A DNA stretch of 64,000 nucleotides from a virus. A program made the translations under genes and the position numbers. Below the pieces are notes generated by a model that was given only the letters and a program-made list of their open reading frames with translations, did not search any database and had not been told where the DNA came from. The DNA is taken from IMG/VR virus record IMGVR_UViG_3300047319_000185, positions 48,631 through 112,630 of that record; one strand, 5' to 3'. This document shows positions 1 to 64,000 of the stretch, one piece after another; within the stretch, counting starts at the first letter, position 1, and the number at the start of each line of letters is the position of its first letter.

Positions 1-1
1 A

Positions 2-391
2 TACCTTTGTGTCATAGACGAATCTGTCCTTAAGGTAGTTAGCAGTATTGATATCCATCTTATTCAGACCCAGCTTCTTCAACTGGTCAAAGGATAATGT
101 GACATGCGCTCTGTCGTTGTAGTAGAAACCGTCTTCAGAATTATCGTTGTCTCCCTCAATATGGATAACATGGAGAGCTGGAACATTCATAGGACCAAAA
201 TAGATTCTACCCAAAGGAGAATCTGCTTCACCATAGACAGGATCAACACTGGACTGGTCGTAAGCAAATCTGAAATAGGCTACAGTATCTCCTGTCCATC
301 TCTGCCAATCACGAAGACCTCCATAGATAGAGGCAGTTTCAAAGTCGACAGAAAAGCGGCCACCCTTCCAGCCTGCTCGGTCAATCGCCAT
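2..391 (-). CDS. Putative neck/head-closure virion protein (partial, runs off window)
   Basis: Manually read ORF MAIDRAGWKGGRFSVDF..., open to the window edge, directly downstream of the adaptor-like gene. Confidence 0.6.
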   Translation of the reverse strand, partial: MAIDRAGWKGGRFSVDFETASIYGGLRDWQRWTGDTVAYFRFAYDQSSVDPVYGEADSPLGRIYFGPMNVPALHVIHIEGDNDNSEDGFYYNDRAHVTLSFDQLKKLGLNKMDINTANYLKDRFVYDTKV

Positions 392-424
392 ACTAGCTCT
401 CTTTCCATGGAGGTCTTCATTGGA

Positions 425-1249
425 CTACAATCCCCATAGGCCACCGAAGATAGGTGAACTTAGGTTGCTCTCGTCTTCTTCTCTTGCATCGATAGGAGGC
501 AACTGACGACGTGGCAATTCGTAATCGTCGTACTCTCTGTCCTCAAAGATAGGTACCAAACGATTGGTAGTTCTGGAAACTCTACGAATCTTGGACATCT
601 CTATTGCGTTTAGTCCTACGTTAAGCATAGCGCAAAGCTGGTTGTACCTTGCAGTCATACCATCGATCTGTTCACGGATCTGCTGGTATCTCTGACTACG
701 CGGAACAGTAGTTCCATCAGCGGAAGAGATATCGATATCGGTAGAAGCATCAGTAGCAAGTGCCCAAAGAGCATCAATGGATGCGCGGATAGCTACTAGA
801 GTTCCTTCAATCTCTGGGAGATTGGATAGATCCATTGGTACTCTGACGTACTTAAGGAATCCATTTGAATCCTTGTAGCGTGTCTTGGTTGTTCTACCAT
901 TGACGTGCTGAAGAGTCGCATCATTTATAAAATCTGTAAGCTCAGTATCGGAAAACATTCCACCAGCAAATCCTGATACTACAAGAGTATCTCCTTGAGG
1001 AAGTGGTGCTGAAGCTCCCTGTAGGAAGATGCGGCCTTCCTGACTATTGAAACTGTAGTCAGTATTGGCTACTAGAAGGATAGGTGCTTGATTATGAATC
1101 CATGTTACTGTCACGTTCCATACATTGAAATCTGTAAGATCATAGGTGGACACCATTCCCGTACCTAAGAAGGTATCTGAGAATGGTGCCCCTGTGTCCC
1201 CCAGCTCAGTGCGGACTCTACTGATAATGTCCTGAGTAGTGAAGCCCAT
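425..1249 (-). CDS. Putative head-to-tail adaptor/neck protein
   Basis: 274-aa ORF in the head operon; RVRTELGD and FSDTELTDFI segments are typical of neck/adaptor proteins. Confidence 0.6.
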   Translation of the reverse strand: MGFTTQDIISRVRTELGDTGAPFSDTFLGTGMVSTYDLTDFNVWNVTVTWIHNQAPILLVANTDYSFNSQEGRIFLQGASAPLPQGDTLVVSGFAGGMFSDTELTDFINDATLQHVNGRTTKTRYKDSNGFLKYVRVPMDLSNLPEIEGTLVAIRASIDALWALATDASTDIDISSADGTTVPRSQRYQQIREQIDGMTARYNQLCAMLNVGLNAIEMSKIRRVSRTTNRLVPIFEDREYDDYELPRRQLPPIDAREEDESNLSSPIFGGLWGL

Positions 1250-1262
1250 AGCTGGAACCTAC

Positions 1263-1715
1263 TTACTGTTGTGTGAGTGTGATATTAGCTATTGGAATAG
1301 TAATAGATTGATTCTGTGGAGCCAGCACTGGTATATCCCACTGCCAAGTAGCAATAACTTCCCCAGAAGTTCCGGATACAACATTGACCAGTGCCCCAAA
1401 TGTTGTAGTAGTTCCAGAGCCAGCAGCTCCTGTAAAGGGTCCGAATGTCAGAAGATTAGAATTCTGAATCTGACTGGTTCCATTATTAGGTGTAGATGCT
1501 GCTGTAAATGTAGCGACCTGTCGTGCATAACCTGTAGCCGCAAGTTCAGTAAGTTCTGATAGCTGCGGATTAGTTGGAACTGCTGAAGTAGTCGTAGGAT
1601 CTGCGGTCAGTAGCATAACGTATGCAGTTGTCGGAGGAGTCCAACCACCTAGTGAAGTACCTGTAATCCAGTCCAGCATGGCACGGTCTGTTGTGTCGGT
1701 GAAATTACCTGACAT
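1263..1715 (-). CDS. Virion structural protein (beta-rich)
   Basis: Thr/Gly-rich 150 aa with a GYARQ motif common in phage structural proteins. Confidence 0.55.
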   Translation of the reverse strand: MSGNFTDTTDRAMLDWITGTSLGGWTPPTTAYVMLLTADPTTTSAVPTNPQLSELTELAATGYARQVATFTAASTPNNGTSQIQNSNLLTFGPFTGAAGSGTTTTFGALVNVVSGTSGEVIATWQWDIPVLAPQNQSITIPIANITLTQQ

Positions 1716-1750
1716 ATTGACTTCCTATTTTGTCGAGACAAAAGCTTGTC

Positions 1751-2143
1751 TTAGCGGTAGCCACCGGTCCATAGGAGGCCCTTACTGTCTAGGTGTCTCG
1801 CCAAATCCAGCGGCACCGTATACTTGCGGCCCTCTTCAAAGTTATAGTGCTGTCCGGCACCAAAGGTTACAGACTCAAGAGTAGTATTCGGGATGATCGT
1901 ACGAGTCGGGGTTTCCAGCTCAATCTCTTCATCTCTTTGGTAAAGCTCATCCTCTACTACACGGGTAAGGGGACCATCTGAATAATCAATAGGAACTGCG
2001 TTCTCCTCGGCTTCAACCTCAGCCATCATAGAAATTTCCTGTGATCTCTTCTTGAGTTCAGCCTGGTTTTCCTTCTGAAGACGCTCAGTCTCAATACCTG
2101 TCAAGTCTCCTGCACGCTTACGTGGTGGCATTCTATTCTCCAA
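1751..2143 (-). CDS. Hypothetical head-module protein
   Basis: ORF in the structural operon; likely start at MPPRK after GGAG RBS. Confidence 0.6.
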   Translation of the reverse strand: MENRMPPRKRAGDLTGIETERLQKENQAELKKRSQEISMMAEVEAEENAVPIDYSDGPLTRVVEDELYQRDEEIELETPTRTIIPNTTLESVTFGAGQHYNFEEGRKYTVPLDLARHLDSKGLLWTGGYR

Positions 2144-2260
2144 TTTAGTTTCTCAGTTAGTAGGATCTCTGATCCGTTATCTATATTGTAACGCTTTTGA
2201 TATGGGGTTTAGGGTTGGTACAGCTTTTGAGGACACTAGACACACTATGGGGACTGTGCT

Positions 2261-2599
2261 ATGATGATCTTATCATCCACTTCAACGAAAGGCTTTACTG
2301 TGAAGAACATTCTGCACTTCGACCTTAACGAGACTAAGTCTGCCAAGATTCTAGCAAACCAGGAAAACATCTGCCTAGTCTGCCAGCTACCTTTTGGCAA
2401 GGAGCACCCTAAGTATGACGTGTTTGCTCCTGCTGATGAGAACCACGGTTTTGAACCCTGCATGACTCAGGTCACTCTAAACTCTCCCTTGGGTATGCAC
2501 TTTATCCATATAGATTGTGATCTGGGAATGTACCTATTCGACTATAGTGCTGAGCTTATGCAGAGGGCCTATGCTTATGTCACTAAGGAGAATAATTAG
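2261..2599 (+). CDS. Degenerate endonuclease VII-like protein
   Basis: QENICLVCQ...HIDCDLGM resembles the EndoVII Zn scaffold; opposite strand to the operon. Confidence 0.45.
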   Translation: MMILSSTSTKGFTVKNILHFDLNETKSAKILANQENICLVCQLPFGKEHPKYDVFAPADENHGFEPCMTQVTLNSPLGMHFIHIDCDLGMYLFDYSAELMQRAYAYVTKENN

Positions 2600-2603
2600 G
2601 CTA

Positions 2604-3377
2604 ATGGCTACCATTGAATGTTCAGTCGATGAGTGTATGACTAAGGTGCACTCAAAGGGTCTGTGTCAGAAGCACTATCGCAGGTTTAACCGGAATGGTA
2701 ATACTGATCTCCAGGGTACTCCTGAGATTAGCTGGGAGCTGATTCGTGCTAAGAGTGTTCAGTATAACGATTGTATTATCTGGCAGGGTTCTACTGATAA
2801 GGACGGATATCCTCGGGCTTACTCCCCTGCCCTTTATAAGGCAGGAAGCACCAATCCACTAATATATATTCGACGCTGGATTATGGAACAGCTAGGGGAG
2901 GATATAAAGTCTAATATTATAGAGAGTTCCTGCGGAGATAAGCTCTGTCTATCAAAGAAGCACCTTCAGAAGTCTACAGTTTCTGAAGGTCTATGGACTG
3001 CCGCAGGAATAAACTCTCGTAAAGAGTTCTGTCCTAGCGGCCACCCTATAGATTCAGAAACTAAGGACGGTAAGCGATACTGCCGAATTTGCACTAAGGG
3101 ATATCAGCTTAAGTATCTTTACGGAATTAATCTTGATGAGTATAACCAAATGCTTGTTGATCAGGATAATAAGTGTGTTGGTTGCGAGAAAACCTTTGGT
3201 CGTATTCCTGGGCCCTGGGGAGATCGTACAGAAGCATTTGTGGACCATTGTCATTACTCAGGGCTAGTTAGAGCGCTTCTCTGTATGAAGTGTAATAGTA
3301 TCCTAGGATTCGCTAAGGATAGTATAGCTACCCTTAAAAATCTTATTAAGCTATTAGAAGCTAATACTGTAGATTAA
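2604..3377 (+). CDS. Free-standing homing endonuclease (HNH-like + endonuclease VII domain)
   Basis: CSVDEC..LCQKHY Zn finger, CIIWQG, CPSGH..CRIC, and C-terminal QDNKCVGC...VDHCH..GLVRALLCMKCN EndoVII motif. Confidence 0.85.
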   Translation: MATIECSVDECMTKVHSKGLCQKHYRRFNRNGNTDLQGTPEISWELIRAKSVQYNDCIIWQGSTDKDGYPRAYSPALYKAGSTNPLIYIRRWIMEQLGEDIKSNIIESSCGDKLCLSKKHLQKSTVSEGLWTAAGINSRKEFCPSGHPIDSETKDGKRYCRICTKGYQLKYLYGINLDEYNQMLVDQDNKCVGCEKTFGRIPGPWGDRTEAFVDHCHYSGLVRALLCMKCNSILGFAKDSIATLKNLIKLLEANTVD

Positions 3378-3378
3378 A

Positions 3379-3421
3379 TAATACCCTTCCTTTCTATAAA
3401 CTCTAGAAAGGAAGGGTATTT
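3379..3421. terminator. Bidirectional intrinsic terminator
   Basis: AATACCCTTCCTTTCTA / TAGAAAGGAAGGGTATT inverted repeat between convergent genes. Confidence 0.75.
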
Positions 3422-3441
3422 CTTTATGCTAAACTATGGTA

Positions 3442-4473
3442 TTAGTTAGTTGATGCAATTACTACGGAAATGTCTGTGATTAATCCCAATCCCCATATAG
3501 CATACCAAGCAAGTGCGTGCTCTCTTCCAAAATCTAGGATACCGCCATCGCGCAATTCAACAGGTAGAGAAATAGCGTGTCCGAATGCATTGTCTCCAAT
3601 GAAGATGGAATCATAACGGTTAGTTGCACCATTACCAGTTGTTACACCATTAGTTGTGGTATCAGTTGTCCAACCTGCTCCAGCTCCACCTACAACATTA
3701 CGAACCTGAGTAGTCTCGATAAACACTACGTCGTTGAGTCTACCTATCTCACCTAACATGAAATTACCTGGGGCAGCATACTTAGTCATTTCAATAAACT
3801 GTGGGTCATTTCTTAGCCAACGTGACTGGTGTGGGTGTACGAAACATACATATGTCTCACCAAGTCTTGGAACATTCTTTGTAGCCAAAGTTTCTACAGC
3901 GTCGAATACAACCTGGGAAGTAAGGTTGAAGTCACCAGTCATAGATACATTGGATGTTCCAGGAGTTCCTACATTGTAGAATACCTGGTTGTTGATTGCG
4001 CCAGAATCCTTCTGGTATCCGAATAGCTGAGAGGATGCCTGTAGAAGAGTGTTTCTTGCGGAGATGTCTAGGTAGGTAGCCATGTTACGACCTAGTAGAC
4101 GAGAAGCAGAAGCCATAACATCATCGAAGGATGCGTTAAGTAGAAGCTCGGAAACAGCAACAGCGAATCCCTGTTCTGCAACAGTAATAGAGAACTGAGA
4201 AGCTGTTAGTGGAGCAGTCTGCATACGAATACCTTCAACAAGCTGGGAAGCCTGTCCAAGGTTGTTGTATCTCATGAAATTAATTGTAAGACCAGGTGTA
4301 ACACCTAGCTCTGTCTTCTTTACTGCGAATTGCTCGAAACGCAGAATAGGCATTGCCTGGAATAGAATTTCTTTTGACCAGATGGTCTGAATTGCTGGGG
4401 AAAGAGCAGAGCTACTTCCATAGGAGGTTGGGGCTCCGGAAATATTCGGTGTGCCCGTAATTGCTGAGGCCAT
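3442..4473 (-). CDS. Major capsid protein (N4-gp56-like family)
   Basis: 343 aa with YVCFVHP, GEIGRLNDVVFIET and DFGREHALAWY motifs; follows portal and scaffold. Confidence 0.9.
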   Translation of the reverse strand: MASAITGTPNISGAPTSYGSSSALSPAIQTIWSKEILFQAMPILRFEQFAVKKTELGVTPGLTINFMRYNNLGQASQLVEGIRMQTAPLTASQFSITVAEQGFAVAVSELLLNASFDDVMASASRLLGRNMATYLDISARNTLLQASSQLFGYQKDSGAINNQVFYNVGTPGTSNVSMTGDFNLTSQVVFDAVETLATKNVPRLGETYVCFVHPHQSRWLRNDPQFIEMTKYAAPGNFMLGEIGRLNDVVFIETTQVRNVVGGAGAGWTTDTTTNGVTTGNGATNRYDSIFIGDNAFGHAISLPVELRDGGILDFGREHALAWYAIWGLGLITDISVVIASTN

Positions 4474-4530
4474 ATTTAGTCCTTATCGATTATATGGGTT
4501 CGGGCACTAGCCGTACCCAGTGTATTTAAC

Positions 4531-5343
4531 TTATCCAAAGAGGCCACGGTTAAGAGATGCATCCTTACCGGCCAGTCCAGATTCTTGACGGAACTTTGCA
4601 TACTCAGCCATAGACATGTTGTTTATATCCTGTGGTGTGTACGTCTTTGATCCCATAGATCCTTCAATTGGACCTAGTGGAGGATAACCTGTAGTAGATA
4701 CACCTCTTGGTTGTGCTACCTGCTGTTGTCTTGCCGCAGCCACTTCATCAACAATGGACTGAGTAGCAGCCTTTGCTTGTGCTATAGCGTTGTCAATCTG
4801 TTCCTTAGTCTCACCGGTAATGAAGTTATGGAACTGCGGAGCAATGTCTTCAGCATTTGCAGTAATAGCAGATGTTCTATAGTCTACAAGTTCATTATAT
4901 GCTCTTTCCTTGGCAAGAAGTGCACGCTCATTGTCACGCTCTTGTTGGAGTGTGCTAAAGCGATTCTCCCAAGTATCATTAGTCTCCTTCAGCTTGGCTT
5001 CAAGAAGCTGCTTTGCAGACATCTCTTCTTCCTTCTTAGCCTGAAGTGCTGAGTCCTTTTCCTGCTGCTTACGCGCGACTTCTGCAAGTTCCTGCGCTCT
5101 CTGCTCCTCAATGGTCTTAAGGGACTTCTGAGCTTCTGCCCACTGGTCCTTCAAAGACTTGATATCAGAGTAGAGCTTGTCCTTCTCTTCCTGTCTTACT
5201 CTTGCTAGGTCTGCTTCAGTGAATGTACGTTCACCTGTAGCTCCGTGTGCAAAAGAAGATGGGGAAGGGTTTGGACTCTGCGCACCATTATCGCTTGGAG
5301 ACTCAATTGTTGCCGCCAAACCTGGCTGTACTGGAACTGTCAT
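4531..5343 (-). CDS. Capsid scaffolding protein
   Basis: Coiled-coil; TFTEADL..RQEEK and C-terminal MSMAEYAKFR; lies between portal and capsid. Confidence 0.8.
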   Translation of the reverse strand: MTVPVQPGLAATIESPSDNGAQSPNPSPSSFAHGATGERTFTEADLARVRQEEKDKLYSDIKSLKDQWAEAQKSLKTIEEQRAQELAEVARKQQEKDSALQAKKEEEMSAKQLLEAKLKETNDTWENRFSTLQQERDNERALLAKERAYNELVDYRTSAITANAEDIAPQFHNFITGETKEQIDNAIAQAKAATQSIVDEVAAARQQQVAQPRGVSTTGYPPLGPIEGSMGSKTYTPQDINNMSMAEYAKFRQESGLAGKDASLNRGLFG

Positions 5344-5412
5344 TTTTCTATCTCCTGAGTTTTAACTAGCCGTTTTCCGAATATGTCCCGAATTAATGTA
5401 CTTAACGTTATT

Positions 5413-7131
5413 CTAATTGTCGTCTGTAGGTAGCTGGCGTGAACCTAGCTTAGTACCGTATGCGTTGTTAACCATCTCTCTTAGAGCATTCATGGAACCT
5501 GCTCCATCCAAAGCCTGTAGATTAGGAGTCTGATCAATCTTATCCGGACCATTATCTGTTGGCTTAGGGTTTCCTTCTGCATCTGTAGCAGGAACTGCAT
5601 TAGGATCTGCAACAGACCCGTCTTCAGTTGGTAGAAGACCAGTAGACCCGAGAGCGATAGCATCTATCTGTGTTCTCAGCATACGTAGTGCACCATCACG
5701 AATTGCATCTTCATGTAGCTCATCATAGATTTCCTGAAGCTTGTCATCTGGGAACTGTTCTCCCAATTCCTTCAGTGCTCCTCTACGACTTTCAAGATCC
5801 ATGTTCATCATGGCTGCGATCTCATTCAGCTTTACAAGCTTGTCGATTGGAAGTGGTGAAGGCCAATCGATATCACTGAAGTAGACCAGTGGATCATTAG
5901 GATCAATCATCAATGGCTGACCCTCTTGTATAATCCCCTCTGTATCAGGATTATAAAGTAATGCTTCAGGCTCAAAAATGAATAGAGTTCTAAGAGCTAA
6001 CTCATTTATCTTTTGTAGTCCCTTACCATATTGTATCTTCTTTAGGTCAAACTTTTGCATTAGTGGCAAAAACTGCATTGCAAGAGCTACACCAGAAGTA
6101 TTTGAAATAGCCTGTGACTGTCCAAGAGCAGACTCTGGAACACCTGTCATCTCATGCATACCAATCTTGAGGGTATGCAAAACTTCAAGTGGCCACTGTA
6201 GATCCACACCATTTTCAAGGTTATGGATATCTACGTCCTTGCTACCAATAGACCAAACACGGTTGGTACCCTTCTCAAGTTGACTTGGCTTTGCGCCAAT
6301 AACAACTGTGATAGGAGCTGCATGATAGTTTACGATATCAGCAATGTCAGTAGCAGTTTCATTGTACTGACGGTTGAGAGTAATAATGTCCTGTACATCG
6401 CTCATTCCCCAAGGGGAACCTGATGCAGGATGATTGGCGATATGCACGATAGGAATAACACCTAGTGCATTTGGACGCTCATCAATAAGCTCATCATTTA
6501 CATACTCACGAATGACATCAGAACGAATCAATTCAGTATAAGTATATACGCTTCTTGTACCTTCTGTGTTTGTTCCCCAGAAACGGTACTTAAGTTTGAA
6601 CTCCAGAAGTCTGTCACGGTCGTGTGGATGCCAGGTTGGAAAGCAGTAGGCAGAGTTAAGGGGAAGGATACGGACTCTTCCAGGATGGAAGTTACCAGCA
6701 TCATCAGTCCACTCTGATTCGTAGGCTACCTTCAAAAAACAGTCTCCAGAGACACCGCCCTGTTGACCCATCTCCCAGGTAACGGCCTTCATATTATTAT
6801 CCTGCTGCCAAATTCTCTTCAGCAGAGCGGGAATAATGTGGTCATATTCCTTGATGGTATCAAAGGCGATGCCTCTGGAGAAACAGAAGTTATTTATATA
6901 GTCAGCGAATGACTTGATGTAATTGAAAGTAAGTTGAGGATCACCGAATTCACGTCTGGTTCCCCAGTGGTGTCCTAGATACCAAGCCCAGTACTCTGCA
7001 TATCTATTGAGTCTTGGCCCATGCATTTCAAATTCTTCATCGGAAAGCTCTACTAAACCTAGTGGTGATATTGCTATCGCTAGGTCTGATGCTGCTGCTC
7101 TCATTGACGGAGAAGCGAAACTCATTGACAT
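5413..7131 (-). CDS. Portal protein
   Basis: 572 aa; NALGVIPIVH, WGMSDVQDI and SGVAL motifs of SPP1-like portals. Confidence 0.9.
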   Translation of the reverse strand: MSMSFASPSMRAAASDLAIAISPLGLVELSDEEFEMHGPRLNRYAEYWAWYLGHHWGTRREFGDPQLTFNYIKSFADYINNFCFSRGIAFDTIKEYDHIIPALLKRIWQQDNNMKAVTWEMGQQGGVSGDCFLKVAYESEWTDDAGNFHPGRVRILPLNSAYCFPTWHPHDRDRLLEFKLKYRFWGTNTEGTRSVYTYTELIRSDVIREYVNDELIDERPNALGVIPIVHIANHPASGSPWGMSDVQDIITLNRQYNETATDIADIVNYHAAPITVVIGAKPSQLEKGTNRVWSIGSKDVDIHNLENGVDLQWPLEVLHTLKIGMHEMTGVPESALGQSQAISNTSGVALAMQFLPLMQKFDLKKIQYGKGLQKINELALRTLFIFEPEALLYNPDTEGIIQEGQPLMIDPNDPLVYFSDIDWPSPLPIDKLVKLNEIAAMMNMDLESRRGALKELGEQFPDDKLQEIYDELHEDAIRDGALRMLRTQIDAIALGSTGLLPTEDGSVADPNAVPATDAEGNPKPTDNGPDKIDQTPNLQALDGAGSMNALREMVNNAYGTKLGSRQLPTDDN

Positions 7132-7197
7132 GGGCTATTCTCAATTCTTCGAATTAGTATCTCTTGATCTACAGATTACCACATATTACTTAAGAGA

Positions 7198-9438
7198 TTA
7201 TGCGGTATCAAATCTACCTGCTATTAAAATTGCTCCTTGTGAAGTGTTATTTAGAGAAGTAGCTGCCTTAGTAGCAGCAATATATCCAAGAAGACAAGCC
7301 TGACTTCCAATTAGATCCGGATTGGGTGTAAAAATTTCCTGACCAAATGCAGCAGTAGCCAGCGCTAGGGAACCGTAATCCACCTGCCCGTACTGAATAA
7401 CAATCTGAGACCCTGAGACTCCTGTAGGAACTTGCCATATTCTATGTATAGCAGCATGACCATTAGCGCTTAGTGCAGTAATAGTTCCGGCATTATCATA
7501 GTTAGCAACATCAATAGTTGTTCTAGTTGCTGATTGAGATGAAGAGTTCTGAGTCACGTATCTAAAAGTGGCTACAGTTTCAGCAGGATTGGTTACTAGA
7601 TTGGGAACAACGGTTCCACCTGTAGCAAAGTTTCGTCCTACAGCTACCTGAGTACCGGCTGCCTTATTAATATTTAGGTTAGCCCCATTGAAAGTAATCT
7701 GATTACCAGATACTGAGAAAGATCCTAAGTTAATAAATAAGCCAAATAGAGTGTCAGTAGAGTAGTCCAGAACTATTGGTGCACACATAATATTGTATAA
7801 GTTTCCAGTACCTGTAGCAGACCAAGTCACTCCTAGTTGCACATTAGATCTACGCTGGGAACCACTCAAAGCTGTAGTCTGAGAATGTATAACGCCACTG
7901 CTATCTGCATACCAATAGTTAACAACTTGTGGAGTCTGCAAACCACTAAGTGTAATGGTCTGAGCACTTATATTAACAAGTGTCACAGCTGGATTAGCCG
8001 GATCTGTTGTGTAGTCAGCGATATAACCAACGGCGGCAGTAATATCAAACGCATTAAGAATACCGCCATTCTGCGTCATTACTCCACCACTTATAGTTCC
8101 ACTACTAACAGTGACTGGGCGAATACCCCATGCCGCTGCTGATCCGGAAGAGGCTACTATACTCTTGCCAAAATTAGCTGTGCTAGAAACTGCTACACCA
8201 GTTATCTTGGATACGGTTGGATTAGGATATGTACCTGTTAAATCTCCCCCAGCACTTCCTGTTGGAGGAAGAACAGTAGGCAACTGACCAAATGCCATAG
8301 CGTCTGTAGCTAGTGTTGCATTAGCCAGAGATGTAATCTTATGGCTGTTCATAGATACGTTTGCTGCTGGTGCACTTACCAGATCAAGAGTAGGCATAGC
8401 ATGGACGTGACCAGCATCAGCTACTTGTCCAACTGCTCCTGCTGCTTGGGTTCCTAAAGGCGCTATATTGCCCGCTGTGACGTTTACATTGTCTTGGGCA
8501 GCAGAACCTAGCCCTAGGGCTGTACGGGCCGCAGATGACGTTGTAGAGGCTGTTCCACCCTGGTTAAGAGGAAGGGGTGAAGCAAGGTGAGTGCCTACTA
8601 CAGTAGGAAGCACATTAGTACCTGCTAAGTCTCCAGCAAGTTCAATAGTTCCTGTAGTAGAAGTAGTAGCCCCAGGAAGATTACTTGGATCAACAGGTAT
8701 TTCCAAACTTATAGTATTACCTACTTGGCGTAGGCCTAGACCTATATTTACCAGACCAGGAGAAGAAAACTGAGTCCAGCTAATAGCAGTGGTTCCTACT
8801 GTATACGGTGGAGTTCCTACTACTACCCAGCCTGATCCTTTATTAGCTGTTCCATTGTTGATAAACGCTGCTGCTGCATTAACTTCAGCAGACTGATCCA
8901 TATCAGTTGCACGAGTAAGAATATAAGGAATACCAACGGTTCCCAAAGTTGTCAGGGTGTAGATACCATTATTGGCTGAGGCCACTTCATTCTTTACCAT
9001 AACTCGATCGTTAAGAAGAACGGTATAGCCATCAATAACAAGAACGCCAACAGCAGTAGCTGTAAGAGTAGCTCCTACACCTAGTGTTCCGTTGACATAC
9101 ACATTAGTAGGCAGAGCTGAAAGCGTGCCTACTGCCACAGAATTCTTTACGGAGATACCTGCGGAGATACCATCAGCATATCCCTTGGAGGCAGCATCTA
9201 CTCCACTGATAGGAGAAGGTACGATGATTCGATCAGTAAAAGTCTTGGCTCCCGCAATATTCTGGTTAGTAGTAAGGTCCACATAGTTCTGGGTAATACT
9301 TCCAGTGCCTCCCTGGACAACAGGAAGAGGTGCACTTAGACTTGTGCTTTGTACTAATGGGTTGGGATAAGCTCCCATAAGGTCCCCACTGGCAGAGCCT
9401 GTAGGAGCACCTCCCCCGAAGCTTCCTCTAGATGCCAT
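7198..9438 (-). CDS. Gly/Thr/Ala-rich fibre-like virion protein
   Basis: 746 aa; GDLxGxYPNP repeats and DRVMVKNE..NGIY..LTRATD fibre motif. Confidence 0.7.
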   Translation of the reverse strand: MASRGSFGGGAPTGSASGDLMGAYPNPLVQSTSLSAPLPVVQGGTGSITQNYVDLTTNQNIAGAKTFTDRIIVPSPISGVDAASKGYADGISAGISVKNSVAVGTLSALPTNVYVNGTLGVGATLTATAVGVLVIDGYTVLLNDRVMVKNEVASANNGIYTLTTLGTVGIPYILTRATDMDQSAEVNAAAAFINNGTANKGSGWVVVGTPPYTVGTTAISWTQFSSPGLVNIGLGLRQVGNTISLEIPVDPSNLPGATTSTTGTIELAGDLAGTNVLPTVVGTHLASPLPLNQGGTASTTSSAARTALGLGSAAQDNVNVTAGNIAPLGTQAAGAVGQVADAGHVHAMPTLDLVSAPAANVSMNSHKITSLANATLATDAMAFGQLPTVLPPTGSAGGDLTGTYPNPTVSKITGVAVSSTANFGKSIVASSGSAAAWGIRPVTVSSGTISGGVMTQNGGILNAFDITAAVGYIADYTTDPANPAVTLVNISAQTITLSGLQTPQVVNYWYADSSGVIHSQTTALSGSQRRSNVQLGVTWSATGTGNLYNIMCAPIVLDYSTDTLFGLFINLGSFSVSGNQITFNGANLNINKAAGTQVAVGRNFATGGTVVPNLVTNPAETVATFRYVTQNSSSQSATRTTIDVANYDNAGTITALSANGHAAIHRIWQVPTGVSGSQIVIQYGQVDYGSLALATAAFGQEIFTPNPDLIGSQACLLGYIAATKAATSLNNTSQGAILIAGRFDTA

Positions 9439-9737
9439 TAGACACCAGCTTGTACAGTGAACGCAGCATTTGCAGCAGTAATGATCTTTACTACTGTATT
9501 GGATGTTGTAGCTATTGCTGGCTCTGGTGGAAGCTTAGGATTTACAGCATCAAGAAAACTCTGTGTAGGTACGAAGAAACATTCGTCTCCAGCAATAGTA
9601 GGGTCTACTCCGTCAAAACGGACCCACATATCTCCAGAACTTCTGTTAATAACTTCTATGTTGTGATACCAGTTGGCAAATGTAACTGTTGTTACTGCTG
9701 CACCTACTGTAGTACCGCTTGTAATATGAATAGCCAT
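9438..9737 (-). CDS. Small beta-rich virion/decoration protein
   Basis: WVRFDGVDP motif; paralog of 9804-10127. Confidence 0.6.
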   Translation of the reverse strand: MAIHITSGTTVGAAVTTVTFANWYHNIEVINRSSGDMWVRFDGVDPTIAGDECFFVPTQSFLDAVNPKLPPEPAIATTSNTVVKIITAANAAFTVQAGV

Positions 9738-9803
9738 TTGGCTCTCCCAGTATTTGAGGGATGGGTGAGGAGAGTCCGGGTAGTAGTATGGAGATATTAC
9801 TTA

Positions 9804-10127
9804 TTATGATGCGTATACAGTGAAAGGAATCGCTGTATCTGAGATTAGAAGAACGGATGTTCCGTTGACACTTCTGGTAATAGGTTCCTGGGACAGTATT
9901 CCATTAGGGAAGGTAACAGCCTGCCCAGGAAGAACAGGATAGTTGTCGTCAGAGTTACTTGGTGTCAGTGAAGCAAAGACAACTGGAGCTATACCGTCAG
10001 TTCTCAACCAGATAGTTCCAGTAGTTCCTCTGTGAATAACAGTGATATTGGCAAAGTACTGAGGAAAATTGACAGGATAAACCGTGTTAATTGTCAGAGT
10101 ATCTGAATGTGCTCTACTTGCAGCCAT
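9804..10127 (-). CDS. Small beta-rich virion/decoration protein
   Basis: WLRTDGIAP motif; paralog of 9438-9737. Confidence 0.6.
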   Translation of the reverse strand: MAASRAHSDTLTINTVYPVNFPQYFANITVIHRGTTGTIWLRTDGIAPVVFASLTPSNSDDNYPVLPGQAVTFPNGILSQEPITRSVNGTSVLLISDTAIPFTVYAS

Positions 10128-10134
10128 TGGTTTC

Positions 10135-10359
10135 CTATCTCATATTTACCACAGAAGTGGTTTGGTCTACTGGATACTTTACTTGCACATCACTTCTAGA
10201 AGGTAACTCTCCTCCGCTGTACCCAAGTCTGTTTAGTAACTGGTTCCGCTCTTGAATATCGGCAGAGTTCTGACCGGGAATAGGAGTGAGCATATAGTCA
10301 CCACGATTCCCGGTCAGTTCTGAGTAAGCGTCGGTACGTCTGTCACGAAATACCGTCAT
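10135..10359 (-). CDS. Hypothetical protein
   Basis: 74-aa ORF with AGGA RBS, in operon. Confidence 0.6.
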   Translation of the reverse strand: MTVFRDRRTDAYSELTGNRGDYMLTPIPGQNSADIQERNQLLNRLGYSGGELPSRSDVQVKYPVDQTTSVVNMR

Positions 10360-10367
10360 GTTAATCC

Positions 10368-10736
10368 TTAACCTAGAACTGGGGAAGTTCCAGCACTTAG
10401 CGCTAGAGTAAGAACAACATTTGCAGTTGAAGAAGTAGCAATGACACTGATAGGTGTGCTGGCGGCGCTGAACACTGGAACAGCAGACGGATCAGTAGCA
10501 AGAGGAGTTGTAGTTGTCAACTCCGGACGGGCAACACGGTTACGGATGTATGTTGTTGCGCCGATTGGGCAGGATACAGAATCAACACCTGTGGTTACAG
10601 CAGTTCCAGATGTTGATACGAATACAGGCACAGTAGCTGCTGCTGGAACAGTTACAGCAATAAAGGGTGCCCAGGAAGTAAGCGTTGTAGTAGCTGCGGA
10701 AGTTCCAGCAGTTACAATTGTTGAGTAAACAGCCAT
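10368..10736 (-). CDS. Small Thr/Ala-rich virion protein
   Basis: 122 aa; distant similarity to the two downstream beta proteins. Confidence 0.6.
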   Translation of the reverse strand: MAVYSTIVTAGTSAATTTLTSWAPFIAVTVPAAATVPVFVSTSGTAVTTGVDSVSCPIGATTYIRNRVARPELTTTTPLATDPSAVPVFSAASTPISVIATSSTANVVLTLALSAGTSPVLG

Positions 10737-10755
10737 TAGTTAATCCAATCGATAA

Positions 10756-11031
10756 TTACTTGGTGGCTGTCTTGTCCACTGCATCAGCAGCAGCATTAAC
10801 AACCTTGTCAGCTACGTTCACGTCAGAACGTAGAGTGTCAGCAACTGCCTCTACCTTTACAGCAGCGGCATGAATATCAGAAGCAACAGCAGTCTTTACA
10901 ATCTCCTCAACAGGAGCCTGATGAACATGCTCAAGGACAGACTGTAGATGAGTAAGAAGAACGTGTAGATCACCCTCCACCTTATTCTTCACATCGACTA
11001 GCTTTGCCTCTACGTCAGTAAATACACTCAT
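10756..11031 (-). CDS. Hypothetical helical protein
   Basis: MSVFTDVEAK... after AAGGA RBS. Confidence 0.65.
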   Translation of the reverse strand: MSVFTDVEAKLVDVKNKVEGDLHVLLTHLQSVLEHVHQAPVEEIVKTAVASDIHAAAVKVEAVADTLRSDVNVADKVVNAAADAVDKTATK

Positions 11032-11042
11032 TTTATTTTCCT

Positions 11043-11249
11043 TTAGTTTCTTGCTACTGCCGCATTTGCGGAGTAGACAGCGCTTTCTAGGTGTGTGATG
11101 GCAAGAGACTTGTCTCTGCCTTCTGGTAACACGCTGTTCAACCATAGTGCATACTCTCTGGCCTTACCACGAATCTCTTCGTACAAGGCAGCAGTCTCAG
11201 GTGTGGAAGCGTGAAAAGTGAATCGGTTAGTTAGATCGTTGATATCCAT
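11043..11249 (-). CDS. Acb2/Tad1-like helical hairpin protein (putative immune-signal sponge)
   Basis: NRFTFH...YEEIR...PEGRDKSLAITHLESAVYSANAAVARN matches the RE.SLA.T.LE..W.NA.IA pattern from memory. Confidence 0.55.
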   Translation of the reverse strand: MDINDLTNRFTFHASTPETAALYEEIRGKAREYALWLNSVLPEGRDKSLAITHLESAVYSANAAVARN

Positions 11250-11271
11250 ATAGTATTCCTTATAAAGTTTC

Positions 11272-11709
11272 TTAATTTGAGACGATTGCTGAGTGCAATC
11301 TTTCGTATCTTCCGCCAGAACGGGTAACCTCTTCAAAGCGGCGAGTAGCATTGGTGTCAACGTTTACTCCATGCATGAACTCTCCGGTCATACCAACAGA
11401 GTCAATCCAAGCAGCAGAACCTACGTGAGCACGTGCGCGCATTGTCTCAGCGGCAGGCTTCTCGAATACATTCATATTGTGGTTAGGGCGACCAGGAGCG
11501 GTACGGTAACCCTGCATAGCACCTAGCTGGAAATCACTAGGAACATCGGTATCAGTAGCAATACCTTCCTCAAAACGCAGCGGTCCACGACGCTCAGGAT
11601 TAGAAGCACCCTTTGCCTCATAGTTGACTGCCCCACGGTCTCTTTCTGGGAATCTAGGAGCAGGGGCTAGCTGAACAGCACGTCCTGCTTCCTGGTACAT
11701 TTCTGCCAT
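11272..11709 (-). CDS. Conserved hypothetical phage protein
   Basis: 145-aa ORF with RBS; GPLRFEEGIATDTDVP segment. Confidence 0.65.
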   Translation of the reverse strand: MAEMYQEAGRAVQLAPAPRFPERDRGAVNYEAKGASNPERRGPLRFEEGIATDTDVPSDFQLGAMQGYRTAPGRPNHNMNVFEKPAAETMRARAHVGSAAWIDSVGMTGEFMHGVNVDTNATRRFEEVTRSGGRYERLHSAIVSN

Positions 11710-11761
11710 ATTATTTCCTTAAGTTTATAGACGTCTATTACATATAATACCCTATAATCGG

Positions 11762-13336
11762 CTAACTACGTCTTCTATCATAGAATACATTGTTGCTGAT
11801 CTCTATCTCCTCAGAAACAGACTCTGGAATAACGCTCAGGGCAATAGCCAAAGAGTCACAGTAATCATCATGAGCGTTGGCTTCCTTAGGTGCTTCAGCC
11901 AGCATATAGGGTCCTTCAAACTTCACCTGAAGGTCAGACATCTGCTGAACAAAGTTTCTATATGTACGAAGACTTCTGGTCTTAGCATGGGCTGGCCAAC
12001 CGATCTTTCCACGATCTATCATCTCTCGCAGATACTTCCAGCGATCTGACTGTGCAGGACGCATAGAGGATACATCGATAATATCTATATGAGGCAATAA
12101 TACTCTTAATCTGGAAATGAATAGATCACCCATACCACCAGAGTCCACACCGATAGCCCACACATTGTATTTGGATACGAATTCCACAATACGATGATAC
12201 TGTGCTTCCCAGTCCTGTCCCTGTAAGTCAAGCCAGTTCAGTACTCTTGCATTGAAGTATCCGAATTCATCACGTCTTTCCCAGTCCACGAAGACAGCAG
12301 TAACAATAGTGCTGTCAATCTTTCGTGCAGGATCAATTCCAATAATGACTGGAGTAGTGTAATAAGCCTTAACAGTCTCCATAGACTTGTCCCCCAGTTC
12401 CTCCAATCTCTCGGAGGTGGTGAACATTCCCTGGGAAAGAAGCCACATGAGACGATAGGACAACTTGAACTCGTCTGAGTCGTAACCCATACGAAGCATG
12501 TCACCGGCTACGTGCTTCTCATACTTACTGTTCCACTTTCCTACTTCTCTGAAGTCTGCTTCAAAATGATTCATTCTGGCAGCACGCTTCACACCGTTGC
12601 GCTTGTTCATAGAGATTTCTCTATAGAAGACACCCTTCTCATAAGTAGGTGTGCCTGTCATAACAAAGGTTCCACGAGTAGACGCCAGCATAGGACGAAT
12701 AGACTTGTCCACAACCTTCTGATCAGCTACCTGCGCCTCATCAAGCAGAGCAATGTGATAAGTCTTTCCTTCAATAGAAGCTCTTGGGTGAGCAGTCTGG
12801 CGACGTACAAGAGAGCCGCACTTCTCTAACTTAATCTCAGCACCACGACCCTTTATCTGTTCTCCCAGATCATTGAGAATACCTTGTGCTCTTTCAGAGG
12901 TAAGCATGGAGACTATTCGAGAGAACAAGGTCTTGGCCATGTCATCAACTGGTGCGAATGCTCCTACCCAGACTCCTTCCTTGAAGGAATCCAGCAGGGT
13001 GTTGAAAGGGTCTACCTTGGCCAGTCTGGGAAGCATGATCATAAGAGTAGCAATTGTTGCTGATACTGTTTCCGTCTTACCGCTCTGTCTACTGAATAGA
13101 GCAGTGATAGTAGCTCCATCATTGATAATTACTGATTCCATGAGGCGCGCAGCAAAAGGTCTTTGATAGCCATATAGCGGGTGCCCGGATAGTTGATCAG
13201 CAAACACCATAAGACGTTCTACTACTGCATCCACAAATGCTTGGGATTGAGGGTCCAGCTCTATCTTGGTAGCTTCTAGCGCTTCTCGTTCTTCTTTACT
13301 CAGTTCATCCAAGTACTCTTCTTGCAGAATAGTCAT
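11762..13336 (-). CDS. terL: Terminase large subunit
   Basis: Walker A SRQSGKT, Walker B LLDEAQ, motif III TGT, nuclease GIDPA and HDDYCDS. Confidence 0.93.
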   Translation of the reverse strand: MTILQEEYLDELSKEEREALEATKIELDPQSQAFVDAVVERLMVFADQLSGHPLYGYQRPFAARLMESVIINDGATITALFSRQSGKTETVSATIATLMIMLPRLAKVDPFNTLLDSFKEGVWVGAFAPVDDMAKTLFSRIVSMLTSERAQGILNDLGEQIKGRGAEIKLEKCGSLVRRQTAHPRASIEGKTYHIALLDEAQVADQKVVDKSIRPMLASTRGTFVMTGTPTYEKGVFYREISMNKRNGVKRAARMNHFEADFREVGKWNSKYEKHVAGDMLRMGYDSDEFKLSYRLMWLLSQGMFTTSERLEELGDKSMETVKAYYTTPVIIGIDPARKIDSTIVTAVFVDWERRDEFGYFNARVLNWLDLQGQDWEAQYHRIVEFVSKYNVWAIGVDSGGMGDLFISRLRVLLPHIDIIDVSSMRPAQSDRWKYLREMIDRGKIGWPAHAKTRSLRTYRNFVQQMSDLQVKFEGPYMLAEAPKEANAHDDYCDSLAIALSVIPESVSEEIEISNNVFYDRRRS

Positions 13337-13379
13337 ATAGTTCTCCTGATTAGTTTCTCGTAATTACATTTTACCTGAG

Positions 13380-13409
13380 TTGACAAACCAAGAGGTACGG
13401 ATGTAGAGT
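13380..13409 (+). promoter_or_regulatory. Sigma70-type promoter for the isolated plus-strand gene
   Basis: TTGACA-18-TAGAGT. Confidence 0.55.
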
Positions 13410-13439
13410 TTGAGTACCACACCAACTAAGGAGATACTG

Positions 13440-13697
13440 ATGGAAGATCCGAACGTGTTTGACCAGATGAGTCATCACGGAAGCCACTTTGAAGAGTTTG
13501 TCCGTCCAGCCGTCGCGGCAGGTGTAGGATACTGGATTGGACACAAGCTCTCTCAGACACGTCTTGGCCAGAGGTTTGAGAACAGTACCTTTGTAGGATA
13601 TGTTCTTTCTCTGGCACTGATCGGAATCGGTGGATATGTTCTGTACTGTGCTGGTGTGTTTGTATGGATGCTTCTTAAGATTCTTGTTGCGGGTTAA
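13440..13697 (+). CDS. Small membrane protein
   Basis: AAGGAG RBS; two hydrophobic segments. Confidence 0.65.
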   Translation: MEDPNVFDQMSHHGSHFEEFVRPAVAAGVGYWIGHKLSQTRLGQRFENSTFVGYVLSLALIGIGGYVLYCAGVFVWMLLKILVAG

Positions 13698-13950
13698 TTC
13701 TCTCTTCCAGTGCTTGCATAGCAGCAAGAAGAGATACTGCTCCAAGACGGATATCTTCAATGTAGATATGAGCCTGATCCTTGCTTGTTGAGGACAGGCT
13801 CTTTCTCATTTCCGAAACATCCCTGCCAATACCTGTATGGATATTGTCTATCCAGCGAATGAGTTCCTGGTCTCCAGTATTTCTCAGCCTGTTGAGTACT
13901 CTCCCACGTACCTTTGGGTCAGGCTGCTTTACCCTTCTGAATAATGTCAT
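13675..13950 (-). CDS. Hypothetical protein
   Basis: ORF coupled to the upstream gene (ATGA overlap). Confidence 0.65.
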   Translation of the reverse strand: MTLFRRVKQPDPKVRGRVLNRLRNTGDQELIRWIDNIHTGIGRDVSEMRKSLSSTSKDQAHIYIEDIRLGAVSLLAAMQALEERINPQQES

Positions 13951-14300
13951 AGGTCCAATACTTCCACGAGTAGTTGTTGTTGCTCTGCCGAGAACTGCTT
14001 CTTTATAAGGTTCCTGCGAATGTGTGTCTTCTCCGCCTCAGAGAACTCTTCATGGTCCATCTTACGGCCCTCCATGGCATCTATAAGAGCCTGTTCCTCT
14101 GTGCGCCCAGTATTCCTCCACCAGCCTACTGTAAGGCCCTTAGAAGACCCCGGGAGCCGAAGGATGACAGAGTTGGACCATCTGTAGGGTTCGTCTACTT
14201 CATGCGTCGGATATCTGTGTATCAGCGAAGACTTCTTCTTCAAAGAAATGCTATGAAAGAACAGTCTCCATATTTCGTGTGTTTCTACATTAATTGACAC
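13947..14300 (-). CDS. Hypothetical protein
   Basis: ORF in operon. Confidence 0.6.
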   Translation of the reverse strand: MSINVETHEIWRLFFHSISLKKKSSLIHRYPTHEVDEPYRWSNSVILRLPGSSKGLTVGWWRNTGRTEEQALIDAMEGRKMDHEEFSEAEKTHIRRNLIKKQFSAEQQQLLVEVLDL

Positions 14301-14302
14301 TT

Positions 14303-14785
14303 CTACGTAATACCTCTTGAGTAGGGGAATGAGTTAAGTCTTGAGTTTATAAATCTACCAGGTGACTGGGCACGCTGGAACTGCCACCATACAGAAGGTG
14401 GAACATTGTAATAAGTGTAGTATTCTCCATTACGGAATTTGATACGCAGAGCCTGACTTCTCTCATCATATCCAGCAGCCAGAGTTCTTGGTCTACCCGG
14501 ATCAATAGTAGGCGTAGGCTGATACGGCAGCAGAGCTTCATCGTCACCATTGATAGCCATGATAATCTCACTGGCTAATGTCTGGTCCACCAGTTTACCT
14601 GCTTGTGAGCGAACCTGGTTTATATCCAGAACAGAGCGCGGAGAATTAACTCCTGGTACAGGGCCGATACTACCACGTGGATTATATCTGTTCTGTCCCA
14701 GGAACTCTTCATCCCATGCGTTTCTACGGGTACTGGTTGTTCTTATTATTGGCTGTATTCTAGCAGCCGCTTTACGTCTCACCAT
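14303..14785 (-). CDS. KTSC-domain protein
   Basis: GYDERSQALRIKFRNGEYYTYYNVP..W..F..AQSPGRFIN is the KTSC signature. Confidence 0.8.
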   Translation of the reverse strand: MVRRKAAARIQPIIRTTSTRRNAWDEEFLGQNRYNPRGSIGPVPGVNSPRSVLDINQVRSQAGKLVDQTLASEIIMAINGDDEALLPYQPTPTIDPGRPRTLAAGYDERSQALRIKFRNGEYYTYYNVPPSVWWQFQRAQSPGRFINSRLNSFPYSRGIT

Positions 14786-14802
14786 TATTTCTCCTAAACA
14801 CA

Positions 14803-14842
14803 GAAAGACCCTTCAAGTATAAGGATACCTGAAGGGTCTTTA
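14803..14842. terminator. Intrinsic terminator-like hairpin
   Basis: AAAGACCCTTCA / TGAAGGGTCTTT. Confidence 0.65.
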
Positions 14843-14850
14843 TTATGGAA

Positions 14851-15147
14851 TTATTCGCTATCCGGATCCGCATAGTAACTACGGAATGACTCATGTGTCA
14901 TATTGGAAGCAAGTACCTGTGCAGGAGTAAGACCTGATCTGGTGCCTCTGAACTGTGGAGGTTCATTATCGGATTCCTCTACCCACAGACCGTGCTGACT
15001 ACGATACTGCTCAGGATCAATTCCAGCAAGACGCTGGATATTGGGATCAGGAAGCTGGTCCTCAGTAAAGGTATTACCTGGAACACCTTCTGATTCAGTC
15101 CATCCGTGCTGTGACTGTGCTGTCCAGCCATGGTTATGATCTGTCAT
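14851..15147 (-). CDS. Hypothetical protein
   Basis: ORF with GAGG RBS. Confidence 0.6.
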   Translation of the reverse strand: MTDHNHGWTAQSQHGWTESEGVPGNTFTEDQLPDPNIQRLAGIDPEQYRSQHGLWVEESDNEPPQFRGTRSGLTPAQVLASNMTHESFRSYYADPDSE

Positions 15148-15149
15148 TG

Positions 15150-15368
15150 TTATCCTCTTTGTTGAACTGTCCAGCCAGGATCGAAATCCTCTGGTCGGTC
15201 ATGGGGACAGTCAGGACCCGCATAGACATGCTTCCCATCGACATAGACACAACGGTCTACCTCCATAGGAAGATGCCAGGGAGCAGTCTGTCCTCCGTGG
15301 GCTGTCCAGCTTTCTTCCTGCCAGACCGCACCTTCATCATACACTGGGTGATTAAACTCTATGCTCAT
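15150..15368 (-). CDS. Hypothetical protein
   Basis: ORF in operon. Confidence 0.55.
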   Translation of the reverse strand: MSIEFNHPVYDEGAVWQEESWTAHGGQTAPWHLPMEVDRCVYVDGKHVYAGPDCPHDRPEDFDPGWTVQQRG

Positions 15369-15804
15369 GGATAAAACTCAAATCTGGTGGGGAGTAGGTG
15401 TCCGGTTTAAGTACTTTACCTATTTCATTGTAATGCACAGTTCCGTCAGACCATACCTTGCCCATGTTTGACTTATGCACTTCTTCAAATACCTCTTGTA
15501 GTGGAATACCAAGTTCCTCAGCAGTTCCATAGACTACATACAGTAGATCAGCAAGTTCCTTAGCCAGGTGCTCTTTACTATCTGAGAGTGTCTTGTCAAA
15601 TGCTGGAGCCATATCCCAGTACAGCTTACGAAGCAGATACTTACTGTAAATCTCTAGAGCCTCTATGGTCTCCTTGTATTCTTCGCGAATTAGCTTCACA
15701 CGCTTCTCACCTAAGGAAACAGAAAAAGATCGGTCTCGTCTAGCCTCTCCGTCCTTGTCGAACTTGTCGTGGAACTCCTTCAGAGACTTCATAGGGTTAT
15801 ACAT
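15352..15804 (-). CDS. MazG-like/PRA-PH nucleotide pyrophosphohydrolase
   Basis: LIREEYKE, KELADLLYVVYG, VHKSNMGK and GKVLKP motifs. Confidence 0.85.
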   Translation of the reverse strand: MYNPMKSLKEFHDKFDKDGEARRDRSFSVSLGEKRVKLIREEYKETIEALEIYSKYLLRKLYWDMAPAFDKTLSDSKEHLAKELADLLYVVYGTAEELGIPLQEVFEEVHKSNMGKVWSDGTVHYNEIGKVLKPDTYSPPDLSFIHEHRV

Positions 15805-16934
15805 CAGTACTGAACTCCGTCTACGCTGAAACAACCATCCTGAACAGTGACAAGACGAGGATACACACGCTGTCCGTAAACCTCCAGGATTCCGAATGCC
15901 TGCTGCCAGTTAGCTGCAACACCCTTCTTCTTAAGATAGTCAGCCTTAGTAAGATCCATGAAGTGACCAACCTCAAGACCAGTAAGAGTATTGCGAATCT
16001 GGCCATTGTATCCAGTGGACTCAGAAGTCATACCAGCACGGTGCGTGTGACCACAGACAGTGGAGACTCCAAACTTGTTCTTGGCCAGACCGAATGCTGT
16101 CTTACCAGCAGAAGGACTGAGAGAACCTTCATCACCATGAGCCATAACCCAACCTGGTGCAAGCTCTACAACCTCATCACGGATAAACTCTACGTCGTAC
16201 TTATTGAAATGCATAAGAGTTTCAAGACTGAGTTCATCATCCATAAAGGATGCCAGACCTGGTGCACAGTTCTCAATGTACAGTTCCAAGCGGTCATCAT
16301 GGTTGGAACGCACAATACGGAACCGACCATCGAAAACCTCACGAATGTCTGCAAGAATTCCTCTGGCAGTCTTAAATCCTCCACTGAGATCACCAGCAAA
16401 CTCTGGCTTCTTTCCGCGAACCCAGCGACTGATCTCAGTAGAATCAGTGAAGTCACCGACCTGTGCAATCTCAGTAGGATGAAAGTCCTTGATGAACTGA
16501 ATGAACTTGTCCACCAGAGCTACATCATGGAGAGGAGCCTGAACATCCGGCATGACCACAATGGTCTTAGGCTTTTCCTTGTAAGGAAGGAAAGTAACAG
16601 TGGAACCTGCTGGCTTGGTGTCAGGAGTAGCAAAGGTAGGGAACGGCTTTACCTTAGGCTCAAATGGATTAGAAAGGTCAATATAGTTCCGTACGGGAGG
16701 CTCTAGATATCCTACTGAATTCAGGGGAACTTCCATACCTTCTGGATACGTCTTAGCTGCCTGCATGTACTCACGGTAACTACGAACCAAACTATCAGAC
16801 ACTATGTATTCCGTCTGTGCGAATATCTGCTTTACTGCATTCCTGCGGCCCAGTAGGGTATCCTCTAGAATTTCCCTGACTGTGTCATCCTCATCCGCAA
16901 GATCCCGAAGCACTGCCAAACTCTTGATCTGCAT
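15804..16934 (-). CDS. Calcineurin-like metallophosphoesterase
   Basis: PDVQ, GDFTD, SNHD, HGD and GHTH motifs. Confidence 0.85.
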   Translation of the reverse strand: MQIKSLAVLRDLADEDDTVREILEDTLLGRRNAVKQIFAQTEYIVSDSLVRSYREYMQAAKTYPEGMEVPLNSVGYLEPPVRNYIDLSNPFEPKVKPFPTFATPDTKPAGSTVTFLPYKEKPKTIVVMPDVQAPLHDVALVDKFIQFIKDFHPTEIAQVGDFTDSTEISRWVRGKKPEFAGDLSGGFKTARGILADIREVFDGRFRIVRSNHDDRLELYIENCAPGLASFMDDELSLETLMHFNKYDVEFIRDEVVELAPGWVMAHGDEGSLSPSAGKTAFGLAKNKFGVSTVCGHTHRAGMTSESTGYNGQIRNTLTGLEVGHFMDLTKADYLKKKGVAANWQQAFGILEVYGQRVYPRLVTVQDGCFSVDGVQY

Positions 16935-17008
16935 ACTGCCTCCTTATAGAAAAAGATCCATGTGGTATGGACGTTGAGGTACATCCTACACCACATGGAT
17001 CAATACGT

Positions 17009-17410
17009 CTACTTCTTTGGTACCAGCAACTCCACCAAAGCTATTCCCAGAGGGATCATAACCATAGAGACCAGCCATCTGAACTGTGATTTCTTGGCGT
17101 CAATGTATTCCTTGATAGATCTGTTACGTTCGTCTGTCTCTCTTGTAAGAGCAGTCTGTACTTCGTGTTTTAGTGTGGCAAAGGACTCACGCAGTTCTCT
17201 GTGAATAGTTTGCAGATCTGTTTCGTTGTCGTCAATCTTTTCAGACAAATTGGCGAACTTCAGATCATCAACTCTTCTATCAGCGTGATATTCGGTTAAG
17301 GTCAGTAGCTTGTCCAGGCGGTTGGAGAAGTCGTTGAATCGAGTTTGCACGCCATCAAGCTCTCTCGTAACCGCCCCGGACCAAGCTTGTGGTTCTGGCT
17401 GTGTAGTCAT
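17009..17410 (-). CDS. Coiled-coil protein with C-terminal transmembrane helix
   Basis: WLVSMVMIPLGIALVELLV tail. Confidence 0.65.
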   Translation of the reverse strand: MTTQPEPQAWSGAVTRELDGVQTRFNDFSNRLDKLLTLTEYHADRRVDDLKFANLSEKIDDNETDLQTIHRELRESFATLKHEVQTALTRETDERNRSIKEYIDAKKSQFRWLVSMVMIPLGIALVELLVPKK

Positions 17411-17567
17411 AGTCAACTCACTTGGGGCTCGTATGGATATGTAAAGATGTTCCAGCCACATTATCCGTTAATTCTACGAGTATTGCCCCAAAGTGTACAA
17501 CAAGTGGTCTAGTATCATCTCAGTTAAGGATAACACTAGACCACTCCTGTTTGTAGACTACCTACAG

Positions 17568-18620
17568 TTACTCTGCTTCTGGGCGTACTAAATCCCATAC
17601 CTTATTGGCAATATCCTTGTTATCCAATAATGCGAACAAAAGACCTGCATTAGCGCTGTCCTTCACATAAAGAGCAAACTCCTTACGCGTGGCAACCCCT
17701 TGAAAGTAAAGCTCTACCGCATGAAACTCTGCACTGATTGTAGTATAGGTATCCCAATAGGCATCAAAGATTACCTGGTAAGTAGAGCGTAACCACTCAT
17801 GCCATTCATCAGGAACGATACTGCATAGTTCCTCTAAGGTCTTGCCTTCCTTCATATTCTCCCAGATCCGACGCTTTGTCAAACCTGTCACGATCTTGTG
17901 TAAAAGTACATAGTCCTCTTGCTTCAGCTTGATCCTGTAGTCCAGATCGGGGAAGTAGATTACGTAGCCTTCTGCATTAGGCCTAGGAACGGCTTCTATG
18001 GCCTCTCTGAGCGTCTTGTAGGGGAAGGTAGTAGTCTTGGGACCATACCACTCTTCTACGTCCTTAGCGGGGCGTACAGAGCCTGTTATGGCGTTACGTG
18101 CAGCCAAGAGGACCAAGTCTTCCTGATCCCCATAATTCAGAACGATACGGTTACCTGGATAGATGATCTCTACCAGATAGGTCTCCTCATGCCACAGATC
18201 AAGCTTGTAACCCTTGTGTGCAGTATTCAAAAACTTGGTTGCCCATATTGCCTGATCTGAAACAAAGGAACCACGAGTAGCTACATACCAATTATTATGG
18301 TACTCAAAGATGATACCTAATGAACCGTCCATCTTGTCGGTTACTTCAACTCGGTAGCTATCCAGTAGACAGTGGTCATCAGTCTCTTGTCCGTAATTCA
18401 GGAACTTGTCAAAAGGTCGGGCAATAACATTCAACTTATCATCAATAATGAGACCACGACACTGTCTGGTTACTTTATTCCACTCGTTGTCAAACTGAGC
18501 CTTCTCTGTATAGTTCACGATACTAAGAGGTAAAGTGGGGTGCTTATTAACCCTAATATACTTGTCAATTAGCATCTTCCGATAGAGACTCATCGGCATC
18601 AATCCTGAAAGCTTCGTCAT
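17568..18620 (-). CDS. RNA ligase (T4 Rnl1 family)
   Basis: CRGLI..ARPFDKF, motif I KMDGS, motif IV EGYV, motif V KLK. Confidence 0.9.
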   Translation of the reverse strand: MTKLSGLMPMSLYRKMLIDKYIRVNKHPTLPLSIVNYTEKAQFDNEWNKVTRQCRGLIIDDKLNVIARPFDKFLNYGQETDDHCLLDSYRVEVTDKMDGSLGIIFEYHNNWYVATRGSFVSDQAIWATKFLNTAHKGYKLDLWHEETYLVEIIYPGNRIVLNYGDQEDLVLLAARNAITGSVRPAKDVEEWYGPKTTTFPYKTLREAIEAVPRPNAEGYVIYFPDLDYRIKLKQEDYVLLHKIVTGLTKRRIWENMKEGKTLEELCSIVPDEWHEWLRSTYQVIFDAYWDTYTTISAEFHAVELYFQGVATRKEFALYVKDSANAGLLFALLDNKDIANKVWDLVRPEAE

Positions 18621-18795
18621 ACTCCTTCTCCAGGTCTATTACAGCCTCACAATTGCATCCACACTGTCCATCAGGAAGTGGTGGAGTATATTCAGGATGA
18701 CCTTCCCACTCATCATCACTATCCCACCATACGTGAGGCTCAAGATTGTGATGACCAAATTTGCAGCCCCAACAAGTTGAGTAGCAGATTATCAT
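18565..18795 (-). CDS. Small Cys-rich hypothetical protein
   Basis: CYSTCWGC and CGCNC motifs. Confidence 0.5.
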   Translation of the reverse strand: MIICYSTCWGCKFGHHNLEPHVWWDSDDEWEGHPEYTPPLPDGQCGCNCEAVIDLEKEYDEAFRIDADESLSEDAN

Positions 18796-18911
18796 TCCTC
18801 CTCCTTCATTGCGTTGATCAACTTTTTAGCCTGCTTAAAGTCGTGTCGAGTGAGCAGACGGTTCAGCAGGTTCAATAGCTCCTCACGTGGAGGAAGCTTC
18901 GTTGTCTTCAT
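18792..18911 (-). CDS. Small hypothetical protein, probably leaderless
   Basis: ATG 7 nt downstream of a TAGGAT -10 box. Confidence 0.45.
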   Translation of the reverse strand: MKTTKLPPREELLNLLNRLLTRHDFKQAKKLINAMKEEE

Positions 18912-18918
18912 GTGGTAC

Positions 18919-18970
18919 ATCCTAGGGTATAAAAAATGCTCTGTCAAGCCGAAGCTAAACAGAGCATTTA
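18919..18970 (-). terminator. tRNA-array terminator overlapping a TTGACA-17-TAGGAT promoter
   Basis: AATGCTCTGT..TTCG..ACAGAGCATT followed by a T-run; the -35 box lies inside the stem. Confidence 0.65.
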
Positions 18971-18976
18971 GTGGAG

Positions 18977-19060
18977 TGGATGCCGAGGGACTTGAACCCC
19001 CAGAGTCCGAAGACGATCGGGTTACAGCCGATGGCGCTGCCAATTACGCTTTAGACATCC
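18977..19060 (-). tRNA. tRNA-Tyr(GTA)
   Basis: Cloverleaf with long variable arm; loop CT-GTA-AC. Confidence 0.9.
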
Positions 19061-19164
19061 ATTGGTACCCGAGCCAGTCCCTGTCCTTCCTCATTATATA
19101 GAGGCGACTAGGGCATCGAATACATTCTCTACGAGGTGGATTTTTATTTACGTAGGACCTTTTG

Positions 19165-19238
19165 TCCAGCCGACGGGATTCGAACCCGCGTCACTCGGGT
19201 CACAGCCAAGTATGATAACCAACTACACTACGGCGGGG
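19165..19238 (-). tRNA. tRNA-His(GTG)
   Basis: Cloverleaf; loop CT-GTG-AC. Confidence 0.85.
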
Positions 19239-19251
19239 ATTATTTACAACG

Positions 19252-19323
19252 TACGAGTACCAAGAGTTGAACTTGGGACTAGATTTTATCAGAATCTCGT
19301 GATAACCGTTTCACCACACTCGC
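19252..19323 (-). tRNA. tRNA-Ile(GAT)
   Basis: Cloverleaf; loop CT-GAT-AA. Confidence 0.9.
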
Positions 19324-19324
19324 A

Positions 19325-19633
19325 TTATTCAAGACCAGATATGATTTCCTTTATGAATGCCTTAGGCTTAGCACCTACGACATACTTAATGATACTGCCC
19401 TTGTGGAACAAAAGCATAGTGGGTATAGATGAGATATCGTATCTCTTTGTCAGTTCTGGATTCTCATCCGCATTGACCTTTACTACATCTAGCCAGTCGT
19501 TCTCTTCTGCTATTGATTCTAGCACAGGAGCCATCATCTTGCAAGGGTTGCACCAGGTGGCCCAGAACTCTACAAAAACTGGCTTCTCAGATTCAAGTAC
19601 CTCTGAGAATGTATCAGTAGTAATATCTCTCAC
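19325..19633 (-). CDS. trxA: Thioredoxin
   Basis: FWATWCNPCK active site and ISSIPT. Confidence 0.93.
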   Translation of the reverse strand: MRDITTDTFSEVLESEKPVFVEFWATWCNPCKMMAPVLESIAEENDWLDVVKVNADENPELTKRYDISSIPTMLLFHKGSIIKYVVGAKPKAFIKEIISGLE

Positions 19634-19657
19634 TATTCCCTCTTTCTTTTATTCACG

Positions 19658-19732
19658 TATCCCAGGCAGGGCTCGAACCTGCATATCTCCTGTATATAAG
19701 ACAGGGGCCGTCACCAATTTGGCTACTGGGAC
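19658..19732 (-). tRNA. tRNA-Ile(TAT)
   Basis: Cloverleaf; CCTGT-CT-TAT-AT-ACAGG. Confidence 0.85.
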
Positions 19733-19822
19733 ATTACATGCATTTAGTTGGCAGCCATTTCCCACTACAGGCGGTACTGTGTTGCTATCCCTTAGCCAAC
19801 GGGGTTATGCATGAACCATACG

Positions 19823-19905
19823 TGGAAGATAAAGGAATCGAACCCTCAGGCTTTCACACCTGGCACGGTTTTCAAGGCCGTTTCGCACCCTGTGCGCTAT
19901 CTTCC
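19823..19905 (-). tRNA. tRNA-Ser(TGA)
   Basis: Long variable arm; loop CT-TGA-AA. Confidence 0.88.
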
Positions 19906-19917
19906 GTTATTGGATAG

Positions 19918-20014
19918 CTGATAAAACACTAGGGGAATCGAACCCCAGACTCTATCCGTAGTCCCCAGGACAACATTCCTGGCGCTGGTGCCTCCAGCTT
20001 TAGCTTAATATCAG
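19918..20014 (-). ncRNA. Non-canonical tRNA-like RNA
   Basis: Four arms including a perfect GGGG-TTCGATT-CCCC T-arm; 6-nt anticodon-position loop and interrupted closing stem. Confidence 0.6.
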
Positions 20015-20017
20015 GAG

Positions 20018-20104
20018 CGGAAGATAGGAGATTCGAACTCCTGAGGGGATGGATACCCTGCTGCCTTTCCAAGACAGTGCACTAGACCGCTATGCGAATC
20101 TTCC
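20018..20104 (-). tRNA. tRNA-Ser(GGA)
   Basis: Long variable arm; loop TT-GGA-AA. Confidence 0.9.
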
Positions 20105-20107
20105 AAG

Positions 20108-20187
20108 CGGAAGGCAGAGTACTCGAAACTCCAGCCGTTAAACTGAACGGATTAGCAATCCGTCTGCCCACCTCGGGCTTACCTTCC
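20108..20187 (-). tRNA. tRNA-Ser(GCT)
   Basis: Long variable arm; loop TT-GCT-AA. Confidence 0.88.
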
Positions 20188-20191
20188 AGAG

Positions 20192-20266
20192 AGCGTATAG
20201 GGAGAGTCGAACTCCTAAGTAGCAGTTTTGCAGACTGCCCCCGCGCCCTGCGAGTTAACTCTACGC
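20192..20266 (-). tRNA. tRNA-Cys(GCA), atypical acceptor/D junction
   Basis: GCAGT-CT-GCA-AA-ACTGC; T-arm present. Confidence 0.75.
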
Positions 20267-20269
20267 GCA

Positions 20270-20443
20270 TTAATCAATAATCACAACTTCACTGTAGCTA
20301 AGACGATATGTCTTAATCTTATCCCCATCCATCTTGGCAGTACACCAAGTTGACTCACTTCGGATAATTCTGCCTTCTTTACCGAATGCGTTACTACGAG
20401 GGTTCGTAACCTTGATCCTAGTACCTTCTTTGTTCTTACCCAC
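20270..20443 (-). CDS. KOW/SH3-like micro-protein (57 aa)
   Basis: Manually read; GGAGG RBS; GTRIKVTNPRSNAFGKEGRII. Confidence 0.55.
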   Translation of the reverse strand: MGKNKEGTRIKVTNPRSNAFGKEGRIIRSESTWCTAKMDGDKIKTYRLSYSEVVIID

Positions 20444-20458
20444 AGTTTGCCTCCGTGT

Positions 20459-20602
20459 TTAAAGAAACTCTACTTCGGACTTCTTGTAGTAAAGCGTATC
20501 CTTGCCTATCTTAACAAGAACTTGGTCATCCAGCAAATGGACAACTACGCCTCTCTTGCCCGCATTCTTACCCACAAGAATAAGGACATGTCTGTCAGCC
20601 AC
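20459..20602 (-). CDS. KOW-motif micro-protein (47 aa)
   Basis: Manually read; AAGGAG RBS; HVLILVGKNAGKRGVVV. Confidence 0.65.
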   Translation of the reverse strand: MADRHVLILVGKNAGKRGVVVHLLDDQVLVKIGKDTLYYKKSEVEFL

Positions 20603-20624
20603 TATATTTCTCCTTGTTTGAAAG

Positions 20625-20703
20625 TGGAGATAGGGGGAGTCGAACCCCCGCTCCTAGCTATTCCGCGTGCGGTTTCAAAGCTAGTCGAATCCAGATAATC
20701 CCC
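20625..20703 (-). ncRNA. Minimal tmRNA-like RNA (tRNA-like domain only)
   Basis: 5' GGGGATTATCTGGATTCGAC, G3:U70 pair, P2a CTAGCT/AGCTAG, T-arm, ATCTCCA 3' end; no tag ORF. Confidence 0.8.
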
Positions 20704-20784
20704 ATAAATGCACAGGCACCAAGCCTCTGTGCTCCCAGGTCCACGAATAACATAACCATCTCCTAAGAGACCCTGGCCCTTACG

Positions 20785-20855
20785 TACCCAATGACGGAGC
20801 TGCCCCGCCTACTGCTCTTTGTAAGAGAGCTATGATCCTGTTTCACCAATCGGGC
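20785..20855 (-). tRNA. tRNA-Val(TAC), non-canonical T-loop
   Basis: GCTCT-CT-TAC-AA-AGAGC; T-loop GGCAGCT. Confidence 0.8.
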
Positions 20856-20888
20856 AAACACCCTTTCGGGCGATATTACTACTATATC

Positions 20889-21095
20889 TTAAAACAACTT
20901 AGTTGGAGTAAACATATCAGCAGGAAGAGTTTCAGACTTCACATGGTTTCCTGCCCAGGTAATATCTACTACTAGGTTACCATGGTCGTCTATATACTCG
21001 TCACTATTTGCATGAGCCTTACTATTACGTGGACCCCACAGAGAATCTCCTGCTTGAATCTCGTTGCGTTTCTTTCCGAACAAGAATCCCATCAT
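20889..21095 (-). CDS. Hypothetical protein
   Basis: AGGAGG RBS just after tRNA-Arg. Confidence 0.6.
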   Translation of the reverse strand: MMGFLFGKKRNEIQAGDSLWGPRNSKAHANSDEYIDDHGNLVVDITWAGNHVKSETLPADMFTPTKLF

Positions 21096-21110
21096 TGCCT
21101 CCTTTTGGCG

Positions 21111-21183
21111 TGCGCCTGGAGGGACTCGAACCCCCAACCTAACGGGTAGAAACCGTTTGCTCTATCCTTTGAGCTACAGGCGC
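21111..21183 (-). tRNA. tRNA-Arg(TCT)
   Basis: Canonical cloverleaf; loop TT-TCT-AC. Confidence 0.93.
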
Positions 21184-21206
21184 AGTGCCCTTTCGGGCGG
21201 TACTAC

Positions 21207-21677
21207 CTAATCCCACCAACCGTACCAAACATACTTGGAGTCAGTGTAGATGTCAATCTCATCCCAGTCCAAATCGCTGATCAGAGCTGTGTGAAGCTGT
21301 TGCTTAACCTTACCGCGAACTGCACTGTTGGTCAAGCGCTTGTAACTCTTGTGACTGTTCCAGTTTTCTGGGTAGTACTGAAGGTATGTGTAGCAGTTCT
21401 TGTCAGCAAGCTTACCCTCATTAGTATCCGGGCGAGGATAACGAAGACGCCAACTGGAAGGAGTTGTTTCAGGTACTTCAAGAGTACACTCTACAGTCTC
21501 ACTCCAACGACGGTACAAGGGTCTGATACGGGTAGTTCCCTTAGCCCAGTAGGGTTCGTACTCCTCTTCCCCGATCTGTTCCTTGAGAACTACGTTGTGG
21601 TTGTGTGTGACCCTTACAGGCCCTCTGGGATCATTGTTCTGAACCCATGTAGGACGAGTATTATAAGTGCGAGACAT
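21207..21677 (-). CDS. Basic hypothetical protein (MSRT... type)
   Basis: GGAGG RBS; 156 aa. Confidence 0.65.
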   Translation of the reverse strand: MSRTYNTRPTWVQNNDPRGPVRVTHNHNVVLKEQIGEEEYEPYWAKGTTRIRPLYRRWSETVECTLEVPETTPSSWRLRYPRPDTNEGKLADKNCYTYLQYYPENWNSHKSYKRLTNSAVRGKVKQQLHTALISDLDWDEIDIYTDSKYVWYGWWD

Positions 21678-21785
21678 ACCAACCTCCGATAGTGCTAGAA
21701 GTTAAGCCAGTATATCGTTACTGACGGAACGTCGATGTCCACCATTTTGTGGGGAGAAATAGTCATCGAATTTATGCAACTCCCG

Positions 21786-21857
21786 TACGGCTAGAGGGAT
21801 TCGAACCCCCGACAACGGCTTCGTAGGCCGGTATGTTATCCTCTACACCATAGCCGT
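21786..21857 (-). tRNA. tRNA-Arg(ACG)
   Basis: Cloverleaf; loop CT-ACG-AA. Confidence 0.9.
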
Positions 21858-22280
21858 AGGACCAGTCCACCAGCCAAACTGCTCAAAGGTTTTTATCCTA
21901 TGGCATTTTACGCACAGTACCTGGCATTTATCTATCTCAGCTTGAACAACCGTAATCTTAGAGGTGTGTTTAGCTGCATCACTAATGTTAAACAATTTGG
22001 TAGAAGGATCAAGATGATCAAACTCTAGCACACGTGGGTCAATTTCTCCACATTGTACACAAGGATTATTAAGTAGGTATCTCCAGATGTATTCTCGCAT
22101 GATCTGTAGATATTTTAGATCATTCTTCCTAGCCTTGTCAATGTAGTATTGCTTATTAGACGTATAGTGCTCCCTGTTGTATTGATTGTGGCAGGGCTTA
22201 CACATTGAACTTCTAGAAGCAAACTCACTTAAGGACTTTTCTATGTTGCACTTTCTGCATGTCTTCATGCTATTAATCAT
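21843..22280 (-). CDS. HNH endonuclease
   Basis: KTCRKC..K...EF, CVQCG, LEFDH, KCQVLCVKCHRIKT. Confidence 0.88.
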   Translation of the reverse strand: MINSMKTCRKCNIEKSLSEFASRSSMCKPCHNQYNREHYTSNKQYYIDKARKNDLKYLQIMREYIWRYLLNNPCVQCGEIDPRVLEFDHLDPSTKLFNISDAAKHTSKITVVQAEIDKCQVLCVKCHRIKTFEQFGWWTGPTAMV

Positions 22281-22295
22281 AGCATAGGTTCGTAG

Positions 22296-22808
22296 CTACT
22301 TCTTCAATCCTAGCAGATACTTTCTCAACTTACCAGGTGTAACCAGGTATGGTTCCCTGTCTGTCAAAGTATAACCCACTTCATCATAGTCCTCAGAAAC
22401 TAGCTGAGAACAGATAAGGTGCTTTGAATCAAGGACTCTCTTGGTAACTCCTGGAGCCTTGATGTGAAAACGATACATCGAAATCGCCAGGTAGTCAAGG
22501 AAGCTGTACTTTACTCCTACTTGCCCGACTGCTCTGTTAACTATAGTAGTACGCTGGTCATCTGTCAACTGAACCAGACCTGTTGACCAGAGGATACTGC
22601 GTCCATCATACTCACTCAGTTGGGATATACAAGCCCCACCAGGTTCAGCCTCTACGATCTGACCGTTACCGATATAGATAAAGGCATGTTCATAGTTGGA
22701 GAACCCATCTCCATTCAACCACTGTCCGAAGCGTATTAACGCTCCTACACCACCAGCAATGGATACAAGTCCGAAGTCTCCTGGTAACGGAGTTACACTA
22801 TCAATCAT
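22296..22808 (-). CDS. Permuted papain-like NlpC/P60 (YiiX/YebB family) hydrolase
   Basis: PGD..YEHAFIY..IVEA with a C-terminal ICSQLV catalytic Cys. Confidence 0.8.
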   Translation of the reverse strand: MIDSVTPLPGDFGLVSIAGGVGALIRFGQWLNGDGFSNYEHAFIYIGNGQIVEAEPGGACISQLSEYDGRSILWSTGLVQLTDDQRTTIVNRAVGQVGVKYSFLDYLAISMYRFHIKAPGVTKRVLDSKHLICSQLVSEDYDEVGYTLTDREPYLVTPGKLRKYLLGLKK

Positions 22809-22938
22809 CACACTTCTCCACATGAACTCTCAAAGCCACATTAGCATCATGCTCAGTGGGAAATGGACCTTCTACATGCTTACGTTTGTCACTACACTGA
22901 TGGGAGTATGCCCAACCTCTATTAGCCTTATATACCAT
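22801..22938 (-). CDS. Small hypothetical protein
   Basis: AAGGAG RBS; MVYKANRG... Confidence 0.5.
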   Translation of the reverse strand: MVYKANRGWAYSHQCSDKRKHVEGPFPTEHDANVALRVHVEKCDD

Positions 22939-22958
22939 TTTATTCTCCTTATTATACG

Positions 22959-23030
22959 TACCCCCCGTGGGAATCGAACCCACTACTCGACGTTTAAAAG
23001 ACGCCTTGTCAACCGGAGACACTGAGGGGC
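22959..23030 (-). tRNA. tRNA-Lys(TTT)
   Basis: Loop CT-TTT-AA; T-arm present. Confidence 0.85.
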
Positions 23031-23057
23031 ATAAGGCCATTTCTGGCCCGTTTTACT

Positions 23058-23354
23058 TTAATCAATCTGCCAGCTAGTCTGACAGTCAGCGCAAGTACCA
23101 TAATGGCCTCTAGCGCCACGAGAGACCGGTAGAATAGTTCCAAGACCACCAATAATCTTGCCTGTGAAAAGATTGGTGTTATGGTCTCCACGTCTATCTC
23201 TTGGACAGTCAACAAGTTCCCCTGTTGACCCACCAGGAGAATTCCTGGTAAGATTACGCTTTTCCTGACCATTCTTCTTGTAGTAACGCGCAGCATGGTC
23301 ATTAACATCAAACGGCTTACGAGGTTCTGGCTCTTTCTTACCAAACAAACTCAC
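23058..23354 (-). CDS. Hypothetical protein, possible Zn ribbon
   Basis: CP...H and CADC motifs. Confidence 0.55.
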   Translation of the reverse strand: MSLFGKKEPEPRKPFDVNDHAARYYKKNGQEKRNLTRNSPGGSTGELVDCPRDRRGDHNTNLFTGKIIGGLGTILPVSRGARGHYGTCADCQTSWQID

Positions 23355-23649
23355 GATGCAGGATTTCCCTTCTTATCAGTAAGCTGCCATGCACAGCCGC
23401 AGTCGTTACAGGTCATATACGTACCCTTGTCTCCACGAGATGTACAGAGAAGTGGGTATACCTTTGTTCCATCAGACTGCTGCTTATAACCACAAGTTAT
23501 CATACCTGTGAAGAGATGGGTATTATGGTCTCGTTTGCCACTAGGACAAGGAGGACTGGAATTGAATACCGATCCACCCTTATATACAAACGCCTTAATG
23601 GTATCACCTAGAAAACTGATAGTTTGCCTCCTATAGTTTTTATATAACG

Positions 23650-23722
23650 AGCCTTATCAGGGAGTCGAACCCTGTCTCTCTCCGTACCAAGGAGAAGTGC
23701 TAACCATAGTCACTAATAAGGC
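23650..23722 (-). tRNA. tRNA-Thr(GGT)
   Basis: Loop TT-GGT-AC. Confidence 0.9.
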
Positions 23723-23833
23723 ATAACAGATTGAGTCTCTAGAGTTCCGTTTAACGGTGCCCTCTCTCTGCTTTCTTGTATGAAATCCAGCCCTGTGCTC
23801 CGGACGCTCTTTGCCCTTCATTCATACAATACG

Positions 23834-23904
23834 TACTCCGCCAGGGACTCGAACCCTGATCCCCAGATTAAGAGTCTGGTGCATCACCTTAATGCTTGCA
23901 GAGC
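23834..23904 (-). tRNA. tRNA-Lys(CTT)
   Basis: Loop CT-CTT-AA. Confidence 0.9.
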
Positions 23905-24030
23905 ATGTGAGTAGTTCTCGTAACACTACACCGTAGACGTTTACTGAAGCCGATATCTATGGTTCATGTTAATTATTGGACTCAAAGTCTTCAGTTACCG
24001 GAAATCCGTGACTCCTACTCAAAGCCATTG

Positions 24031-24102
24031 TGGAGCTACGGGGATTCGAACCCCGAATTCCTGCTTGCAAAACAGGCGTGTTGCCACTAACACTATAGCC
24101 CC
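24031..24102 (-). tRNA. tRNA-Ala(TGC)
   Basis: GGGGCTA/TAGCTCC acceptor; loop TT-TGC-AA. Confidence 0.93.
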
Positions 24103-24246
24103 AATGTGCCGTAAGGAGACCCCACTATCTCTGCGTGAGGTCACCAGGATGAGCCTTAGCCGAGAGATATTACGCATATCTCATCCCAGTAGGTTCCCTT
24201 ACTTGCGCGCCTTACCCTTAGCGTTTGCGCTTCCCTGATGTAGTCT

Positions 24247-24275
24247 AGCTTAGCAGATCAGGCTCTAAGAGTCAA
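24247..24275 (-). promoter_or_regulatory. Internal promoter of the RNA array
   Basis: TTGACT-17-TAAGCT. Confidence 0.6.
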
Positions 24276-24700
24276 TCTCGCCAGACCCAGCCAGATCGGT
24301 GTACTTCAGCATCACGTTCATGCTTCTCGATCTCATCTGCTGGAATTACCAGAATGTCATCCTGTAGCAGATACTGCTCCAACGTAGTATACGTATAGGT
24401 ATAGCTTCCGAATATGCGTGCAGATTCGATATACTCGTTACCTTCATAGCCGCACCCACGCTCATAAGCAGTAGCTTCTCTCAAGGAGTCGCTTTGAGTA
24501 ATGGAATAGTCTTCACCACAGCAAGAACACGTTACGTTATTCGGGTCATGGCCAAAACGGCTGTAGAAGACAGAGGTAGCTTGATTCTCTGGAGCCTCAA
24601 TGTAGATGTACTGATATGGAGACTCCTTGGTTCCACCACCAGAATGCATATCCATAAACTGTGTCCACACCATATTGCCTCCTATATCGTGGTACGTCAT
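24272..24700 (-). CDS. Hypothetical protein
   Basis: FMDMHSGG..YIEA..CSCCG phage family pattern. Confidence 0.65.
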   Translation of the reverse strand: MTYHDIGGNMVWTQFMDMHSGGGTKESPYQYIYIEAPENQATSVFYSRFGHDPNNVTCSCCGEDYSITQSDSLREATAYERGCGYEGNEYIESARIFGSYTYTYTTLEQYLLQDDILVIPADEIEKHERDAEVHRSGWVWRD

Positions 24701-24705
24701 TAGGT

Positions 24706-24750
24706 AAAAATAAACTCCACCAGTATTTCTACGGTGGAGAGGATTAAGTT
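24706..24750 (-). terminator. Intrinsic terminator
   Basis: CTCCACC/GGTGGAG followed by TTTATTTTT. Confidence 0.65.
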
Positions 24751-24760
24751 AATGATAGAT

Positions 24761-24832
24761 CGTAGCATACCGGACTCGAACCGGTGCGACGGACCAGTAA
24801 CGATCCGTACTCTACCTCTGAGTTAATACTAC
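24761..24832 (-). ncRNA. tRNA-like RNA with aberrant 8-nt anticodon loop
   Basis: Intact acceptor, D and T arms; loop CGTTACTG. Confidence 0.7.
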
Positions 24833-24863
24833 GAGACTGAATTGACTGTCTCGACCTATCAAG

Positions 24864-24939
24864 CTCTCACGACTGGAATCGAACCAGTAGGGGGACGGTT
24901 TAACAGACCGTTGCAACTGCCAATAGCTGCCCCGTGAGA
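24864..24939 (-). tRNA. tRNA-Asn(GTT)
   Basis: Loop CT-GTT-AA. Confidence 0.9.
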
Positions 24940-24983
24940 ATAAACCCTAACCACAAGGGGAAGGGTGTGTTATCAGCTCAACA

Positions 24984-25012
24984 AGAGTATCAGGTACCTC
25001 TTCTCTCGTCAA
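24984..25012 (-). promoter_or_regulatory. Internal promoter
   Basis: TTGACG-17-TACTCT. Confidence 0.6.
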
Positions 25013-25016
25013 GCAG

Positions 25017-25084
25017 CAGGGTATGTAGGGATTGAACCTACCAAGAAAGCTTTTGGAGAGCGATCTCCTCCCAGAGGATACCCT
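25017..25084 (-). tRNA. tRNA-Trp(CCA), short D-arm
   Basis: AGGGTAT/ATACCCT acceptor; loop CT-CCA-AA. Confidence 0.75.
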
Positions 25085-25131
25085 ATCGCGGTTCCGTTGT
25101 GTAATCGGACAACGGTTTCCTAAAACCTGCG

Positions 25132-25215
25132 TAGCCCTTATCGGATTCGAACCGATACGTCACAAGGACACTGGTTCCTAAGACCAGCGCGTCTGCCAGA
25201 TTCCGCCAAAAGGCC
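25132..25215 (-). tRNA. tRNA-Leu(TAG)
   Basis: Long variable arm; loop CT-TAG-GA. Confidence 0.92.
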
Positions 25216-25220
25216 ATACG

Positions 25221-25646
25221 TTAGCTTATTAAGTTATGGACATAATGAGAAGCTTCATAGTCTGAAGCAGAGGCATTATGTATTCCGCCATGTCCTCTAT
25301 GATGCTTACTGCACAAGAACATGAAGTTCTCGTCAGATTCTACCCAAGCCCCGATTTCATCAGGATTTGAGATACCGGGAAAGTCTCTTTCAAGGTAGGT
25401 TAAGTCTACACCCTGCTGCATACTGAATTCAACATGTGCGTGGTGAAGTTCTAGTCCTCCGACACATTCTGCTGTATCCCCGCCACGTCTCAGCGCGAAA
25501 TCACAAACTGCTGTGTCTACATGAGTCTTGCGGTAATGGTTAAAATCCTTGTAATGCGGATCATCTGTACGAGCTGGGTGAGCAGGAAACGCTACAGTGT
25601 AGTGCTTAGTCTCTGCTTGACTGTGTGCGTTTACTATCTTACCCAT
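25221..25646 (-). CDS. HNH-like His-rich protein
   Basis: LELHH...N...LCSKHHRGHGGIH. Confidence 0.6.
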   Translation of the reverse strand: MGKIVNAHSQAETKHYTVAFPAHPARTDDPHYKDFNHYRKTHVDTAVCDFALRRGGDTAECVGGLELHHAHVEFSMQQGVDLTYLERDFPGISNPDEIGAWVESDENFMFLCSKHHRGHGGIHNASASDYEASHYVHNLIS

Positions 25647-25666
25647 GTTGCTCCTTGTATGTCAAG

Positions 25667-25739
25667 TAGTCCTTGTCGGATTCGAACCGACACTGCGCAG
25701 GACTTAAATCTGCTGCCTCTACCATTGGGCTAAAGGACC
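25667..25739 (-). tRNA. tRNA-Leu(TAA), short variable loop
   Basis: Loop TT-TAA-GT. Confidence 0.88.
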
Positions 25740-25837
25740 ATTCGCACAATCCATCTTTTCAGGGTTCAGGCTTTGTGCTGTGCTAAGTCGGGCTGCCCCT
25801 CCATTGCCCTGACTGTGGCTTGCGTTACTTAGCAGTG

Positions 25838-25910
25838 TACTCCAGGTCGGATTCGAACCGACAACTCTTCGTTTTTGAGACGAAGTCCTCTACCATTGGG
25901 ATACTGGAGC
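25838..25910 (-). tRNA. tRNA-Leu(CAA), short variable loop
   Basis: Loop CT-CAA-AA. Confidence 0.9.
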
Positions 25911-26100
25911 ATAAGTGACGATTCCGGATTAGCATCCGGGAGCCACTACACAGGTCTTTAGCTTTTAGTCGGTTCAATGCTGTACAAGTAGTGTACCCCG
26001 GAAGTACCTTTGTTGTAAAGCTGTCCGTGCCAGGAGTTACTGTGCAGAACCTAAAGATGGGTTTGGTAACTTATTAGTCCCATCCAACCCATCTAGTTGC

Positions 26101-26190
26101 TTACTTTTGCTCAGTTGCCTTGTACAACTTTACTAAAGCTGTTACAAATAACACAACTGCTGTCGCCTGGTTAAGCTGCTTTGTGGTCAT
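26101..26190 (-). CDS. 29-aa hydrophobic peptide
   Basis: GAAAGGAG RBS; MTTKQLNQATAVVLFVTALVKLYKATEQK. Confidence 0.55.
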   Translation of the reverse strand: MTTKQLNQATAVVLFVTALVKLYKATEQK

Positions 26191-26211
26191 GAAGCATACT
26201 CCTTTCGTTAT

Positions 26212-26742
26212 CTAGTAGGATATACCTGCTGCGTAACGAAGTCTACGAGCATGTCTTCCTTTCCCTTTGTTCTTACTTTTGTAAGTATCTAGTTGACTGT
26301 CACAGTTAGGACAGACAAGACGAAGATTGCTCCGCCAATTATTTTCTGAATTACCGTCAATATGGTCTAACACGAAGACTATAGGAAGTTCATTCCACAT
26401 AGTTCCATTTAAGCAGATACAGCATTTACTATGCTGCTCAGCAAGGATATATAGACGTATTGGATCATTCTGACTAGTACCTGGAGCTACTGAACCCTCT
26501 GCCAACCACTGATCTAACCTAGTTTTAACTCTATGCGCATTTGCACAGCTAGTAGAGCAATATTTTACTTGGATGTCATTTAACTCTTTAGTACAGTAAA
26601 AACAGCTATCGTAACGAATTTTAGTACCTAAAATCTGATTTCTTCTCACGCCTTGATTATTAACTGTTGCTGCACAAGAACGTGAACAAAATTTAGGATT
26701 TTTAGTTTGGTTTAAACATGATGGATTCTTACAAGTATTCAT
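26212..26742 (-). CDS. HNH endonuclease
   Basis: FCSRSC Zn fingers; LDHIDGN..N..SNLRLVCPNC. Confidence 0.9.
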   Translation of the reverse strand: MNTCKNPSCLNQTKNPKFCSRSCAATVNNQGVRRNQILGTKIRYDSCFYCTKELNDIQVKYCSTSCANAHRVKTRLDQWLAEGSVAPGTSQNDPIRLYILAEQHSKCCICLNGTMWNELPIVFVLDHIDGNSENNWRSNLRLVCPNCDSQLDTYKSKNKGKGRHARRLRYAAGISY

Positions 26743-26770
26743 AGTGTAAGCATACCATATTCGAACCTAG

Positions 26771-26844
26771 AGCCGGTAGGGGGAATCGAACCCAACCTAA
26801 ATCCGCTTTACAAGAGCGGTGCATCGCCATTATGCTTTACCGGC
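26771..26844 (-). tRNA. tRNA-Thr(TGT)
   Basis: Loop CT-TGT-AA. Confidence 0.9.
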
Positions 26845-26851
26845 AAGTGCT

Positions 26852-26881
26852 ACTATATCAGGTTAGTAGCCAACCTGTCAA
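26852..26881 (-). promoter_or_regulatory. Internal promoter
   Basis: TTGACA-18-TATAGT. Confidence 0.65.
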
Positions 26882-26916
26882 ACAACAGCGGAAGGAGGAA
26901 CACTGTTGTCTAACTA

Positions 26917-27204
26917 TTAGGAAGTTCCGGAAGCCGTAACAACCCAGTCTGTGATTGCATTAAGAGTAAAGTCAATAGGCTTTGCAAAAGCGTTTCCGCT
27001 TAGGTACACAGTCCAAAGACCATCTGTTCCACCAGCGCCAGGAGCTACAGGAGCCTGAACAACAGATGTAACTGTTGGATAGCCAAGACCAGTAGCTGGA
27101 ACAGGCTGCACGTAGCAGTGACCGTCAGCAGCAGCTACGAAAGCAACAGCGGTTCCGACAGTCAGAGCATTTACTCTAGTTGGTGCGTTATAAGTGATTG
27201 CCAT
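26917..27204 (-). CDS. Ala/Thr-rich hypothetical protein (possibly virion)
   Basis: GAAAGG RBS; composition resembles structural proteins. Confidence 0.6.
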   Translation of the reverse strand: MAITYNAPTRVNALTVGTAVAFVAAADGHCYVQPVPATGLGYPTVTSVVQAPVAPGAGGTDGLWTVYLSGNAFAKPIDFTLNAITDWVVTASGTS

Positions 27205-27286
27205 TTTTGAGCCTTTCATGAAAGAACTATATTTAGTTCGCTATAGCCCTATTATCGTATCATGAAAGGTCATTTAATTCTTAACG

Positions 27287-27358
27287 TACCCCCGGAGGGA
27301 ATTGAACCCTCTCTTCAGGCTTGAAAGGCCAGTGTACTAACCAATATACTACGGGGAC
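27287..27358 (-). tRNA. tRNA-Glu(TTC)
   Basis: Loop CT-TTC-AA. Confidence 0.9.
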
Positions 27359-27595
27359 AAAAACCCTACCAGTCCCGGAGAACGGTAGGGAACAATCTCG
27401 GCAAGGGAACAGTAGTGCCTGCTTCGAATCAGGGACTGTTGGTGCCTTGCTGAGTATAAATAGTCCTTAGGGTTACCCATCCCTTAACTACACTGAATGG
27501 TTGATCACAGGCAGCTTATCTCATTTCAGCTAGCGAGACCGGATGTGGCTTCAGCTCATCCCGCAATCTCTTGAGACCTGTGAGGGTAACAAACG

Positions 27596-27669
27596 TACTC
27601 CGTACGGGGCTCGAACCCGTAATCTCTTCCTTGAGAGGGAAGTGACTTAACCACTTTGTCCAACGGAGC
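27596..27669 (-). tRNA. tRNA-Glu(CTC)
   Basis: Loop CT-CTC-AA. Confidence 0.92.
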
Positions 27670-27672
27670 ATA

Positions 27673-27825
27673 TTACTTATTTCTTAGACTGTCTACTACT
27701 TTGCGCTGATCCCTGATCTTTGTGGTCAAGGCCTGTCGTTGTGCACTCTGCTTCACAGTACGCAATTCTTGCATCATCTCATGAAGTTTGTCAAGTGCGT
27801 CCTTGTATTCCTGACTGAAGCCCAT
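27673..27825 (-). CDS. Small coiled-coil protein (50 aa)
   Basis: Manually read MGFSQEYKD...; GAGGAG RBS. Confidence 0.55.
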   Translation of the reverse strand: MGFSQEYKDALDKLHEMMQELRTVKQSAQRQALTTKIRDQRKVVDSLRNK

Positions 27826-27826
27826 A

Positions 27827-27985
27827 TTACTTGTGTCTCCTCAGAAGTTCAGTATTGATCTGATCGATTTCTCGTTCAATGAACTTCTTACGTTGTTTTG
27901 ACAGTCCACCCTGCTTGATGATGTCCTGTCTTAGTTTTAGATAGCCTTTTAACTGTTCACTTGTTTTAGACTCTAAGTGTTCCAT
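27827..27985 (-). CDS. Small helical protein (52 aa)
   Basis: Manually read MEHLESK...; ATG abuts the tRNA-Asp 3' end. Confidence 0.5.
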   Translation of the reverse strand: MEHLESKTSEQLKGYLKLRQDIIKQGGLSKQRKKFIEREIDQINTELLRRHK

Positions 27986-27986
27986 G

Positions 27987-28058
27987 CGCCCACGACGGTA
28001 TTCGAAACCGCCCTTGCAGCTTGACAGGCTACCGTGCTAACCACTACACTACGCGAGC
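27987..28058 (-). tRNA. tRNA-Asp(GTC)
   Basis: Loop CT-GTC-AA. Confidence 0.9.
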
Positions 28059-28083
28059 AAAGTTGCTTTCGCAACCGATTAAG

Positions 28084-28392
28084 TTATTCTGGCCAGCTAA
28101 TATTGGGATACTGCTCAACTGCTGTGCCATCTCGTACTATTACCCTTGACATGTCTGGAGATTCTTCTCCATGTCTCAGGACTATCAAGAAGTTGTTAGG
28201 ATAAGCATATGCTAACTGCTGTAGGTCTGTCAACCAGTCATACCACTTAGCACAGTCATATCCGCTTACTTGGCCCTCATAATCTTCCCAACCAGGAGAT
28301 CCCCAGCCATACTGCTTATCAGCGTTGTTGAGAACATCCTTGATATCAGGAATATCTGTATCTACTACTTCGAAAGTAGAGTAATAACCCAT
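28084..28392 (-). CDS. Hypothetical protein
   Basis: MGYYSTF..KWYD..YP..GEE phage family pattern; GGAGG RBS. Confidence 0.65.
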   Translation of the reverse strand: MGYYSTFEVVDTDIPDIKDVLNNADKQYGWGSPGWEDYEGQVSGYDCAKWYDWLTDLQQLAYAYPNNFLIVLRHGEESPDMSRVIVRDGTAVEQYPNISWPE

Positions 28393-28416
28393 AGTTGCCT
28401 CCATAGATTGTAAAAG

Positions 28417-28487
28417 CTCCCCCACCAGGGCTCGAACCTAGACTCCGAGAGCCAAAGGCTCGTGTGCTGCCATTACACTAAAGGGGA
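28417..28487 (-). tRNA. tRNA-Gln(TTG)
   Basis: Loop CT-TTG-GC. Confidence 0.88.
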
Positions 28488-28491
28488 AAAG

Positions 28492-28562
28492 CTCTCCAAC
28501 CTGGATTCGAACCAAGTCCAGCGAATTCAGAGTCCGCGATGCTGCCGTTACACCATTGGAGA
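28492..28562 (-). tRNA. tRNA-Gln(CTG)
   Basis: Loop CT-CTG-AA. Confidence 0.92.
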
Positions 28563-28637
28563 ATAAGAGGGTCGCGTATTGGGACAATTCAAACCCAAGA
28601 ACCAATACCACCTACTCTAGGCGGGAAACCCAGCAAG

Positions 28638-28710
28638 TACCGTATAGGAGACTCGAACTCCTTCGTTCACTTTGGAAGAGTGACATGCTGCCATTGAACA
28701 TCAATACGGC
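28638..28710 (-). tRNA. tRNA-Gly(TCC)
   Basis: Loop CT-TCC-AA. Confidence 0.9.
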
Positions 28711-28723
28711 ATTATTTAATTGT

Positions 28724-28800
28724 TGGTGGCGGAGCTTCGGAATCGCACCGAATTAACCCAGCTTATGAGACTGGTCGAGATAACTAACCTCCCGCCCGCA
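28724..28800 (-). tRNA. tRNA-Met(CAT), possibly initiator-like, encoded CCA
   Basis: Loop CT-CAT-AA; 1:72 mismatch; ends ACCA. Confidence 0.78.
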
Positions 28801-28801
28801 G

Positions 28802-28872
28802 TAGCTGATGACAGAATTGAACTGTCGTTGACGGCTTATGAAACCGTTGTTCTGCCATTGAACTAATCAGCC
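28802..28872 (-). tRNA. tRNA-Met/Ile2(CAT)
   Basis: Loop TT-CAT-AA. Confidence 0.88.
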
Positions 28873-29020
28873 ATCGGCTTATTCAGCCATAAAACTTATA
28901 CTGAGGAGCCGAACTGCGCTACCTCAATCTTCTTACCATCAATAAGCTTCTCTACCTTAGCAGAGGCCTTAACGGTATTCAAAGGCTTACGCATATCGTC
29001 TCCTTCTAGTTGTTGTAAAG

Positions 29021-29093
29021 TGTCCCCGACCGGGTTCGAACCGATGACCTGCGCAGCTTCAATGCGCCGCTCTACCAACTGAGCTACAGGGAC
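29021..29093 (-). tRNA. tRNA-Phe(GAA)
   Basis: Loop TT-GAA-GC. Confidence 0.92.
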
Positions 29094-29159
29094 AAACGAG
29101 TTACTTACTTGTATTTAGCATCGTATCTATTATGTGATTTGGTGATGTCTATACGTTGA

Positions 29160-29495
29160 TCATAACTCTAGTTTGCGTATGTGCGTTCGTGTCGCATGAC
29201 AGTTTGCACATACAAGATCACATTTAGCAACTTCTTCAAGAAGCGCCTTGATAGTACTTATCTTACCTGTTTCGGACACATTGACAAGTTTAATCTCGTC
29301 AGGTCGGTGATCGAACTGCATTACCCAATAAGGATATGCTACAGAGCAATCTAAACAGGGTTGCATATCCTTTAGCTCAAGAGTGATTCTGCGCATCTCA
29401 AGCTTTAAAGCTCTAGACCTTGCATAATACTTCTCTTTGTTAGCTTGGTAATGCTTCTTAGTGTACTCGCGTTGTTTTTCTTTAGAAAGTGTCAT
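29160..29495 (-). CDS. HNH endonuclease
   Basis: PCLDC..YPYWVMQFDH..KCDLVCANCHATRT. Confidence 0.88.
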   Translation of the reverse strand: MTLSKEKQREYTKKHYQANKEKYYARSRALKLEMRRITLELKDMQPCLDCSVAYPYWVMQFDHRPDEIKLVNVSETGKISTIKALLEEVAKCDLVCANCHATRTHIRKLEL

Positions 29496-29533
29496 ACTTC
29501 ATTGTATCAAATCTTTGTTAGAGATTTGAACCG

Positions 29534-29607
29534 TCTAGATGGCAGGATTTGAACCTGCGACCGCCCGAATCCAAGTCGGGTACGCTACCAAACTGCGCTA
29601 CATCTAG
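29534..29607 (-). tRNA. tRNA-Pro(TGG)
   Basis: Loop CT-TGG-AT. Confidence 0.9.
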
Positions 29608-29619
29608 ATTAATACTACG

Positions 29620-29691
29620 TCGGGCACCCGAGAATCGAACTCGGTTTATCCTGTTCCCAAAACAGGCGGATTACCATCTTCCTCGTGCCCG
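29620..29691 (-). tRNA. tRNA-Pro(TGG), second copy
   Basis: Loop TT-TGG-GA. Confidence 0.9.
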
Positions 29692-29737
29692 ATAGAGAGC
29701 TGACGTTAATCAGCTCCCGTTGAAAGGAGGCAAGATC

Positions 29738-29766
29738 AGTATAACATCCTGCTGTCCCTAAGTCAA
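29738..29766 (-). promoter_or_regulatory. Main promoter of the tRNA array
   Basis: TTGACT-17-TATACT. Confidence 0.7.
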
Positions 29767-29915
29767 TTACTTCTTTTCCGCGCTAGTACTATACTGATTT
29801 CCATGTTTCTGGCACAAGTATCTGACTACTCCCTTAACTGGAGCGCGCATACACGCACGTCTCTGACATCCTTTGAACCAGCACTGATCTATCAAAGGTA
29901 CGTATTCATTAGTCA

Positions 29916-30143
29916 TTACAGTACCACGGTTACTTCGTTGATGTCAACCCTACCGATAAGAAGTTCACCAGAACGAAGAGACGCTGTATGGATGCTTACC
30001 TGGTCCCTGACTGGCTCTGTGTGATCCCAGACTATGTTGTAGTGGCCCATGTTGTCAAGCAGTTGTTCTGTGACCTCCATGTGACCGCCCATGTGGTGAA
30101 GGGCTACAACAAGGAGTCTAGCCAGAAGCTGTTCCTGTGTCAA
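29916..30143 (-). CDS. Hypothetical protein
   Basis: AAGGAG RBS. Confidence 0.55.
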   Translation of the reverse strand: MTQEQLLARLLVVALHHMGGHMEVTEQLLDNMGHYNIVWDHTEPVRDQVSIHTASLRSGELLIGRVDINEVTVVL

Positions 30144-30145
30144 GG

Positions 30146-30343
30146 TCAGCTCTCCTTTGAAAGACGGGAGATGGTTTCCTTGAGGTGACCGTTGGCTTCC
30201 AGTAGCTCCTGTACGTGATTCTTTGCCACCTCTGAGGCTACTAGAGCTATCTCATCGACAAACCGTTCACTGTCAGCATCATCGGGTCTTATACGGGCAA
30301 CCAGAGCTTCGTAGATATCATCGTAAATTAGATTTCTTTGCAT
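30146..30343 (-). CDS. Hypothetical protein
   Basis: ORF in operon. Confidence 0.55.
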   Translation of the reverse strand: MQRNLIYDDIYEALVARIRPDDADSERFVDEIALVASEVAKNHVQELLEANGHLKETISRLSKES

Positions 30344-30553
30344 TTAAATCTCCGGGTAATGTGCATCTTCACCAAAGGGTGCCATAACTACAAGAGCATT
30401 TTGGTTAATGTTATCGACCAGAGCCTCTAGTACTGAACGAATGTAGACGGTGATTCCCAGACCCTTCTTATCTGCTTCCTTCTTCAGTACCGCAAGAGTA
30501 TCCTTGTGAAGCCGTAGGCTTCTGGATACCATCGCTGTGCTTGTGTTCTCCAT
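30344..30553 (-). CDS. Ribbon-helix-helix DNA-binding protein
   Basis: RSLRLHKDTLAVLKKEADKKGLGITVYIRSVL. Confidence 0.7.
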   Translation of the reverse strand: MENTSTAMVSRSLRLHKDTLAVLKKEADKKGLGITVYIRSVLEALVDNINQNALVVMAPFGEDAHYPEI

Positions 30554-30610
30554 ATGGTTCTCCTTATTGTAAAGTTCTGTAAAAAGTAGTGTATCACAGA
30601 CTTTTACCAA

Positions 30611-30960
30611 AGGAAACCAACAAGATCATCCTGGAACAACTACTACCAGAAGAGAAAAAGACATAAAGATCACCAGATGGATTAGTTTATTACCGGATGA
30701 TAGTAACAGAAGAGTTTTATTCTACTAGTTCTATTCTTTTAGTACTAGTCTCTTCTGGTAAGTTATTTTATTCTCTTAGTAGATTAGTTTTATACTAGTA
30801 ATCTTCTAGTTATTTTCTTATAGAAGTTCTTTACTATAAGATTCTATTCTCTTGGTAACTTTTTCTTCTACTAGACTTTTACTCTTCTAGTCTGTAAGCT
30901 TTTAGTCCGAAGGACTTATATACAGACTATGTCTTGTCTTTGTGTCCTGCTCGCTCCTGT
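30611..30960. other. AT-rich, strand-biased non-coding region (candidate origin)
   Basis: No ORF; repeated CTAG/TAGT words; sits at the strand-switch point. Confidence 0.4.
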
Positions 30961-31260
30961 CCAGCTTACCATACGGTTCCAAATCTGTAAAGTCACTTGG
31001 TAGGTTGTCATGGGGTACGTTCTCTGGTAGAGTATCCTTTAAGGGAGAACTGGTGGGGGTAACCAGCAAATAGAGAAGGTCACGTATGAAGAACTACAGC
31101 ATAGCAAACATGGATATCGGTAAGAAGGGTCCATGCATGGTTCCTGGTCATCCTAAAGAGCATGTACTGGACATGGCCTGTTGGTCAACCATGCGCAGAT
31201 TCCTGCACGACAATTCATTCCAGGCTTTCCTGGATGAGGTAAACAGAAAGAAGTAAGGAT

Positions 31261-31671
31261 ATGGGACGAAAGAATCAGAGTTCCTACTATTCCAAACCTA
31301 TTGCACGGATACATGCTGACTTCGGTGGTATCTGTGCATTGTGCGGAAATTTTGTAGAACTCTCTGATGCGTCCCGCGACCATATAATCCCCCGCTCAAA
31401 AGGCGGGGGTAATGGCCGGGACAATATACAGCTTACTCATAAGAGCTGTAACAACCTCAAGGGTGATATAAGTTACCCTGTCGACTGGCAAGAGCAGCTT
31501 AAGCGGGATATGGTAATACCAAAGGGCTATCAATGCCGTTACTGCTCACAGGAGATAAACAAGCAGCACAAGGACTACCAGTATGTGGCAAAGGTGATCG
31601 TACAAGGAAAGATCGTAGCCCTTCATACCTGGTGCAATGAGGAGAGGATAAAATATGGAAAGCAGCTATAG
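31261..31671 (+). CDS. HNH endonuclease
   Basis: CALCG..SRDHIIPRSKGG.N..DNIQLTHKSCNNLKG. Confidence 0.88.
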   Translation: MGRKNQSSYYSKPIARIHADFGGICALCGNFVELSDASRDHIIPRSKGGGNGRDNIQLTHKSCNNLKGDISYPVDWQEQLKRDMVIPKGYQCRYCSQEINKQHKDYQYVAKVIVQGKIVALHTWCNEERIKYGKQL

Positions 31672-31859
31672 ACGGAGAACCTTATGAAGAAGACTAATAG
31701 AAGACCTCGTATTAAAGATCCGCTTATTCTTAACAACCCTGATGTACTTGGTTATATATGCGCCAAGTGTCAGGGAGGAATGCACAAGTTCTGTAGTGCC
31801 AAGGGTGGTAAGACTAAATTAGGCTGTGTATGTCCTGACAAGAGCCATGAGAGAAAATA

Positions 31860-32273
31860 ATGACAGGATTCTGGGAAGACGGAAATTACGGTATGGATTT
31901 TCTGGCTGCACGAAATAAAGCAGATGCCAAGAAGGCAGAAGCGGCCAGAAAGACCAAATGGGAGATAGAAGAGGAACAGCGCAATAAGCTAGCCGCTGCT
32001 CTCTGGAAGAACGAGATGCATCCTGGCAGAGACCACTGTAGTAGCTGTTTTGGTGAGTTTGAATACGGCAGTGGCGTAATGATGGATGGCTACTGCTGTT
32101 GCAAGGACAACGGAATTACCGGAGTCGTTCAGCCACTTGACGATTATGACTATCGTGTCAAATATCCACCAGTAAATGGAAAGGTCCCCGAAATATTCGA
32201 AAAGTGGGGACCAAGAACACAGGAACGATACCTGAAGAGATTCGAAGGAGAACTAAATGAGCTGGGTAAGTAA
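31860..32273 (+). CDS. Hypothetical protein
   Basis: ORF with Cys cluster. Confidence 0.6.
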   Translation: MTGFWEDGNYGMDFLAARNKADAKKAEAARKTKWEIEEEQRNKLAAALWKNEMHPGRDHCSSCFGEFEYGSGVMMDGYCCCKDNGITGVVQPLDDYDYRVKYPPVNGKVPEIFEKWGPRTQERYLKRFEGELNELGK

Positions 32274-32589
32274 CGCTGTCGTCTTTATTCCCTGCGGGGA
32301 AAAGGACAAGGACAGGCTTGATGAAGTAAATGCCGCTCTGGTAGGACAGGGTAAATACAATCAGGAATTCATAGCATCCACTGATCTGTCTGTAGGTACA
32401 GAATGGTACGGCGGGCATAAGTGTATGGAAATGGATATGTGGGCCGCAGCATTCAACTACATAGGTCTGGAAAGAGTACTGGAAGCCCTGGAAGCGGCTG
32501 ACTGGAAGTACCCACAAGGAGTTGTACTGATGTGGGCCGACCAGGAAGACACATTCTGGTCCGTACATAAGCTAGGAGAGATCAGATAA
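32257..32589 (+). CDS. Hypothetical protein
   Basis: GG.K.ME..W.AAFNY family pattern. Confidence 0.65.
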   Translation: MSWVSNAVVFIPCGEKDKDRLDEVNAALVGQGKYNQEFIASTDLSVGTEWYGGHKCMEMDMWAAAFNYIGLERVLEALEAADWKYPQGVVLMWADQEDTFWSVHKLGEIR

Positions 32590-32933
32590 TGTGCGGGATG
32601 TGCAGTGATGTCGTTGACGGATGTGACCAGGTAGAGTGCGGAGCACTACCAAGAATCAGGGAAGACGGAACTCGTAGAAACCACTATATGCGCTGGTTCA
32701 CCTTTGATGATGTCTTCTGCAAGCACAAAGAAGAGAAATACGGAACCACTAATCCCAGTCTTGCCAGCCATGTTGAAATAGAGCACGACTGGGATACCGA
32801 AGACATAGATTATTCAGAGGCAGTAGGTAATCCTCTTATCTGTGATGACTTGTGCATTATGAACGGATGGTACAAGGTAATAGAAGTAAAGAATGTTGTC
32901 GAAGCACTGAGAAGGAGCAATAATGGAGCCTAA
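32589..32933 (+). CDS. Hypothetical protein
   Basis: Translationally coupled ORF. Confidence 0.6.
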   Translation: MCGMCSDVVDGCDQVECGALPRIREDGTRRNHYMRWFTFDDVFCKHKEEKYGTTNPSLASHVEIEHDWDTEDIDYSEAVGNPLICDDLCIMNGWYKVIEVKNVVEALRRSNNGA

Positions 32934-33456
32934 TCCGATACTGCTACTGGACGTTGACGGGCCATTAAATCCATTCGCGGCCAAGGCTACACAGAGACCA
33001 GATGGCTATGAGACCCACAGAATGCGCCCTAATGGCTTTCTTATGCAGAATGCACTTAGAGTATGGCTTAATCCTCTGCACGGTGAGAAGCTCCTGAACC
33101 TCGGCTACGACCTTGTATGGGCAACCATGTGGGAAGACGAAGCCAATGAGTGGATCGCGCCGCATATAGGCCTTCCTGAGCTTCCTTTCATCAGTTTCAA
33201 GCACGCCAGCTGGTACGACAGGGACGGTCTGTACGTCAAGACGAAGACTATTGCCAGTTTCATGAACGAAGAGTATGCTGGGGTACCGTTCATCTGGGTT
33301 GATGACGAGACAACTGCTGCTGATACCAACTATCTGAGGCAGAACTGTCCTGTAAGGTCAAAGATTTTCACTATCAACCCGAGAATTGGGCTAATGGACC
33401 GAGATTTTGATGAAATCCGAGTATACAAGGCAAAACTAATGAGATGGAGCAGCTAA
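32923..33456 (+). CDS. HAD-family phosphatase (RNA-repair Swiss-army-knife type)
   Basis: LLDVDGPLN, WATMW, WVDDE and GL motifs. Confidence 0.85.
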   Translation: MEPNPILLLDVDGPLNPFAAKATQRPDGYETHRMRPNGFLMQNALRVWLNPLHGEKLLNLGYDLVWATMWEDEANEWIAPHIGLPELPFISFKHASWYDRDGLYVKTKTIASFMNEEYAGVPFIWVDDETTAADTNYLRQNCPVRSKIFTINPRIGLMDRDFDEIRVYKAKLMRWSS

Positions 33457-33457
33457 A

Positions 33458-33637
33458 ATGAAGTTTTTCAAGTCAAAAGACGAGTGTCCACCCGGTTATA
33501 CGATTCTATGTGTGGACAATCCCGTTGCCAATACAACCAGATACCAGATTCTCTTCAAGGGAAAAGATACAGGATGGTCTGGTACTGATGTGAATGCTGC
33601 TTTGCGTGAGGCTAAGAAGATGGCAAGAAATAAGTAA
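33458..33637 (+). CDS. Small protein, paralog of 33666-33863
   Basis: Manually read; CPPGY..Y.I.FKGKDTGW. Confidence 0.65.
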   Translation: MKFFKSKDECPPGYTILCVDNPVANTTRYQILFKGKDTGWSGTDVNAALREAKKMARNK

Positions 33638-33665
33638 CTAACAGACTAGATAAGGAGAGCCAAAA

Positions 33666-33863
33666 ATGGGATTCAACAACTGGCTCAAGACAAGAGGAGC
33701 CTGTCCACCAGGTTATGAGATAAAATACCTGGCCAACGACAGTGCAGGAAGGACCGAATACCGTATCTTCTTCAAGGGGAAAGACACAGGCTGGGCAGGA
33801 TTGGATGAAAAGGTAGCTATTCGTGCTATGAAGGACATGGCAAGAAACAACAAGTTCAAGTAA
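33666..33863 (+). CDS. Small protein, paralog of 33458-33637
   Basis: CPPGY..Y.I.FKGKDTGW; AAGGAG RBS. Confidence 0.65.
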   Translation: MGFNNWLKTRGACPPGYEIKYLANDSAGRTEYRIFFKGKDTGWAGLDEKVAIRAMKDMARNNKFK

Positions 33864-34049
33864 TCATGGCCAAAGAGAACCTGGACATGGCGTATAAGGG
33901 CTACCGTATCTACTACGGTGGTCCTATATACGGAATCTGTGTAAATAATCCCCAAGGTATCCGCGTAGTCATCGATACCAATGTAAGAACTGCCAAGATA
34001 CTCATCAAGGCCTTTATAAAGGAGGGTAAATGACTGGGGAATCTGCGAT

Positions 34050-34655
34050 ATGAGATATACGTACGACACAGAATTCATTGACGATGGTGAGCGTATTGAA
34101 TTACTGAGTATCGGTATTGTCGCTGAAGACGGTAGAGAATACTATGCTGTAACCAGTGATCCAAAAGTTATTGATAGAGCATGGCGTACCCTGAGCGGAG
34201 GAGAGTACTGGTTGAGAAAGAATGTACTGAACAGTTTTCCGATCAAGCAGGGACCAATTACCTTTACGCAGAACAATTGGGCACCGAACGACTCCCATCC
34301 CGACTGGGATAAAAGACGTACCCGAGAAGAAATGGCCAGAGAAGTCACCACCTTCCTCAGATATGAGACAGACATTGAACTTTGGGCATGGTATGCAGCA
34401 TATGACCACGTTGCTTTTTCCCAGTTGTTCGGGAAGATGATTGACCTTCCTCTCGGCTTTCCCATGTACACCAATGACATAAAGCAGGAGCACAGAAGAC
34501 TGGGCTATCCAAGAATTCCAGAACAGGCTCAGGGGGCACACAACGCCCTGGAAGACGCCAGATGGAACATGGATACCCTGCACTACCTAGAGGCCCTAGA
34601 AAGCCCCAAAGAATCGGTTCTAGCGGCAAATCCTAAGAGAACGAGAGTCTGGTAG
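34050..34655 (+). CDS. DEDDh 3'-5' exoribonuclease (Rv2179c/RNase AS-like)
   Basis: YDTEF, LLSIGIVAEDGREYYAV, AYDHV and HNALEDARW. Confidence 0.9.
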   Translation: MRYTYDTEFIDDGERIELLSIGIVAEDGREYYAVTSDPKVIDRAWRTLSGGEYWLRKNVLNSFPIKQGPITFTQNNWAPNDSHPDWDKRRTREEMAREVTTFLRYETDIELWAWYAAYDHVAFSQLFGKMIDLPLGFPMYTNDIKQEHRRLGYPRIPEQAQGAHNALEDARWNMDTLHYLEALESPKESVLAANPKRTRVW

Positions 34656-35050
34656 ATGGAGGATATCTATGGCTAAAGACGGACACAGACCAAAACGTAT
34701 GAAGAGCAACGCAGGTACCGACAACGTCAAGACAACATGTGAGCACTGCATCAATGGTGACCACCACAGGTGTACCAGCACTTCCACAAGGGGAATGGTG
34801 AAATGCCTGTGTGCCAATTTCTACCACAAGCTGTATGAGGAGTAGCCATGGAGGAAGCTGCGCTATGAAGGAGACTTCATCGTGAAAGGCAAGAAGCACA
34901 ATCCTTCCAATACAGTAAAAGACATATGGAGATGCCAGAACTGTCTTAAGGAAAAGCACCAGCACTGTCTGCGCTATGACAAAGGCTTCCCCTGTTACTG
35001 CATGGTCAACAATCATCTACTGGCCCATAAATAAACGGAGGAGGTATTAT

Positions 35051-35245
35051 ATGGCTCCATTCAAAAAAGGTCAGATACAGGTGGAGTCATTCGAGACCTC
35101 CGACAAAGCCTGGAGAGCCCTTACCAAGAAATATGCAGAACTACTCAATACTCCTAGATACAAGGATGCAAAAGCAGCCGGATATACATTGGGAGTAATA
35201 AAGTCAAAAGGACTCTACTGGGTCGTGGTTAATCCACCTAGGTAG
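35051..35245 (+). CDS. Hypothetical protein
   Basis: GGAGG RBS. Confidence 0.55.
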   Translation: MAPFKKGQIQVESFETSDKAWRALTKKYAELLNTPRYKDAKAAGYTLGVIKSKGLYWVVVNPPR

Positions 35246-35247
35246 AA

Positions 35248-35288
35248 AGAAGCTCTCTTTCCTTATACAAGGATTGAGGGCTTCTTTT
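35248..35288 (+). terminator. Intrinsic terminator
   Basis: AGAAGCTCTC..GAGGGCTTCT followed by TTT. Confidence 0.65.
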
Positions 35289-35289
35289 A

Positions 35290-35470
35290 TTTCAGATACT
35301 ACCTTATATTCAGGATACTATTTCGTTCCTTCGTCACGAAAATAGATACTATATAGATTTTATAGATACTGTACTACATAGGAGTCCCTAATCATAATCG
35401 GAAAACAGATACTACCCCTTATTTCAGATACTTACCTTGTACAGATCACCATTTCATAATCGGGAAACCA
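35290..35470 (+). repeat. Cluster of AGATACT and CATAATCGG direct repeats
   Basis: AGATACT at 35294, 35344, 35364, 35407 and 35426, GGATACT at 35313; CATAATCGG at 35393 and 35455. Confidence 0.7.
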
Positions 35471-36535
35471 GGCAGGTACCCATTCTGCCCACTAACTTTT
35501 AAAGGTGGGGGTACGAATTCATTACATTCATTGGTCGAACTATGTCATATTATTACGCTGAGTAATGGCATTCACAACTTATTCACATCTATTTGATTCA
35601 AACACGGGTTATTAGGGGTAACATGAACAACAGGTGAACAGAATTATATACAGAGAGTAATAATTAGCCCTATGGATAACCATTTATAGCCCTTGAATGG
35701 CCATAATCAGGGGATACTAGGGTGAATTGGTTGACAAAGGGAGAGGGGTGTGTCCTGGTATTGGGTACCAGAGGGTTTGTCAATAGTTGGTGCTGTACTG
35801 TTTAGTCACATCACGCTGTGTTATTCGGACATAAGGTGTGGTTTGGTGTCTATGGGATATGTGCAGATGCATTGATCAGACCATCGCAGGTGAGAGTATG
35901 TGCCAGTAGTGGTCTAGTCCTCATAGGTACATTGGTCTAGTCATCTACGCACAGTGAAAATCGTCTGTACAGCCCTGTGAGAGGTGAGCTGGATAGAGAG
36001 GACGTTGAGTACCAAAGGATCATGTTAGAGGGGCCAAAGAATGGATTCATGGCCATACTTGTGAGTACTCTTGTCTCTCTATGTATCTATGGTGTATATC
36101 GCTACGCTCTCCTGCGCTTCGCTTGGCCCCGAAATTTCCTGAGGGGAGTGTGTTGGGTCACAGGTGTGCATCGGCATAACGGACATACAGGGATAGTATG
36201 GGCGCGTAGCCACTAGCTTTGGTATCGAGTTGGTAACATCCTGGGATGAGGCTTTGACACGCTTCCCTACGTAGACAAGTGTGTGTCTCGCAAGGCAGCG
36301 GGGCGAACGGGAGACAGGCTGTAGCGGCCGGTTGAACGGATCGCACGACCCGCTGAGAGTCGCCAACTGAATAGCTCGCCATTCCTCACCGAACGGGCAG
36401 GGGCCGGATTAGCGACCGGTCAGCCCTTAGTAGGTCCCCGTGGTGAGTGGAGATCAAATGCTTAGTTCGATGCAACTTCCCGCATATGATGCGCGTCATT
36501 GTGTGTGGGTTGTTGGACCTAGCTAGGGAGAGACC

Positions 36536-36793
36536 ATGAGCAACAAAGCAGAGCGCAAGGCAATCGAGCGGCAGATCATCAACAATTACAAGGACATGAA
36601 GCTGATCCTCAAAGAGGCAGGCATGTCGCTTGACACCGACTGGAGTTACTGGCCGTTGGGTGCAAAGTGCGTTCACGCTGCCTATGCGGCACTGGGAATC
36701 GGTGTGGCATACAACCTGGGCATGGGTCAGTACAGCTATGACAGGTGCGAGCGTGTCATCAACGGACTCCAATACAGTACGGAGCTGATCTGA
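36536..36793 (+). CDS. Early hypothetical protein
   Basis: GGAG RBS; GC3-rich codons. Confidence 0.7.
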   Translation: MSNKAERKAIERQIINNYKDMKLILKEAGMSLDTDWSYWPLGAKCVHAAYAALGIGVAYNLGMGQYSYDRCERVINGLQYSTELI

Positions 36794-36962
36794 TCATGAT
36801 CCTTGTTGAACTGACCAGGGAACAGCGCAAGTTCATCGCAGAGGCCACTCAGACCCGTATGGATGCCATTCTGGCGAAGGACAGCAACGCATGGACCACA
36901 AGCGAGTATGCGGAGCTGGAAAGCCTTATGACGCAGTTGTATGTGGACTGCGCCGAATAGTA

Positions 36963-37034
36963 CTGACCTAGACCCGAAACGCTCTGTATGGAGCGTCTAG
37001 CCCTAGTGGAGGGCTACTGACGATGGGTCGTCAG
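36963..37034 (+). ncRNA. Type II hammerhead ribozyme
   Basis: GACCC-GAAA-CGCTC/GAGCG-TC^TAGCCC/GGGCTA-CTGACGA-T-GGGTC. Confidence 0.88.
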
Positions 37035-37053
37035 GGAACAGAGGAGACAGACC

Positions 37054-37872
37054 ATGATCTACACCAGCAAGCACATCGGCGACAATGGCAGCAAGTCCAA
37101 GGTTCACGCGATGCCCGATGACAGTGTTGACGGGCACAAGGCGAAGTGCGGTCGCAAGGTGCAGTGGCTCAACAATGGTCTGTATGGCACTGACCATGAG
37201 ATCACCTGTCTCCCCTGCATCAAGGTCATGGAGCGTGAGGAGCGTAAGGCGAACACTGACAAGTTCATCGCCGAGTCGGATGCCCGCTTGGCTGCTGCGG
37301 GTATTAGCACTGAGGGAGAGAACATGCGCATTGTCGGCATTCAGAACTACAGCGGTGAGAACGTGTTCACCTGTACCAACTGTGTTGCCAGTAGCTCATG
37401 GGCACGGGATGTGTTCATGGGTGAGGATGTCGTGTGCTGCACATGTGGTGAGATGCTCGGTTATGCGGCTGATTTCAGCGCCGCGATTCGGGAGGACAAG
37501 GGTCGCAAGCTTGTTGCTGAAGAGGACCGTTGGTACATGCTGGACAAGGCTCATGGAGAGGCACTGAAGATGAACAGTGATCTGTACATGCTGGCGCTGG
37601 CAGAGCGTCATGAGACCATCACGGACAACCGGCTTTACCACACTCCGCTGAATCGCTGGGAATACCACATTCGCGGCCTGTACGTCTCTCTGCAAGCCAT
37701 TCCGGTTATCGACTGGGTTTGCTACAGGGTGACTAAGTCGGGCAATCCCAGTAAGTCATACGAGACATACGACCTTGTGGACGCCATTGCCACGTATGAG
37801 GCCATGATCGGTGAGCACATGCACTGGCTTGAGGTCGACAGGCTTGACCGTGAGTGGCACTACTCGCACTAG
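37054..37872 (+). CDS. Early protein with Zn-finger motifs
   Basis: H..CG..CLPC, CTNC and CTCG motifs; AGGAG RBS. Confidence 0.75.
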   Translation: MIYTSKHIGDNGSKSKVHAMPDDSVDGHKAKCGRKVQWLNNGLYGTDHEITCLPCIKVMEREERKANTDKFIAESDARLAAAGISTEGENMRIVGIQNYSGENVFTCTNCVASSSWARDVFMGEDVVCCTCGEMLGYAADFSAAIREDKGRKLVAEEDRWYMLDKAHGEALKMNSDLYMLALAERHETITDNRLYHTPLNRWEYHIRGLYVSLQAIPVIDWVCYRVTKSGNPSKSYETYDLVDAIATYEAMIGEHMHWLEVDRLDREWHYSH

Positions 37873-37977
37873 ACAGACTTACCCCTTCCCTGCCTCTGAG
37901 CGGCGTTCTGAGCGCTTCTCAGGGGATGGGTGGGAGTATGTCCCAACTGTGTTGTTCGATCTTGTTAGGAGACAACT

Positions 37978-38451
37978 GTGTCCCTCTACACTGTCCGCTC
38001 GCGTGTCAGCCTCACTGGTAAGCCCATTCTGTCCAGCAAAATGGATGAGCAGGACCCTGCCAACATGCCCGTGCCGCTCGAATTCAAGAGTGCGATGGAA
38101 ATGCTGCACTGGTCACTAGCTAATGGTGTATTCGGTCGTGAGTTCTACGCCAATCGCTCTCCCCGCACTCCTGAGGAGATCCGTCTCCGTGATGGAGGGG
38201 ACGAATGGCGTGCCTATCGGGTAAGCGGTGACTGGCCTAAGTGGGAGCTGACCAACGAGAACTATGACGCCATGGTGAGTGCTGCCAAGCGTTACCGTGC
38301 GATCCTCCACTACTTCCGCGAGATTGAGCCTGAGTGGACGTACGTGGAAACCATTCACTACGCGGACAACAGCACCATGGTTTACGAGATCAATCGCAAT
38401 GGACAGATGCGCTCGCACATGACTGTCTCTCCGCACGGTGACATCTGCTAG
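37978..38451 (+). CDS. Early hypothetical protein
   Basis: AGGAG RBS. Confidence 0.7.
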   Translation: MSLYTVRSRVSLTGKPILSSKMDEQDPANMPVPLEFKSAMEMLHWSLANGVFGREFYANRSPRTPEEIRLRDGGDEWRAYRVSGDWPKWELTNENYDAMVSAAKRYRAILHYFREIEPEWTYVETIHYADNSTMVYEINRNGQMRSHMTVSPHGDIC

Positions 38452-38547
38452 TAACAGAACTCTTTGGGCATTCTCAGACTCTCTGAGTGTGTCCATGGGG
38501 GATTGTTGCCCCGACCCTGTTTCAACGTCGCAGAGGAGCACACAGCC

Positions 38548-38847
38548 ATGAACAACGCTGCCGCATTCCGCATGCTTGAGGGACGTCTCTCCGCACATGT
38601 CCAGCGGTTCAACGGCTATGACGTGAGCGCCAATGACTCCGATGAGCAGTATTTCCTTACCACGGAGAAACTGGCACTTGCCAAGGCTGCATTGGAGAGT
38701 GCCCCGGCATTCAAGGTCACGACGCTTGCCCGTTCGTTGGGTGATATCTACCGGACTGTCAAGCACAGCATGAGCGCTGCTGACCTCAAGCGCTGGAATG
38801 AGATCAATGAGACGTTGGAAGCTCTCTCGGACAAGTACGAGGGATAG
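38548..38847 (+). CDS. Early hypothetical protein
   Basis: GAGGAG RBS. Confidence 0.7.
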   Translation: MNNAAAFRMLEGRLSAHVQRFNGYDVSANDSDEQYFLTTEKLALAKAALESAPAFKVTTLARSLGDIYRTVKHSMSAADLKRWNEINETLEALSDKYEG

Positions 38848-38906
38848 CAGCGGAAACGTCAGCCAAGACAGCACAACAACACACAGCCGTCATGAAAGGA
38901 CACCTC

Positions 38907-40304
38907 ATGTCTGTCACCACGCTCGCTGCCGAGGAACTCACCGCCATGCTGTCCAGGATGACCTATTCCATGATCGGCAAGGGAAAGGCTATCCACCTGT
39001 CCAAGGCAGGAACCACCATGTGTGGCAAGTCTGTGGACCTGTACACAGTGAATCCGGCAGACTACCCCGCTTATGACATCTGCAAGCGGTGCATGGTCAC
39101 TGCTGAGAAGAACTACCGCATGGAGCGCAAGATTTCCTACGGTGTCATGCGTGACCAGGAATTGGACCGTATGACCTACGGTGGAAAGCCTTTCACTAAG
39201 GCTGAAGAGAACGCTGCAATTGAGGACGCGATGCAGTATGCGGGAAGGACTACGAATGCAAATATCGCCATTCTCACCGCAGACGGATTCGTTGAGTGCA
39301 CTCCCGAAATTCTGGAGAGCGCGCTGAATGGGCTTGTCACACCTAAGCGTGCCTGCGAGTGCTGCGGTACGGAGACAGAAGACTTCGGCGCTCCTGAGGT
39401 ACTCATGTGTGAGCCGTGTGAGGAGCGCCACTGTGAGGCTGATGGACAGTGCTCCTCCGGTGATGCTGATTGGGACCCTGAGATTCAGGTGATGCGTCAG
39501 TTGTTCCCTGAGTATTCCGATGAGCAGATTCGGGAGATTCTCGACCGTCCCGAATTCTCTTACCCGAATGAGAACGACTATGAGGATGCAGATGCATTCG
39601 AGTCGGGAATTCGGAATGCGAATGACACAGCGCGGGAAGAGGGATTCGCTATCTCTTCCCCTGAGTGGCTGGACTGCTTTCAGCGTTCCTATGAGTCCAT
39701 GCACATTGAGAATGAGGACCGACGCATCAATGCCGCATTTGAGGCAGAACAAGATGCCGAATTGACTGCACTTGACGCTGAGTACGACCGTCAGCAGCAC
39801 AACCCCATGGATGAGCGGCACGAGGAATATCTTGTGACCTATCCCTACATGGTTGGGGAGAATCTCGTGTACGCGTGCTGTGAGTCCGAAATCGGTCCTG
39901 TCTGTGAGCATCTGCGTGATGTGTCTGAGGAGTGGCACGTATTCGCCATGGGTGAATGGCACTCCATGATGTACGAGGGTTACGCGCCGATCTGCATTCT
40001 CATTGACGGTATTTACCAGGATGTTGATTATCGTCATCACGCTGGCGATTGCAACAACATGTGTGTCCTGGGTGATGAGACTCCGATGGAAGACACCATG
40101 AATGCTCCCGAAATGGTGGAGGCGCGTCTGTCCATTGAGGTTGACGGAATCACGGTTGATCTCGGATTCCACACATTCGAGATTCCCCCGCTGTGTGAGA
40201 AGTCCATTGCGACTCTCTACGGAGAGAAGTATGGGGAATGGAAGCGTCCCGGCATCGTTGAGTGGGATGACGTGCTGACTGTCACAGAGCAGTACGCACT
40301 TTAG
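38907..40304 (+). CDS. Large acidic early protein with Zn-finger motifs
   Basis: GAAAGGA RBS; very Asp/Glu-rich; CxxC pairs. Confidence 0.75.
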   Translation: MSVTTLAAEELTAMLSRMTYSMIGKGKAIHLSKAGTTMCGKSVDLYTVNPADYPAYDICKRCMVTAEKNYRMERKISYGVMRDQELDRMTYGGKPFTKAEENAAIEDAMQYAGRTTNANIAILTADGFVECTPEILESALNGLVTPKRACECCGTETEDFGAPEVLMCEPCEERHCEADGQCSSGDADWDPEIQVMRQLFPEYSDEQIREILDRPEFSYPNENDYEDADAFESGIRNANDTAREEGFAISSPEWLDCFQRSYESMHIENEDRRINAAFEAEQDAELTALDAEYDRQQHNPMDERHEEYLVTYPYMVGENLVYACCESEIGPVCEHLRDVSEEWHVFAMGEWHSMMYEGYAPICILIDGIYQDVDYRHHAGDCNNMCVLGDETPMEDTMNAPEMVEARLSIEVDGITVDLGFHTFEIPPLCEKSIATLYGEKYGEWKRPGIVEWDDVLTVTEQYAL

Positions 40305-40395
40305 AACGCCCGTAACAGCCCCTCTGCCGCTTGTACAGGGTGGAGGGGTCCCGTTGGTCCAACCACACAGTTTGATCTTGTCAGAGAGGCATACA

Positions 40396-40767
40396 ATGCA
40401 GTTCATCGTTACGGCACACCCTGAGGCATTCACTGATGTTGATGCCGCGCAGCAGTTCGCCGCGAATTTGGTCCGGGACACAGGAGAGACTCTCTATGTC
40501 CTTCCTGTCGGTAATCGGATGCCAGGTTTCAAGGTTGAGAACGTCGGAATCATGGTGACGTTGGAAGAGGGAGAGGAGACTGAGCAGACAGAGCAGGAAT
40601 GGCAAAAGGAATTCGCCTCTGCTCTGGCAGTCGATATGAAGTTTGGTGGTGTGCCCAAGGCACGTGCTGTCAGGCTTTACCGTGATGCATTCCATTGCAG
40701 CCTTGCAGAGTCGCTTATGGCGATTGACATTGCAATCGGGGAACTGAATGCAGGAGAGGACATCTGA
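40396..40767 (+). CDS. Early hypothetical protein
   Basis: GAGG RBS; C-terminal KARAVRLYR...SLAES resembles the L7/L12 C-terminal motif. Confidence 0.65.
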   Translation: MQFIVTAHPEAFTDVDAAQQFAANLVRDTGETLYVLPVGNRMPGFKVENVGIMVTLEEGEETEQTEQEWQKEFASALAVDMKFGGVPKARAVRLYRDAFHCSLAESLMAIDIAIGELNAGEDI

Positions 40768-41381
40768 TGGATGAACAGGACTATTGGGACAGCGTCCATG
40801 CCGAACAGGACGATAACGATTATTGGGGTGAGATGGACGCTGAAGCGGTATACGCAGAGGAAATGGAAATGCTGAATCGTCACGTTGCCAATTGCACAAA
40901 GGCAGAACGTGACGAATACTGCAAGATCTGCATGGAGTACTGACATGTGGAATATGTGTACATGTAGGTCTCGCCGAATTCGTGGGTGGCGAAGTGTCCG
41001 TTGCTCCTACTTGGCTGACCATGTCCAGAGAAGCAAGTGGCACTGCGACAACACAAATACTGGCTACATTTGGCTAGTGCGAAAGAGATAGAACAGATCT
41101 GTATGCCTTTAGGGGTGCTGTAGGGCTTTCTGAGAGCCTCGCAGCATCTCTATGGACAGACAGTCCAGCCATAGCCTGAAACAGCCTGAGAGGGGCCGTT
41201 GTGTTCGTTCTGATGTTCATCTCGTCATTCAGCTTGGCCAGTGCTTACTACATCGGCCGTAACCACGGAAGGCAGGGGAAATGAATCCAGTACTGGAGTC
41301 TGTCCTGTATTACCTGGGCGCATGTGCAGTGACAGCGATCCTGTGGATTATCGGTGTGGCTCTGATCAAGAGGAGCGGGAA

Positions 41382-41621
41382 ATGAATGCGTGGATTTACG
41401 ACGGATTCAAAGACCAGTATTTCTATGTGTGGGAGGGATTCACTGGCTACGTACGTGAGAACCCTGATCACACGTGGTCTGCCTGTGTGTGGTTGGGTGA
41501 CGAGAAGATCAGCCTCAGCCATCCCAAAGAGTCCATGACAGAGGCCATGGTGTACGCTGGTGATGCCATGTGGGATTGGCAGAGCCAGTCTGAGAGGATG
41601 ATGTCTCGGCTGTACGTCTGA
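41382..41621 (+). CDS. Early hypothetical protein
   Basis: GAGGAG RBS. Confidence 0.6.
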   Translation: MNAWIYDGFKDQYFYVWEGFTGYVRENPDHTWSACVWLGDEKISLSHPKESMTEAMVYAGDAMWDWQSQSERMMSRLYV

Positions 41622-41630
41622 CCAGCAGAG

Positions 41631-41659
41631 TTGACCAGAAGATGAAAGTTTGGTAGTCT
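41631..41659 (+). promoter_or_regulatory. Early promoter
   Basis: TTGACC-17-TAGTCT. Confidence 0.6.
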
Positions 41660-41826
41660 CTGGTATGTCGAAGCATTACCGTCGAAAAGCAGTTAAGTAC
41701 TAAAAAACAAGATAGAGAGTTAGGGTTAAATGACTAAACCTTAACTCTCTATTTCTGTTTATCTTTTCTTTTAAATTAAGAGAAAAACTCTTAATTTAAA
41801 TCAGAGGGTAAATAGGAGGAGAAAAG

Positions 41827-42024
41827 ATGTATTCCTGTTACATTCATTACGATAGTGGAAGAACCTCTAAACTGACTGAAATTGACAAGTTGGATGTTGA
41901 TAAGATTATCTACAGTAAAGAGAACACTCAAATCATCACACAGCATTCTCCCAATGGAGATATAACTGTTATTGATATGAGTAAGGTTTACCTGATTGAA
42001 TTTCTCTGGGAGGAAAAGAAGTAG
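41827..42024 (+). CDS. Hypothetical protein (AT-rich)
   Basis: AGGAGG RBS. Confidence 0.6.
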   Translation: MYSCYIHYDSGRTSKLTEIDKLDVDKIIYSKENTQIITQHSPNGDITVIDMSKVYLIEFLWEEKK

Positions 42025-42260
42025 TGAAAAACTATAAGGTAAAGATTTATCTTAGTGATTTCTCTTTTACCATAACAGCAACCCTTAGTACAGAAGGAAT
42101 AAGCCAACTACTTGATGCCATTTACAGTAACAGGACTAGTAAATGGAGAAAGAAGACAACCTTTACTGTTACATCCTCTGGTAGTGATCCCAGTTTTTCA
42201 TTTCCTCTGGCAAATGTTTGTCTGATTGAGTTCTCTGAAGTTGTTGAAGGAGAGAAGTAA
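42024..42260 (+). CDS. Hypothetical protein (AT-rich)
   Basis: Coupled ORF; V.LIEF ending like the previous gene. Confidence 0.6.
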   Translation: MKNYKVKIYLSDFSFTITATLSTEGISQLLDAIYSNRTSKWRKKTTFTVTSSGSDPSFSFPLANVCLIEFSEVVEGEK

Positions 42261-42469
42261 TGAGTACTGAAATTCCTGAGATTCCGTCATTTCCTCTGGA
42301 TTTGAACGAATTCGAGATAGCAACTCTGTTGGATGCTCTTATTGAGTATCGCAATAAGGTTGGTTATGAGGAAGAGAGCAAGTACAACTACCGGGTACTC
42401 AGGCTATACACTAAGGTTCGTAAGTTCCGTCGACTGACTCGTGAAATGGAAACTAATGAAAATGGGTGA
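42260..42469 (+). CDS. Hypothetical protein
   Basis: Coupled ORF. Confidence 0.6.
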   Translation: MSTEIPEIPSFPLDLNEFEIATLLDALIEYRNKVGYEEESKYNYRVLRLYTKVRKFRRLTREMETNENG

Positions 42470-42689
42470 CATTCCTGTTCCTCTGGTTCTCACAAGGGAT
42501 CAGATCAGGTTGATCCGTGGTGCTCTGTTTGTCATCAATGACTCCTGCTTTAATTGGACCGTTGATATTGTCAAGGACATTGCAGAGGTTGTTGAACTGA
42601 TCGATCATGCCGAAGACAGGGCAACAATCAACAACGCCAAGTTGGTAAAGCCTACACTCTGGCAAGAGATCATTGACTCACTCGCTTAG
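42441..42689 (+). CDS. Hypothetical protein
   Basis: Overlapping downstream ORF; start uncertain. Confidence 0.55.
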   Translation: MKWKLMKMGDIPVPLVLTRDQIRLIRGALFVINDSCFNWTVDIVKDIAEVVELIDHAEDRATINNAKLVKPTLWQEIIDSLA

Positions 42690-42829
42690 CCCTACCGCTA
42701 GACCCTAAAGACCCTCTAGAACGGCTAGAAATGGCCTCTAGAGGGTCTTTGGCGTTACGGGTGGACTCCAGGACCAACTGAGGTCTGTGAGGCTCTCAGA
42801 GAGGCCGTAGAATCAGTTTGGTTCAGGAC

Positions 42830-42858
42830 TTGACCTCCCTGCGGTCGGCAGGTAGTGT
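42830..42858 (+). promoter_or_regulatory. Early promoter
   Basis: TTGACC-17-TAGTGT. Confidence 0.6.
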
Positions 42859-42990
42859 TCTGGTTGTAGGGAAGAACACGGCGGGACAGAGAGTCTAGTA
42901 ACACTTTGTTCTAGTGGCTGCTTACCTTCTACAGGGACTGGCTAAATACCTCTCTGTAGCGGGTAAGGAACTACTAGTGGAGGAGTAGTA

Positions 42991-43293
42991 ATGCAGATTG
43001 TCTATCGCAACAAGGTTGACCACGTCTCGCATGATGTGGTTGACTCTCAGGTATGGCACTGGGAAGAGGGTGGAGAGATCATCTCTGACGCTGTTGCTCA
43101 GACTATTGCGTCATGGTGGCACTATCCAAGCTCTCCGAACAGCACTGCACTCAGTACGATGGGTGCTGTGACTGTGGACATGCACATCAGGGATTTTGCT
43201 GATGTAGGTGAGTATCTGTCGGCAGGCGAAGCGGACGCTCTTGAACTTGACGCGCTTGAGGCATACATTGTCTCAAAGCAGGATGACGAGTAA
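42991..43293 (+). CDS. Acidic hypothetical protein
   Basis: GGAGGAG RBS. Confidence 0.7.
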   Translation: MQIVYRNKVDHVSHDVVDSQVWHWEEGGEIISDAVAQTIASWWHYPSSPNSTALSTMGAVTVDMHIRDFADVGEYLSAGEADALELDALEAYIVSKQDDE

Positions 43294-43365
43294 TTCGGTT
43301 GAATTTCCTATTAGGGATATCTTAGGAATTCCTAATAGGTTATTCGGTGAATTACCGACAAAGAT

Positions 43366-44034
43366 ATGAGGAGAATTATGTCTTACGAAAGTGCATCTGT
43401 CATTAGTGCTGCTGAGTATCTTGACGAGTACTGCGAATTCGGTAACTGGCGCGATAAGGTCAACCTCAAGACTCTGCGTATGTCTAGTATGACTGACTGC
43501 ATTCTGGGCCAGGTTTACGGTGACTACAACGTGGCTGAGGCTGTTCTTAATCGGGCCTCTAGTGATGACGAGTGGGACAACGTTTCGGAGGCTTTCGAGT
43601 CTTTCCAGGATGCATGGATTGAGTATCTGAAGCCTTTCCAGAAGGATTACCTTGTCACGGGTTCTGAGTGGATTTATCAGAACATCAATGGACAGAATCC
43701 TGTTCGGCTGCATCACACTGTCATGCTTGGAACTGTTAATTATGTAGTGTTCTCGCATGTGGGCCAGGAAATGCAGATTAGGACTGAGGCTGCTTTCCGC
43801 AAGACTTTCAAGCCTAAGCCTGAGATTGTCTACGTTGAGGGACAGCTTTATATTGGTAAGGACAAGGCTGTGCTTATGTATGGTGCCAAGATTTACTATG
43901 GCAAGCCAGGATTCTACTACCTCAATGACACTCTCTACGGTAGTCTAGAGTACTTTGAGAAGGAGCATGGTCCTCTTAAGCCCATTGAGGCAGTGAAGAA
44001 TGACGGTAAGCCTGTTATTGCCAAGATTGGTTAA
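43366..44034 (+). CDS. Hypothetical protein
   Basis: LD..W...L.M....CILGQVYG.Y pattern. Confidence 0.7.
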   Translation: MRRIMSYESASVISAAEYLDEYCEFGNWRDKVNLKTLRMSSMTDCILGQVYGDYNVAEAVLNRASSDDEWDNVSEAFESFQDAWIEYLKPFQKDYLVTGSEWIYQNINGQNPVRLHHTVMLGTVNYVVFSHVGQEMQIRTEAAFRKTFKPKPEIVYVEGQLYIGKDKAVLMYGAKIYYGKPGFYYLNDTLYGSLEYFEKEHGPLKPIEAVKNDGKPVIAKIG

Positions 44035-44119
44035 TTGCACCTGAGTTGTCATAGGAAATCACTTCGTTGTGCGGAGTGTGTTCCTATGATTTCTCTGGCC
44101 CAATTAATCAGGGAGAATA

Positions 44120-44458
44120 ATGAGAATCAGCATGGAAATTCCCGATACCCTTGTTACTGTGGCAGATGTCACGAATCACAAGGGAAATCCTGAGAGCATC
44201 ATTGCAGTACTGGGTATTCCTCTCCTGTATTTCAATGGTGCTGGAGAGCGTAAGTACAACGAGGCAAATCCTGAGTATGACTGGCGCAGGGATAACAGTG
44301 ATTGGGAGGAGCACGTGAAGTATGTGCTTGCCCGAACCATCACAAAGCTTTTGTTGGCAGATGAGACTATAGCTGATAACTTTCAGCTTGAACCCGTATG
44401 CGGTCGGGAGATCAGCTACAATCCGTCGATTGAGTATGTTCGAGAGGACAACAACTGA
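44120..44458 (+). CDS. Hypothetical protein
   Basis: GGAG RBS. Confidence 0.65.
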   Translation: MRISMEIPDTLVTVADVTNHKGNPESIIAVLGIPLLYFNGAGERKYNEANPEYDWRRDNSDWEEHVKYVLARTITKLLLADETIADNFQLEPVCGREISYNPSIEYVREDNN

Positions 44459-44859
44459 TGTACAAGTTCACTGCTCAGGACATGGATCAGCTTTGCTCCA
44501 ATGGCGCGAATTGGGGAGAATGGGCACGCGTTCAGCAGGATGAGGATGGACGCTGGGATGTCATGGGAGAGACTGGTGAGGAAATCAACTACGATTTCAA
44601 GCACGCTCACTGGCTTGAGGACAATTGGGCGAATGTTGTGCTTGCCAAGATGTTTCTTGATCAGGAGGGTTACACCTATCAAGTTCTCTACGACAATGCA
44701 GACAACACTTCGGGGTGGTGGTTTGAGAGGCTGCACCACGTCTCAGAGCGCATCTCAGCCACTGCGGAGGGTCGGGTGGCACTCTTGGAGCTTGCAGAGA
44801 TGCTGAGGCGTCAGAACACCGGTTACGTGATTCTGACGGACTTCTCTCGCATCCGTTGA
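44458..44859 (+). CDS. Acidic hypothetical protein
   Basis: Coupled ORF. Confidence 0.65.
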   Translation: MYKFTAQDMDQLCSNGANWGEWARVQQDEDGRWDVMGETGEEINYDFKHAHWLEDNWANVVLAKMFLDQEGYTYQVLYDNADNTSGWWFERLHHVSERISATAEGRVALLELAEMLRRQNTGYVILTDFSRIR

Positions 44860-44890
44860 CAACGGACTAGGAACCAGCTAGGTTGAGGTT

Positions 44891-45193
44891 ATGGAAGAGA
44901 TCGCAGTACGTGAGTACAGGATTTGGCTTGAGACTGGTGACCTCATGGGTTGCGCCAGTATCTATAAGCGTCGTGCATGGTGGACTGTAGAACTTGATCC
45001 GTTCTTGCATACTGAGAAAGTCAGGACTAAGGGCTTCCGCAGTGAGTCCGAAGCTGATAGCTTTGCACAGGAAACAGCCGAGAGGTACATGGCTGAGGCT
45101 ATCGAGTGGGAGCGTGAGCACTGCAAGGAAATGGACTGTGAAGATGACCATGACTATGCAGAGTCCTACAGTATTCAGATAGTTGAGAGCTAG
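44891..45193 (+). CDS. Acidic hypothetical protein
   Basis: Follows a TTGACA-17-TAGGTT promoter at 44856-44884. Confidence 0.65.
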   Translation: MEEIAVREYRIWLETGDLMGCASIYKRRAWWTVELDPFLHTEKVRTKGFRSESEADSFAQETAERYMAEAIEWEREHCKEMDCEDDHDYAESYSIQIVES

Positions 45194-45274
45194 AAAGCTT
45201 TACTGATTCAGGGCTTGAAATCCTTGGATCGGTATGGTTTCCTAGACACAGGAAACAGACCAGAGGGAGTTAAG

Positions 45275-45535
45275 ATGACTGAGCTTGAAATGATGACGCG
45301 CGTTGCTGTTCACCCGCTTGTCGTTAAGTACCGTGGCATGGTTGATGCCTATCGGAAGCGCATGGTTGAGCAGTACGGTGAGGGTTTCGATGGAGAGTGG
45401 ACTGACGTGCATACTCCGGACAACCGTGGATTCACTGTCATGACTGAGGCACAGCGTGCTGAGTACAACAGTCTCCATGAGCGCACTGCGCGTGTCCGCG
45501 CCTCTGTCCGTCGCACTCTGTTCCCCACTTCCTAA
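45275..45535 (+). CDS. Hypothetical protein
   Basis: GGAG RBS. Confidence 0.65.
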   Translation: MTELEMMTRVAVHPLVVKYRGMVDAYRKRMVEQYGEGFDGEWTDVHTPDNRGFTVMTEAQRAEYNSLHERTARVRASVRRTLFPTS

Positions 45536-45558
45536 TAACGTCTTAGAAAGGCATTCTC

Positions 45559-45768
45559 ATGGATTTCACTACCTTTCCCCGATCTGACTCTGCCTACTCC
45601 GTTGTCATTAAGCGGGGAGAGCTTGAGTATGTGAGCTTCGGAAGTGTCTTCAATCTGACTAAGCGTGCGGCTGGACAGTTGACCCGTTCGCTTGCTAAGG
45701 TGGACACGCGGTACAAGAGCGCAAGGGTTCTCAAGAACACTACGGTTCGAAAGGCTGGTTTGCTCTAA
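45559..45768 (+). CDS. Basic hypothetical protein
   Basis: GAAAGG RBS. Confidence 0.6.
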   Translation: MDFTTFPRSDSAYSVVIKRGELEYVSFGSVFNLTKRAAGQLTRSLAKVDTRYKSARVLKNTTVRKAGLL

Positions 45769-46005
45769 TGCGTGGCAAGTATCAGAGTGTAAAGAAGCGC
45801 AAGGCAAAGCTTTACCAGGGTCGGCAGCACGACTTTGACAAGGAGTATCGCCAGACCGGAAGGCGACGCTTCGTGGACCCTAAGTACGTTCACATGACGC
45901 ACAGTGACTTGGAAAGTGTAGACCTTACTAGTTGACTTTTCTCCGACACAGGCTATAGGTTGGTCTGTGTCAGGGGATGGAACACCTAGTCAGAAGGAGC
46001 AAGGA

Positions 46006-46332
46006 ATGTCCCACAAGTTTGAGAACGAGTTTGCTGAGGCTCTGTATGAGCGAAGCCTCAACGGTTTTCATGATGACAGTCTCGGTGACTGTGTCGACTT
46101 CGGTTGGTACGGTCTGTTCCTCAAGGACCACGCGATTCTCAGCGAGAACAACCACGGTTTTGTCACTGTCTCCCGCTTTGACAGTGCTGAGGCAACCGAG
46201 GACGCGTGGGATGAGCTGACCGGAGAGTATGAAGAGTTTGAGGATGAAGCGGAAGAGTCCTTTTATGAGGGTTACGGTCAGTATGATGATGACACTTACG
46301 ACAATGACTCTGATCTGATGAATGAGTACTGA
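46006..46332 (+). CDS. Highly acidic protein (candidate DNA mimic)
   Basis: D/E-rich C-terminal half; own TTGACT-18-TAGGTT promoter. Confidence 0.7.
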   Translation: MSHKFENEFAEALYERSLNGFHDDSLGDCVDFGWYGLFLKDHAILSENNHGFVTVSRFDSAEATEDAWDELTGEYEEFEDEAEESFYEGYGQYDDDTYDNDSDLMNEY

Positions 46333-46448
46333 GAACTAGTGGCTTGACGCACAAAGTGCTCTAGTGGCTTGACAGGGTCAGCCTGCCTGTGTAGGTTGGT
46401 CCTATCAGGTTCCTAGCTAAGTAGGAGCCAAGACAGAGAGGCAAGACT

Positions 46449-47105
46449 ATGGCTGCACGCAAGGCTGTTTCTGCTCCCACGCTTGACACTGACGTTCTGG
46501 TCAAGCTCTTTCAGATCGTTGAGTCCTTTGACTCGACTGAGGAGAATCCCACTGGCACGACTGAGATTGCAGAGGAGAATGGCACGACTCCGACTGACAC
46601 GTTCAACCTGCTGGGTATGCTGGCAGATGCGGAATTGATTGACTCTGTTGGTCGTGGTCTGACTGCTGAGTGGTTCATCAGTGTCCCTGATGTCTCTACT
46701 GAGAATGCTGAGAGTGTGGCACGAGAGGCTCTGACCAACTTCACTCCTGAGACTCCGAAGCCTGCCACTAAGGCCATTCCTAAGCCTGAGAAGGCTATCG
46801 AGTCTGTGACTGGCCTTACTCGTGAGCAGGTGGCTGAGGAGGTCAAGACTGTTCAGGTCGAGATTCCTCAGAATGATGTGAACTTCCCTACTCTCATCAG
46901 TGAGCTTCGCAAGGTACGTGAGAATGCTACGAATGACCCGACTGGCTATGTTGTGCCCGATGAGGTTATTCTTCCGCCGCTTCCCAGTGGTGTGAATGAG
47001 AATACGTGGGATCTCGCCCACAATGCATTCAGCACCAATGCACGTGACACGTTTACTGCCCGACTGTTTTGGATGGAGCGGGCACGGGATCAGTTCGTTG
47101 CCTAG
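46449..47105 (+). CDS. Protein with N-terminal winged HTH-like domain
   Basis: TTEIAEENGTTPTDTFNLLGMLADAELID; TTGACA-17-TAGGTT promoter upstream. Confidence 0.65.
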   Translation: MAARKAVSAPTLDTDVLVKLFQIVESFDSTEENPTGTTEIAEENGTTPTDTFNLLGMLADAELIDSVGRGLTAEWFISVPDVSTENAESVAREALTNFTPETPKPATKAIPKPEKAIESVTGLTREQVAEEVKTVQVEIPQNDVNFPTLISELRKVRENATNDPTGYVVPDEVILPPLPSGVNENTWDLAHNAFSTNARDTFTARLFWMERARDQFVA

Positions 47106-47166
47106 TCAGCTTTAATCGTCTACCGGAAACGGTAGGCGGTTATGGCCTACTAGTTGGAGGAAGTAA

Positions 47167-47376
47167 ATGCGTTCTGGTGATGGTTTCGCTCTTGGTTTTC
47201 TCGCACTATTCCTTATCGTAATGACTGGTCTCATTTCTGGTGAGGTGACTCATGAGAATGACCAGCACACAGCATTCAAGCTGAAGTGTGGTCAGTCGAA
47301 TGGAACAGTGACAGAGACTCGCAACACTGATTTCTGTTTCAATGGCAATGTCCTTCTGTTCAAGATGGACTACTGA
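47167..47376 (+). CDS. Small membrane protein (paralog 1)
   Basis: N-terminal TM + C...G...C motif. Confidence 0.65.
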   Translation: MRSGDGFALGFLALFLIVMTGLISGEVTHENDQHTAFKLKCGQSNGTVTETRNTDFCFNGNVLLFKMDY

Positions 47377-47384
47377 GGAGAGAA

Positions 47385-47672
47385 ATGCGTAAGTGGACTT
47401 TTGGTGACTGGGTAGTATTTGCAGGATTACCTTCGTTAGTAGCAGCCTTTATTGTCCTATGTGTGTATTCGGCTATCACGGATACACATGCATTGGATAA
47501 GCAGTATAAGCAGCAACAGAAGCAAGAGCAGCAGTTCGCCAATACCTTCTATCAGCAGTGTATGAAGGCACATGGTGTCTATGATGTTGGCAGCAATGGT
47601 TACATCTGCTTTGGGGACGGTTCGATTCTATTCCAGAGCGGTTTCTCACAGGATTTGAGTCCGAAGGGATAG
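47385..47672 (+). CDS. Small membrane protein (paralog 2)
   Basis: N-terminal TM + C...HG...C motif. Confidence 0.65.
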   Translation: MRKWTFGDWVVFAGLPSLVAAFIVLCVYSAITDTHALDKQYKQQQKQEQQFANTFYQQCMKAHGVYDVGSNGYICFGDGSILFQSGFSQDLSPKG

Positions 47673-47674
47673 AA

Positions 47675-47878
47675 ATGATTAAAACGCTAGGTGTAAACTT
47701 TTGGGTGTACATTCTCATTGCGATTGCTGCCATAACAGGGATATCGAATGAGGCCCTAAATGTTATTACTACGAATGAGCAGTACTCAGTAATGCACAAG
47801 GCTTGTGACATGGTTCATGGAACAGTCATTGAGGACCATATGTGCGTGCTGAATGGTAAGCCAATCTTCGTCAACTGA
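47675..47878 (+). CDS. Small membrane protein (paralog 3)
   Basis: N-terminal TM + C...HG...C motif. Confidence 0.65.
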   Translation: MIKTLGVNFWVYILIAIAAITGISNEALNVITTNEQYSVMHKACDMVHGTVIEDHMCVLNGKPIFVN

Positions 47879-47884
47879 AACAAA

Positions 47885-47930
47885 GAATCCCCTCATTACT
47901 CTTTAACCGGAGTTGTGAGGGGATTTCTGT
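47885..47930 (+). terminator. Intrinsic terminator
   Basis: AATCCCCTCA..TGAGGGGATT. Confidence 0.6.
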
Positions 47931-48029
47931 GTGTCATGGTGGAAGCTCTGAGAGGCTGTGTATGGCTGTGGGATATCAGGGTCAGTCTCCTTGTCCAGTG
48001 AGGTGACGAGAGGCTGTGAGAGGTGCCTT

Positions 48030-48215
48030 CTAGCCCTTTCCTGCCCCATGGTTGAACTCATGGGTGTGTATGGCTATCGCTTGGATCTGCTTACGGGCAG
48101 TCTCCTTGCTCTGAGGATGCTTACTGAATGTCTTGTCGGTTCCCTTATGGGCCGCCTTGTATCCTCCGGAAACCTTACGAATTTCGTATGGCATTCGGAC
48201 TATCCTTTCTGACAA
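48030..48215 (-). CDS. Small basic phage protein (MPYEIRK type)
   Basis: Likely start MPY after AAAGGA RBS. Confidence 0.6.
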   Translation of the reverse strand: MSERIVRMPYEIRKVSGGYKAAHKGTDKTFSKHPQSKETARKQIQAIAIHTHEFNHGAGKG

Positions 48216-48462
48216 TTGGCTGTTGAACCCGTTGTAGGGCTCTGTGAGACGCTGTTAGAGGTCGGTTGGGGTGTTGTGTCCAACTGGCCACGAAAGGCAC
48301 TCACAGACAGCGTTATGGCCACTGCTGCGACTATGGAGAGACCAGCGCTAGTGCATGTGCGCTTGTCCCAAATACGTTGAGGGGGCATTTAAATTCTCCT
48401 GTAAACGACAATAAGGCTACTCACCATTTTACTCTGGTGAGTAGCCTTACCGTTATATTGAG

Positions 48463-48675
48463 TTACAGGTACTCAGGAAGCTCATCAAAAGTGATGGTAA
48501 CCTTATCTCCCTCAGTGTAAGTACGGTACCGGTTACTGTCGTCAAGAACATTGATTGCGCCCCACTGGTCAGGAGCATAAGCGTCGGACTCCGCAGTATA
48601 AGTTCCCTTGGAATCCTGCACAGTGTCACCCTTGCGAATATCAGTGGGAGACTGACCGGTATACGTGGAAAGCAT
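48463..48675 (-). CDS. Small beta-barrel-like protein
   Basis: GAAAGG RBS; DIRKGDTV. Confidence 0.6.
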   Translation of the reverse strand: MLSTYTGQSPTDIRKGDTVQDSKGTYTAESDAYAPDQWGAINVLDDSNRYRTYTEGDKVTITFDELPEYL

Positions 48676-48763
48676 TGTAAAACCTTTCGTAATGGAGACC
48701 AGCCACTCAGCCAGCCATACCTACCGCCCGATTTCTCGGGAGATAAGTAAAGCTATCTGAATA

Positions 48764-49333
48764 CTAGCTGAACATGTACCATGTGCCATTGAGGTAGGTC
48801 ACAGACATTCCCTCATTCGCCTGAATGTTGTCCAGCGTGGCATCCCAGTCAATCTGAAGAATGGAAGGAAGGGACTCCAGACGACGAAACTCAGACTGGC
48901 CGAAGTACTTACCCGGAACCTCTTCATACAGGTTGGTAAGTTCCATTATCTCAAAGTACTCTTGCGCAATCTCAGCCTTGCTGTCACCCTCATAGCGAAT
49001 GGCGTCTTCCCAGTCACTGAGGTTCCTGAGCCCGTTTTCCTGAACAAAGGCCAGGATAGAACCTGTCTGGTGATCCTCTGCACAGAGAATTTCGAACAAC
49101 TCCAGAGCATCATCAAACGTGACACTACCGGAAACAACCTCATGCTGCCAAAAGTCGTCATAGTGGACGACAATGGAGACAATTTCCCAACCTGCCCGCT
49201 CAGCAGTAGCAGAGATACCCTCAAGAACGAAGGTGGTATCGTGCTCCTCATACAGGTCAACAGAGTGAAAGATCGGACCGTCAAAGTCAGTCTTGCAAAC
49301 AGTGACAGAAATGTGGTCGAAAGACATTTTCAT
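48764..49333 (-). CDS. ardA: ArdA-like antirestriction protein
   Basis: Very acidic; YEGDS.AEIAQEY..E and IDWDA......G.WYMF C-terminal pattern. Confidence 0.65.
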   Translation of the reverse strand: MKMSFDHISVTVCKTDFDGPIFHSVDLYEEHDTTFVLEGISATAERAGWEIVSIVVHYDDFWQHEVVSGSVTFDDALELFEILCAEDHQTGSILAFVQENGLRNLSDWEDAIRYEGDSKAEIAQEYFEIMELTNLYEEVPGKYFGQSEFRRLESLPSILQIDWDATLDNIQANEGMSVTYLNGTWYMFS

Positions 49334-49413
49334 TCTCCCTTTTGCTTCCCCTTTAGGAAGCTAACACCACTCTCCCACAGTGTGAAGAATGATGCAAGCC
49401 CACTACAGTGTTA

Positions 49414-49710
49414 CTAGTCGGTCAGAACGAGAGTCGGGAAGTAGAAGATGGTATCGAATCCCATACTGTCAGTACTGACAGTGTCTGCAATCTCAGCGGC
49501 TGCCTGAGTGGTGTAGATAGGGTCATTCTCCTCATCCTGAACTCGCACAGCCTCATCAAAAGCCAGCAGGAACAGAGCAAACTGAGACAGACTACCGATC
49601 ACTCCAGGACAACTCTTGCCGTACATTCCCCGACCGCTGTAGTCCTCACGAACATCCATGTAGGACTCTTCAGCAACCTCAAGAAACAACTGCCGGTCAA
49701 TCTCGATCAT
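49414..49710 (-). CDS. Hypothetical protein
   Basis: REDYSGRGMYGKSC...DSMG...I.YFP phage family; TTGACA-17-TAGAGT promoter upstream. Confidence 0.7.
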   Translation of the reverse strand: MIEIDRQLFLEVAEESYMDVREDYSGRGMYGKSCPGVIGSLSQFALFLLAFDEAVRVQDEENDPIYTTQAAAEIADTVSTDSMGFDTIFYFPTLVLTD

Positions 49711-50060
49711 TCTGTTTCCCTCTCGTTCGGTGCGATGAGTAGAACTCTAGTTGCTCCGACCGGAGCTGTCAAGTCTGCGGAAGTTGTCATCTCTTGATGT
49801 CTCTGCACACTGCCTACCATCAGGCTTTTTGTGCCAGTGCGGAGAGACGTTATGATTACCGCAGTACTGACATTCATCAAGTAGCGGCAAAGCCTTCTGG
49901 CCACCCCTGTATACATAGGCACTTGTCGGTGCACCATAACTGGACAGTCCAGAGCTTGCCCGCGAACCTCCAGAACGGGCCATGCTCTGATAACTTGTTC
50001 GCTTCGTATAATCCATGTCTGTATCTAAGCATGGACAGAGCACAGCGTCAAGCGGTACTT

Positions 50061-50339
50061 CTAAGGTGTGTACTTGGCTGTTGCACCTATACTGGCACCG
50101 AAGTTCATGACGTGCTTGGAAGGGGCTAGATAGGCGGTCTGACGTGTGCTGAATGCTGTTGCGTGGGTTGCTGCCTGTGCGGCTCCCGGAGTGCTTGCCA
50201 GAGCTGTCTGAAGCTTCGTAGTGGCGTCTGCTACACTGACGCAGGCAATGATCTGAGGATCGCCGTATTCCTGATGGGAGGCGTAGCCAGTAGTGGACTG
50301 CGCAGTAACGCGAGTGTTGTAGATCGTTAGAGTAGGCAT
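50061..50339 (-). CDS. Hypothetical protein
   Basis: AGGA RBS. Confidence 0.6.
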   Translation of the reverse strand: MPTLTIYNTRVTAQSTTGYASHQEYGDPQIIACVSVADATTKLQTALASTPGAAQAATHATAFSTRQTAYLAPSKHVMNFGASIGATAKYTP

Positions 50340-50492
50340 GAATCTTCCTGTCGTTGAGGTTGACTTGTGCTTACTAGTGTACTAGAGTCTGTACCAGCAA
50401 GACGTCAGCGTGTCCCTCCGCTTCTGAGGTGACAAGATGTTGTAAACCAAGCCTGCAATTTTTTAGTTGTCCTATTTGTCTGAAATGAGAAA

Positions 50493-50723
50493 ATGATGTA
50501 TGACATTGTAATGTTCTCAGCAGTTATGGCAGCAGCGGACAGGTTCCGGGAAACTTATGGATATGTGGATTTTCTGGGCCTGTTCAAAGAAGATCAGCAT
50601 GAGTCAATAACAGACATCCTGTATGAGTTTGGTTATGTGGAACATTACTGGACTACACGAATGGATTCTAACCATACGGGTAATCCCAGTATAAAATGGA
50701 CAGACAGAATAAAAGAAAACTGA
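50493..50723 (+). CDS. Hypothetical protein
   Basis: 76-aa ORF followed by a terminator-like hairpin. Confidence 0.4.
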   Translation: MMYDIVMFSAVMAAADRFRETYGYVDFLGLFKEDQHESITDILYEFGYVEHYWTTRMDSNHTGNPSIKWTDRIKEN

Positions 50724-50782
50724 ATAGAAAAAGCCAACCATTATCACTAAGATTCTGGTTGGCTTTTTCGTTATATTATGGG

Positions 50783-51067
50783 CTAATTTCCGATTAAGAG
50801 TTCGTCCCAATTAATGTTTCCGAGGTTCTGTCTTGCAACGAATACAGCTTCAAGAATCAGGTGAAGAGTATCGATCTCTTCTCCGCCGAGAATAATATCC
50901 ACAATAGCGTCGTCATCCTCGTAGGATATCGATACAGTTTCCATATCTGCTGAGAGTGTGATTCCTGAATCAAAATCGGCTACCAGAGTATCACCAGTAG
51001 TAATCTGCTCAACCATGTCATCAAAGATATCTAGCACAGGAAACCTTCCCCGAAACATACCATGCAA
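50783..51067 (-). CDS. Acidic hypothetical protein
   Basis: ORF in operon; start uncertain. Confidence 0.55.
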   Translation of the reverse strand: MHGMFRGRFPVLDIFDDMVEQITTGDTLVADFDSGITLSADMETVSISYEDDDAIVDIILGGEEIDTLHLILEAVFVARQNLGNINWDELLIGN

Positions 51068-51273
51068 TCCGCATCCTCATACTTGTCCATTCCTGTTCCA
51101 TAACAGCTCTGGCACTTCTGCCCCTCTTCTGTGTCGTACCAATCGGCAGACCAGTTGTCATAATCGCTGATGTCGTAGTCAAAGACTTTCTCTTCCTCGG
51201 ACTCTTTACGTCGTGCGACTACTTCTCTAAGAATTTTGATACTCATAGTTACTACTCTTACCTGTCTTCCCAA
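51031..51273 (-). CDS. Small DnaJ-type Zn-finger protein
   Basis: CQSCYGTG and CMVCFGEG repeats. Confidence 0.65.
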   Translation of the reverse strand: MGRQVRVVTMSIKILREVVARRKESEEEKVFDYDISDYDNWSADWYDTEEGQKCQSCYGTGMDKYEDADCMVCFGEGFLC

Positions 51274-52760
51274 ACAACGGCGTCAATAACATTCTCGTCA
51301 AAACCTAGCTGCTTAGCCGCATCCTCTACAGGAACAGCCGCAGGAAGCTCACCAAAGGAGTACTTCGTCATATCCCCGAACAGCGCGTCAAGACTATTGG
51401 CCTTACCCTGCTGCTTGGCAGTGATAGTGAGGGAATAGCCTTCCTGTTCCAGATTGTGCTTCTTTTCTATAAGCTTTCCAAGTCTGTCGATTTCCCCGGA
51501 AAGAATAGGATCTGCACCCTGTCCTTCCATATCTTCTGCGATTTTCATAAAGAAAACACGCTGAGTCTGCATAGATACCAAGGAATTCATAAGAGCTTCC
51601 ACTTGTTCCCTGGTCTCTATCTGAATAGGGATGTCATAGGCACAAGTACTGTTCTCTTCAAACATAGGACACTTGGAGGCAAGGAAGCAAGTATCGCAGA
51701 CACGCATACTCTCACTGCGGATCTTTACCTTGGGGACAAGCACATCTTCCAGTTCACCAGTAACCTTATTTTTTATCTTGTCCGTGGAATAGTCGAAATC
51801 AAGCACTGGAATAACGAGTTTTCTAGAAGGATCTCTAGGTATAGTAGTTGGTGCTCTATTCGGCACCCTTTCTACGACACCACCAACATCGTCATAGTCA
51901 TTTTCCGTAAACTCCTCATCGGAGGTTTGCATTGGTACAGTTACTCCTCTAGTGTTTTTGGCATTAATACTGTTAACCAGTTGTGACCAGGACCACAGAG
52001 ACAGTCTCAGTAACTCTTTAGGGTCCTTGTTCTGAAGCTTGTCATGGTCGAATCCGGCAGCCAGAATAACTGACCGTTCCTTCTTCAGAGCCTGGTCTCT
52101 CATACTACTGGGATATCTCTTCAACTGCTTGTGGGACCAGACGATTGTATCACCATATTTTTGAGGAGTAATCCAAGAAGTGGATGATACAGACTCCCAT
52201 TTTACTGTTTGCATAATATCAGGCTTGGTCATACTCAGTCCATGGAGACCTATTCCTGAGTTTGCCATACGGTTAAGGAGAGGGACGAGATCCCTCCCGT
52301 TGAGATCAGTTTGAAGAACTCCGACACGTCCAAAACGTTCTCCAAGTTCATGGAGACTATCCAGTCCTGTGTCTCCGTGCCAGATCGGTAATACTTTGTC
52401 GAATAACTGATCTCTCCAGCTATCCCTGTTCGACTCAATATATCCAGCACCGAGTTGATATGAGTCGAACTCTGAGAAGTATTCAATTCGATCGATATTT
52501 GAAGAAACCCACTGATAATACTGATTTCCGAGTGCTCTGACGTCATCGTTGCTGTATTTGCCTTCCTTGGCATTGTTAAGTGTCTGGCACCCTGAATCAA
52601 CGAATATATTCAGGGTGCTGTCGAATTTTTTGTCAAGTTGCCAGAGATTTTTAACTCTCTGATGCATACCCATGAAATTAAGGGAGACATCTTTCACATT
52701 CATTTCCAGCATCAGATTACTATATGTCGGAAGGTGCAATCCCTGGTAGTACAGCTTCAT
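51258..52760 (-). CDS. TGT/DpdA-like (tRNA-guanine transglycosylase fold) protein with C-terminal Cys cluster
   Basis: IFVDSG, LPIWH, LHGL and SVSSTSW motifs; CDTC..KCP..C. Confidence 0.6.
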   Translation of the reverse strand: MKLYYQGLHLPTYSNLMLEMNVKDVSLNFMGMHQRVKNLWQLDKKFDSTLNIFVDSGCQTLNNAKEGKYSNDDVRALGNQYYQWVSSNIDRIEYFSEFDSYQLGAGYIESNRDSWRDQLFDKVLPIWHGDTGLDSLHELGERFGRVGVLQTDLNGRDLVPLLNRMANSGIGLHGLSMTKPDIMQTVKWESVSSTSWITPQKYGDTIVWSHKQLKRYPSSMRDQALKKERSVILAAGFDHDKLQNKDPKELLRLSLWSWSQLVNSINAKNTRGVTVPMQTSDEEFTENDYDDVGGVVERVPNRAPTTIPRDPSRKLVIPVLDFDYSTDKIKNKVTGELEDVLVPKVKIRSESMRVCDTCFLASKCPMFEENSTCAYDIPIQIETREQVEALMNSLVSMQTQRVFFMKIAEDMEGQGADPILSGEIDRLGKLIEKKHNLEQEGYSLTITAKQQGKANSLDALFGDMTKYSFGELPAAVPVEDAAKQLGFDENVIDAVVWEDR

Positions 52761-53594
52761 TTACTGGCCTCTTGCTCTGTTTCTCATTTCCATAGCAGAC
52801 TGCTCAAGCATTGATCCCATTGCCCCGATTCCTGATCCCTTTACGTTACGAGATCCTACAGTGAATTCATTGGGTCTGCCAGGTGTGCTGTTGGATGCCG
52901 TTAGATGGGGCAGAATGGCACTACTGGAGCCCGCAGGATGGCTGTGGGTAGGAAAGGGACTGTTGTCCTTTGTAGACGTGTCAGAGAACTGTAGAGAGCT
53001 TCTGGCAGGAGCAGTATGAACAGGTGCAGAAGGTGAATTCTCAATACGATTTACCTGAAATGGATTCGTAGACGGCTTAGGTGCAGATGTAGGCGTATTC
53101 GGTACTTCTGAAACAGAGGAGAACTTAGGTGATGCGTGTGTCTCAGAAGAACGGAACATATTAGCGGGTGGGGAAGTATGTGTCTCTGCACTACTGAATT
53201 GTGGTGAAAGATGCACATTAGGACTATTAGTAGGCATAGCCGGTGCAAATGGATGAGCACCAGAAGCCTGTGAAGTTCTAGGACCAGCAAAAGGAGTCTT
53301 TCCGGATGCCTGAGTTGTTCTGGTAGTAGGGGTTTCTCCAGCAGCTCTCGCCTGACGTCTTGCTCTACCTGCCGCAGCAGCATTCTCACCTAGTGGTCCA
53401 GTTCCAGGAGGAGCTGAGGACATGGTTCTAGGGAACTGAGTAGGCTGTCCTGGATTTGTCGGAGCATTCTGCTTTGCCTTTACTGCTCTTCTAGTCTGTG
53501 CCTGTAGCTTCTTGGCACCACCAGCGAATACATTGTGGCTGAACTGGGAACCGACAACGTGGATAGCATGAAGATTGGGAATAACGTTAACCAT
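52761..53594 (-). CDS. Low-complexity Pro/Ser/Thr-rich protein
   Basis: FSS.ETH repeats; AAGGAG RBS. Confidence 0.7.
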   Translation of the reverse strand: MVNVIPNLHAIHVVGSQFSHNVFAGGAKKLQAQTRRAVKAKQNAPTNPGQPTQFPRTMSSAPPGTGPLGENAAAAGRARRQARAAGETPTTRTTQASGKTPFAGPRTSQASGAHPFAPAMPTNSPNVHLSPQFSSAETHTSPPANMFRSSETHASPKFSSVSEVPNTPTSAPKPSTNPFQVNRIENSPSAPVHTAPARSSLQFSDTSTKDNSPFPTHSHPAGSSSAILPHLTASNSTPGRPNEFTVGSRNVKGSGIGAMGSMLEQSAMEMRNRARGQ

Positions 53595-53602
53595 AGTTCT
53601 CC

Positions 53603-54103
53603 TTAGAAGATTTCTTTCAGTCTAGTGTCCGTTGCTCTTGCCTCTTGCTGTCTGACCTTTTCAGTCAGTAGTTCACTCCAAGGAGTTGGTTCACTAGAGA
53701 ATCCTGGTCTGTGCTCAGGATGCATATATTGTGGATGGATGAACAGGAATGATGGAATTCCTGCCTTCAGCAGAGCAGCAGCAACCTCTGTATTGGACTC
53801 GAATACCAGAGTAAGAGGACCGTTCTTTCTCAGTCTGCCAATCTGGGCTAGTCTTCGGGAAGGAGTATCCTCAGGATCAGCTACATCCCAGTAGATTTCA
53901 TTGACATGATCAGTGAGACTATTTGTGAGAAGCCAGTACTGTACCTTCTCCTTTGCCGCGCTGTCTATAATCAAGGATACTCTGTGGTCCTTGACAAGTG
54001 ACTTGTATAGTAGAAGGCCAGGGATAATCAAAGACTGGTCATTCGGCTGTCTCAGTACTCCTTCCACTACTATGGCTACGTGGTTACTCCATGTCTCAGC
54101 CAT
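53603..54103 (-). CDS. Degenerate HAD-fold protein
   Basis: AIVVEGVL in place of DxDGVL; VFES. Confidence 0.5.
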   Translation of the reverse strand: MAETWSNHVAIVVEGVLRQPNDQSLIIPGLLLYKSLVKDHRVSLIIDSAAKEKVQYWLLTNSLTDHVNEIYWDVADPEDTPSRRLAQIGRLRKNGPLTLVFESNTEVAAALLKAGIPSFLFIHPQYMHPEHRPGFSSEPTPWSELLTEKVRQQEARATDTRLKEIF

Positions 54104-54321
54104 TATTCTTCTTCCACTAGCATATAATTTAGCCTATATATAGGCAAATCATAGAAAATAATAATAATGTGAGAATTGCCCCCATGTGTATTAACCTCTT
54201 TTATTTCATGTACAGTTCCTTTTACTGGCCCATCTGTACCTTCCATCCAGATAGTATCTCCGACTGAAACATTAGCTTTTTCTCTTGCAGTTGCGGGTCT
54301 ATAGTTCATATTATGCTCCAT
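54103..54321 (-). CDS. Small hypothetical protein
   Basis: VGDTI..KGTV beta motif. Confidence 0.55.
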   Translation of the reverse strand: MEHNMNYRPATAREKANVSVGDTIWMEGTDGPVKGTVHEIKEVNTHGGNSHIIIIFYDLPIYRLNYMLVEEE

Positions 54322-55159
54322 TTATTATCTCGTTAAGTGTTGTTATTAATCCATCTGCCTTGGATTTTTGCCACTGATAGTTATAGAAGTCGCTATAACC
54401 TCCACCATTGGACTGGAAAGCAGCCTTACGGCCAGTATGAATACTATCGTATAAGGACTGTGCCTCAGCCTTTATGTGGTTAACATGAGTCTGCGCGTTA
54501 ATGTATCTAGGACTGTTAGGCATAGACATAGATCTATCGCTGTTAATAGAGTTGTATCTATCGGATAAAGTCTTGACCAGCAGTTTGTTATCGTTAGCCT
54601 GTCTCTCGAACTCCTCCGGAAAATTAGTCTCAGGAGTCTTAGGAGGCTTAGTGGTCCATTCATCAAGGGTTATATTATAAGCAGCATAAGGTCTTATGTT
54701 AGTTATACCGTTAGCTCTGTTATCAACCATAGGATTAAGGAAGAAGGTAACTTCATAAGCCTGGTAGGAATAATACTCATCGCTGAACTCTATATGAGAG
54801 GTCTTAGGCCATAAGCTTATTCTAAGGTCGTTATCTATACACTCAGCTATCTCTTCCCTTGACATATAAGAGTAGTTAGGATTAGATTCAAGGAACTTGT
54901 CGTAGTCTATCCCGAACAGGACATCAAGATCCCCGTTACCACGATCTGCGCTCCATTGATAAGAGATTCCAGAGCCAGCCAGCCATACCATAGTCCAAGA
55001 CTCAGCATTATGGTAGTGATAATCAAGATAGTCCAGTAGAAGAAGGTTGAGGCGTGTGCGTACATCAGGCTTTAGGTGCTCTCCATCAAAGAGGTGTGGG
55101 TCAAGGGTCTGGGAAGGCTTGCTGAAATATCCGGATTGGCCCGGCGAAATATTTATCAT
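54311..55159 (-). CDS. Pol-beta superfamily nucleotidyltransferase
   Basis: LAGSGISYQW...GDLDVL and YEVTFF. Confidence 0.8.
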   Translation of the reverse strand: MINISPGQSGYFSKPSQTLDPHLFDGEHLKPDVRTRLNLLLLDYLDYHYHNAESWTMVWLAGSGISYQWSADRGNGDLDVLFGIDYDKFLESNPNYSYMSREEIAECIDNDLRISLWPKTSHIEFSDEYYSYQAYEVTFFLNPMVDNRANGITNIRPYAAYNITLDEWTTKPPKTPETNFPEEFERQANDNKLLVKTLSDRYNSINSDRSMSMPNSPRYINAQTHVNHIKAEAQSLYDSIHTGRKAAFQSNGGGYSDFYNYQWQKSKADGLITTLNEIINGA

Positions 55160-55183
55160 AGTCGTATAGTATCCTAAAAACTA

Positions 55184-55232
55184 AAGGAAGGGAATCCCTG
55201 CTGCTTAAAGCATACTAGGGATTCCCTTCCTT
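55184..55232. terminator. Intrinsic terminator
   Basis: AAGGAAGGGAATCCCT / AGGGATTCCCTTCCTT. Confidence 0.7.
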
Positions 55233-55242
55233 ATTGTATTAC

Positions 55243-56154
55243 TTAGACCTTTGCAGGAACAGCCTTCAGAGCAGTTTCTACAGCGGCCACAATCTGTGCA
55301 ACTACTGCTGGGTCCAGCTTGTCAAGAATAGACTTCAGCTCAGTCTGTAGAGAGTTGACTACGGACTGCATATTACCTGTTCCAGGGAGCGGCACAAAGC
55401 TGAATACCTTCTGTAGTAAGTAGAAGTCAGCAAAAGCTAATCCGTCGCGTACTGGCTGAGATGTCATTCCCTTGAGAACTCCATCAATAATGTCCTGCTT
55501 GTCCTGTGGGGTCACAATATCCTCCGGAGGTATGATAACGGGTGGTATAACAACTGGCGGGGTAACTACTGGTGCAAAAGACGCTACCCATGTCTTGAGT
55601 GCTGCTGCATTTGCGAAGTTACCGTAGTCCTTGTCAACTCCGCCTGCTCCATACTGGTGGAACTTCCATGCTGCCTTGATTCCTGGGGAACCAGCAGGTA
55701 GACCAGCAGTAGCAATCCACAGGAAGTCACCTGTGTGTCCTGTAGTGTCTACGTTGTACCAGTAATCAGTATTACAGTACATACCTACTGGATTGTGAGG
55801 AAGCTTTGTCTTGAGGTATCTCAGGAACTCTTCCTTGTATGCTAACTGCTCAGCCTTTGATACAGAAGTATTGTTGGCATCGTAGCCTTCCCAGTCAAGG
55901 ACGACCATTTCACCTGGCTTAATCTTTGCCTGTGAAAGGAAGTAGTCTACCTCAGCATCAGCATTGTTGTGCATATGCGGATAGTGGTACTTTCCTAATA
56001 CAGCTCCAGCAGATAATGCATCAGTAGCCTGTGATTCCCAGTAAGGATTTACATAGGACTCACCTTCAGTAATCTTAATAAAGACAAAAGCCATTCCTTT
56101 TGCAGCGGGCCAGGAGCCTTGATAGCTCGCCCAATCGACCCCATATATTCCCAT
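55243..56154 (-). CDS. Endolysin, GH25 muramidase
   Basis: GVDWASYQ, FVFIKITEG, LDWE, LWIA, HQY and VDKD; Pro-rich linker. Confidence 0.9.
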   Translation of the reverse strand: MGIYGVDWASYQGSWPAAKGMAFVFIKITEGESYVNPYWESQATDALSAGAVLGKYHYPHMHNNADAEVDYFLSQAKIKPGEMVVLDWEGYDANNTSVSKAEQLAYKEEFLRYLKTKLPHNPVGMYCNTDYWYNVDTTGHTGDFLWIATAGLPAGSPGIKAAWKFHQYGAGGVDKDYGNFANAAALKTWVASFAPVVTPPVVIPPVIIPPEDIVTPQDKQDIIDGVLKGMTSQPVRDGLAFADFYLLQKVFSFVPLPGTGNMQSVVNSLQTELKSILDKLDPAVVAQIVAAVETALKAVPAKV

Positions 56155-56162
56155 GTGTCTCC

Positions 56163-56513
56163 TTAGTTGTTACGTAGCTTGGCCGGATCAATAACAGACA
56201 TCAGCTTCTGATTCTCGGCAGCAGCTCTCATCTGCTGTGCCTGCTGATTCATGGCCATAACAGTATGGAATGCTGCCTGCTGTGCTGTACAACCACTCAT
56301 CACTGCGGCACTTCCACCGAGGATGTCATCCAAAGTAGCGGCTCTCTCAGGGATAAGGTTGTGCTGGTCGAAATCATGTAGTGCCAGCCATTGTCCAGAT
56401 GTGTCCTGTACTACTAGAAATGCGGTAGTAACAGACTTTCCTTCAGCTTCGTTCTGAGCCTGTAGTTCCTCAAAAGCCTTCTGCTGACGAAGTTCTTCCA
56501 GATCAATTGTCAT
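56163..56513 (-). CDS. Hypothetical protein
   Basis: GGAG RBS. Confidence 0.65.
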   Translation of the reverse strand: MTIDLEELRQQKAFEELQAQNEAEGKSVTTAFLVVQDTSGQWLALHDFDQHNLIPERAATLDDILGGSAAVMSGCTAQQAAFHTVMAMNQQAQQMRAAAENQKLMSVIDPAKLRNN

Positions 56514-56709
56514 TTATGTTCTCCGTATTAATTGTCTTGTTTATCTTGCGGTGCATGAGTATGTGACTTGCTGCCATTGGGTACGCCCAGATGAATGATG
56601 CTTCCAGATTTGCGAATACATTACTGGTCTGGTAGATAAGTATCCACAATACCACAGCAGCATAGGCTATGTCTATAACCATTCCGAATGGTGAGAAGTA
56701 TTTCTTCAT
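56503..56709 (-). CDS. Small 2-TM membrane protein (holin candidate)
   Basis: Two hydrophobic helices near the endolysin. Confidence 0.4.
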   Translation of the reverse strand: MKKYFSPFGMVIDIAYAAVVLWILIYQTSNVFANLEASFIWAYPMAASHILMHRKINKTINTENINDN

Positions 56710-57269
56710 TACTTTCCTAGTTCATTTTTGACACTGATGTGGTACGGGCAATATTCACACGCGAAAACTCGCTTCACCTTCGTGTCATCGTATGTAGGAA
56801 GACCTGCCTTGTTTCTCTCACGAGAAGTGTTGGGCTTGATCTCCTTGGAAGAACTCAAGTAGTCATTGCACTTAGGCTGGGTATTTGACTTGTATGCAGG
56901 CTGGTTGTGTCTGTTCCAGCACTCCAGAGCATCCTGCTTGAACTGGTTCTGTACATCGTAGAATTCCTGGTCGAATCCAGTCTTGCCCATTCCCTCAAGA
57001 AGCTTTGCTCTAATACCCTTGTTGTATTCAGGGTCCTTCCAGTGACGAGTTGGAGCAAAGGCAAGTCCACACCACTCAAGAACGAATCTGTCCTCAAAAG
57101 AAGGGTGGCGACGAAGGTGTGTCTCTAATACATGCCCAATTCGTGGATCATTGTCTGCGTCATCCGGATCATAGTTAGGGATTTCGTCAATAGTCTGACA
57201 CACATGGCAAAAAACAAGACCAGTCTTATTAACGTTCTTATCCTTGTAGGGATCAAACGTATCAGTCAT
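56709..57269 (-). CDS. Cys/His-rich hypothetical protein
   Basis: CHVC, CWNRH and CEYCP motifs. Confidence 0.7.
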   Translation of the reverse strand: MTDTFDPYKDKNVNKTGLVFCHVCQTIDEIPNYDPDDADNDPRIGHVLETHLRRHPSFEDRFVLEWCGLAFAPTRHWKDPEYNKGIRAKLLEGMGKTGFDQEFYDVQNQFKQDALECWNRHNQPAYKSNTQPKCNDYLSSSKEIKPNTSRERNKAGLPTYDDTKVKRVFACEYCPYHISVKNELGK

Positions 57270-57361
57270 ATAGTTCTCCAGTTAGTAGTTCCTGTAACTT
57301 ATTCATGGTAACAGAAAATAGCCCCCTAAGCCAACTGGCTCAAGAGGCTATCCCTATTGTA

Positions 57362-58488
<1,127 letters not shown>

Positions 58489-58567
58489 GAATAGTCCGAT
58501 CGGTAGACAATAGGGACCGCCATTACAGACGAACAATTAATGTCCGGATTCTGTAACAACGGTCCCT

Positions 58568-58597
58568 AGACTAGCAGTGCTTCAGACGCTGTGTCAA
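58568..58597 (-). promoter_or_regulatory. Promoter of the NlpC/P60-rpf operon
   Basis: TTGACA-18-TAGTCT. Confidence 0.65.
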
Positions 58598-58619
58598 CTG
58601 CCGTACTGTGGTACCTGTA

Positions 58620-58895
58620 CTACCAAGTCTCACCGAGTATAGAGGAATCTTCCAATCTCTCCAACTTATTAGGCTGTGACCATGGCTTTGGTGTGTAGGA
58701 ATTCTGTCCTGGTACCTCAAGCATTCTAGGCTCTCCAATACCGTAGTACGGTAGGCTGAGAGCTTGTCTTGTGATGTAGGTTGACTCTGAATTCATAGGT
58801 GAGCCCTCGGAATCAGGGCGAATCTTCTTGTACTTACCATCTGTGGCCCCCTCTATAAGAGAGCCATTCATACTTCTTAGTTGAGGATATGCCAT
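58620..58895 (-). CDS. Hypothetical protein
   Basis: Coupled ORF. Confidence 0.6.
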   Translation of the reverse strand: MAYPQLRSMNGSLIEGATDGKYKKIRPDSEGSPMNSESTYITRQALSLPYYGIGEPRMLEVPGQNSYTPKPWSQPNKLERLEDSSILGETW

Positions 58896-59089
58896 TATTG
58901 TGCCTTCTTAGGTCGACCGGCTGATTTCTTATTCAGGGTATTAGGTACCACAGGTGGCTTGTATGCCTTTGGTGCAGCTACCTTTTTTGGATTTGTAGGT
59001 GTGCCGACAGTTCTCTTGTCTGTGGACTTTCTTGTTGCTGCTACAGCTCTCTTTACGGGCATCTTCGCAGCAGTTTTCTTTTCTGCCAT
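58895..59089 (-). CDS. Small Lys/Ala/Pro-rich basic protein
   Basis: Histone H1-like composition; GGAG RBS. Confidence 0.65.
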   Translation of the reverse strand: MAEKKTAAKMPVKRAVAATRKSTDKRTVGTPTNPKKVAAPKAYKPPVVPNTLNKKSAGRPKKAQ

Positions 59090-59100
59090 TATTTCTCCGA

Positions 59101-59463
59101 TTATAGTTGAGCCAATGAAGGATAGCTGGAACCAGCATAGCCGCTCTCAGTACCTGAGAAGTCACCGAACTGGGCTGAGAAGGAGTCATCCACTACAAGA
59201 ATGTCAGCTATTCCCGGTGGAGTTCTGTCATACCCGAATCTATTGGGTGTCTTACCTATATTCGGAATAGGAGGTCTTCTATTTGCTGCTTCCGCTGTAG
59301 CGTTGTCCAGTAGCTGCTGACTTACAAGTTGTTCCTGCATGGACTGGAAAGGACGAGTCCAGTTGTAGATGGTCTCGTTGTCCTGCTGACGCTTATCAGG
59401 GTTATAGTTGGTATTCTGTCTTTCCATAACTAAACTGACCTTCCTGATCCGGATGCTGACCAA
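59101..59463 (-). CDS. Hypothetical protein
   Basis: Likely start MERQN. Confidence 0.6.
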   Translation of the reverse strand: MVSIRIRKVSLVMERQNTNYNPDKRQQDNETIYNWTRPFQSMQEQLVSQQLLDNATAEAANRRPPIPNIGKTPNRFGYDRTPPGIADILVVDDSFSAQFGDFSGTESGYAGSSYPSLAQL

Positions 59464-59996
59464 CCTGGGAGATTGACTGCTGCGTGGTACTGTCTTAGCT
59501 CTGGGCTTACGATTTTCATCTGAGGATCATGGGTAATATTCAGCTCTCTTGCCAATTCAGCAGCCTTCTCACTAGTAATGAACTTACCTCCATGAGCAAG
59601 ACGTTCCAGAGGATTACCCTCTTGTGCGAATCTCTTCGTATCGCCGTGTAAGCGCTTCTCCAGCGTTGTGAACGGAGTCAGGTCGTCAGGCCAGAAGTAG
59701 TCCTGTGCGCCGATTCTAGAGCCCTTGTGGACCCCTCTGGTGTAGCTTCTGGCGTTGTTGCGGACTGTCTGAAGGAGCTTGTCCTGTCTGCGGTCAATAA
59801 CAGAACCCAGATAACCGTCAGGATATTGTGCTTCAGGAGTCTTACCTGTAGCTGCGGAAATACGGGCATCCTGAATGGAGCGGAATCCTGAGATAGGGTA
59901 TCCTCCACCTCCACCATACTGAGTAACAGAACCCTGCTGCCCTACTGGCGGATTGTACATTGTGTTGTTATTGCCTACATTAGGGTTCTGTGCCAT
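59430..59996 (-). CDS. Hypothetical protein
   Basis: GGAGG RBS; YPDGYLG..RRQDKL..RGVHKG. Confidence 0.7.
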   Translation of the reverse strand: MAQNPNVGNNNTMYNPPVGQQGSVTQYGGGGGYPISGFRSIQDARISAATGKTPEAQYPDGYLGSVIDRRQDKLLQTVRNNARSYTRGVHKGSRIGAQDYFWPDDLTPFTTLEKRLHGDTKRFAQEGNPLERLAHGGKFITSEKAAELARELNITHDPQMKIVSPELRQYHAAVNLPGWSASGSGRSV

Positions 59997-60341
59997 TTAA
60001 TCCTCCAGTGGGATTTCTAGCTTGAGAGCTATCTTTTCCAGCATTCTTTCTGACTTGAGATCAGCTTCCAGATCCAGTTCAAACTTCTCACGGTCCAGCT
60101 TCGCCTGTCTGTTCTGTGAGAACAGAATAATCGGCGCAGCATAGGAAGCCTGTAGTGAAAGCAGAAGAGTCATGAAGATAAACGGGTACTTGTCGAATTC
60201 CATGCTACTAGGAGCAAAGATATTCCACATGAACCATCCGACTATGAATACTGACATCCCACCGATGAACTTCAATGATCCGAAGAAGACAGCGAATCTG
60301 TCAGCATATGTATTTATCTTGCTATCAGTGGGATCAGTCAT
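59997..60341 (-). CDS. DUF1003 membrane protein
   Basis: ADRFA.FFGS..F, FDKYPFIFMTLLLSLQASYAAPIILFSQNRQ. Confidence 0.88.
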   Translation of the reverse strand: MTDPTDSKINTYADRFAVFFGSLKFIGGMSVFIVGWFMWNIFAPSSMEFDKYPFIFMTLLLSLQASYAAPIILFSQNRQAKLDREKFELDLEADLKSERMLEKIALKLEIPLED

Positions 60342-60673
60342 TAGCTGAGTGTTCTCCCATAAGTAGACTTTGCACGGAAGTTGTCTGTCCAGGAGCCACG
60401 GGAAGGCATCTGTAGAACATGCTTCTGTCCCTCAGTCGCACTAGCAGCATTTGCCTCGTACAGAGTAGCTGTTGGATGCAGGGAAGCACCCATTCTTTCA
60501 TAGGAAGCTCCACGGTTCTTCTTGTCTCCTGTTCCAGGAATATCAGATCCGCCCTTACCACCTGTTCCACGTGGACGCTCTCTCCCACGTTCTGGTCTTC
60601 CGACCATCTTCAATTCTGCGGCAGAGGTTCCCATTGTTGGAAATGCCCCAGTGCTCGGTTCTGTTGATGTCAT
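60341..60673 (-). CDS. Hypothetical Gly/Arg-rich protein
   Basis: AGGAG RBS. Confidence 0.6.
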   Translation of the reverse strand: MTSTEPSTGAFPTMGTSAAELKMVGRPERGRERPRGTGGKGGSDIPGTGDKKNRGASYERMGASLHPTATLYEANAASATEGQKHVLQMPSRGSWTDNFRAKSTYGRTLS

Positions 60674-60681
60674 GTTATCTC

Positions 60682-60930
60682 CTAAGCGCCTCTGTTGTAT
60701 GCAAGGCTTCTGTTTGCGGTATAAGTACTAGGGCTCTGTCCATTGATACTTCCTACAGAGGAAAGAACAGAGGATGGGGTATACCCACTAGGTGAAGAAG
60801 AAGTAGTTGTGGGATTGAAGTTCTGCTTTATATTATATGAGGAAGCGGCCCCTGTTATTCCCATTCCAGTAGCGAATTCCGCAGTTCTGGAAGAGTATCC
60901 GGAGCCGTTTCGATAGTCTGTTCCAGCCAT
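60682..60930 (-). CDS. Hypothetical Ser/Thr-rich protein
   Basis: AGGAG RBS. Confidence 0.6.
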   Translation of the reverse strand: MAGTDYRNGSGYSSRTAEFATGMGITGAASSYNIKQNFNPTTTSSSPSGYTPSSVLSSVGSINGQSPSTYTANRSLAYNRGA

Positions 60931-60939
60931 GCGGAACTC

Positions 60940-61287
60940 CTAGTCTACGAGTATCTTAAATGTAAGTGCGCTGATCTCGAATCCGTCAGCCATGATGACA
61001 GTAGTGAAACCAGGTCGGCAGGACAGTACTCTTCCACGGGGACCCACATAGCTCTGCGCAATGGCAATAGCCTTCATGGACTGGTTTACTGCTGCGGCAC
61101 CTACAGCGCGCAAAGTAATGTCCTTATTGTCGTAAACGTTATTGGCAATAGCAGCAGCCAGGTTAGCGGCAGATGAAGCAGACTTCACCTTAAGAAGAAC
61201 GTCATTATTTTCTACCATGTTTTTCTCCAAGTTTTTATTACGATATGTATTTCTTTTGATTATACAGGGCAAAACAAAAGAGCCCAC
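60940..61287 (-). CDS. spoVS: SpoVS-family protein
   Basis: LKVKSAS..NLAAAIA..LRAVGAAAVNQSMKAIAIA..CRPGF; likely start MVENND. Confidence 0.88.
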   Translation of the reverse strand: MGSFVLPCIIKRNTYRNKNLEKNMVENNDVLLKVKSASSAANLAAAIANNVYDNKDITLRAVGAAAVNQSMKAIAIAQSYVGPRGRVLSCRPGFTTVIMADGFEISALTFKILVD

Positions 61288-61325
61288 CTCCTATATTATA
61301 GGGGATGGGCTCTGTACTACGATTA

Positions 61326-61832
61326 CTAGGAAGAATATAGCATATGGGCTAATCCATATGCGTCTGCAAGGTTGTTGTCGGTTATATCTGGGTCCCACTT
61401 CTGTACCGCTGCCACCATCTCATCCTTACTGGCTCTACCAGATCCGGTAACGTACTGCTTGAGAGTCGTTGGTGGTATTGATAGGGGCTCTGAGTGGAGG
61501 ACCAATTGTGTCGTGAGCTTAACGATTCCTCCCAGTTCACCAAGCTTCTCGCGATTGAGTCTGGCTCCATAAGCGTATCCTTCCATAGCAACGGTTATTT
61601 CTGCGCCAGACGATTGGTGCATAGAAAAGAACATAAGCAGATCGTCATATATCTTTACCAGTCTCTCCGATTCTGACTTGTACTTGTTGAGAGGGTACTT
61701 CTTAAGGGTCTTCTGATGACAGTGACCTGTCTCGTCCAACACTACAAGCCCAAAACCTGAATACGACTGGTCAATGCCAATCATAAGGGCTTTGGGCTGT
61801 AATGGATTACTTTTGGGGGAACGGGATATCAT
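61326..61832 (-). CDS. ruvC: RuvC-like Holliday junction resolvase
   Basis: IGIDQS, AMEGY, LGELGG, LKQYVTG.G.ASK and NLADAY. Confidence 0.88.
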   Translation of the reverse strand: MISRSPKSNPLQPKALMIGIDQSYSGFGLVVLDETGHCHQKTLKKYPLNKYKSESERLVKIYDDLLMFFSMHQSSGAEITVAMEGYAYGARLNREKLGELGGIVKLTTQLVLHSEPLSIPPTTLKQYVTGSGRASKDEMVAAVQKWDPDITDNNLADAYGLAHMLYSS

Positions 61833-61946
61833 TCTTGCGGATCTTCGCCATTTCTGCTGCTAGTTTTGCTAACTGTTCTGTTTCGGACTTCTTGTGCTTA
61901 TTATATTCTCTTTTAGCTTCTGCTAATAGCTTATCGGATTCTTCAC

Positions 61947-62207
61947 TCATACTATGGACCATTCTGTATTCACTCGCACACCATTTGTGGATGCCTCAAG
62001 CTTTTCCCGAACACCTGGCATGATAGGCCACTTGAATGGAACTCCTATAGGAGATGATCCACCAGAAGGGTTCCAGTTGTCCTCAATGAACTTCTGCACA
62101 TCTGCTTTCTTTAGATGGACACTGTAACCATCTCGTCCCAGTGCCCTTCCTCTCTCTATTCTCTCCCACGTCTGTGCCCAGACTTCCTCTTGCACTACTG
62201 CCCCCAA
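61947..62207 (-). CDS. Hypothetical protein
   Basis: ORF in operon. Confidence 0.5.
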   Translation of the reverse strand: MGAVVQEEVWAQTWERIERGRALGRDGYSVHLKKADVQKFIEDNWNPSGGSSPIGVPFKWPIMPGVREKLEASTNGVRVNTEWSIV

Positions 62208-62407
62208 ATTCCCCTTACGGAGTCACAGATTCGATTGTATACCTCTGAGTCTACTACAGCCTGTCTCGGCTGTCCAATGCGTGATGCGCCTGAATTCCTC
62301 GTGTTGTAGAAACGGGAGAATTCAACAACATCATCACGATTTCTGTGTAGAGAAGTGGCGCTGCTTGCATTAAGAAGTAGCCAGTCCTGCTTCCAAATTC
62401 TTGCCAT
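62195..62407 (-). CDS. Hypothetical protein
   Basis: Coupled ORF. Confidence 0.5.
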   Translation of the reverse strand: MARIWKQDWLLLNASSATSLHRNRDDVVEFSRFYNTRNSGASRIGQPRQAVVDSEVYNRICDSVRGIWGQ

Positions 62408-62661
62408 CAGTACTCCATGGGTTCGTGTTCACAACAAGTGCACCTACAAGGAATTCGGACACCCCGATTGCGGAATGCCTGAATAATCTCAGGATGGTCC
62501 ATGAACAGCTCTACTGACTCGTCCTCTGTATCCCAGTCACCCTCCTGAAGTTCCCAGATCAGCTTCCCGGCAATCTGTGTAAGGGCGTCTCCTGTTACAC
62601 CTACACGAATAGCTGTACTGATAACCTCATCAAAAATAGGATTAGCACTACTCCAGCCCAT
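62407..62661 (-). CDS. Hypothetical protein
   Basis: MGWSS...DWDT.DES phage family pattern. Confidence 0.65.
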   Translation of the reverse strand: MGWSSANPIFDEVISTAIRVGVTGDALTQIAGKLIWELQEGDWDTEDESVELFMDHPEIIQAFRNRGVRIPCRCTCCEHEPMEY

Positions 62662-63011
62662 TACTTACCAGCCTTTCCTATAAGGAAATTCATTGCTGAC
62701 TTCTCATTGTCGAATTCCGCGACAACCTCTGCCTTCTGATTGTAAACTACATGTTTACCACCAGGCTTGTGTATGATCTTCCACCCTTTGAGATAGTGCG
62801 TGTATCCATAATCCGGCATTACTTATTCCCCTTAGCCCAGAAATCCTTACAAATCTTGGAACAGTAAGGAAACCACTTAGTGACAACAGGGTTTCCACAT
62901 AGACATATCATCGGCCGATTAGCTTTCCACAAGCCTTATTCGGGCACTGAACAGCTGTTCCTGCCTTGGTTCCACAACTGGCACACCTTTTCGGCAGGAT
63001 CTTAATAAAAC

Positions 63012-63392
63012 TCATTCCCATATCTCCTCTACATATAGTTTCTTTCGGACAGCCATGTCCACAGTCATTTTCGTACCTCGGTTTCCCGCTCCGTGTAGAA
63101 AGAAGGCTAGCACCAGATCCGGCATCTCGTCAACCATGGCTTGGTTCCTGATCGCGTAGTCCTTAGGGTAAAGCTCTGTACGCCCATCTGAGGGCCTAGG
63201 AGGGAAGGCACGTACATTCCATCCAGCACCATGCCCGTAGGCCGCACAATAGGCATCCACGCCCCCTACAGGGCACTCTCCGTGCAGCAGCTCAACCTTT
63301 AAACCTGCATCTCTGAATTTATCCAGATAAAAGAAAATAGCCTGCATCTTTGATGCAGGCCAGTCTCTAGATCCGGTTATTAGGATCTTCAC
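63012..63392 (-). CDS. SLOG (YspA/DUF2493) family protein
   Basis: ILITGSRDW, HGEC..GVD, RNQAM and RGTKM. Confidence 0.85.
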   Translation of the reverse strand: MKILITGSRDWPASKMQAIFFYLDKFRDAGLKVELLHGECPVGGVDAYCAAYGHGAGWNVRAFPPRPSDGRTELYPKDYAIRNQAMVDEMPDLVLAFFLHGAGNRGTKMTVDMAVRKKLYVEEIWE

Positions 63393-63718
63393 TTCTTTTT
63401 CTTATGCCTTCCCTTGACAGGAATAATCTTTCCACCCATACCATCAATAGTACGAATGTTTATCTCCAACTGTATCTCTTCATCAGTAGGAATTCGACCC
63501 AGTCGCTGAGTAAGTTCCTTTACTACTTCTTCTCTGTCAGTTGTCATGCTGCCTCTTTATTTCAATGGCCGCATGGTGGGGACAAAGGACCATACCCTTC
63601 TGCCTTGTCTTTGGATTGACAGCATAAGATATGAACTCAAGGTCGGTACCAGTGTTCTTACATCTAGGGTACTCACAGGCTTCGGTACCCTTATTGTCTC
63701 TTGCACGTCGTCCAGCCA

Positions 63719-63964
63719 TTACCAGACCTCCAAGACCATAAAGGTTTCTTGACCCGTCTCCTTGAGGTACTCCAGTTCTTCTGTATCATCTTCTCCTATA
63801 CAGGCAAGCTCTCCATCGATATTCTCGTACATGGTCTGAATAGCTGCACCATGTGCGTAATGAAGATCATTTACTTCGTCATCAGGAGAGATGGTTACCA
63901 GAGTTTCAGGAGAGAGCTTTGATAGGATTTCCATAAGTTCTGCAACAGTCATCATTTCTACCAA
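63719..63964 (-). CDS. Hypothetical protein
   Basis: MTVAELMEIL...P..V....D.E.N pattern. Confidence 0.6.
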   Translation of the reverse strand: MVEMMTVAELMEILSKLSPETLVTISPDDEVNDLHYAHGAAIQTMYENIDGELACIGEDDTEELEYLKETGQETFMVLEVW

Positions 63965-64000
63965 TTCACCTCTACAAGGTACCTTCCAGCAGGAATCTTT

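What the first reader, a model, noticed from the sequence alone, without database searches (positions are those of the whole stretch)
20625..20703. A 79-nt tmRNA with no mRNA domain: candidate SmpB decoy or tag-free ribosome-rescue RNA
Seen (minus strand): GGGGATTATCTGGATTCGAC-TAGCTTTGAAACCGCACGCGGAATAGCTAG-GAGC-GGGGGTTCGACTCCCCC-TATCTCCA. It has the tmRNA hallmarks: unpaired D-loop ending GGATTCGAC, G3:U70 alanine identity with discriminator A, P2a helix, short linker and T-arm. P2 is capped by a tiny hairpin, so all pseudoknots and the tag reading frame are missing. Established: this domain is what binds SmpB, AlaRS and EF-Tu, and tmRNAs lacking the mRNA domain are known from some mitochondria. 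Inference: the phage either sequesters SmpB to block tagging and degradation of its proteins, or rescues stalled ribosomes without tagging. This is the best candidate for an undescribed system in this window.
Basis: partly seen in the sequence, partly recalled or inferred. Interest (0 to 1): 0.88.

Follow-up and report, generated by a model that had tools for sequence, protein, structure and literature searches.

The report
Phage mini-tmRNA without a tag message
This soil Streptomyces-type phage carries a real, conserved 79-base gene that copies only the alanine-accepting, tRNA-like end of the bacterial ribosome-rescue RNA (tmRNA). This type was already reported for mycobacteriophage DS6A, and it probably interferes with the host's rescue-and-tagging system.

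Summary
Window 20625-20703 (minus strand) scores 54.8 bits against Rfam tmRNA (cut-off 47), with 302 of the 374 model positions replaced by 9 bases. It is not an assembly artefact: an independent metagenome contig reproduces it exactly. All five cultured relatives (Streptomyces phages BRock, Alone3, GiJojo, LuckySocke, pSt2308) carry a copy. In the three whose annotation I read it lies at the same place, between tRNA-Val and tRNA-Ser, and is unannotated or called a protein gene.

More than 45 distinct versions occur in uncultured viral contigs. Across 31 distinct aligned sequences, 95% of cells in the stems pair, against 66% in shuffles. G1-C, G2-C, G3·U70 and discriminator A never change, which argues that charging with alanine is under selection.

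It is not an undescribed system. A "TLD only" tmRNA was reported for mycobacteriophage DS6A (Mao 2009; Hudson 2014; 2025 tmRNA database paper). Those papers also report inhibition of E. coli tmRNA and propose SmpB titration. The window copy shares DS6A's architecture and its cap motif. This scan has also reached the same conclusion on other DNA.

My reading is a chargeable SmpB-binding competitor of host tmRNA (about 0.6). Productive tag-free rescue is the main rival. It is a new member of a known kind. The lineage-wide conservation and the sequence-conserved cap are new details.

The parts
20625..20703 (-). Gene for a 79-nt TLD-only (tag-less) tmRNA, from 5' G1 to discriminator A79
   Evidence: RF00023 scores 54.8 bits against a cut-off of 47. 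My own model R1, built without this sequence, scores 57.6 bits, while tRNAs score 30 bits or less. An independent contig is identical.
20697..20703 (-). Acceptor stem 5' strand GGGGAUU. It pairs with 20626-20632 (UAUCUCC). G3·U70 is the alanine identity pair.
   Evidence: Read from the sequence. G1-C, G2-C and G3·U are invariant in 31 of 31 distinct family members, while pairs 4-7 covary.
20687..20696 (-). Unpaired D-loop analogue AUCUGGAUUC (tmRNA-type, with no D stem)
   Evidence: Aligned to the tmRNA consensus ucuGGaUUC at high posterior probability.
20654..20686 (-). P2 arm. It consists of GA plus C-G and 5 further pairs (P2a), the purine-rich internal loop UUGAAA/AAU, and a 3-bp hairpin with tetraloop CACG (20663-20672) that replaces the whole mRNA-like domain.
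   Evidence: MFE fold. P2a covaries across the family: 5 of 6 pairs show changes on both sides. The cap motif GAAA-N-CCGCACGCGG recurs in DS6A, the BRock-like phages and 16 further minis.
20650..20653 (-). Linker GAGC (most relatives have GAC). Its G and A face the G and A of GAC, as in tmRNA.
   Evidence: Rfam alignment, GGA.C with one inserted g.
20633..20649 (-). T arm: 5-bp stem plus loop UUCGACU
   Evidence: In the T stem 100% of cells pair, and 4 of 5 pairs show changes on both sides.
18976..29691 (-). Same-strand array of 30 tRNA genes in which the mini-tmRNA sits. This is context: co-transcription and tRNA-type processing are inferred.
   Evidence: ARAGORN. No promoter-like or terminator-like site lies next to the mini. 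Gene order Arg-Arg-Val-mini-Ser-Ser-(Ser)-Ile-His is shared with LuckySocke, GiJojo and pSt2308; L044 shows Val-mini-Ser-Tyr-Ile-Ile-His-Tyr.

Best explanation
This is a functional phage gene for a TLD-only tmRNA of the DS6A type. It is the tRNA-like domain of tmRNA (acceptor stem, D-loop analogue, T arm, P2a), with P2 closed after a short P2b-like hairpin. It has no resume codon, no tag frame and no pseudoknots.

Inferred life cycle:
1. It is transcribed with the phage tRNA array and trimmed by the host tRNA-processing enzymes.
2. It receives CCA from the host enzyme and is charged with alanine by host AlaRS through G3·U70 and A73.
3. It binds host SmpB, and EF-Tu when charged.

Because it cannot supply a message, its net effect is to compete with host tmRNA for SmpB and for stalled ribosomes. 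This would lower SsrA tagging and tmRNA-dependent turnover during infection.

My odds: about 0.95 that it is a real, selected TLD-only tmRNA gene, and about 0.6 that its main effect is competitive inhibition of host trans-translation.
For: Identity:
- Rfam tmRNA scores above its cut-off and is the best match in the tRNA clan.
- Model R1, built from 8 other minis, scores the window copy 57.6 bits and DS6A 52.2 bits, against 30 bits or less for tRNAs.

Not an artefact:
- A 666-nt contig from another sample and study covers 20235-20900 with no difference and no gap. Two further runs cover most of the element. No joints or indels were found.

Selection:
- All five cultured relatives have a copy. 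Portal identity to the window phage is about 77% for the three listed (Alone3, GiJojo, BRock; six Streptomyces phages fall in the 60-80% band). They are BRock, Alone3, GiJojo, LuckySocke and pSt2308. In LuckySocke, GiJojo and pSt2308 it lies between tRNA-Val and tRNA-Ser. The related contig L044 has one too.
- Compensatory changes occur in the acceptor, P2a and T stems.
- Family-wide, 95.0% of cells pair against 66.3% in shuffles (0 of 500 shuffles reach the observed value). There are 176 cells changed on both sides against 54. Slid-partner controls give 38-53%.
- G3·U70, G1-C, G2-C and discriminator A are invariant while neighbouring pairs vary. This fits continued selection for alanylation.

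No partner of its own:
- No SmpB gene (PF01668) is found in the 112.6-kb genome, so any SmpB must be the host's.
- No protein family recurs beside the minis.

From the literature:
- DS6A's TLD-only form is reported, a similar molecule inhibits E. coli tmRNA, and SmpB titration is proposed (PMC4131195, PMC11915505).
- A truncated tmRNA consisting only of the TLD accepts the peptide on the ribosome in vitro (Shimizu and Ueda 2006, as cited in PMC3895274).
Against: - There is no expression, charging or SmpB-binding data for this RNA or for any BRock-like phage. No RNA run holds the stretch.
- The published inhibition was reported to work whether or not the molecule could be charged. A pure SmpB sponge therefore would not need G3·U70, yet G3·U70 is invariant. 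This hints at a role on the ribosome beyond titration.
- The Alone3 copy looks degenerate: the D-loop UUC is lost, there are U·U pairs in P2a and two mismatches in the T stem, and it scores 66 bits against 85-95. The RNA may therefore be dispensable in some hosts.
- The sequence-conserved cap is not explained by this model.
Confidence: 0.6

Rival explanations
1. Productive tag-free rescue. Ala-mini-tmRNA with SmpB and EF-Tu enters non-stop ribosomes and takes over the nascent chain. The complex is then resolved by drop-off and peptidyl-tRNA hydrolase, by ArfB-type release, or by repeated rounds that add alanines. Ribosomes are freed without marking phage proteins for degradation.
For: G3·U70, discriminator A and an EF-Tu-compatible 7+5 bp acceptor/T stack are strictly conserved. 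A sponge would not need these. A TLD-only tmRNA accepts the peptide in vitro (cited in PMC3895274). CDS-less tmRNAs persist together with SmpB in jakobid mitochondria and in some plastids (PMC11915505). The phage invests heavily in translation: 30 tRNAs, an Rnl1-type RNA ligase and a queuine tRNA-ribosyltransferase.
Against: No release step is known for peptidyl-TLD without a stop codon. The published E. coli experiment reports inhibition, not rescue. Sister Streptomyces phages of the BE cluster keep full-length tagged tmRNAs, so tagging as such is not avoided by all phages of this host.
Confidence: 0.22
2. A decoy or cofactor for something other than SmpB. Candidates are RNase R or another nuclease that recognises t(m)RNA shapes, a host defence protein that senses tRNA-like RNA, or an alanine donor for a non-ribosomal aminoacyl-transferase.
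For: The cap GAAA-N-CCGCACGCGG is conserved in sequence while every stem around it changes. This suggests a specific reader that is not obviously SmpB. t(m)RNA fragments bind RNase R in a phage anti-CRISPR context (PMC11662646).
Against: The elements that are most conserved are the D-loop GG-UUCGAC, the GA/AG junction and the T loop. These make up the tmRNA tRNA-like domain, which the literature describes as the SmpB-binding part. No candidate partner gene recurs next to the RNA.
Confidence: 0.1
3. A non-functional leftover: a full-length phage tmRNA that suffered an internal deletion and is decaying.
For: The 3' end and trailer (AUCUCCACUUUCAA) resemble those of the full-length tmRNA of BE-cluster phage Jay2Jay. 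The Alone3 copy is degraded.
Against: The same short architecture is kept across a phage genus with compensatory changes, and across more than 45 distinct sequences in unrelated viral contigs. A decaying remnant would lose pairing and G3·U70.
Confidence: 0.05
4. An assembly collapse, or an attP-type fragment of a host ssrA gene.
For: Many mobile elements integrate into ssrA and carry its 3' end (general knowledge).
Against: Independent contigs and five finished phage genomes show the same short form. Both the 5' and 3' halves are present in one fold. No tyrosine integrase is found in the genome. BRock is described as virulent (PMC7453282).
Confidence: 0.01

Closest known systems
'TLD only' / CDS-less tmRNA of Mycobacterium phage DS6A (tmRNA Website tmID 11587; JN698994 28478-28560)
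   Same: About 80 nt. It has a GGGG acceptor with G3·U70 and A73, an unpaired D-loop, a GAC...G-(G/C)AC junction, a 6-bp P2a, a GAAAA internal loop, the CCGCACGCGG cap and a T arm. It has an actinobacterial host. It scores with the same model (52.2 against 57.6 bits).
   Different: DS6A is a 60-kb temperate siphovirus. There the RNA stands alone between protein genes with no tRNAs nearby. Here it sits in a 30-tRNA array of a 113-kb BRock-like phage. The stems differ at most positions. The linker is GAGC here and CAC in DS6A.
Full-length phage tmRNAs (Streptomyces BE-cluster phages such as Jay2Jay; mycobacteriophage Bxz1 group)
   Same: Phage-borne, lying among tRNA genes, with the same TLD. 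The window copy shares its T arm, acceptor 3' strand and trailer with Jay2Jay at about 89% over 38 nt.
   Different: Those are about 280 nt or more and encode tags (ANSKFAFALAA, ANSNVASAYALAA). The window RNA has no message part.
CDS-less organellar tmRNAs (jakobid mitochondria, Rfam RF02544; Mallomonadaceae plastids)
   Same: The mRNA-like domain is lost while the alanine-accepting TLD is retained. They depend on an SmpB encoded elsewhere (PMC11915505).
   Different: They arose by reductive evolution of the organelle's own single tmRNA. This one is an extra copy brought in by a virus on top of the host's intact tmRNA.
Synthetic TLD constructs used for SmpB co-crystals and kinetics
   Same: The same design, with P2a closed by a small loop. 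Such RNA accepts the peptide on the ribosome (cited in PMC3895274). That it is also charged and binds SmpB and EF-Tu is my own knowledge of the Gutmann 2003 and Bessho 2007 structures.
   Different: Those are man-made. The natural family keeps an extra internal loop and a sequence-conserved cap.

Membership tests
tmRNA (Rfam RF00023) | Covariance-model score at or above the curated gathering score | tested here: met
   54.8 bits against 47. It is the best match among clan CL00001 families.
tmRNA (Rfam RF00023) | Alanine identity: G3·U70 in a 7-bp acceptor stem, with discriminator A73 | tested here: met
   Read from the sequence. Invariant in 31 of 31 distinct family members.
tmRNA (Rfam RF00023) | tRNA-like domain without a D stem (GGAUUCGAC), with a GA/AG junction and a T arm GGUUCGAnUCC | tested here: met
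   Rfam alignment with high posterior probabilities.
tmRNA (Rfam RF00023) | mRNA-like domain: resume codon, tag reading frame with a stop, and pseudoknots | tested here: not met
   302 model positions are replaced by 9 bases. ARAGORN finds no tmRNA or tag. It therefore cannot carry out full trans-translation.
tmRNA (Rfam RF00023) | Charged by AlaRS and bound by SmpB | not testable with these tools
   Needs biochemistry. No smpB gene is found in the phage, so a host protein would be used.
TLD-only (CDS-less) phage tmRNA, DS6A type | P2 closed directly by a short hairpin, total length about 63-85 nt, with the TLD intact | tested here: met
   79 nt (folds). The layout is the same as in DS6A.
TLD-only (CDS-less) phage tmRNA, DS6A type | Homology with DS6A and other minis, shown by a model that contained neither sequence | tested here: met
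   R1 was built from 8 other sequences. The window copy scores 57.6 bits, DS6A 52.2 bits and tRNAs 30 bits or less.
TLD-only (CDS-less) phage tmRNA, DS6A type | Inhibits host tmRNA function | not testable with these tools
   Reported for a similar molecule in E. coli (Mao 2009, via PMC4131195 and PMC11915505). The primary paper is not held.
tRNA-Ala | Cloverleaf with a D stem and an anticodon arm carrying an alanine anticodon | tested here: not met
   There is no D stem and no 7-nt anticodon loop, and ARAGORN makes no call. The phage has a separate normal tRNA-Ala(UGC) at 24030-24102.
Mitochondrial tmRNA (RF02544) | Best match to the mt-tmRNA model, in an organellar setting | tested here: not met
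   RF00023 wins the clan competition. The setting is a tailed phage with portal, terminase and major head genes.

The most novel reading that the evidence does not exclude
The mini-tmRNA is not a passive SmpB sponge. It is a charged, ribosome-acting RNA: the phage runs its own tag-free (or alanine-only) rescue of stalled ribosomes. The sequence-conserved GAAA-N-CCGCACGCGG cap would then be a docking site for a specific factor that resolves the peptidyl-RNA. The invariance of G3·U70 and the conserved cap are the two observations that the sponge model leaves unexplained.
Probability: 0.2. Interest if true: 0.75.

Novelty: new member of a known kind. Interest (0 to 1): 0.45.

Why it matters
Trans-translation is present in nearly all bacteria and is a drug target. 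A natural, virus-encoded RNA that copies only the SmpB- and AlaRS-binding end of tmRNA is a ready-made probe of that pathway.

The type is known from one phage (DS6A) and one set of E. coli experiments. This report adds four things:
- The RNA is a fixed feature of a whole group of culturable, virulent Streptomyces phages. It is unannotated in the three records whose annotation I read.
- It recurs in dozens of unrelated viral contigs, with strong covariation.
- The alanine identity pair is invariant, which questions the simple "titration only" idea.
- The cap of the truncated arm is conserved in sequence.

Because LuckySocke, GiJojo, Alone3 and BRock grow on laboratory Streptomyces strains, the function can be tested directly.

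Tried and rejected
- ARAGORN calls neither a tRNA nor a tmRNA here. It needs a tag frame.
- Megablast of 4 kb around the site against GenBank phages found nothing. Relatives were reached through blastn, tblastn and covariance models instead.
- The single-sequence fold z-score is not significant.
- I looked for a recurrent protein partner. All-against-all BLASTP of ORFs within 3 kb of 29 minis gave no family shared by more than two loci.
- An HMM of the small KOW-like ORFs downstream hit only the window, GiJojo and pSt2308. They are therefore not part of the family-wide unit.
- The ARAGORN 'tmRNA' call next to the L006 mini is spurious: the tag is not identified and the call overlaps coding sequence.
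- Mao et al. 2009 is not held. Its result is cited second-hand.
- No RNA holder is listed among the public runs, so nothing can be said about expression.
Only five of them reach the score range of viral minis: L210 76.6 bits, L301 62.1, L237 49.9, L305 47.0 and L236 41.5. Three of the five lie on MAG contigs under 7 kb. Many 27-37-bit hits on large chromosomal contigs were not resolved. Four actinobacterial pattern hits held no tmRNA at that spot.
The rest did not pass my mini filter and were not examined further.
- The cap motif is not present verbatim in four actinobacterial tmRNAs or in Jay2Jay's tmRNA.

Full report
**1.

Rfam's tmRNA model (RF00023) matches 20622-20703 at 54.8 bits against a gathering score of 47. 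The match runs end to end over the model, but 302 of the 374 positions are replaced by nine bases. ARAGORN finds 30 tRNA genes on the same strand between 18976 and 29691 but does not call this element.

The layout is as follows:
- A 7-bp acceptor stem with G3·U70 and one U·U at its base.
- A 10-nt unpaired D-loop analogue ending in GGAUUC.
- The GAC...GGA junction.
- A 6-bp P2a (a C-G pair plus five more).
- The internal loop UUGAAA/AAU.
- A 3-bp hairpin with tetraloop CACG.
- The linker GAGC.
- A 5-bp T arm with loop UUCGACU.
- Discriminator A.

CCA is not encoded. None of the array's ordinary tRNA genes encodes it either (one Met gene reads ACCA after its called end). The fold energy of the single sequence is not unusual (z = -0.98), so the case rests on comparative evidence.

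**2. It is not an artefact**

The window is part of a 112,630-bp IMG/VR virus record rated complete.
- Eighteen rhizosphere or soil DNA runs hold parts of the stretch.
- In a run from another sample and study, a 666-nt contig covers 20235-20900 with no difference and no gap.
- Two more runs cover 20631-21034 and 20638-21111 identically.
- No joint or indel is seen.
- A second IMG/VR contig (L050) carries the identical element.

**3. What the phage is, and what its relatives show**

Portal, terminase, major head and tail-fibre genes identify a tailed phage. The portal is about 77% identical to those of Streptomyces phages Alone3, GiJojo and BRock; six Streptomyces phages fall in the 60-80% identity band. 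The tail-fibre C-terminus also matches Streptomyces phages. BRock is published as a virulent 112.5-kb myovirus with 29 tRNAs, and the paper does not mention a tmRNA (PMC7453282).

All five cultured relatives carry a 77-78-nt mini-tmRNA (81 nt with the CCA positions):

| Phage | Position | Score |
|---|---|---|
| LuckySocke | 17977-18057 | 57.1 bits (RF00023) |
| GiJojo | 17025-17105 | 57.4 bits (RF00023) |
| pSt2308 | 33356-33436 | 61 bits (RF00023) |
| BRock | 97143-97220 | 84.8 bits (model R1) |
| Alone3 | 18155-18231 | 66.4 bits (model R1) |

In LuckySocke, GiJojo and pSt2308 it lies between tRNA-Val(UAC) and tRNA-Ser(GCU), as in the window. It is unannotated in LuckySocke and pSt2308. In GiJojo it is covered by a "hypothetical protein" CDS, gene 44. 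A 51.8-kb uncultured contig (L044) has it directly after tRNA-Val and before Ser, Tyr, Ile, Ile, His and Tyr genes.

Between these copies the acceptor stem, P2a and T stem differ by compensatory changes. For example, GGGGAUU/UAUCUCC, GGGAAUA/UAUUUCC, GGGUCUG/CAGAUCC and GGGUUUG/CAAAUCC all keep pairing. G3·U70 and the cap stay fixed. The Alone3 copy has lost the UUC of the D-loop and has mismatches in P2a and in the T stem, so it may be decaying.

**4. A wider family**

Pattern scans of IMG/VR looked for a tmRNA D-loop followed within 18-50 nt by a T arm. A filter for acceptor pairing was then applied. Together these gave 28 distinct minis of 63-85 nt.

Every one folds on its own into a P2a of 5-8 bp, each with a different sequence. 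I built a covariance model from eight of them, excluding both the window copy and DS6A (A4, R1). It separates minis (41-95 bits) from tRNAs (30 bits or less) in about 1.3 Mb of fetched DNA.

Results on the model-based alignment of 32 sequences, 31 of them distinct (A5):
- 95.0% of cells form standard pairs, against 66.3% in shuffles (0 of 500 shuffles reach the observed value).
- 176 cells are changed on both sides, against 54 in shuffles.
- Sliding the partners drops pairing to 38-53%.
- G1-C, G2-C, G3·U70 and the C-G of the GAC/GGA junction never vary, while acceptor pairs 4-7 vary freely.

The alignment was fitted to the model, which favours pairing. The independent single-sequence folds agree with it.

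Other features of the family:
- About a quarter of the minis lie next to tRNA genes. The rest stand alone.
- No protein family recurs beside them.
- Among the first 120 pattern hits in the genome collection of 185,579 prokaryote species, only five reach the viral score range. Three of those lie on MAG contigs under 7 kb. The family therefore appears to be essentially phage-borne.

**5. The cap**

The motif GAAA-(G/A)-CCGCACGCGG is shared by the window copy, the BRock-like phages, DS6A, L057 and L107. L044 and Alone3 have a CAUG loop instead. A scan for the motif found 16 further distinct minis whose stems all differ.

Four actinobacterial tmRNAs and the full-length tmRNA of Jay2Jay do not contain the motif verbatim. 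They do have a helix, a purine-rich internal loop and a second helix at the base of P2: GGGGAAGCG on the 5' side and GCACACGGAGAAGCCC on the 3' side. I infer that the minis are an actinobacterial-type tmRNA cut back to P2a, the internal loop and a stub of P2b closed by a tetraloop. Why the stub is conserved in sequence is unexplained.

**6. What is already known**

- Hudson, Lau and Williams 2014 list "Mycobacterium phage DS6A (TLD only)" among phages with ssrA. [quoted passage not shown] 2009 (PMC4131195).
- The 2025 tmRNA database paper repeats this. It adds CDS-less plastid tmRNAs of about 65 bp and the mitochondrial forms (PMC11915505).
- I located the DS6A copy at JN698994 28478-28560 (43.2 bits with RF00023). 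It has the same architecture as the window copy.
- Text searches for "mini-tmRNA", "phage tmRNA", "TLD-only" and the like found no paper that describes the family's breadth or its presence in Streptomyces phages.
- Earlier notes of this scan reached the same DS6A link on other DNA.

**7. Mechanism**

Shown here:
- An intact, selected tmRNA tRNA-like domain.
- No message part.
- No phage smpB gene.
- No integrase.

Inferred:
- Processing together with the tRNA array.
- CCA addition, alanylation, and binding of host SmpB and EF-Tu.

The best-supported outcome is competition with host tmRNA, which is the published result for a similar RNA. However, the invariance of G3·U70 and A73 suggests that the charged form matters. 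That points to action on the ribosome: either a dead-end block of tagging, or a productive tag-free rescue. Sister Streptomyces phages of the BE cluster instead carry full-length tmRNAs with tags. One of these shares the 3' end and trailer with the window copy, so the two forms are probably related by descent.

**8. Verdict**

It is not an undescribed system. Its value lies in three things: the tractable cultured relatives, the strength of the comparative evidence, and the two features the titration model leaves open (the invariant alanine identity and the conserved cap).

Noticed in passing
window 20785-20855 (-): A tRNA-Val(UAC) that ARAGORN misses. Rfam tRNA scores it 37.6 bits. Its T loop is non-canonical (GGCGG-GGCAGCU-CCGUC). 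It is 89% identical to an unannotated spot in Streptomyces phage Coruscant (84509-84581) and is syntenic with the annotated tRNA-Val(tac) of LuckySocke, GiJojo and pSt2308.
   Followed up: partly
window 20459-20602 (-) and 20270-20443 (-): Two small ORFs (47 and 57 aa) lie directly downstream of the mini-tmRNA. The first matches the Pfam KOW motif (27.7 bits, cut-off 22.3). Similar small ORFs follow the mini in GiJojo and pSt2308. None follows it in LuckySocke or L044, or beside any other mini, so this is a lineage-local neighbour and not a family-wide partner.
   Followed up: partly
window 24760-24833 (-): ARAGORN reports 'tRNA-???' with a two-base anticodon. Rfam tRNA scores it 45.3 bits. 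It is a tRNA-like RNA with an abnormal anticodon loop inside the array. The distantly related phage Coruscant encodes a Ro-like RNA-binding protein next to its tRNA array.
   Followed up: no
GenBank PP725410 (GiJojo) 17023-17265; OR725497 (LuckySocke) 17977-18057; PV588686 (pSt2308) 33356-33436; KX925554 (BRock) 97143-97220: The mini-tmRNA is mis-annotated as a protein gene in GiJojo (gene 44). It is not annotated in LuckySocke or pSt2308. The BRock paper does not mention a tmRNA.
   Followed up: yes
OR725492 (Alone3) 18155-18231, locus L320: This copy of the mini-tmRNA looks degenerate. The D-loop UUC is missing, there are two U·U pairs in P2a and two mismatches at the base of the T stem.
   Followed up: partly
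L007, L009, L010 and about 20 other contigs of IMG/VR sample 3300045988: A repeated element contains GGATTCGAC, a 59-nt span and a T arm, but has a non-tmRNA acceptor (…AAGGTATACT…/…TATCCAGTGC). R1 scores it only 23.7 bits. It is probably an odd tRNA of one phage group.
   Followed up: no
window 17568-18620 (-), 15804-16934 (-), 51258-52760 (-): An Rnl1-type RNA ligase (Pfam RNA_lig_T4_1), a metallophosphoesterase and a queuine tRNA-ribosyltransferase homologue. Together they form a tRNA repair and modification toolkit next to the tRNA array.
   Followed up: no
L305 1044-1137 (-), L236 5908-5994 (+): Longer (87-94 nt) mini-tmRNA-like sequences in bacterial MAG contigs score 41-47 bits with R1. 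They may be long-P2 variants of the family.
   Followed up: no

Follow-up and report, generated by a model that had tools for sequence, protein, structure and literature searches.

The 64,000-nt stretch of viral DNA analyzed here (the window) carries a 72-nt type II hammerhead ribozyme motif on its plus strand, lodged between an open reading frame (ORF) for a 54-aa protein and a gene for a 272-aa protein. The source genome is that of an uncultured, BRock-like phage of the Streptomyces type; its large terminase is 78-86% identical to that of a dozen uncultured ~111-kb phages and ~79% identical to that of the Streptomyces phages BRock, Alone3, LuckySocke, GiJojo, and pSt2308. The 3' end of the ribozyme falls 6 nt before GAGGAG and 19 nt before the ATG at 37054. 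These boundaries, with a TAG on the upstream side and the GAGGAG on the other, agree with the initial annotation, which had set the element between genes and just 5' of the ribosome-binding site (RBS) of the 37054 gene. The parts of the element and its neighbors are collected in Table 1.

Table 1. Coordinates of the hammerhead element, its parts, and the adjoining gene signals in the window
Feature	Position	Strand	Remark
Upstream 54-aa ORF	36796-36960	+	Stop TAG 36958-60, 2 nt before the ribozyme
Hammerhead element	36963-37034	+	Sense orientation, intergenic
Outer stem II, 5' strand CUGAC	36963-36967	+	Pairs with GUCAG 37030-34
3-nt bulge CUA in extended stem II	36968-36970	+	
Inner stem II GACCC, numbering 11.5-11.1	36971-36975	+	Pairs with GGGUC 37025-29
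Core G12, A13, A14 (GAA)	36976-36978	+	Invariant in all aligned homologs
Stem III hairpin	36979-36996	+	A15.1-U16.1 (A36979-T36996) plus 5 bp CGCUC/GAGCG
C17, end of GUC triplet 36995-97	36997	+	Predicted scissile bond 36997/36998
Stem I hairpin, 7 bp	36998-37016	+	UAGCCCU 36998-37004 / AGGGCUA 37010-16
Catalytic box C3-U4-G5-A6-C7-G8-A9 (CUGACGA)	37017-37023	+	
Extra U between A9 and G10.1	37024	+	Insertion in the Rfam model alignment
Stem II 3' strands, inner GGGUC and outer GUCAG	37025-37034	+	
Alternative 7-bp hairpin CUGACGA/UCGUCAG, loop UGGG	37017-37034	+	Predicted; excludes stem II
Shine-Dalgarno and start codon of the 272-aa ORF (37054-37872)	37041-37056	+	GAGGAG 37041-46, ATG 37054-56

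Searches of Pfam and PHROGs returned no match for the upstream 54-aa and 85-aa proteins or for the downstream 272-aa protein. Likewise, a blastn search of 50,697 phage records with 36400-37900 as the query was negative, and IMG/VR searches with the back-translated flanking proteins (n = 2) did not find relatives. A homolog of the 54-aa ORF lies upstream of the ribozyme in an uncultured relative, G003 (41% amino acid identity), and in a metagenome contig, L245 (79% nucleotide identity); another relative, G001, has a homolog of the ORF and lacks the ribozyme. A 22-nt blastn match in the Gordonia phages Aflac and Figliar runs antisense within a coding sequence and was set aside as chance. The initiation regions of the 85-aa gene (36528-45) and the 272-aa gene (37046-63) are 83% alike, reading GAGAGACC-ATG-A and GACAGACC-ATG-A, respectively.

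Generic sigma-70 promoter and terminator scans of 30000-41500 gave results at chance level only, and a U-tract terminator was not found at the element. The Streptomyces-type promoter motif TTGAC-N16-19-TAGNNT occurs 15 times on the two strands of the window against 2.8 expected (0/100 shuffles). Eight plus strand copies span 41631-54888 and two minus strand copies (30029-30143) head the tRNA array; the N17 form, TTGAC-N17-TAGNNT, has zero plus strand copies in 30200-41600, and neither scan yielded a promoter for the message that holds the ribozyme. The array holds 25 tRNAs, and a match to the tRNA-Sec model within it (19824-19905, minus strand) scores 38.6 bits, below the cut-off of 47, and may represent a tRNA with a long variable arm instead of a selenocysteine tRNA.

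Upstream of the ribozyme, a stretch with few convincing ORFs extends from 35245 to 36536. Immediately after the ORF ending at 35245 comes a hairpin with 19-nt arms (35246-87), and the sequence beyond it (within 35246-35700) is AT-rich, with 37-38% GC compared with about 55% around it. Motifs of the AGATACTA type are repeated there (35293-319 / 35406-32, 35338-51 / 35401-14, and 35392-406 / 35454-68), and the repeat region at 35290-35470 may represent an origin with iteron-like repeats or a cluster of phage-specific promoters that heads the transcription unit of the ribozyme. Farther along, 35830-36075 shows 69-75% nucleotide identity in five relatives (G001, G002, G003, G007, and G009). A GTG-initiated ORF at 35977-36216 overlaps this segment and, over its N-terminal 41 aa (which take in a hydrophobic stretch), shares 41% identity with a frame in G003; the segment may encode a small membrane protein or a conserved RNA. 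An inverted repeat (36718-33 / 36960-75) is at chance level for its length and was discarded.

The element is arranged in the order of stem II 5' strand, GAAA, stem III hairpin, cut site, stem I hairpin, catalytic box, and stem II 3' strand. Stems I and III are capped by loops (AGUGG at 37005-09 and UGUAUG at 36985-90, respectively) while stem II is open-ended, which is the type II arrangement. The catalytic box, G12-A13-A14, the A15.1-U16.1 pair, and an N-U-H triplet (GUC) 5' of stem I are all present. The complete type II core reported by the initial annotation (CTGACGA, GAA, and GTC) is therefore read at the positions given for it, and its predicted cut after 36997 coincides with C17, which ends the GTC triplet after stem III. 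The three stems that it described all form, but it overlooked the extra U37024 after A9. While the G10.1-C11.1 pair is present (G37025-C36975), this U parts G10.1 from A9. The outer 5' strand of stem II, CUGAC, repeats the opening five bases of the box.

The extra U is found well beyond this locus. The pattern CUGAYGA-U-GG occurs at no fewer than 114 loci in IMG/VR, and most of the matches listed are type II hammerheads of the canonical form, in which stem II has 3 bp and the tail pairs with loop I; one such canonical copy with the extra U scores 67.6 bits in Rfam. Because the U is frequent in bona fide copies, including this high-scoring one, it is probably tolerated and no defect; across these sequences it is a common natural feature. 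De la Pena and Flores reportedly described, in 2001, a nucleotide insertion between A9 and G10.1 in the (+) hammerhead of the viroid CChMVd, and a U at that insertion site is said to make cleavage 3-4-fold faster. The position in the core is the same in both RNAs; however, the viroid ribozyme is of type III and its natural insertion is an A, whereas the phage ribozyme is of type II and carries a U.

Folding of 36955-37045 without constraints gave the exact hammerhead fold as the minimum free energy structure (-33.3 kcal/mol, z = -2.7). A search against Rfam matched RF02276 (Hammerhead_II) at 36972-37034 with 32.1 bits, short of the gathering score of 37, with E = 0.014 for the whole window against all 4227 Rfam families and E = 5.6e-6 for this one family over the 112,630-bp genome. 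In this comparison with the type II model, which the initial annotation had suggested, the alignment runs end to end, but the score stays below the gathering score, and a default Rfam scan is silent for this reason. In the model alignment, U37024 counts as an insertion, the catalytic box is matched to CUGAUGA, and the long stem II adds nothing to the score; the 37-bit threshold is a cut-off of the model and no property of the RNA. The whole 112.6-kb genome contains a single match of the RF02276 type.

Relatives were scanned with the Rfam model and with a second model, R1, built from five sequences of the variant subclass described below. The ribozyme is found in 3/13 complete uncultured relatives (the source genome, counted in, G003, and G007), with one copy each, and in 0/5 of the cultured phages BRock, Alone3, LuckySocke, GiJojo, and pSt2308. 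Contig L245, from a closer relative, also carries it. Comparing the window with L245, the ribozyme is 93.1% identical, the flanking ORFs 79% and 83%, and the leader 53%; the five ribozyme differences are four in loop III and one in the bulge, which reads CCA. Against G003, the ribozyme is again 93.1% identical, whereas the flanking ORFs retain 50% and 33%. The differences from G003 are one loop base and two compensatory pairs in stem I, 36999/37015 from A-U to G-C and 37000/37014 from G-C to U-G. In blastn against G003, the ribozyme (36963-37046) is the only match at the junction of the 54-aa and 272-aa ORFs, with neither flanking gene matched, and in the rest of the 6.4-kb query the matches are confined to segments well upstream.

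The copy in G007, L083, retains the pairing and the core with other stem sequences. All three of its stems differ in sequence and remain paired, and GAA, the GUC triplet, the box (as CUGAUGA), and the extra U are kept. In it, the inner stem II covaries to GAGCC/GGCUC (other copies have GGCC, GCCC, or GACC), a U-A pair of stem III covaries to C-G, and stem I is a wholly different 7-bp stem. The 11/11 conserved core residues and the A15.1-U16.1 pair are unchanged in relatives with fully altered stems, and the catalytic box is invariant in homologs except at N7 (C/U). When 117 related phage type II hammerheads (104 of them distinct) were aligned, 94.3% of the pairing cells were paired and 15/18 pairs varied on both sides, values that 0/500 shuffles reach, although this alignment was fitted to the model and is therefore biased toward structure. 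Stem III cells are 99.8% paired in the 104 distinct homologs, with the A15.1-U16.1 pair invariant. In DNA contigs from four other rhizosphere samples, the 1-kb stretch around the element has 8 variant positions, 0 of them in the ribozyme, but with only ~0.5 expected per 72 nt this absence carries no information; contigs that span the whole 1-kb stretch show 7 variant positions per run. The element has evolved under purifying selection with compensatory change. Since these substitutions match the pattern predicted for a structured catalytic RNA, comparison with relatives indicates that the hammerhead is genuine and is selected for its fold.

By its sequence traits, the copy belongs to a variant subclass that is overlooked by standard annotation. 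We assembled 22 copies of this subclass from IMG/VR, one actinobacterial metagenome-assembled genome, and metagenomes; five pattern matches in genome contigs were also considered, of which 4/5 lacked stems and were taken as chance. Members have no loop I/3'-tail pseudoknot, a 3' tail of the form (U/C)CRUCAG, and a stem II of 4-5 bp that is extended by a bulge of 2-4 nt, the last base of which is A, and usually by another helix. The outer strand CUGAC is retained in most of the members that have a 5-bp inner stem II, and all 22/22 copies sit 11-29 nt upstream of a start codon. Seven other copies score 26.7-35.5 bits in Rfam and the remainder fall under the listing threshold, so that none reaches 37. 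In the window, no pairing of 4 bp or more joins loop I to the 3' tail, as GUCAG has no complement in AGUGG; in canonical copies, UGGUC pairs with GACCA to form this pseudoknot.

The initial annotation had also proposed a tertiary contact in which the CUA bulge (36968-70) would pair with UAG of loop I (37004-06). The two trinucleotides are complementary, but U37004 belongs to the closing pair of stem I; L245 has a CCA bulge with loop I unchanged, and bulge and loop I do not covary among about 20 subclass members, so the Watson-Crick contact was abandoned. Bulges in the subclass read CUA, CCA, CAA, CGA, CGCA, or UA and loop I reads AGUGG, UAGUU, AGG, GAG, AAG, or GAA. The recurrent traits are only the final A of the bulge, beside inner stem II, and the purine-rich character of loop I, and at most these hint at a contact of the non-Watson-Crick kind. 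Natural hammerheads of other kinds have non-canonical loop-loop contacts, and a recurrent A facing a purine-rich loop would fit such a contact (PMC6155905).

Two subclass loci carry several copies in a row. L109 (IMGVR_UViG_3300047160_002917) has six hammerheads within 2.3 kb (1215-3493), each placed 11-24 nt ahead of a small ORF; the leaders of these ORFs read CAACACAACA-ATG with no Shine-Dalgarno sequence, and the array is dense, with one ribozyme per gene. L244 (Ga0163163_10003354) has three within 12046-12886 at a spacing of ~370 nt, each followed by GGGAGAGGGA and an ATG.

The 3' tail of the element has a second potential partner within the ribozyme. UCGUCAG (37028-34) and the catalytic box CUGACGA (37017-23) are exact reverse complements, a point that the initial annotation had overlooked, and the alternative hairpin of Table 1 would sequester the box. 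For the whole element, the hammerhead fold is predicted at -33.3 kcal/mol and the alternative at -30.4 kcal/mol, and the two folds lie 0-4 kcal/mol apart in other members. The predicted fold of the 3' product consists of the stem I hairpin and the alternative hairpin (-20 kcal/mol; z = -4.0 for the 39-nt piece), with the RBS and start stretch at 37041-56 unpaired. In L083, the copy in G007, the box is CUGAUGA and the tail UCAUCAG, such that the alternative hairpin is kept and the outer stem acquires a C/A mismatch, and the N7/tail combinations in the 22 subclass copies are C-G, U-A, and U-G only. The outer helix stays fixed as CUGAC/GUCAG while stems I and III drift, which fits a second pairing constraint. 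However, a single change, that in L083, tells the alternative hairpin apart from outer-stem pairing, and the conservation of the tail is partly circular because three of the subclass searches demanded the tail sequence.

Core masking does not extend to type II hammerheads at large. Among 91 distinct, unconstrained type II tails, core-complementary helices were not enriched over shuffled tails (0.26 versus 0.27), and helices of 6 bp or more were found in 5.5% of the tails versus 4.8% of the shuffled ones; after these two tests, masking by the tail was rejected as a rule for the whole family. A second type II group (L131, L145, L160, L168, and L172 in IMG/VR) combines the usual pseudoknot tail with CCAUCR a few bases downstream, which complements YGAUGG (N7-G8-A9-U-G10.1-G10.2) in a different register of possible core masking; the predicted hairpins range from -6.5 to -11 kcal/mol. 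For the long-stem-II subclass, a flip of the tail onto the box is a plausible and subclass-specific mechanism that falls short of being established, and the nearly isoenergetic alternative hairpin could equally lock the uncut RNA in an inactive form. We tentatively suggest, as a possibility with the balance of likelihood against it, that the subclass is an under-recognized three-strand switch. In it, the tail would pair either with the 5' strand that mimics the box, giving the active form, or with the box itself, and a flip after the cut or under terminating ribosomes would make cutting irreversible, release the products, form a two-hairpin cap, and possibly couple cutting to upstream translation.

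The distribution of the element is uneven, and its neighbors change. The genes downstream of the ribozyme in the window, G003, and G007 are unlike one another. In G001, the flanking genes are those of G003, and the ribozyme is replaced by an unrelated spacer of ~95 nt with small hairpins. This spacer (L205 3610-3700, minus strand) contains two hairpins, CTCG...CGAG and GGGTA...TACCC, has no Rfam match, and may form an alternative processing or stabilizing structure. In eight relatives, a scan of the corresponding site gave no match to another known ribozyme family. As judged from this distribution, the element is accessory and is gained and lost by recombination, and it is dispensable because it is absent from 10/13 complete uncultured and 5/5 cultured relatives and because G001 lacks it between the flanking genes of G003.

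We consider it likely that 36963-37034 on the plus strand is a functional type II hammerhead that cuts a polycistronic plus strand message after C36997 and so separates the fate of the 37054 message from that of the upstream genes. The most skeptical reading, that the region is no ribozyme and is merely a structured cluster of intergenic hairpins, such as an RNase III or RNase E site, with a chance resemblance to a hammerhead or a lost activity, is very improbable. It could draw on the Rfam score under the cut-off and on the alternative hairpin, which could hold the core paired, yet the 11 core residues and A15.1-U16.1 are invariant across relatives whose stems have fully changed, a plain hairpin gives no reason to conserve unpaired CUGAYGA and GAA, and a U-tract terminator is absent. 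That the RNA is active and nevertheless a dispensable passenger, spread by recombination with little or no benefit or even lowering expression of 37054, is unlikely in our judgment. The patchy occurrence among close relatives speaks for it, as do the unrelated downstream genes in the window, G003, and G007, the different hairpin-rich spacer between the same two genes in G001, and the restriction of nucleotide similarity with G003 at the 36796/37054 gene junction to 36963-37046 with the flanking genes unmatched. Where the element is present, however, its structure is clearly constrained while its flanks have diverged to 33-50%, and its position just before the RBS is constant in 22/22 copies.

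An active ribozyme might instead be a translation-sensitive or otherwise regulated switch and no constitutive processing site, a reading to which we give little credence. In that case, the 5' strand would be covered by ribosomes as they terminate at TAG 36958-60, which would favor the inactive fold, and cutting would then report translation of the upstream ORF. The two folds are indeed only ~3 kcal/mol apart here and 0-4 kcal/mol apart in other members, in the window, G003, and G007 the gap between the upstream stop codon and the 5' strand is 0-5 nt, and in G007 a TGA stop lies inside CUGAC itself; the constancy of the CUGAC/GUCAG outer helix alongside drifting stems I and III also suggests a second pairing partner. 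Against this, the argument is purely structural, tight gene packing by itself explains the closeness of the stop codons, core-masking tails lack enrichment at the population level, and a single covariation event, in L083, discriminates the alternative hairpin from the outer stem.

Under the preferred reading, constitutive processing of the message, the transcribed RNA would fold into three helices around the CUGACGA/GAA core and cut itself after C36997, the site expected by analogy with the established chemistry of the hammerhead family. The stem III hairpin and a 2',3'-cyclic phosphate would close off the upstream fragment, while the downstream fragment would begin with a 5'-OH on U36998 and the stem I hairpin, followed by ~20 unstructured nt carrying the RBS of 37054. 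In this subclass, a 10-bp bulged stem II takes the place of the usual loop I/3'-tail pseudoknot. After a type II hammerhead has cut, its products are held together by stem II alone. A 10-bp stem II would bind the products tightly, and a flip of the tail has a mechanistic rationale because the intermolecular helix would shrink from 10 bp to 3 bp. Once the tail had flipped onto the box, the products would be freed, religation would be blocked, and a second hairpin would form at the new 5' end. The 37054 message would have its 5' end 56 nt ahead of the AUG, carry one or two hairpins, and leave the RBS open, and its stability and translation would be uncoupled from the upstream genes, as by a natural insulator of the RiboJ type. 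The position of the element points to this role in message processing, and the tail flip is predicted from the folds.

Hammerheads have been known in phages since 2011, including type II hammerheads of bacteria and prophages (Perreault et al. 2011, PMC3088659). The window adds one more type II hammerhead in a phage intergenic gap, a kind already known. It shares with described members (PMC3088659, RF02276) the same permutation, core, and GUC triplet as well as a phage-intergenic, sense position before a gene. However, most of those members, though not all, have the loop I/3'-tail pseudoknot, which is absent here, and their stem II is of 2-3 bp, whereas that of the window consists of 5 + 5 bp interrupted by a bulge of 3 nt. 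Further differences are the U inserted behind A9 and a 3' tail that complements the box, and a canonical phage type II copy scores 67.6 bits in contrast to the 32.1 bits obtained here.

Phage hammerheads that flank genes have been proposed to process long transcripts (PMC3088659; PMC6765202). The clusters that flank single genes in prophages (Perreault et al. 2011, Figure 3) have the same proposed role, yielding gene-length messages; other members of the present subclass (L109 and L244) also form arrays, whereas this genome has a single copy. RiboJ, which consists of the sTRSV hammerhead and a 23-nt hairpin set ahead of an RBS, increases the levels of both transcript and protein (PMC6206723). 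Its cleavage strips away the RNA on the 5' side, so that the remaining leader is capped by a hairpin and exposes the RBS; cleavage of the phage RNA would do the same, with two 5' hairpins and a free RBS predicted for the phage message. RiboJ is, however, engineered and type III-derived, and its hairpin is a separate addition, whereas the second hairpin here would come from the catalytic strand of the ribozyme itself and is a prediction only. What hammerheads do for phages and bacteria has yet to be settled (PMC6765202, PMC6155905).

The locus has some practical value in this regard, as it offers a single, cleanly delimited element with cultured Streptomyces phage relatives that do not have the ribozyme. 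G003 and G001 form a natural pair with and without the ribozyme between the same flanking genes, and the effects of inserting or deleting it should therefore be easy to interpret. If the core-masking tail is functional, it would be a natural device for product release or against ligation, useful to ribozyme engineers. For the family, the type II threshold of Rfam systematically misses the pseudoknot-less, long-stem-II subclass, which occurs in soil, rhizosphere, and actinobacterial sequences, and counts of phage hammerheads there are therefore underestimates.
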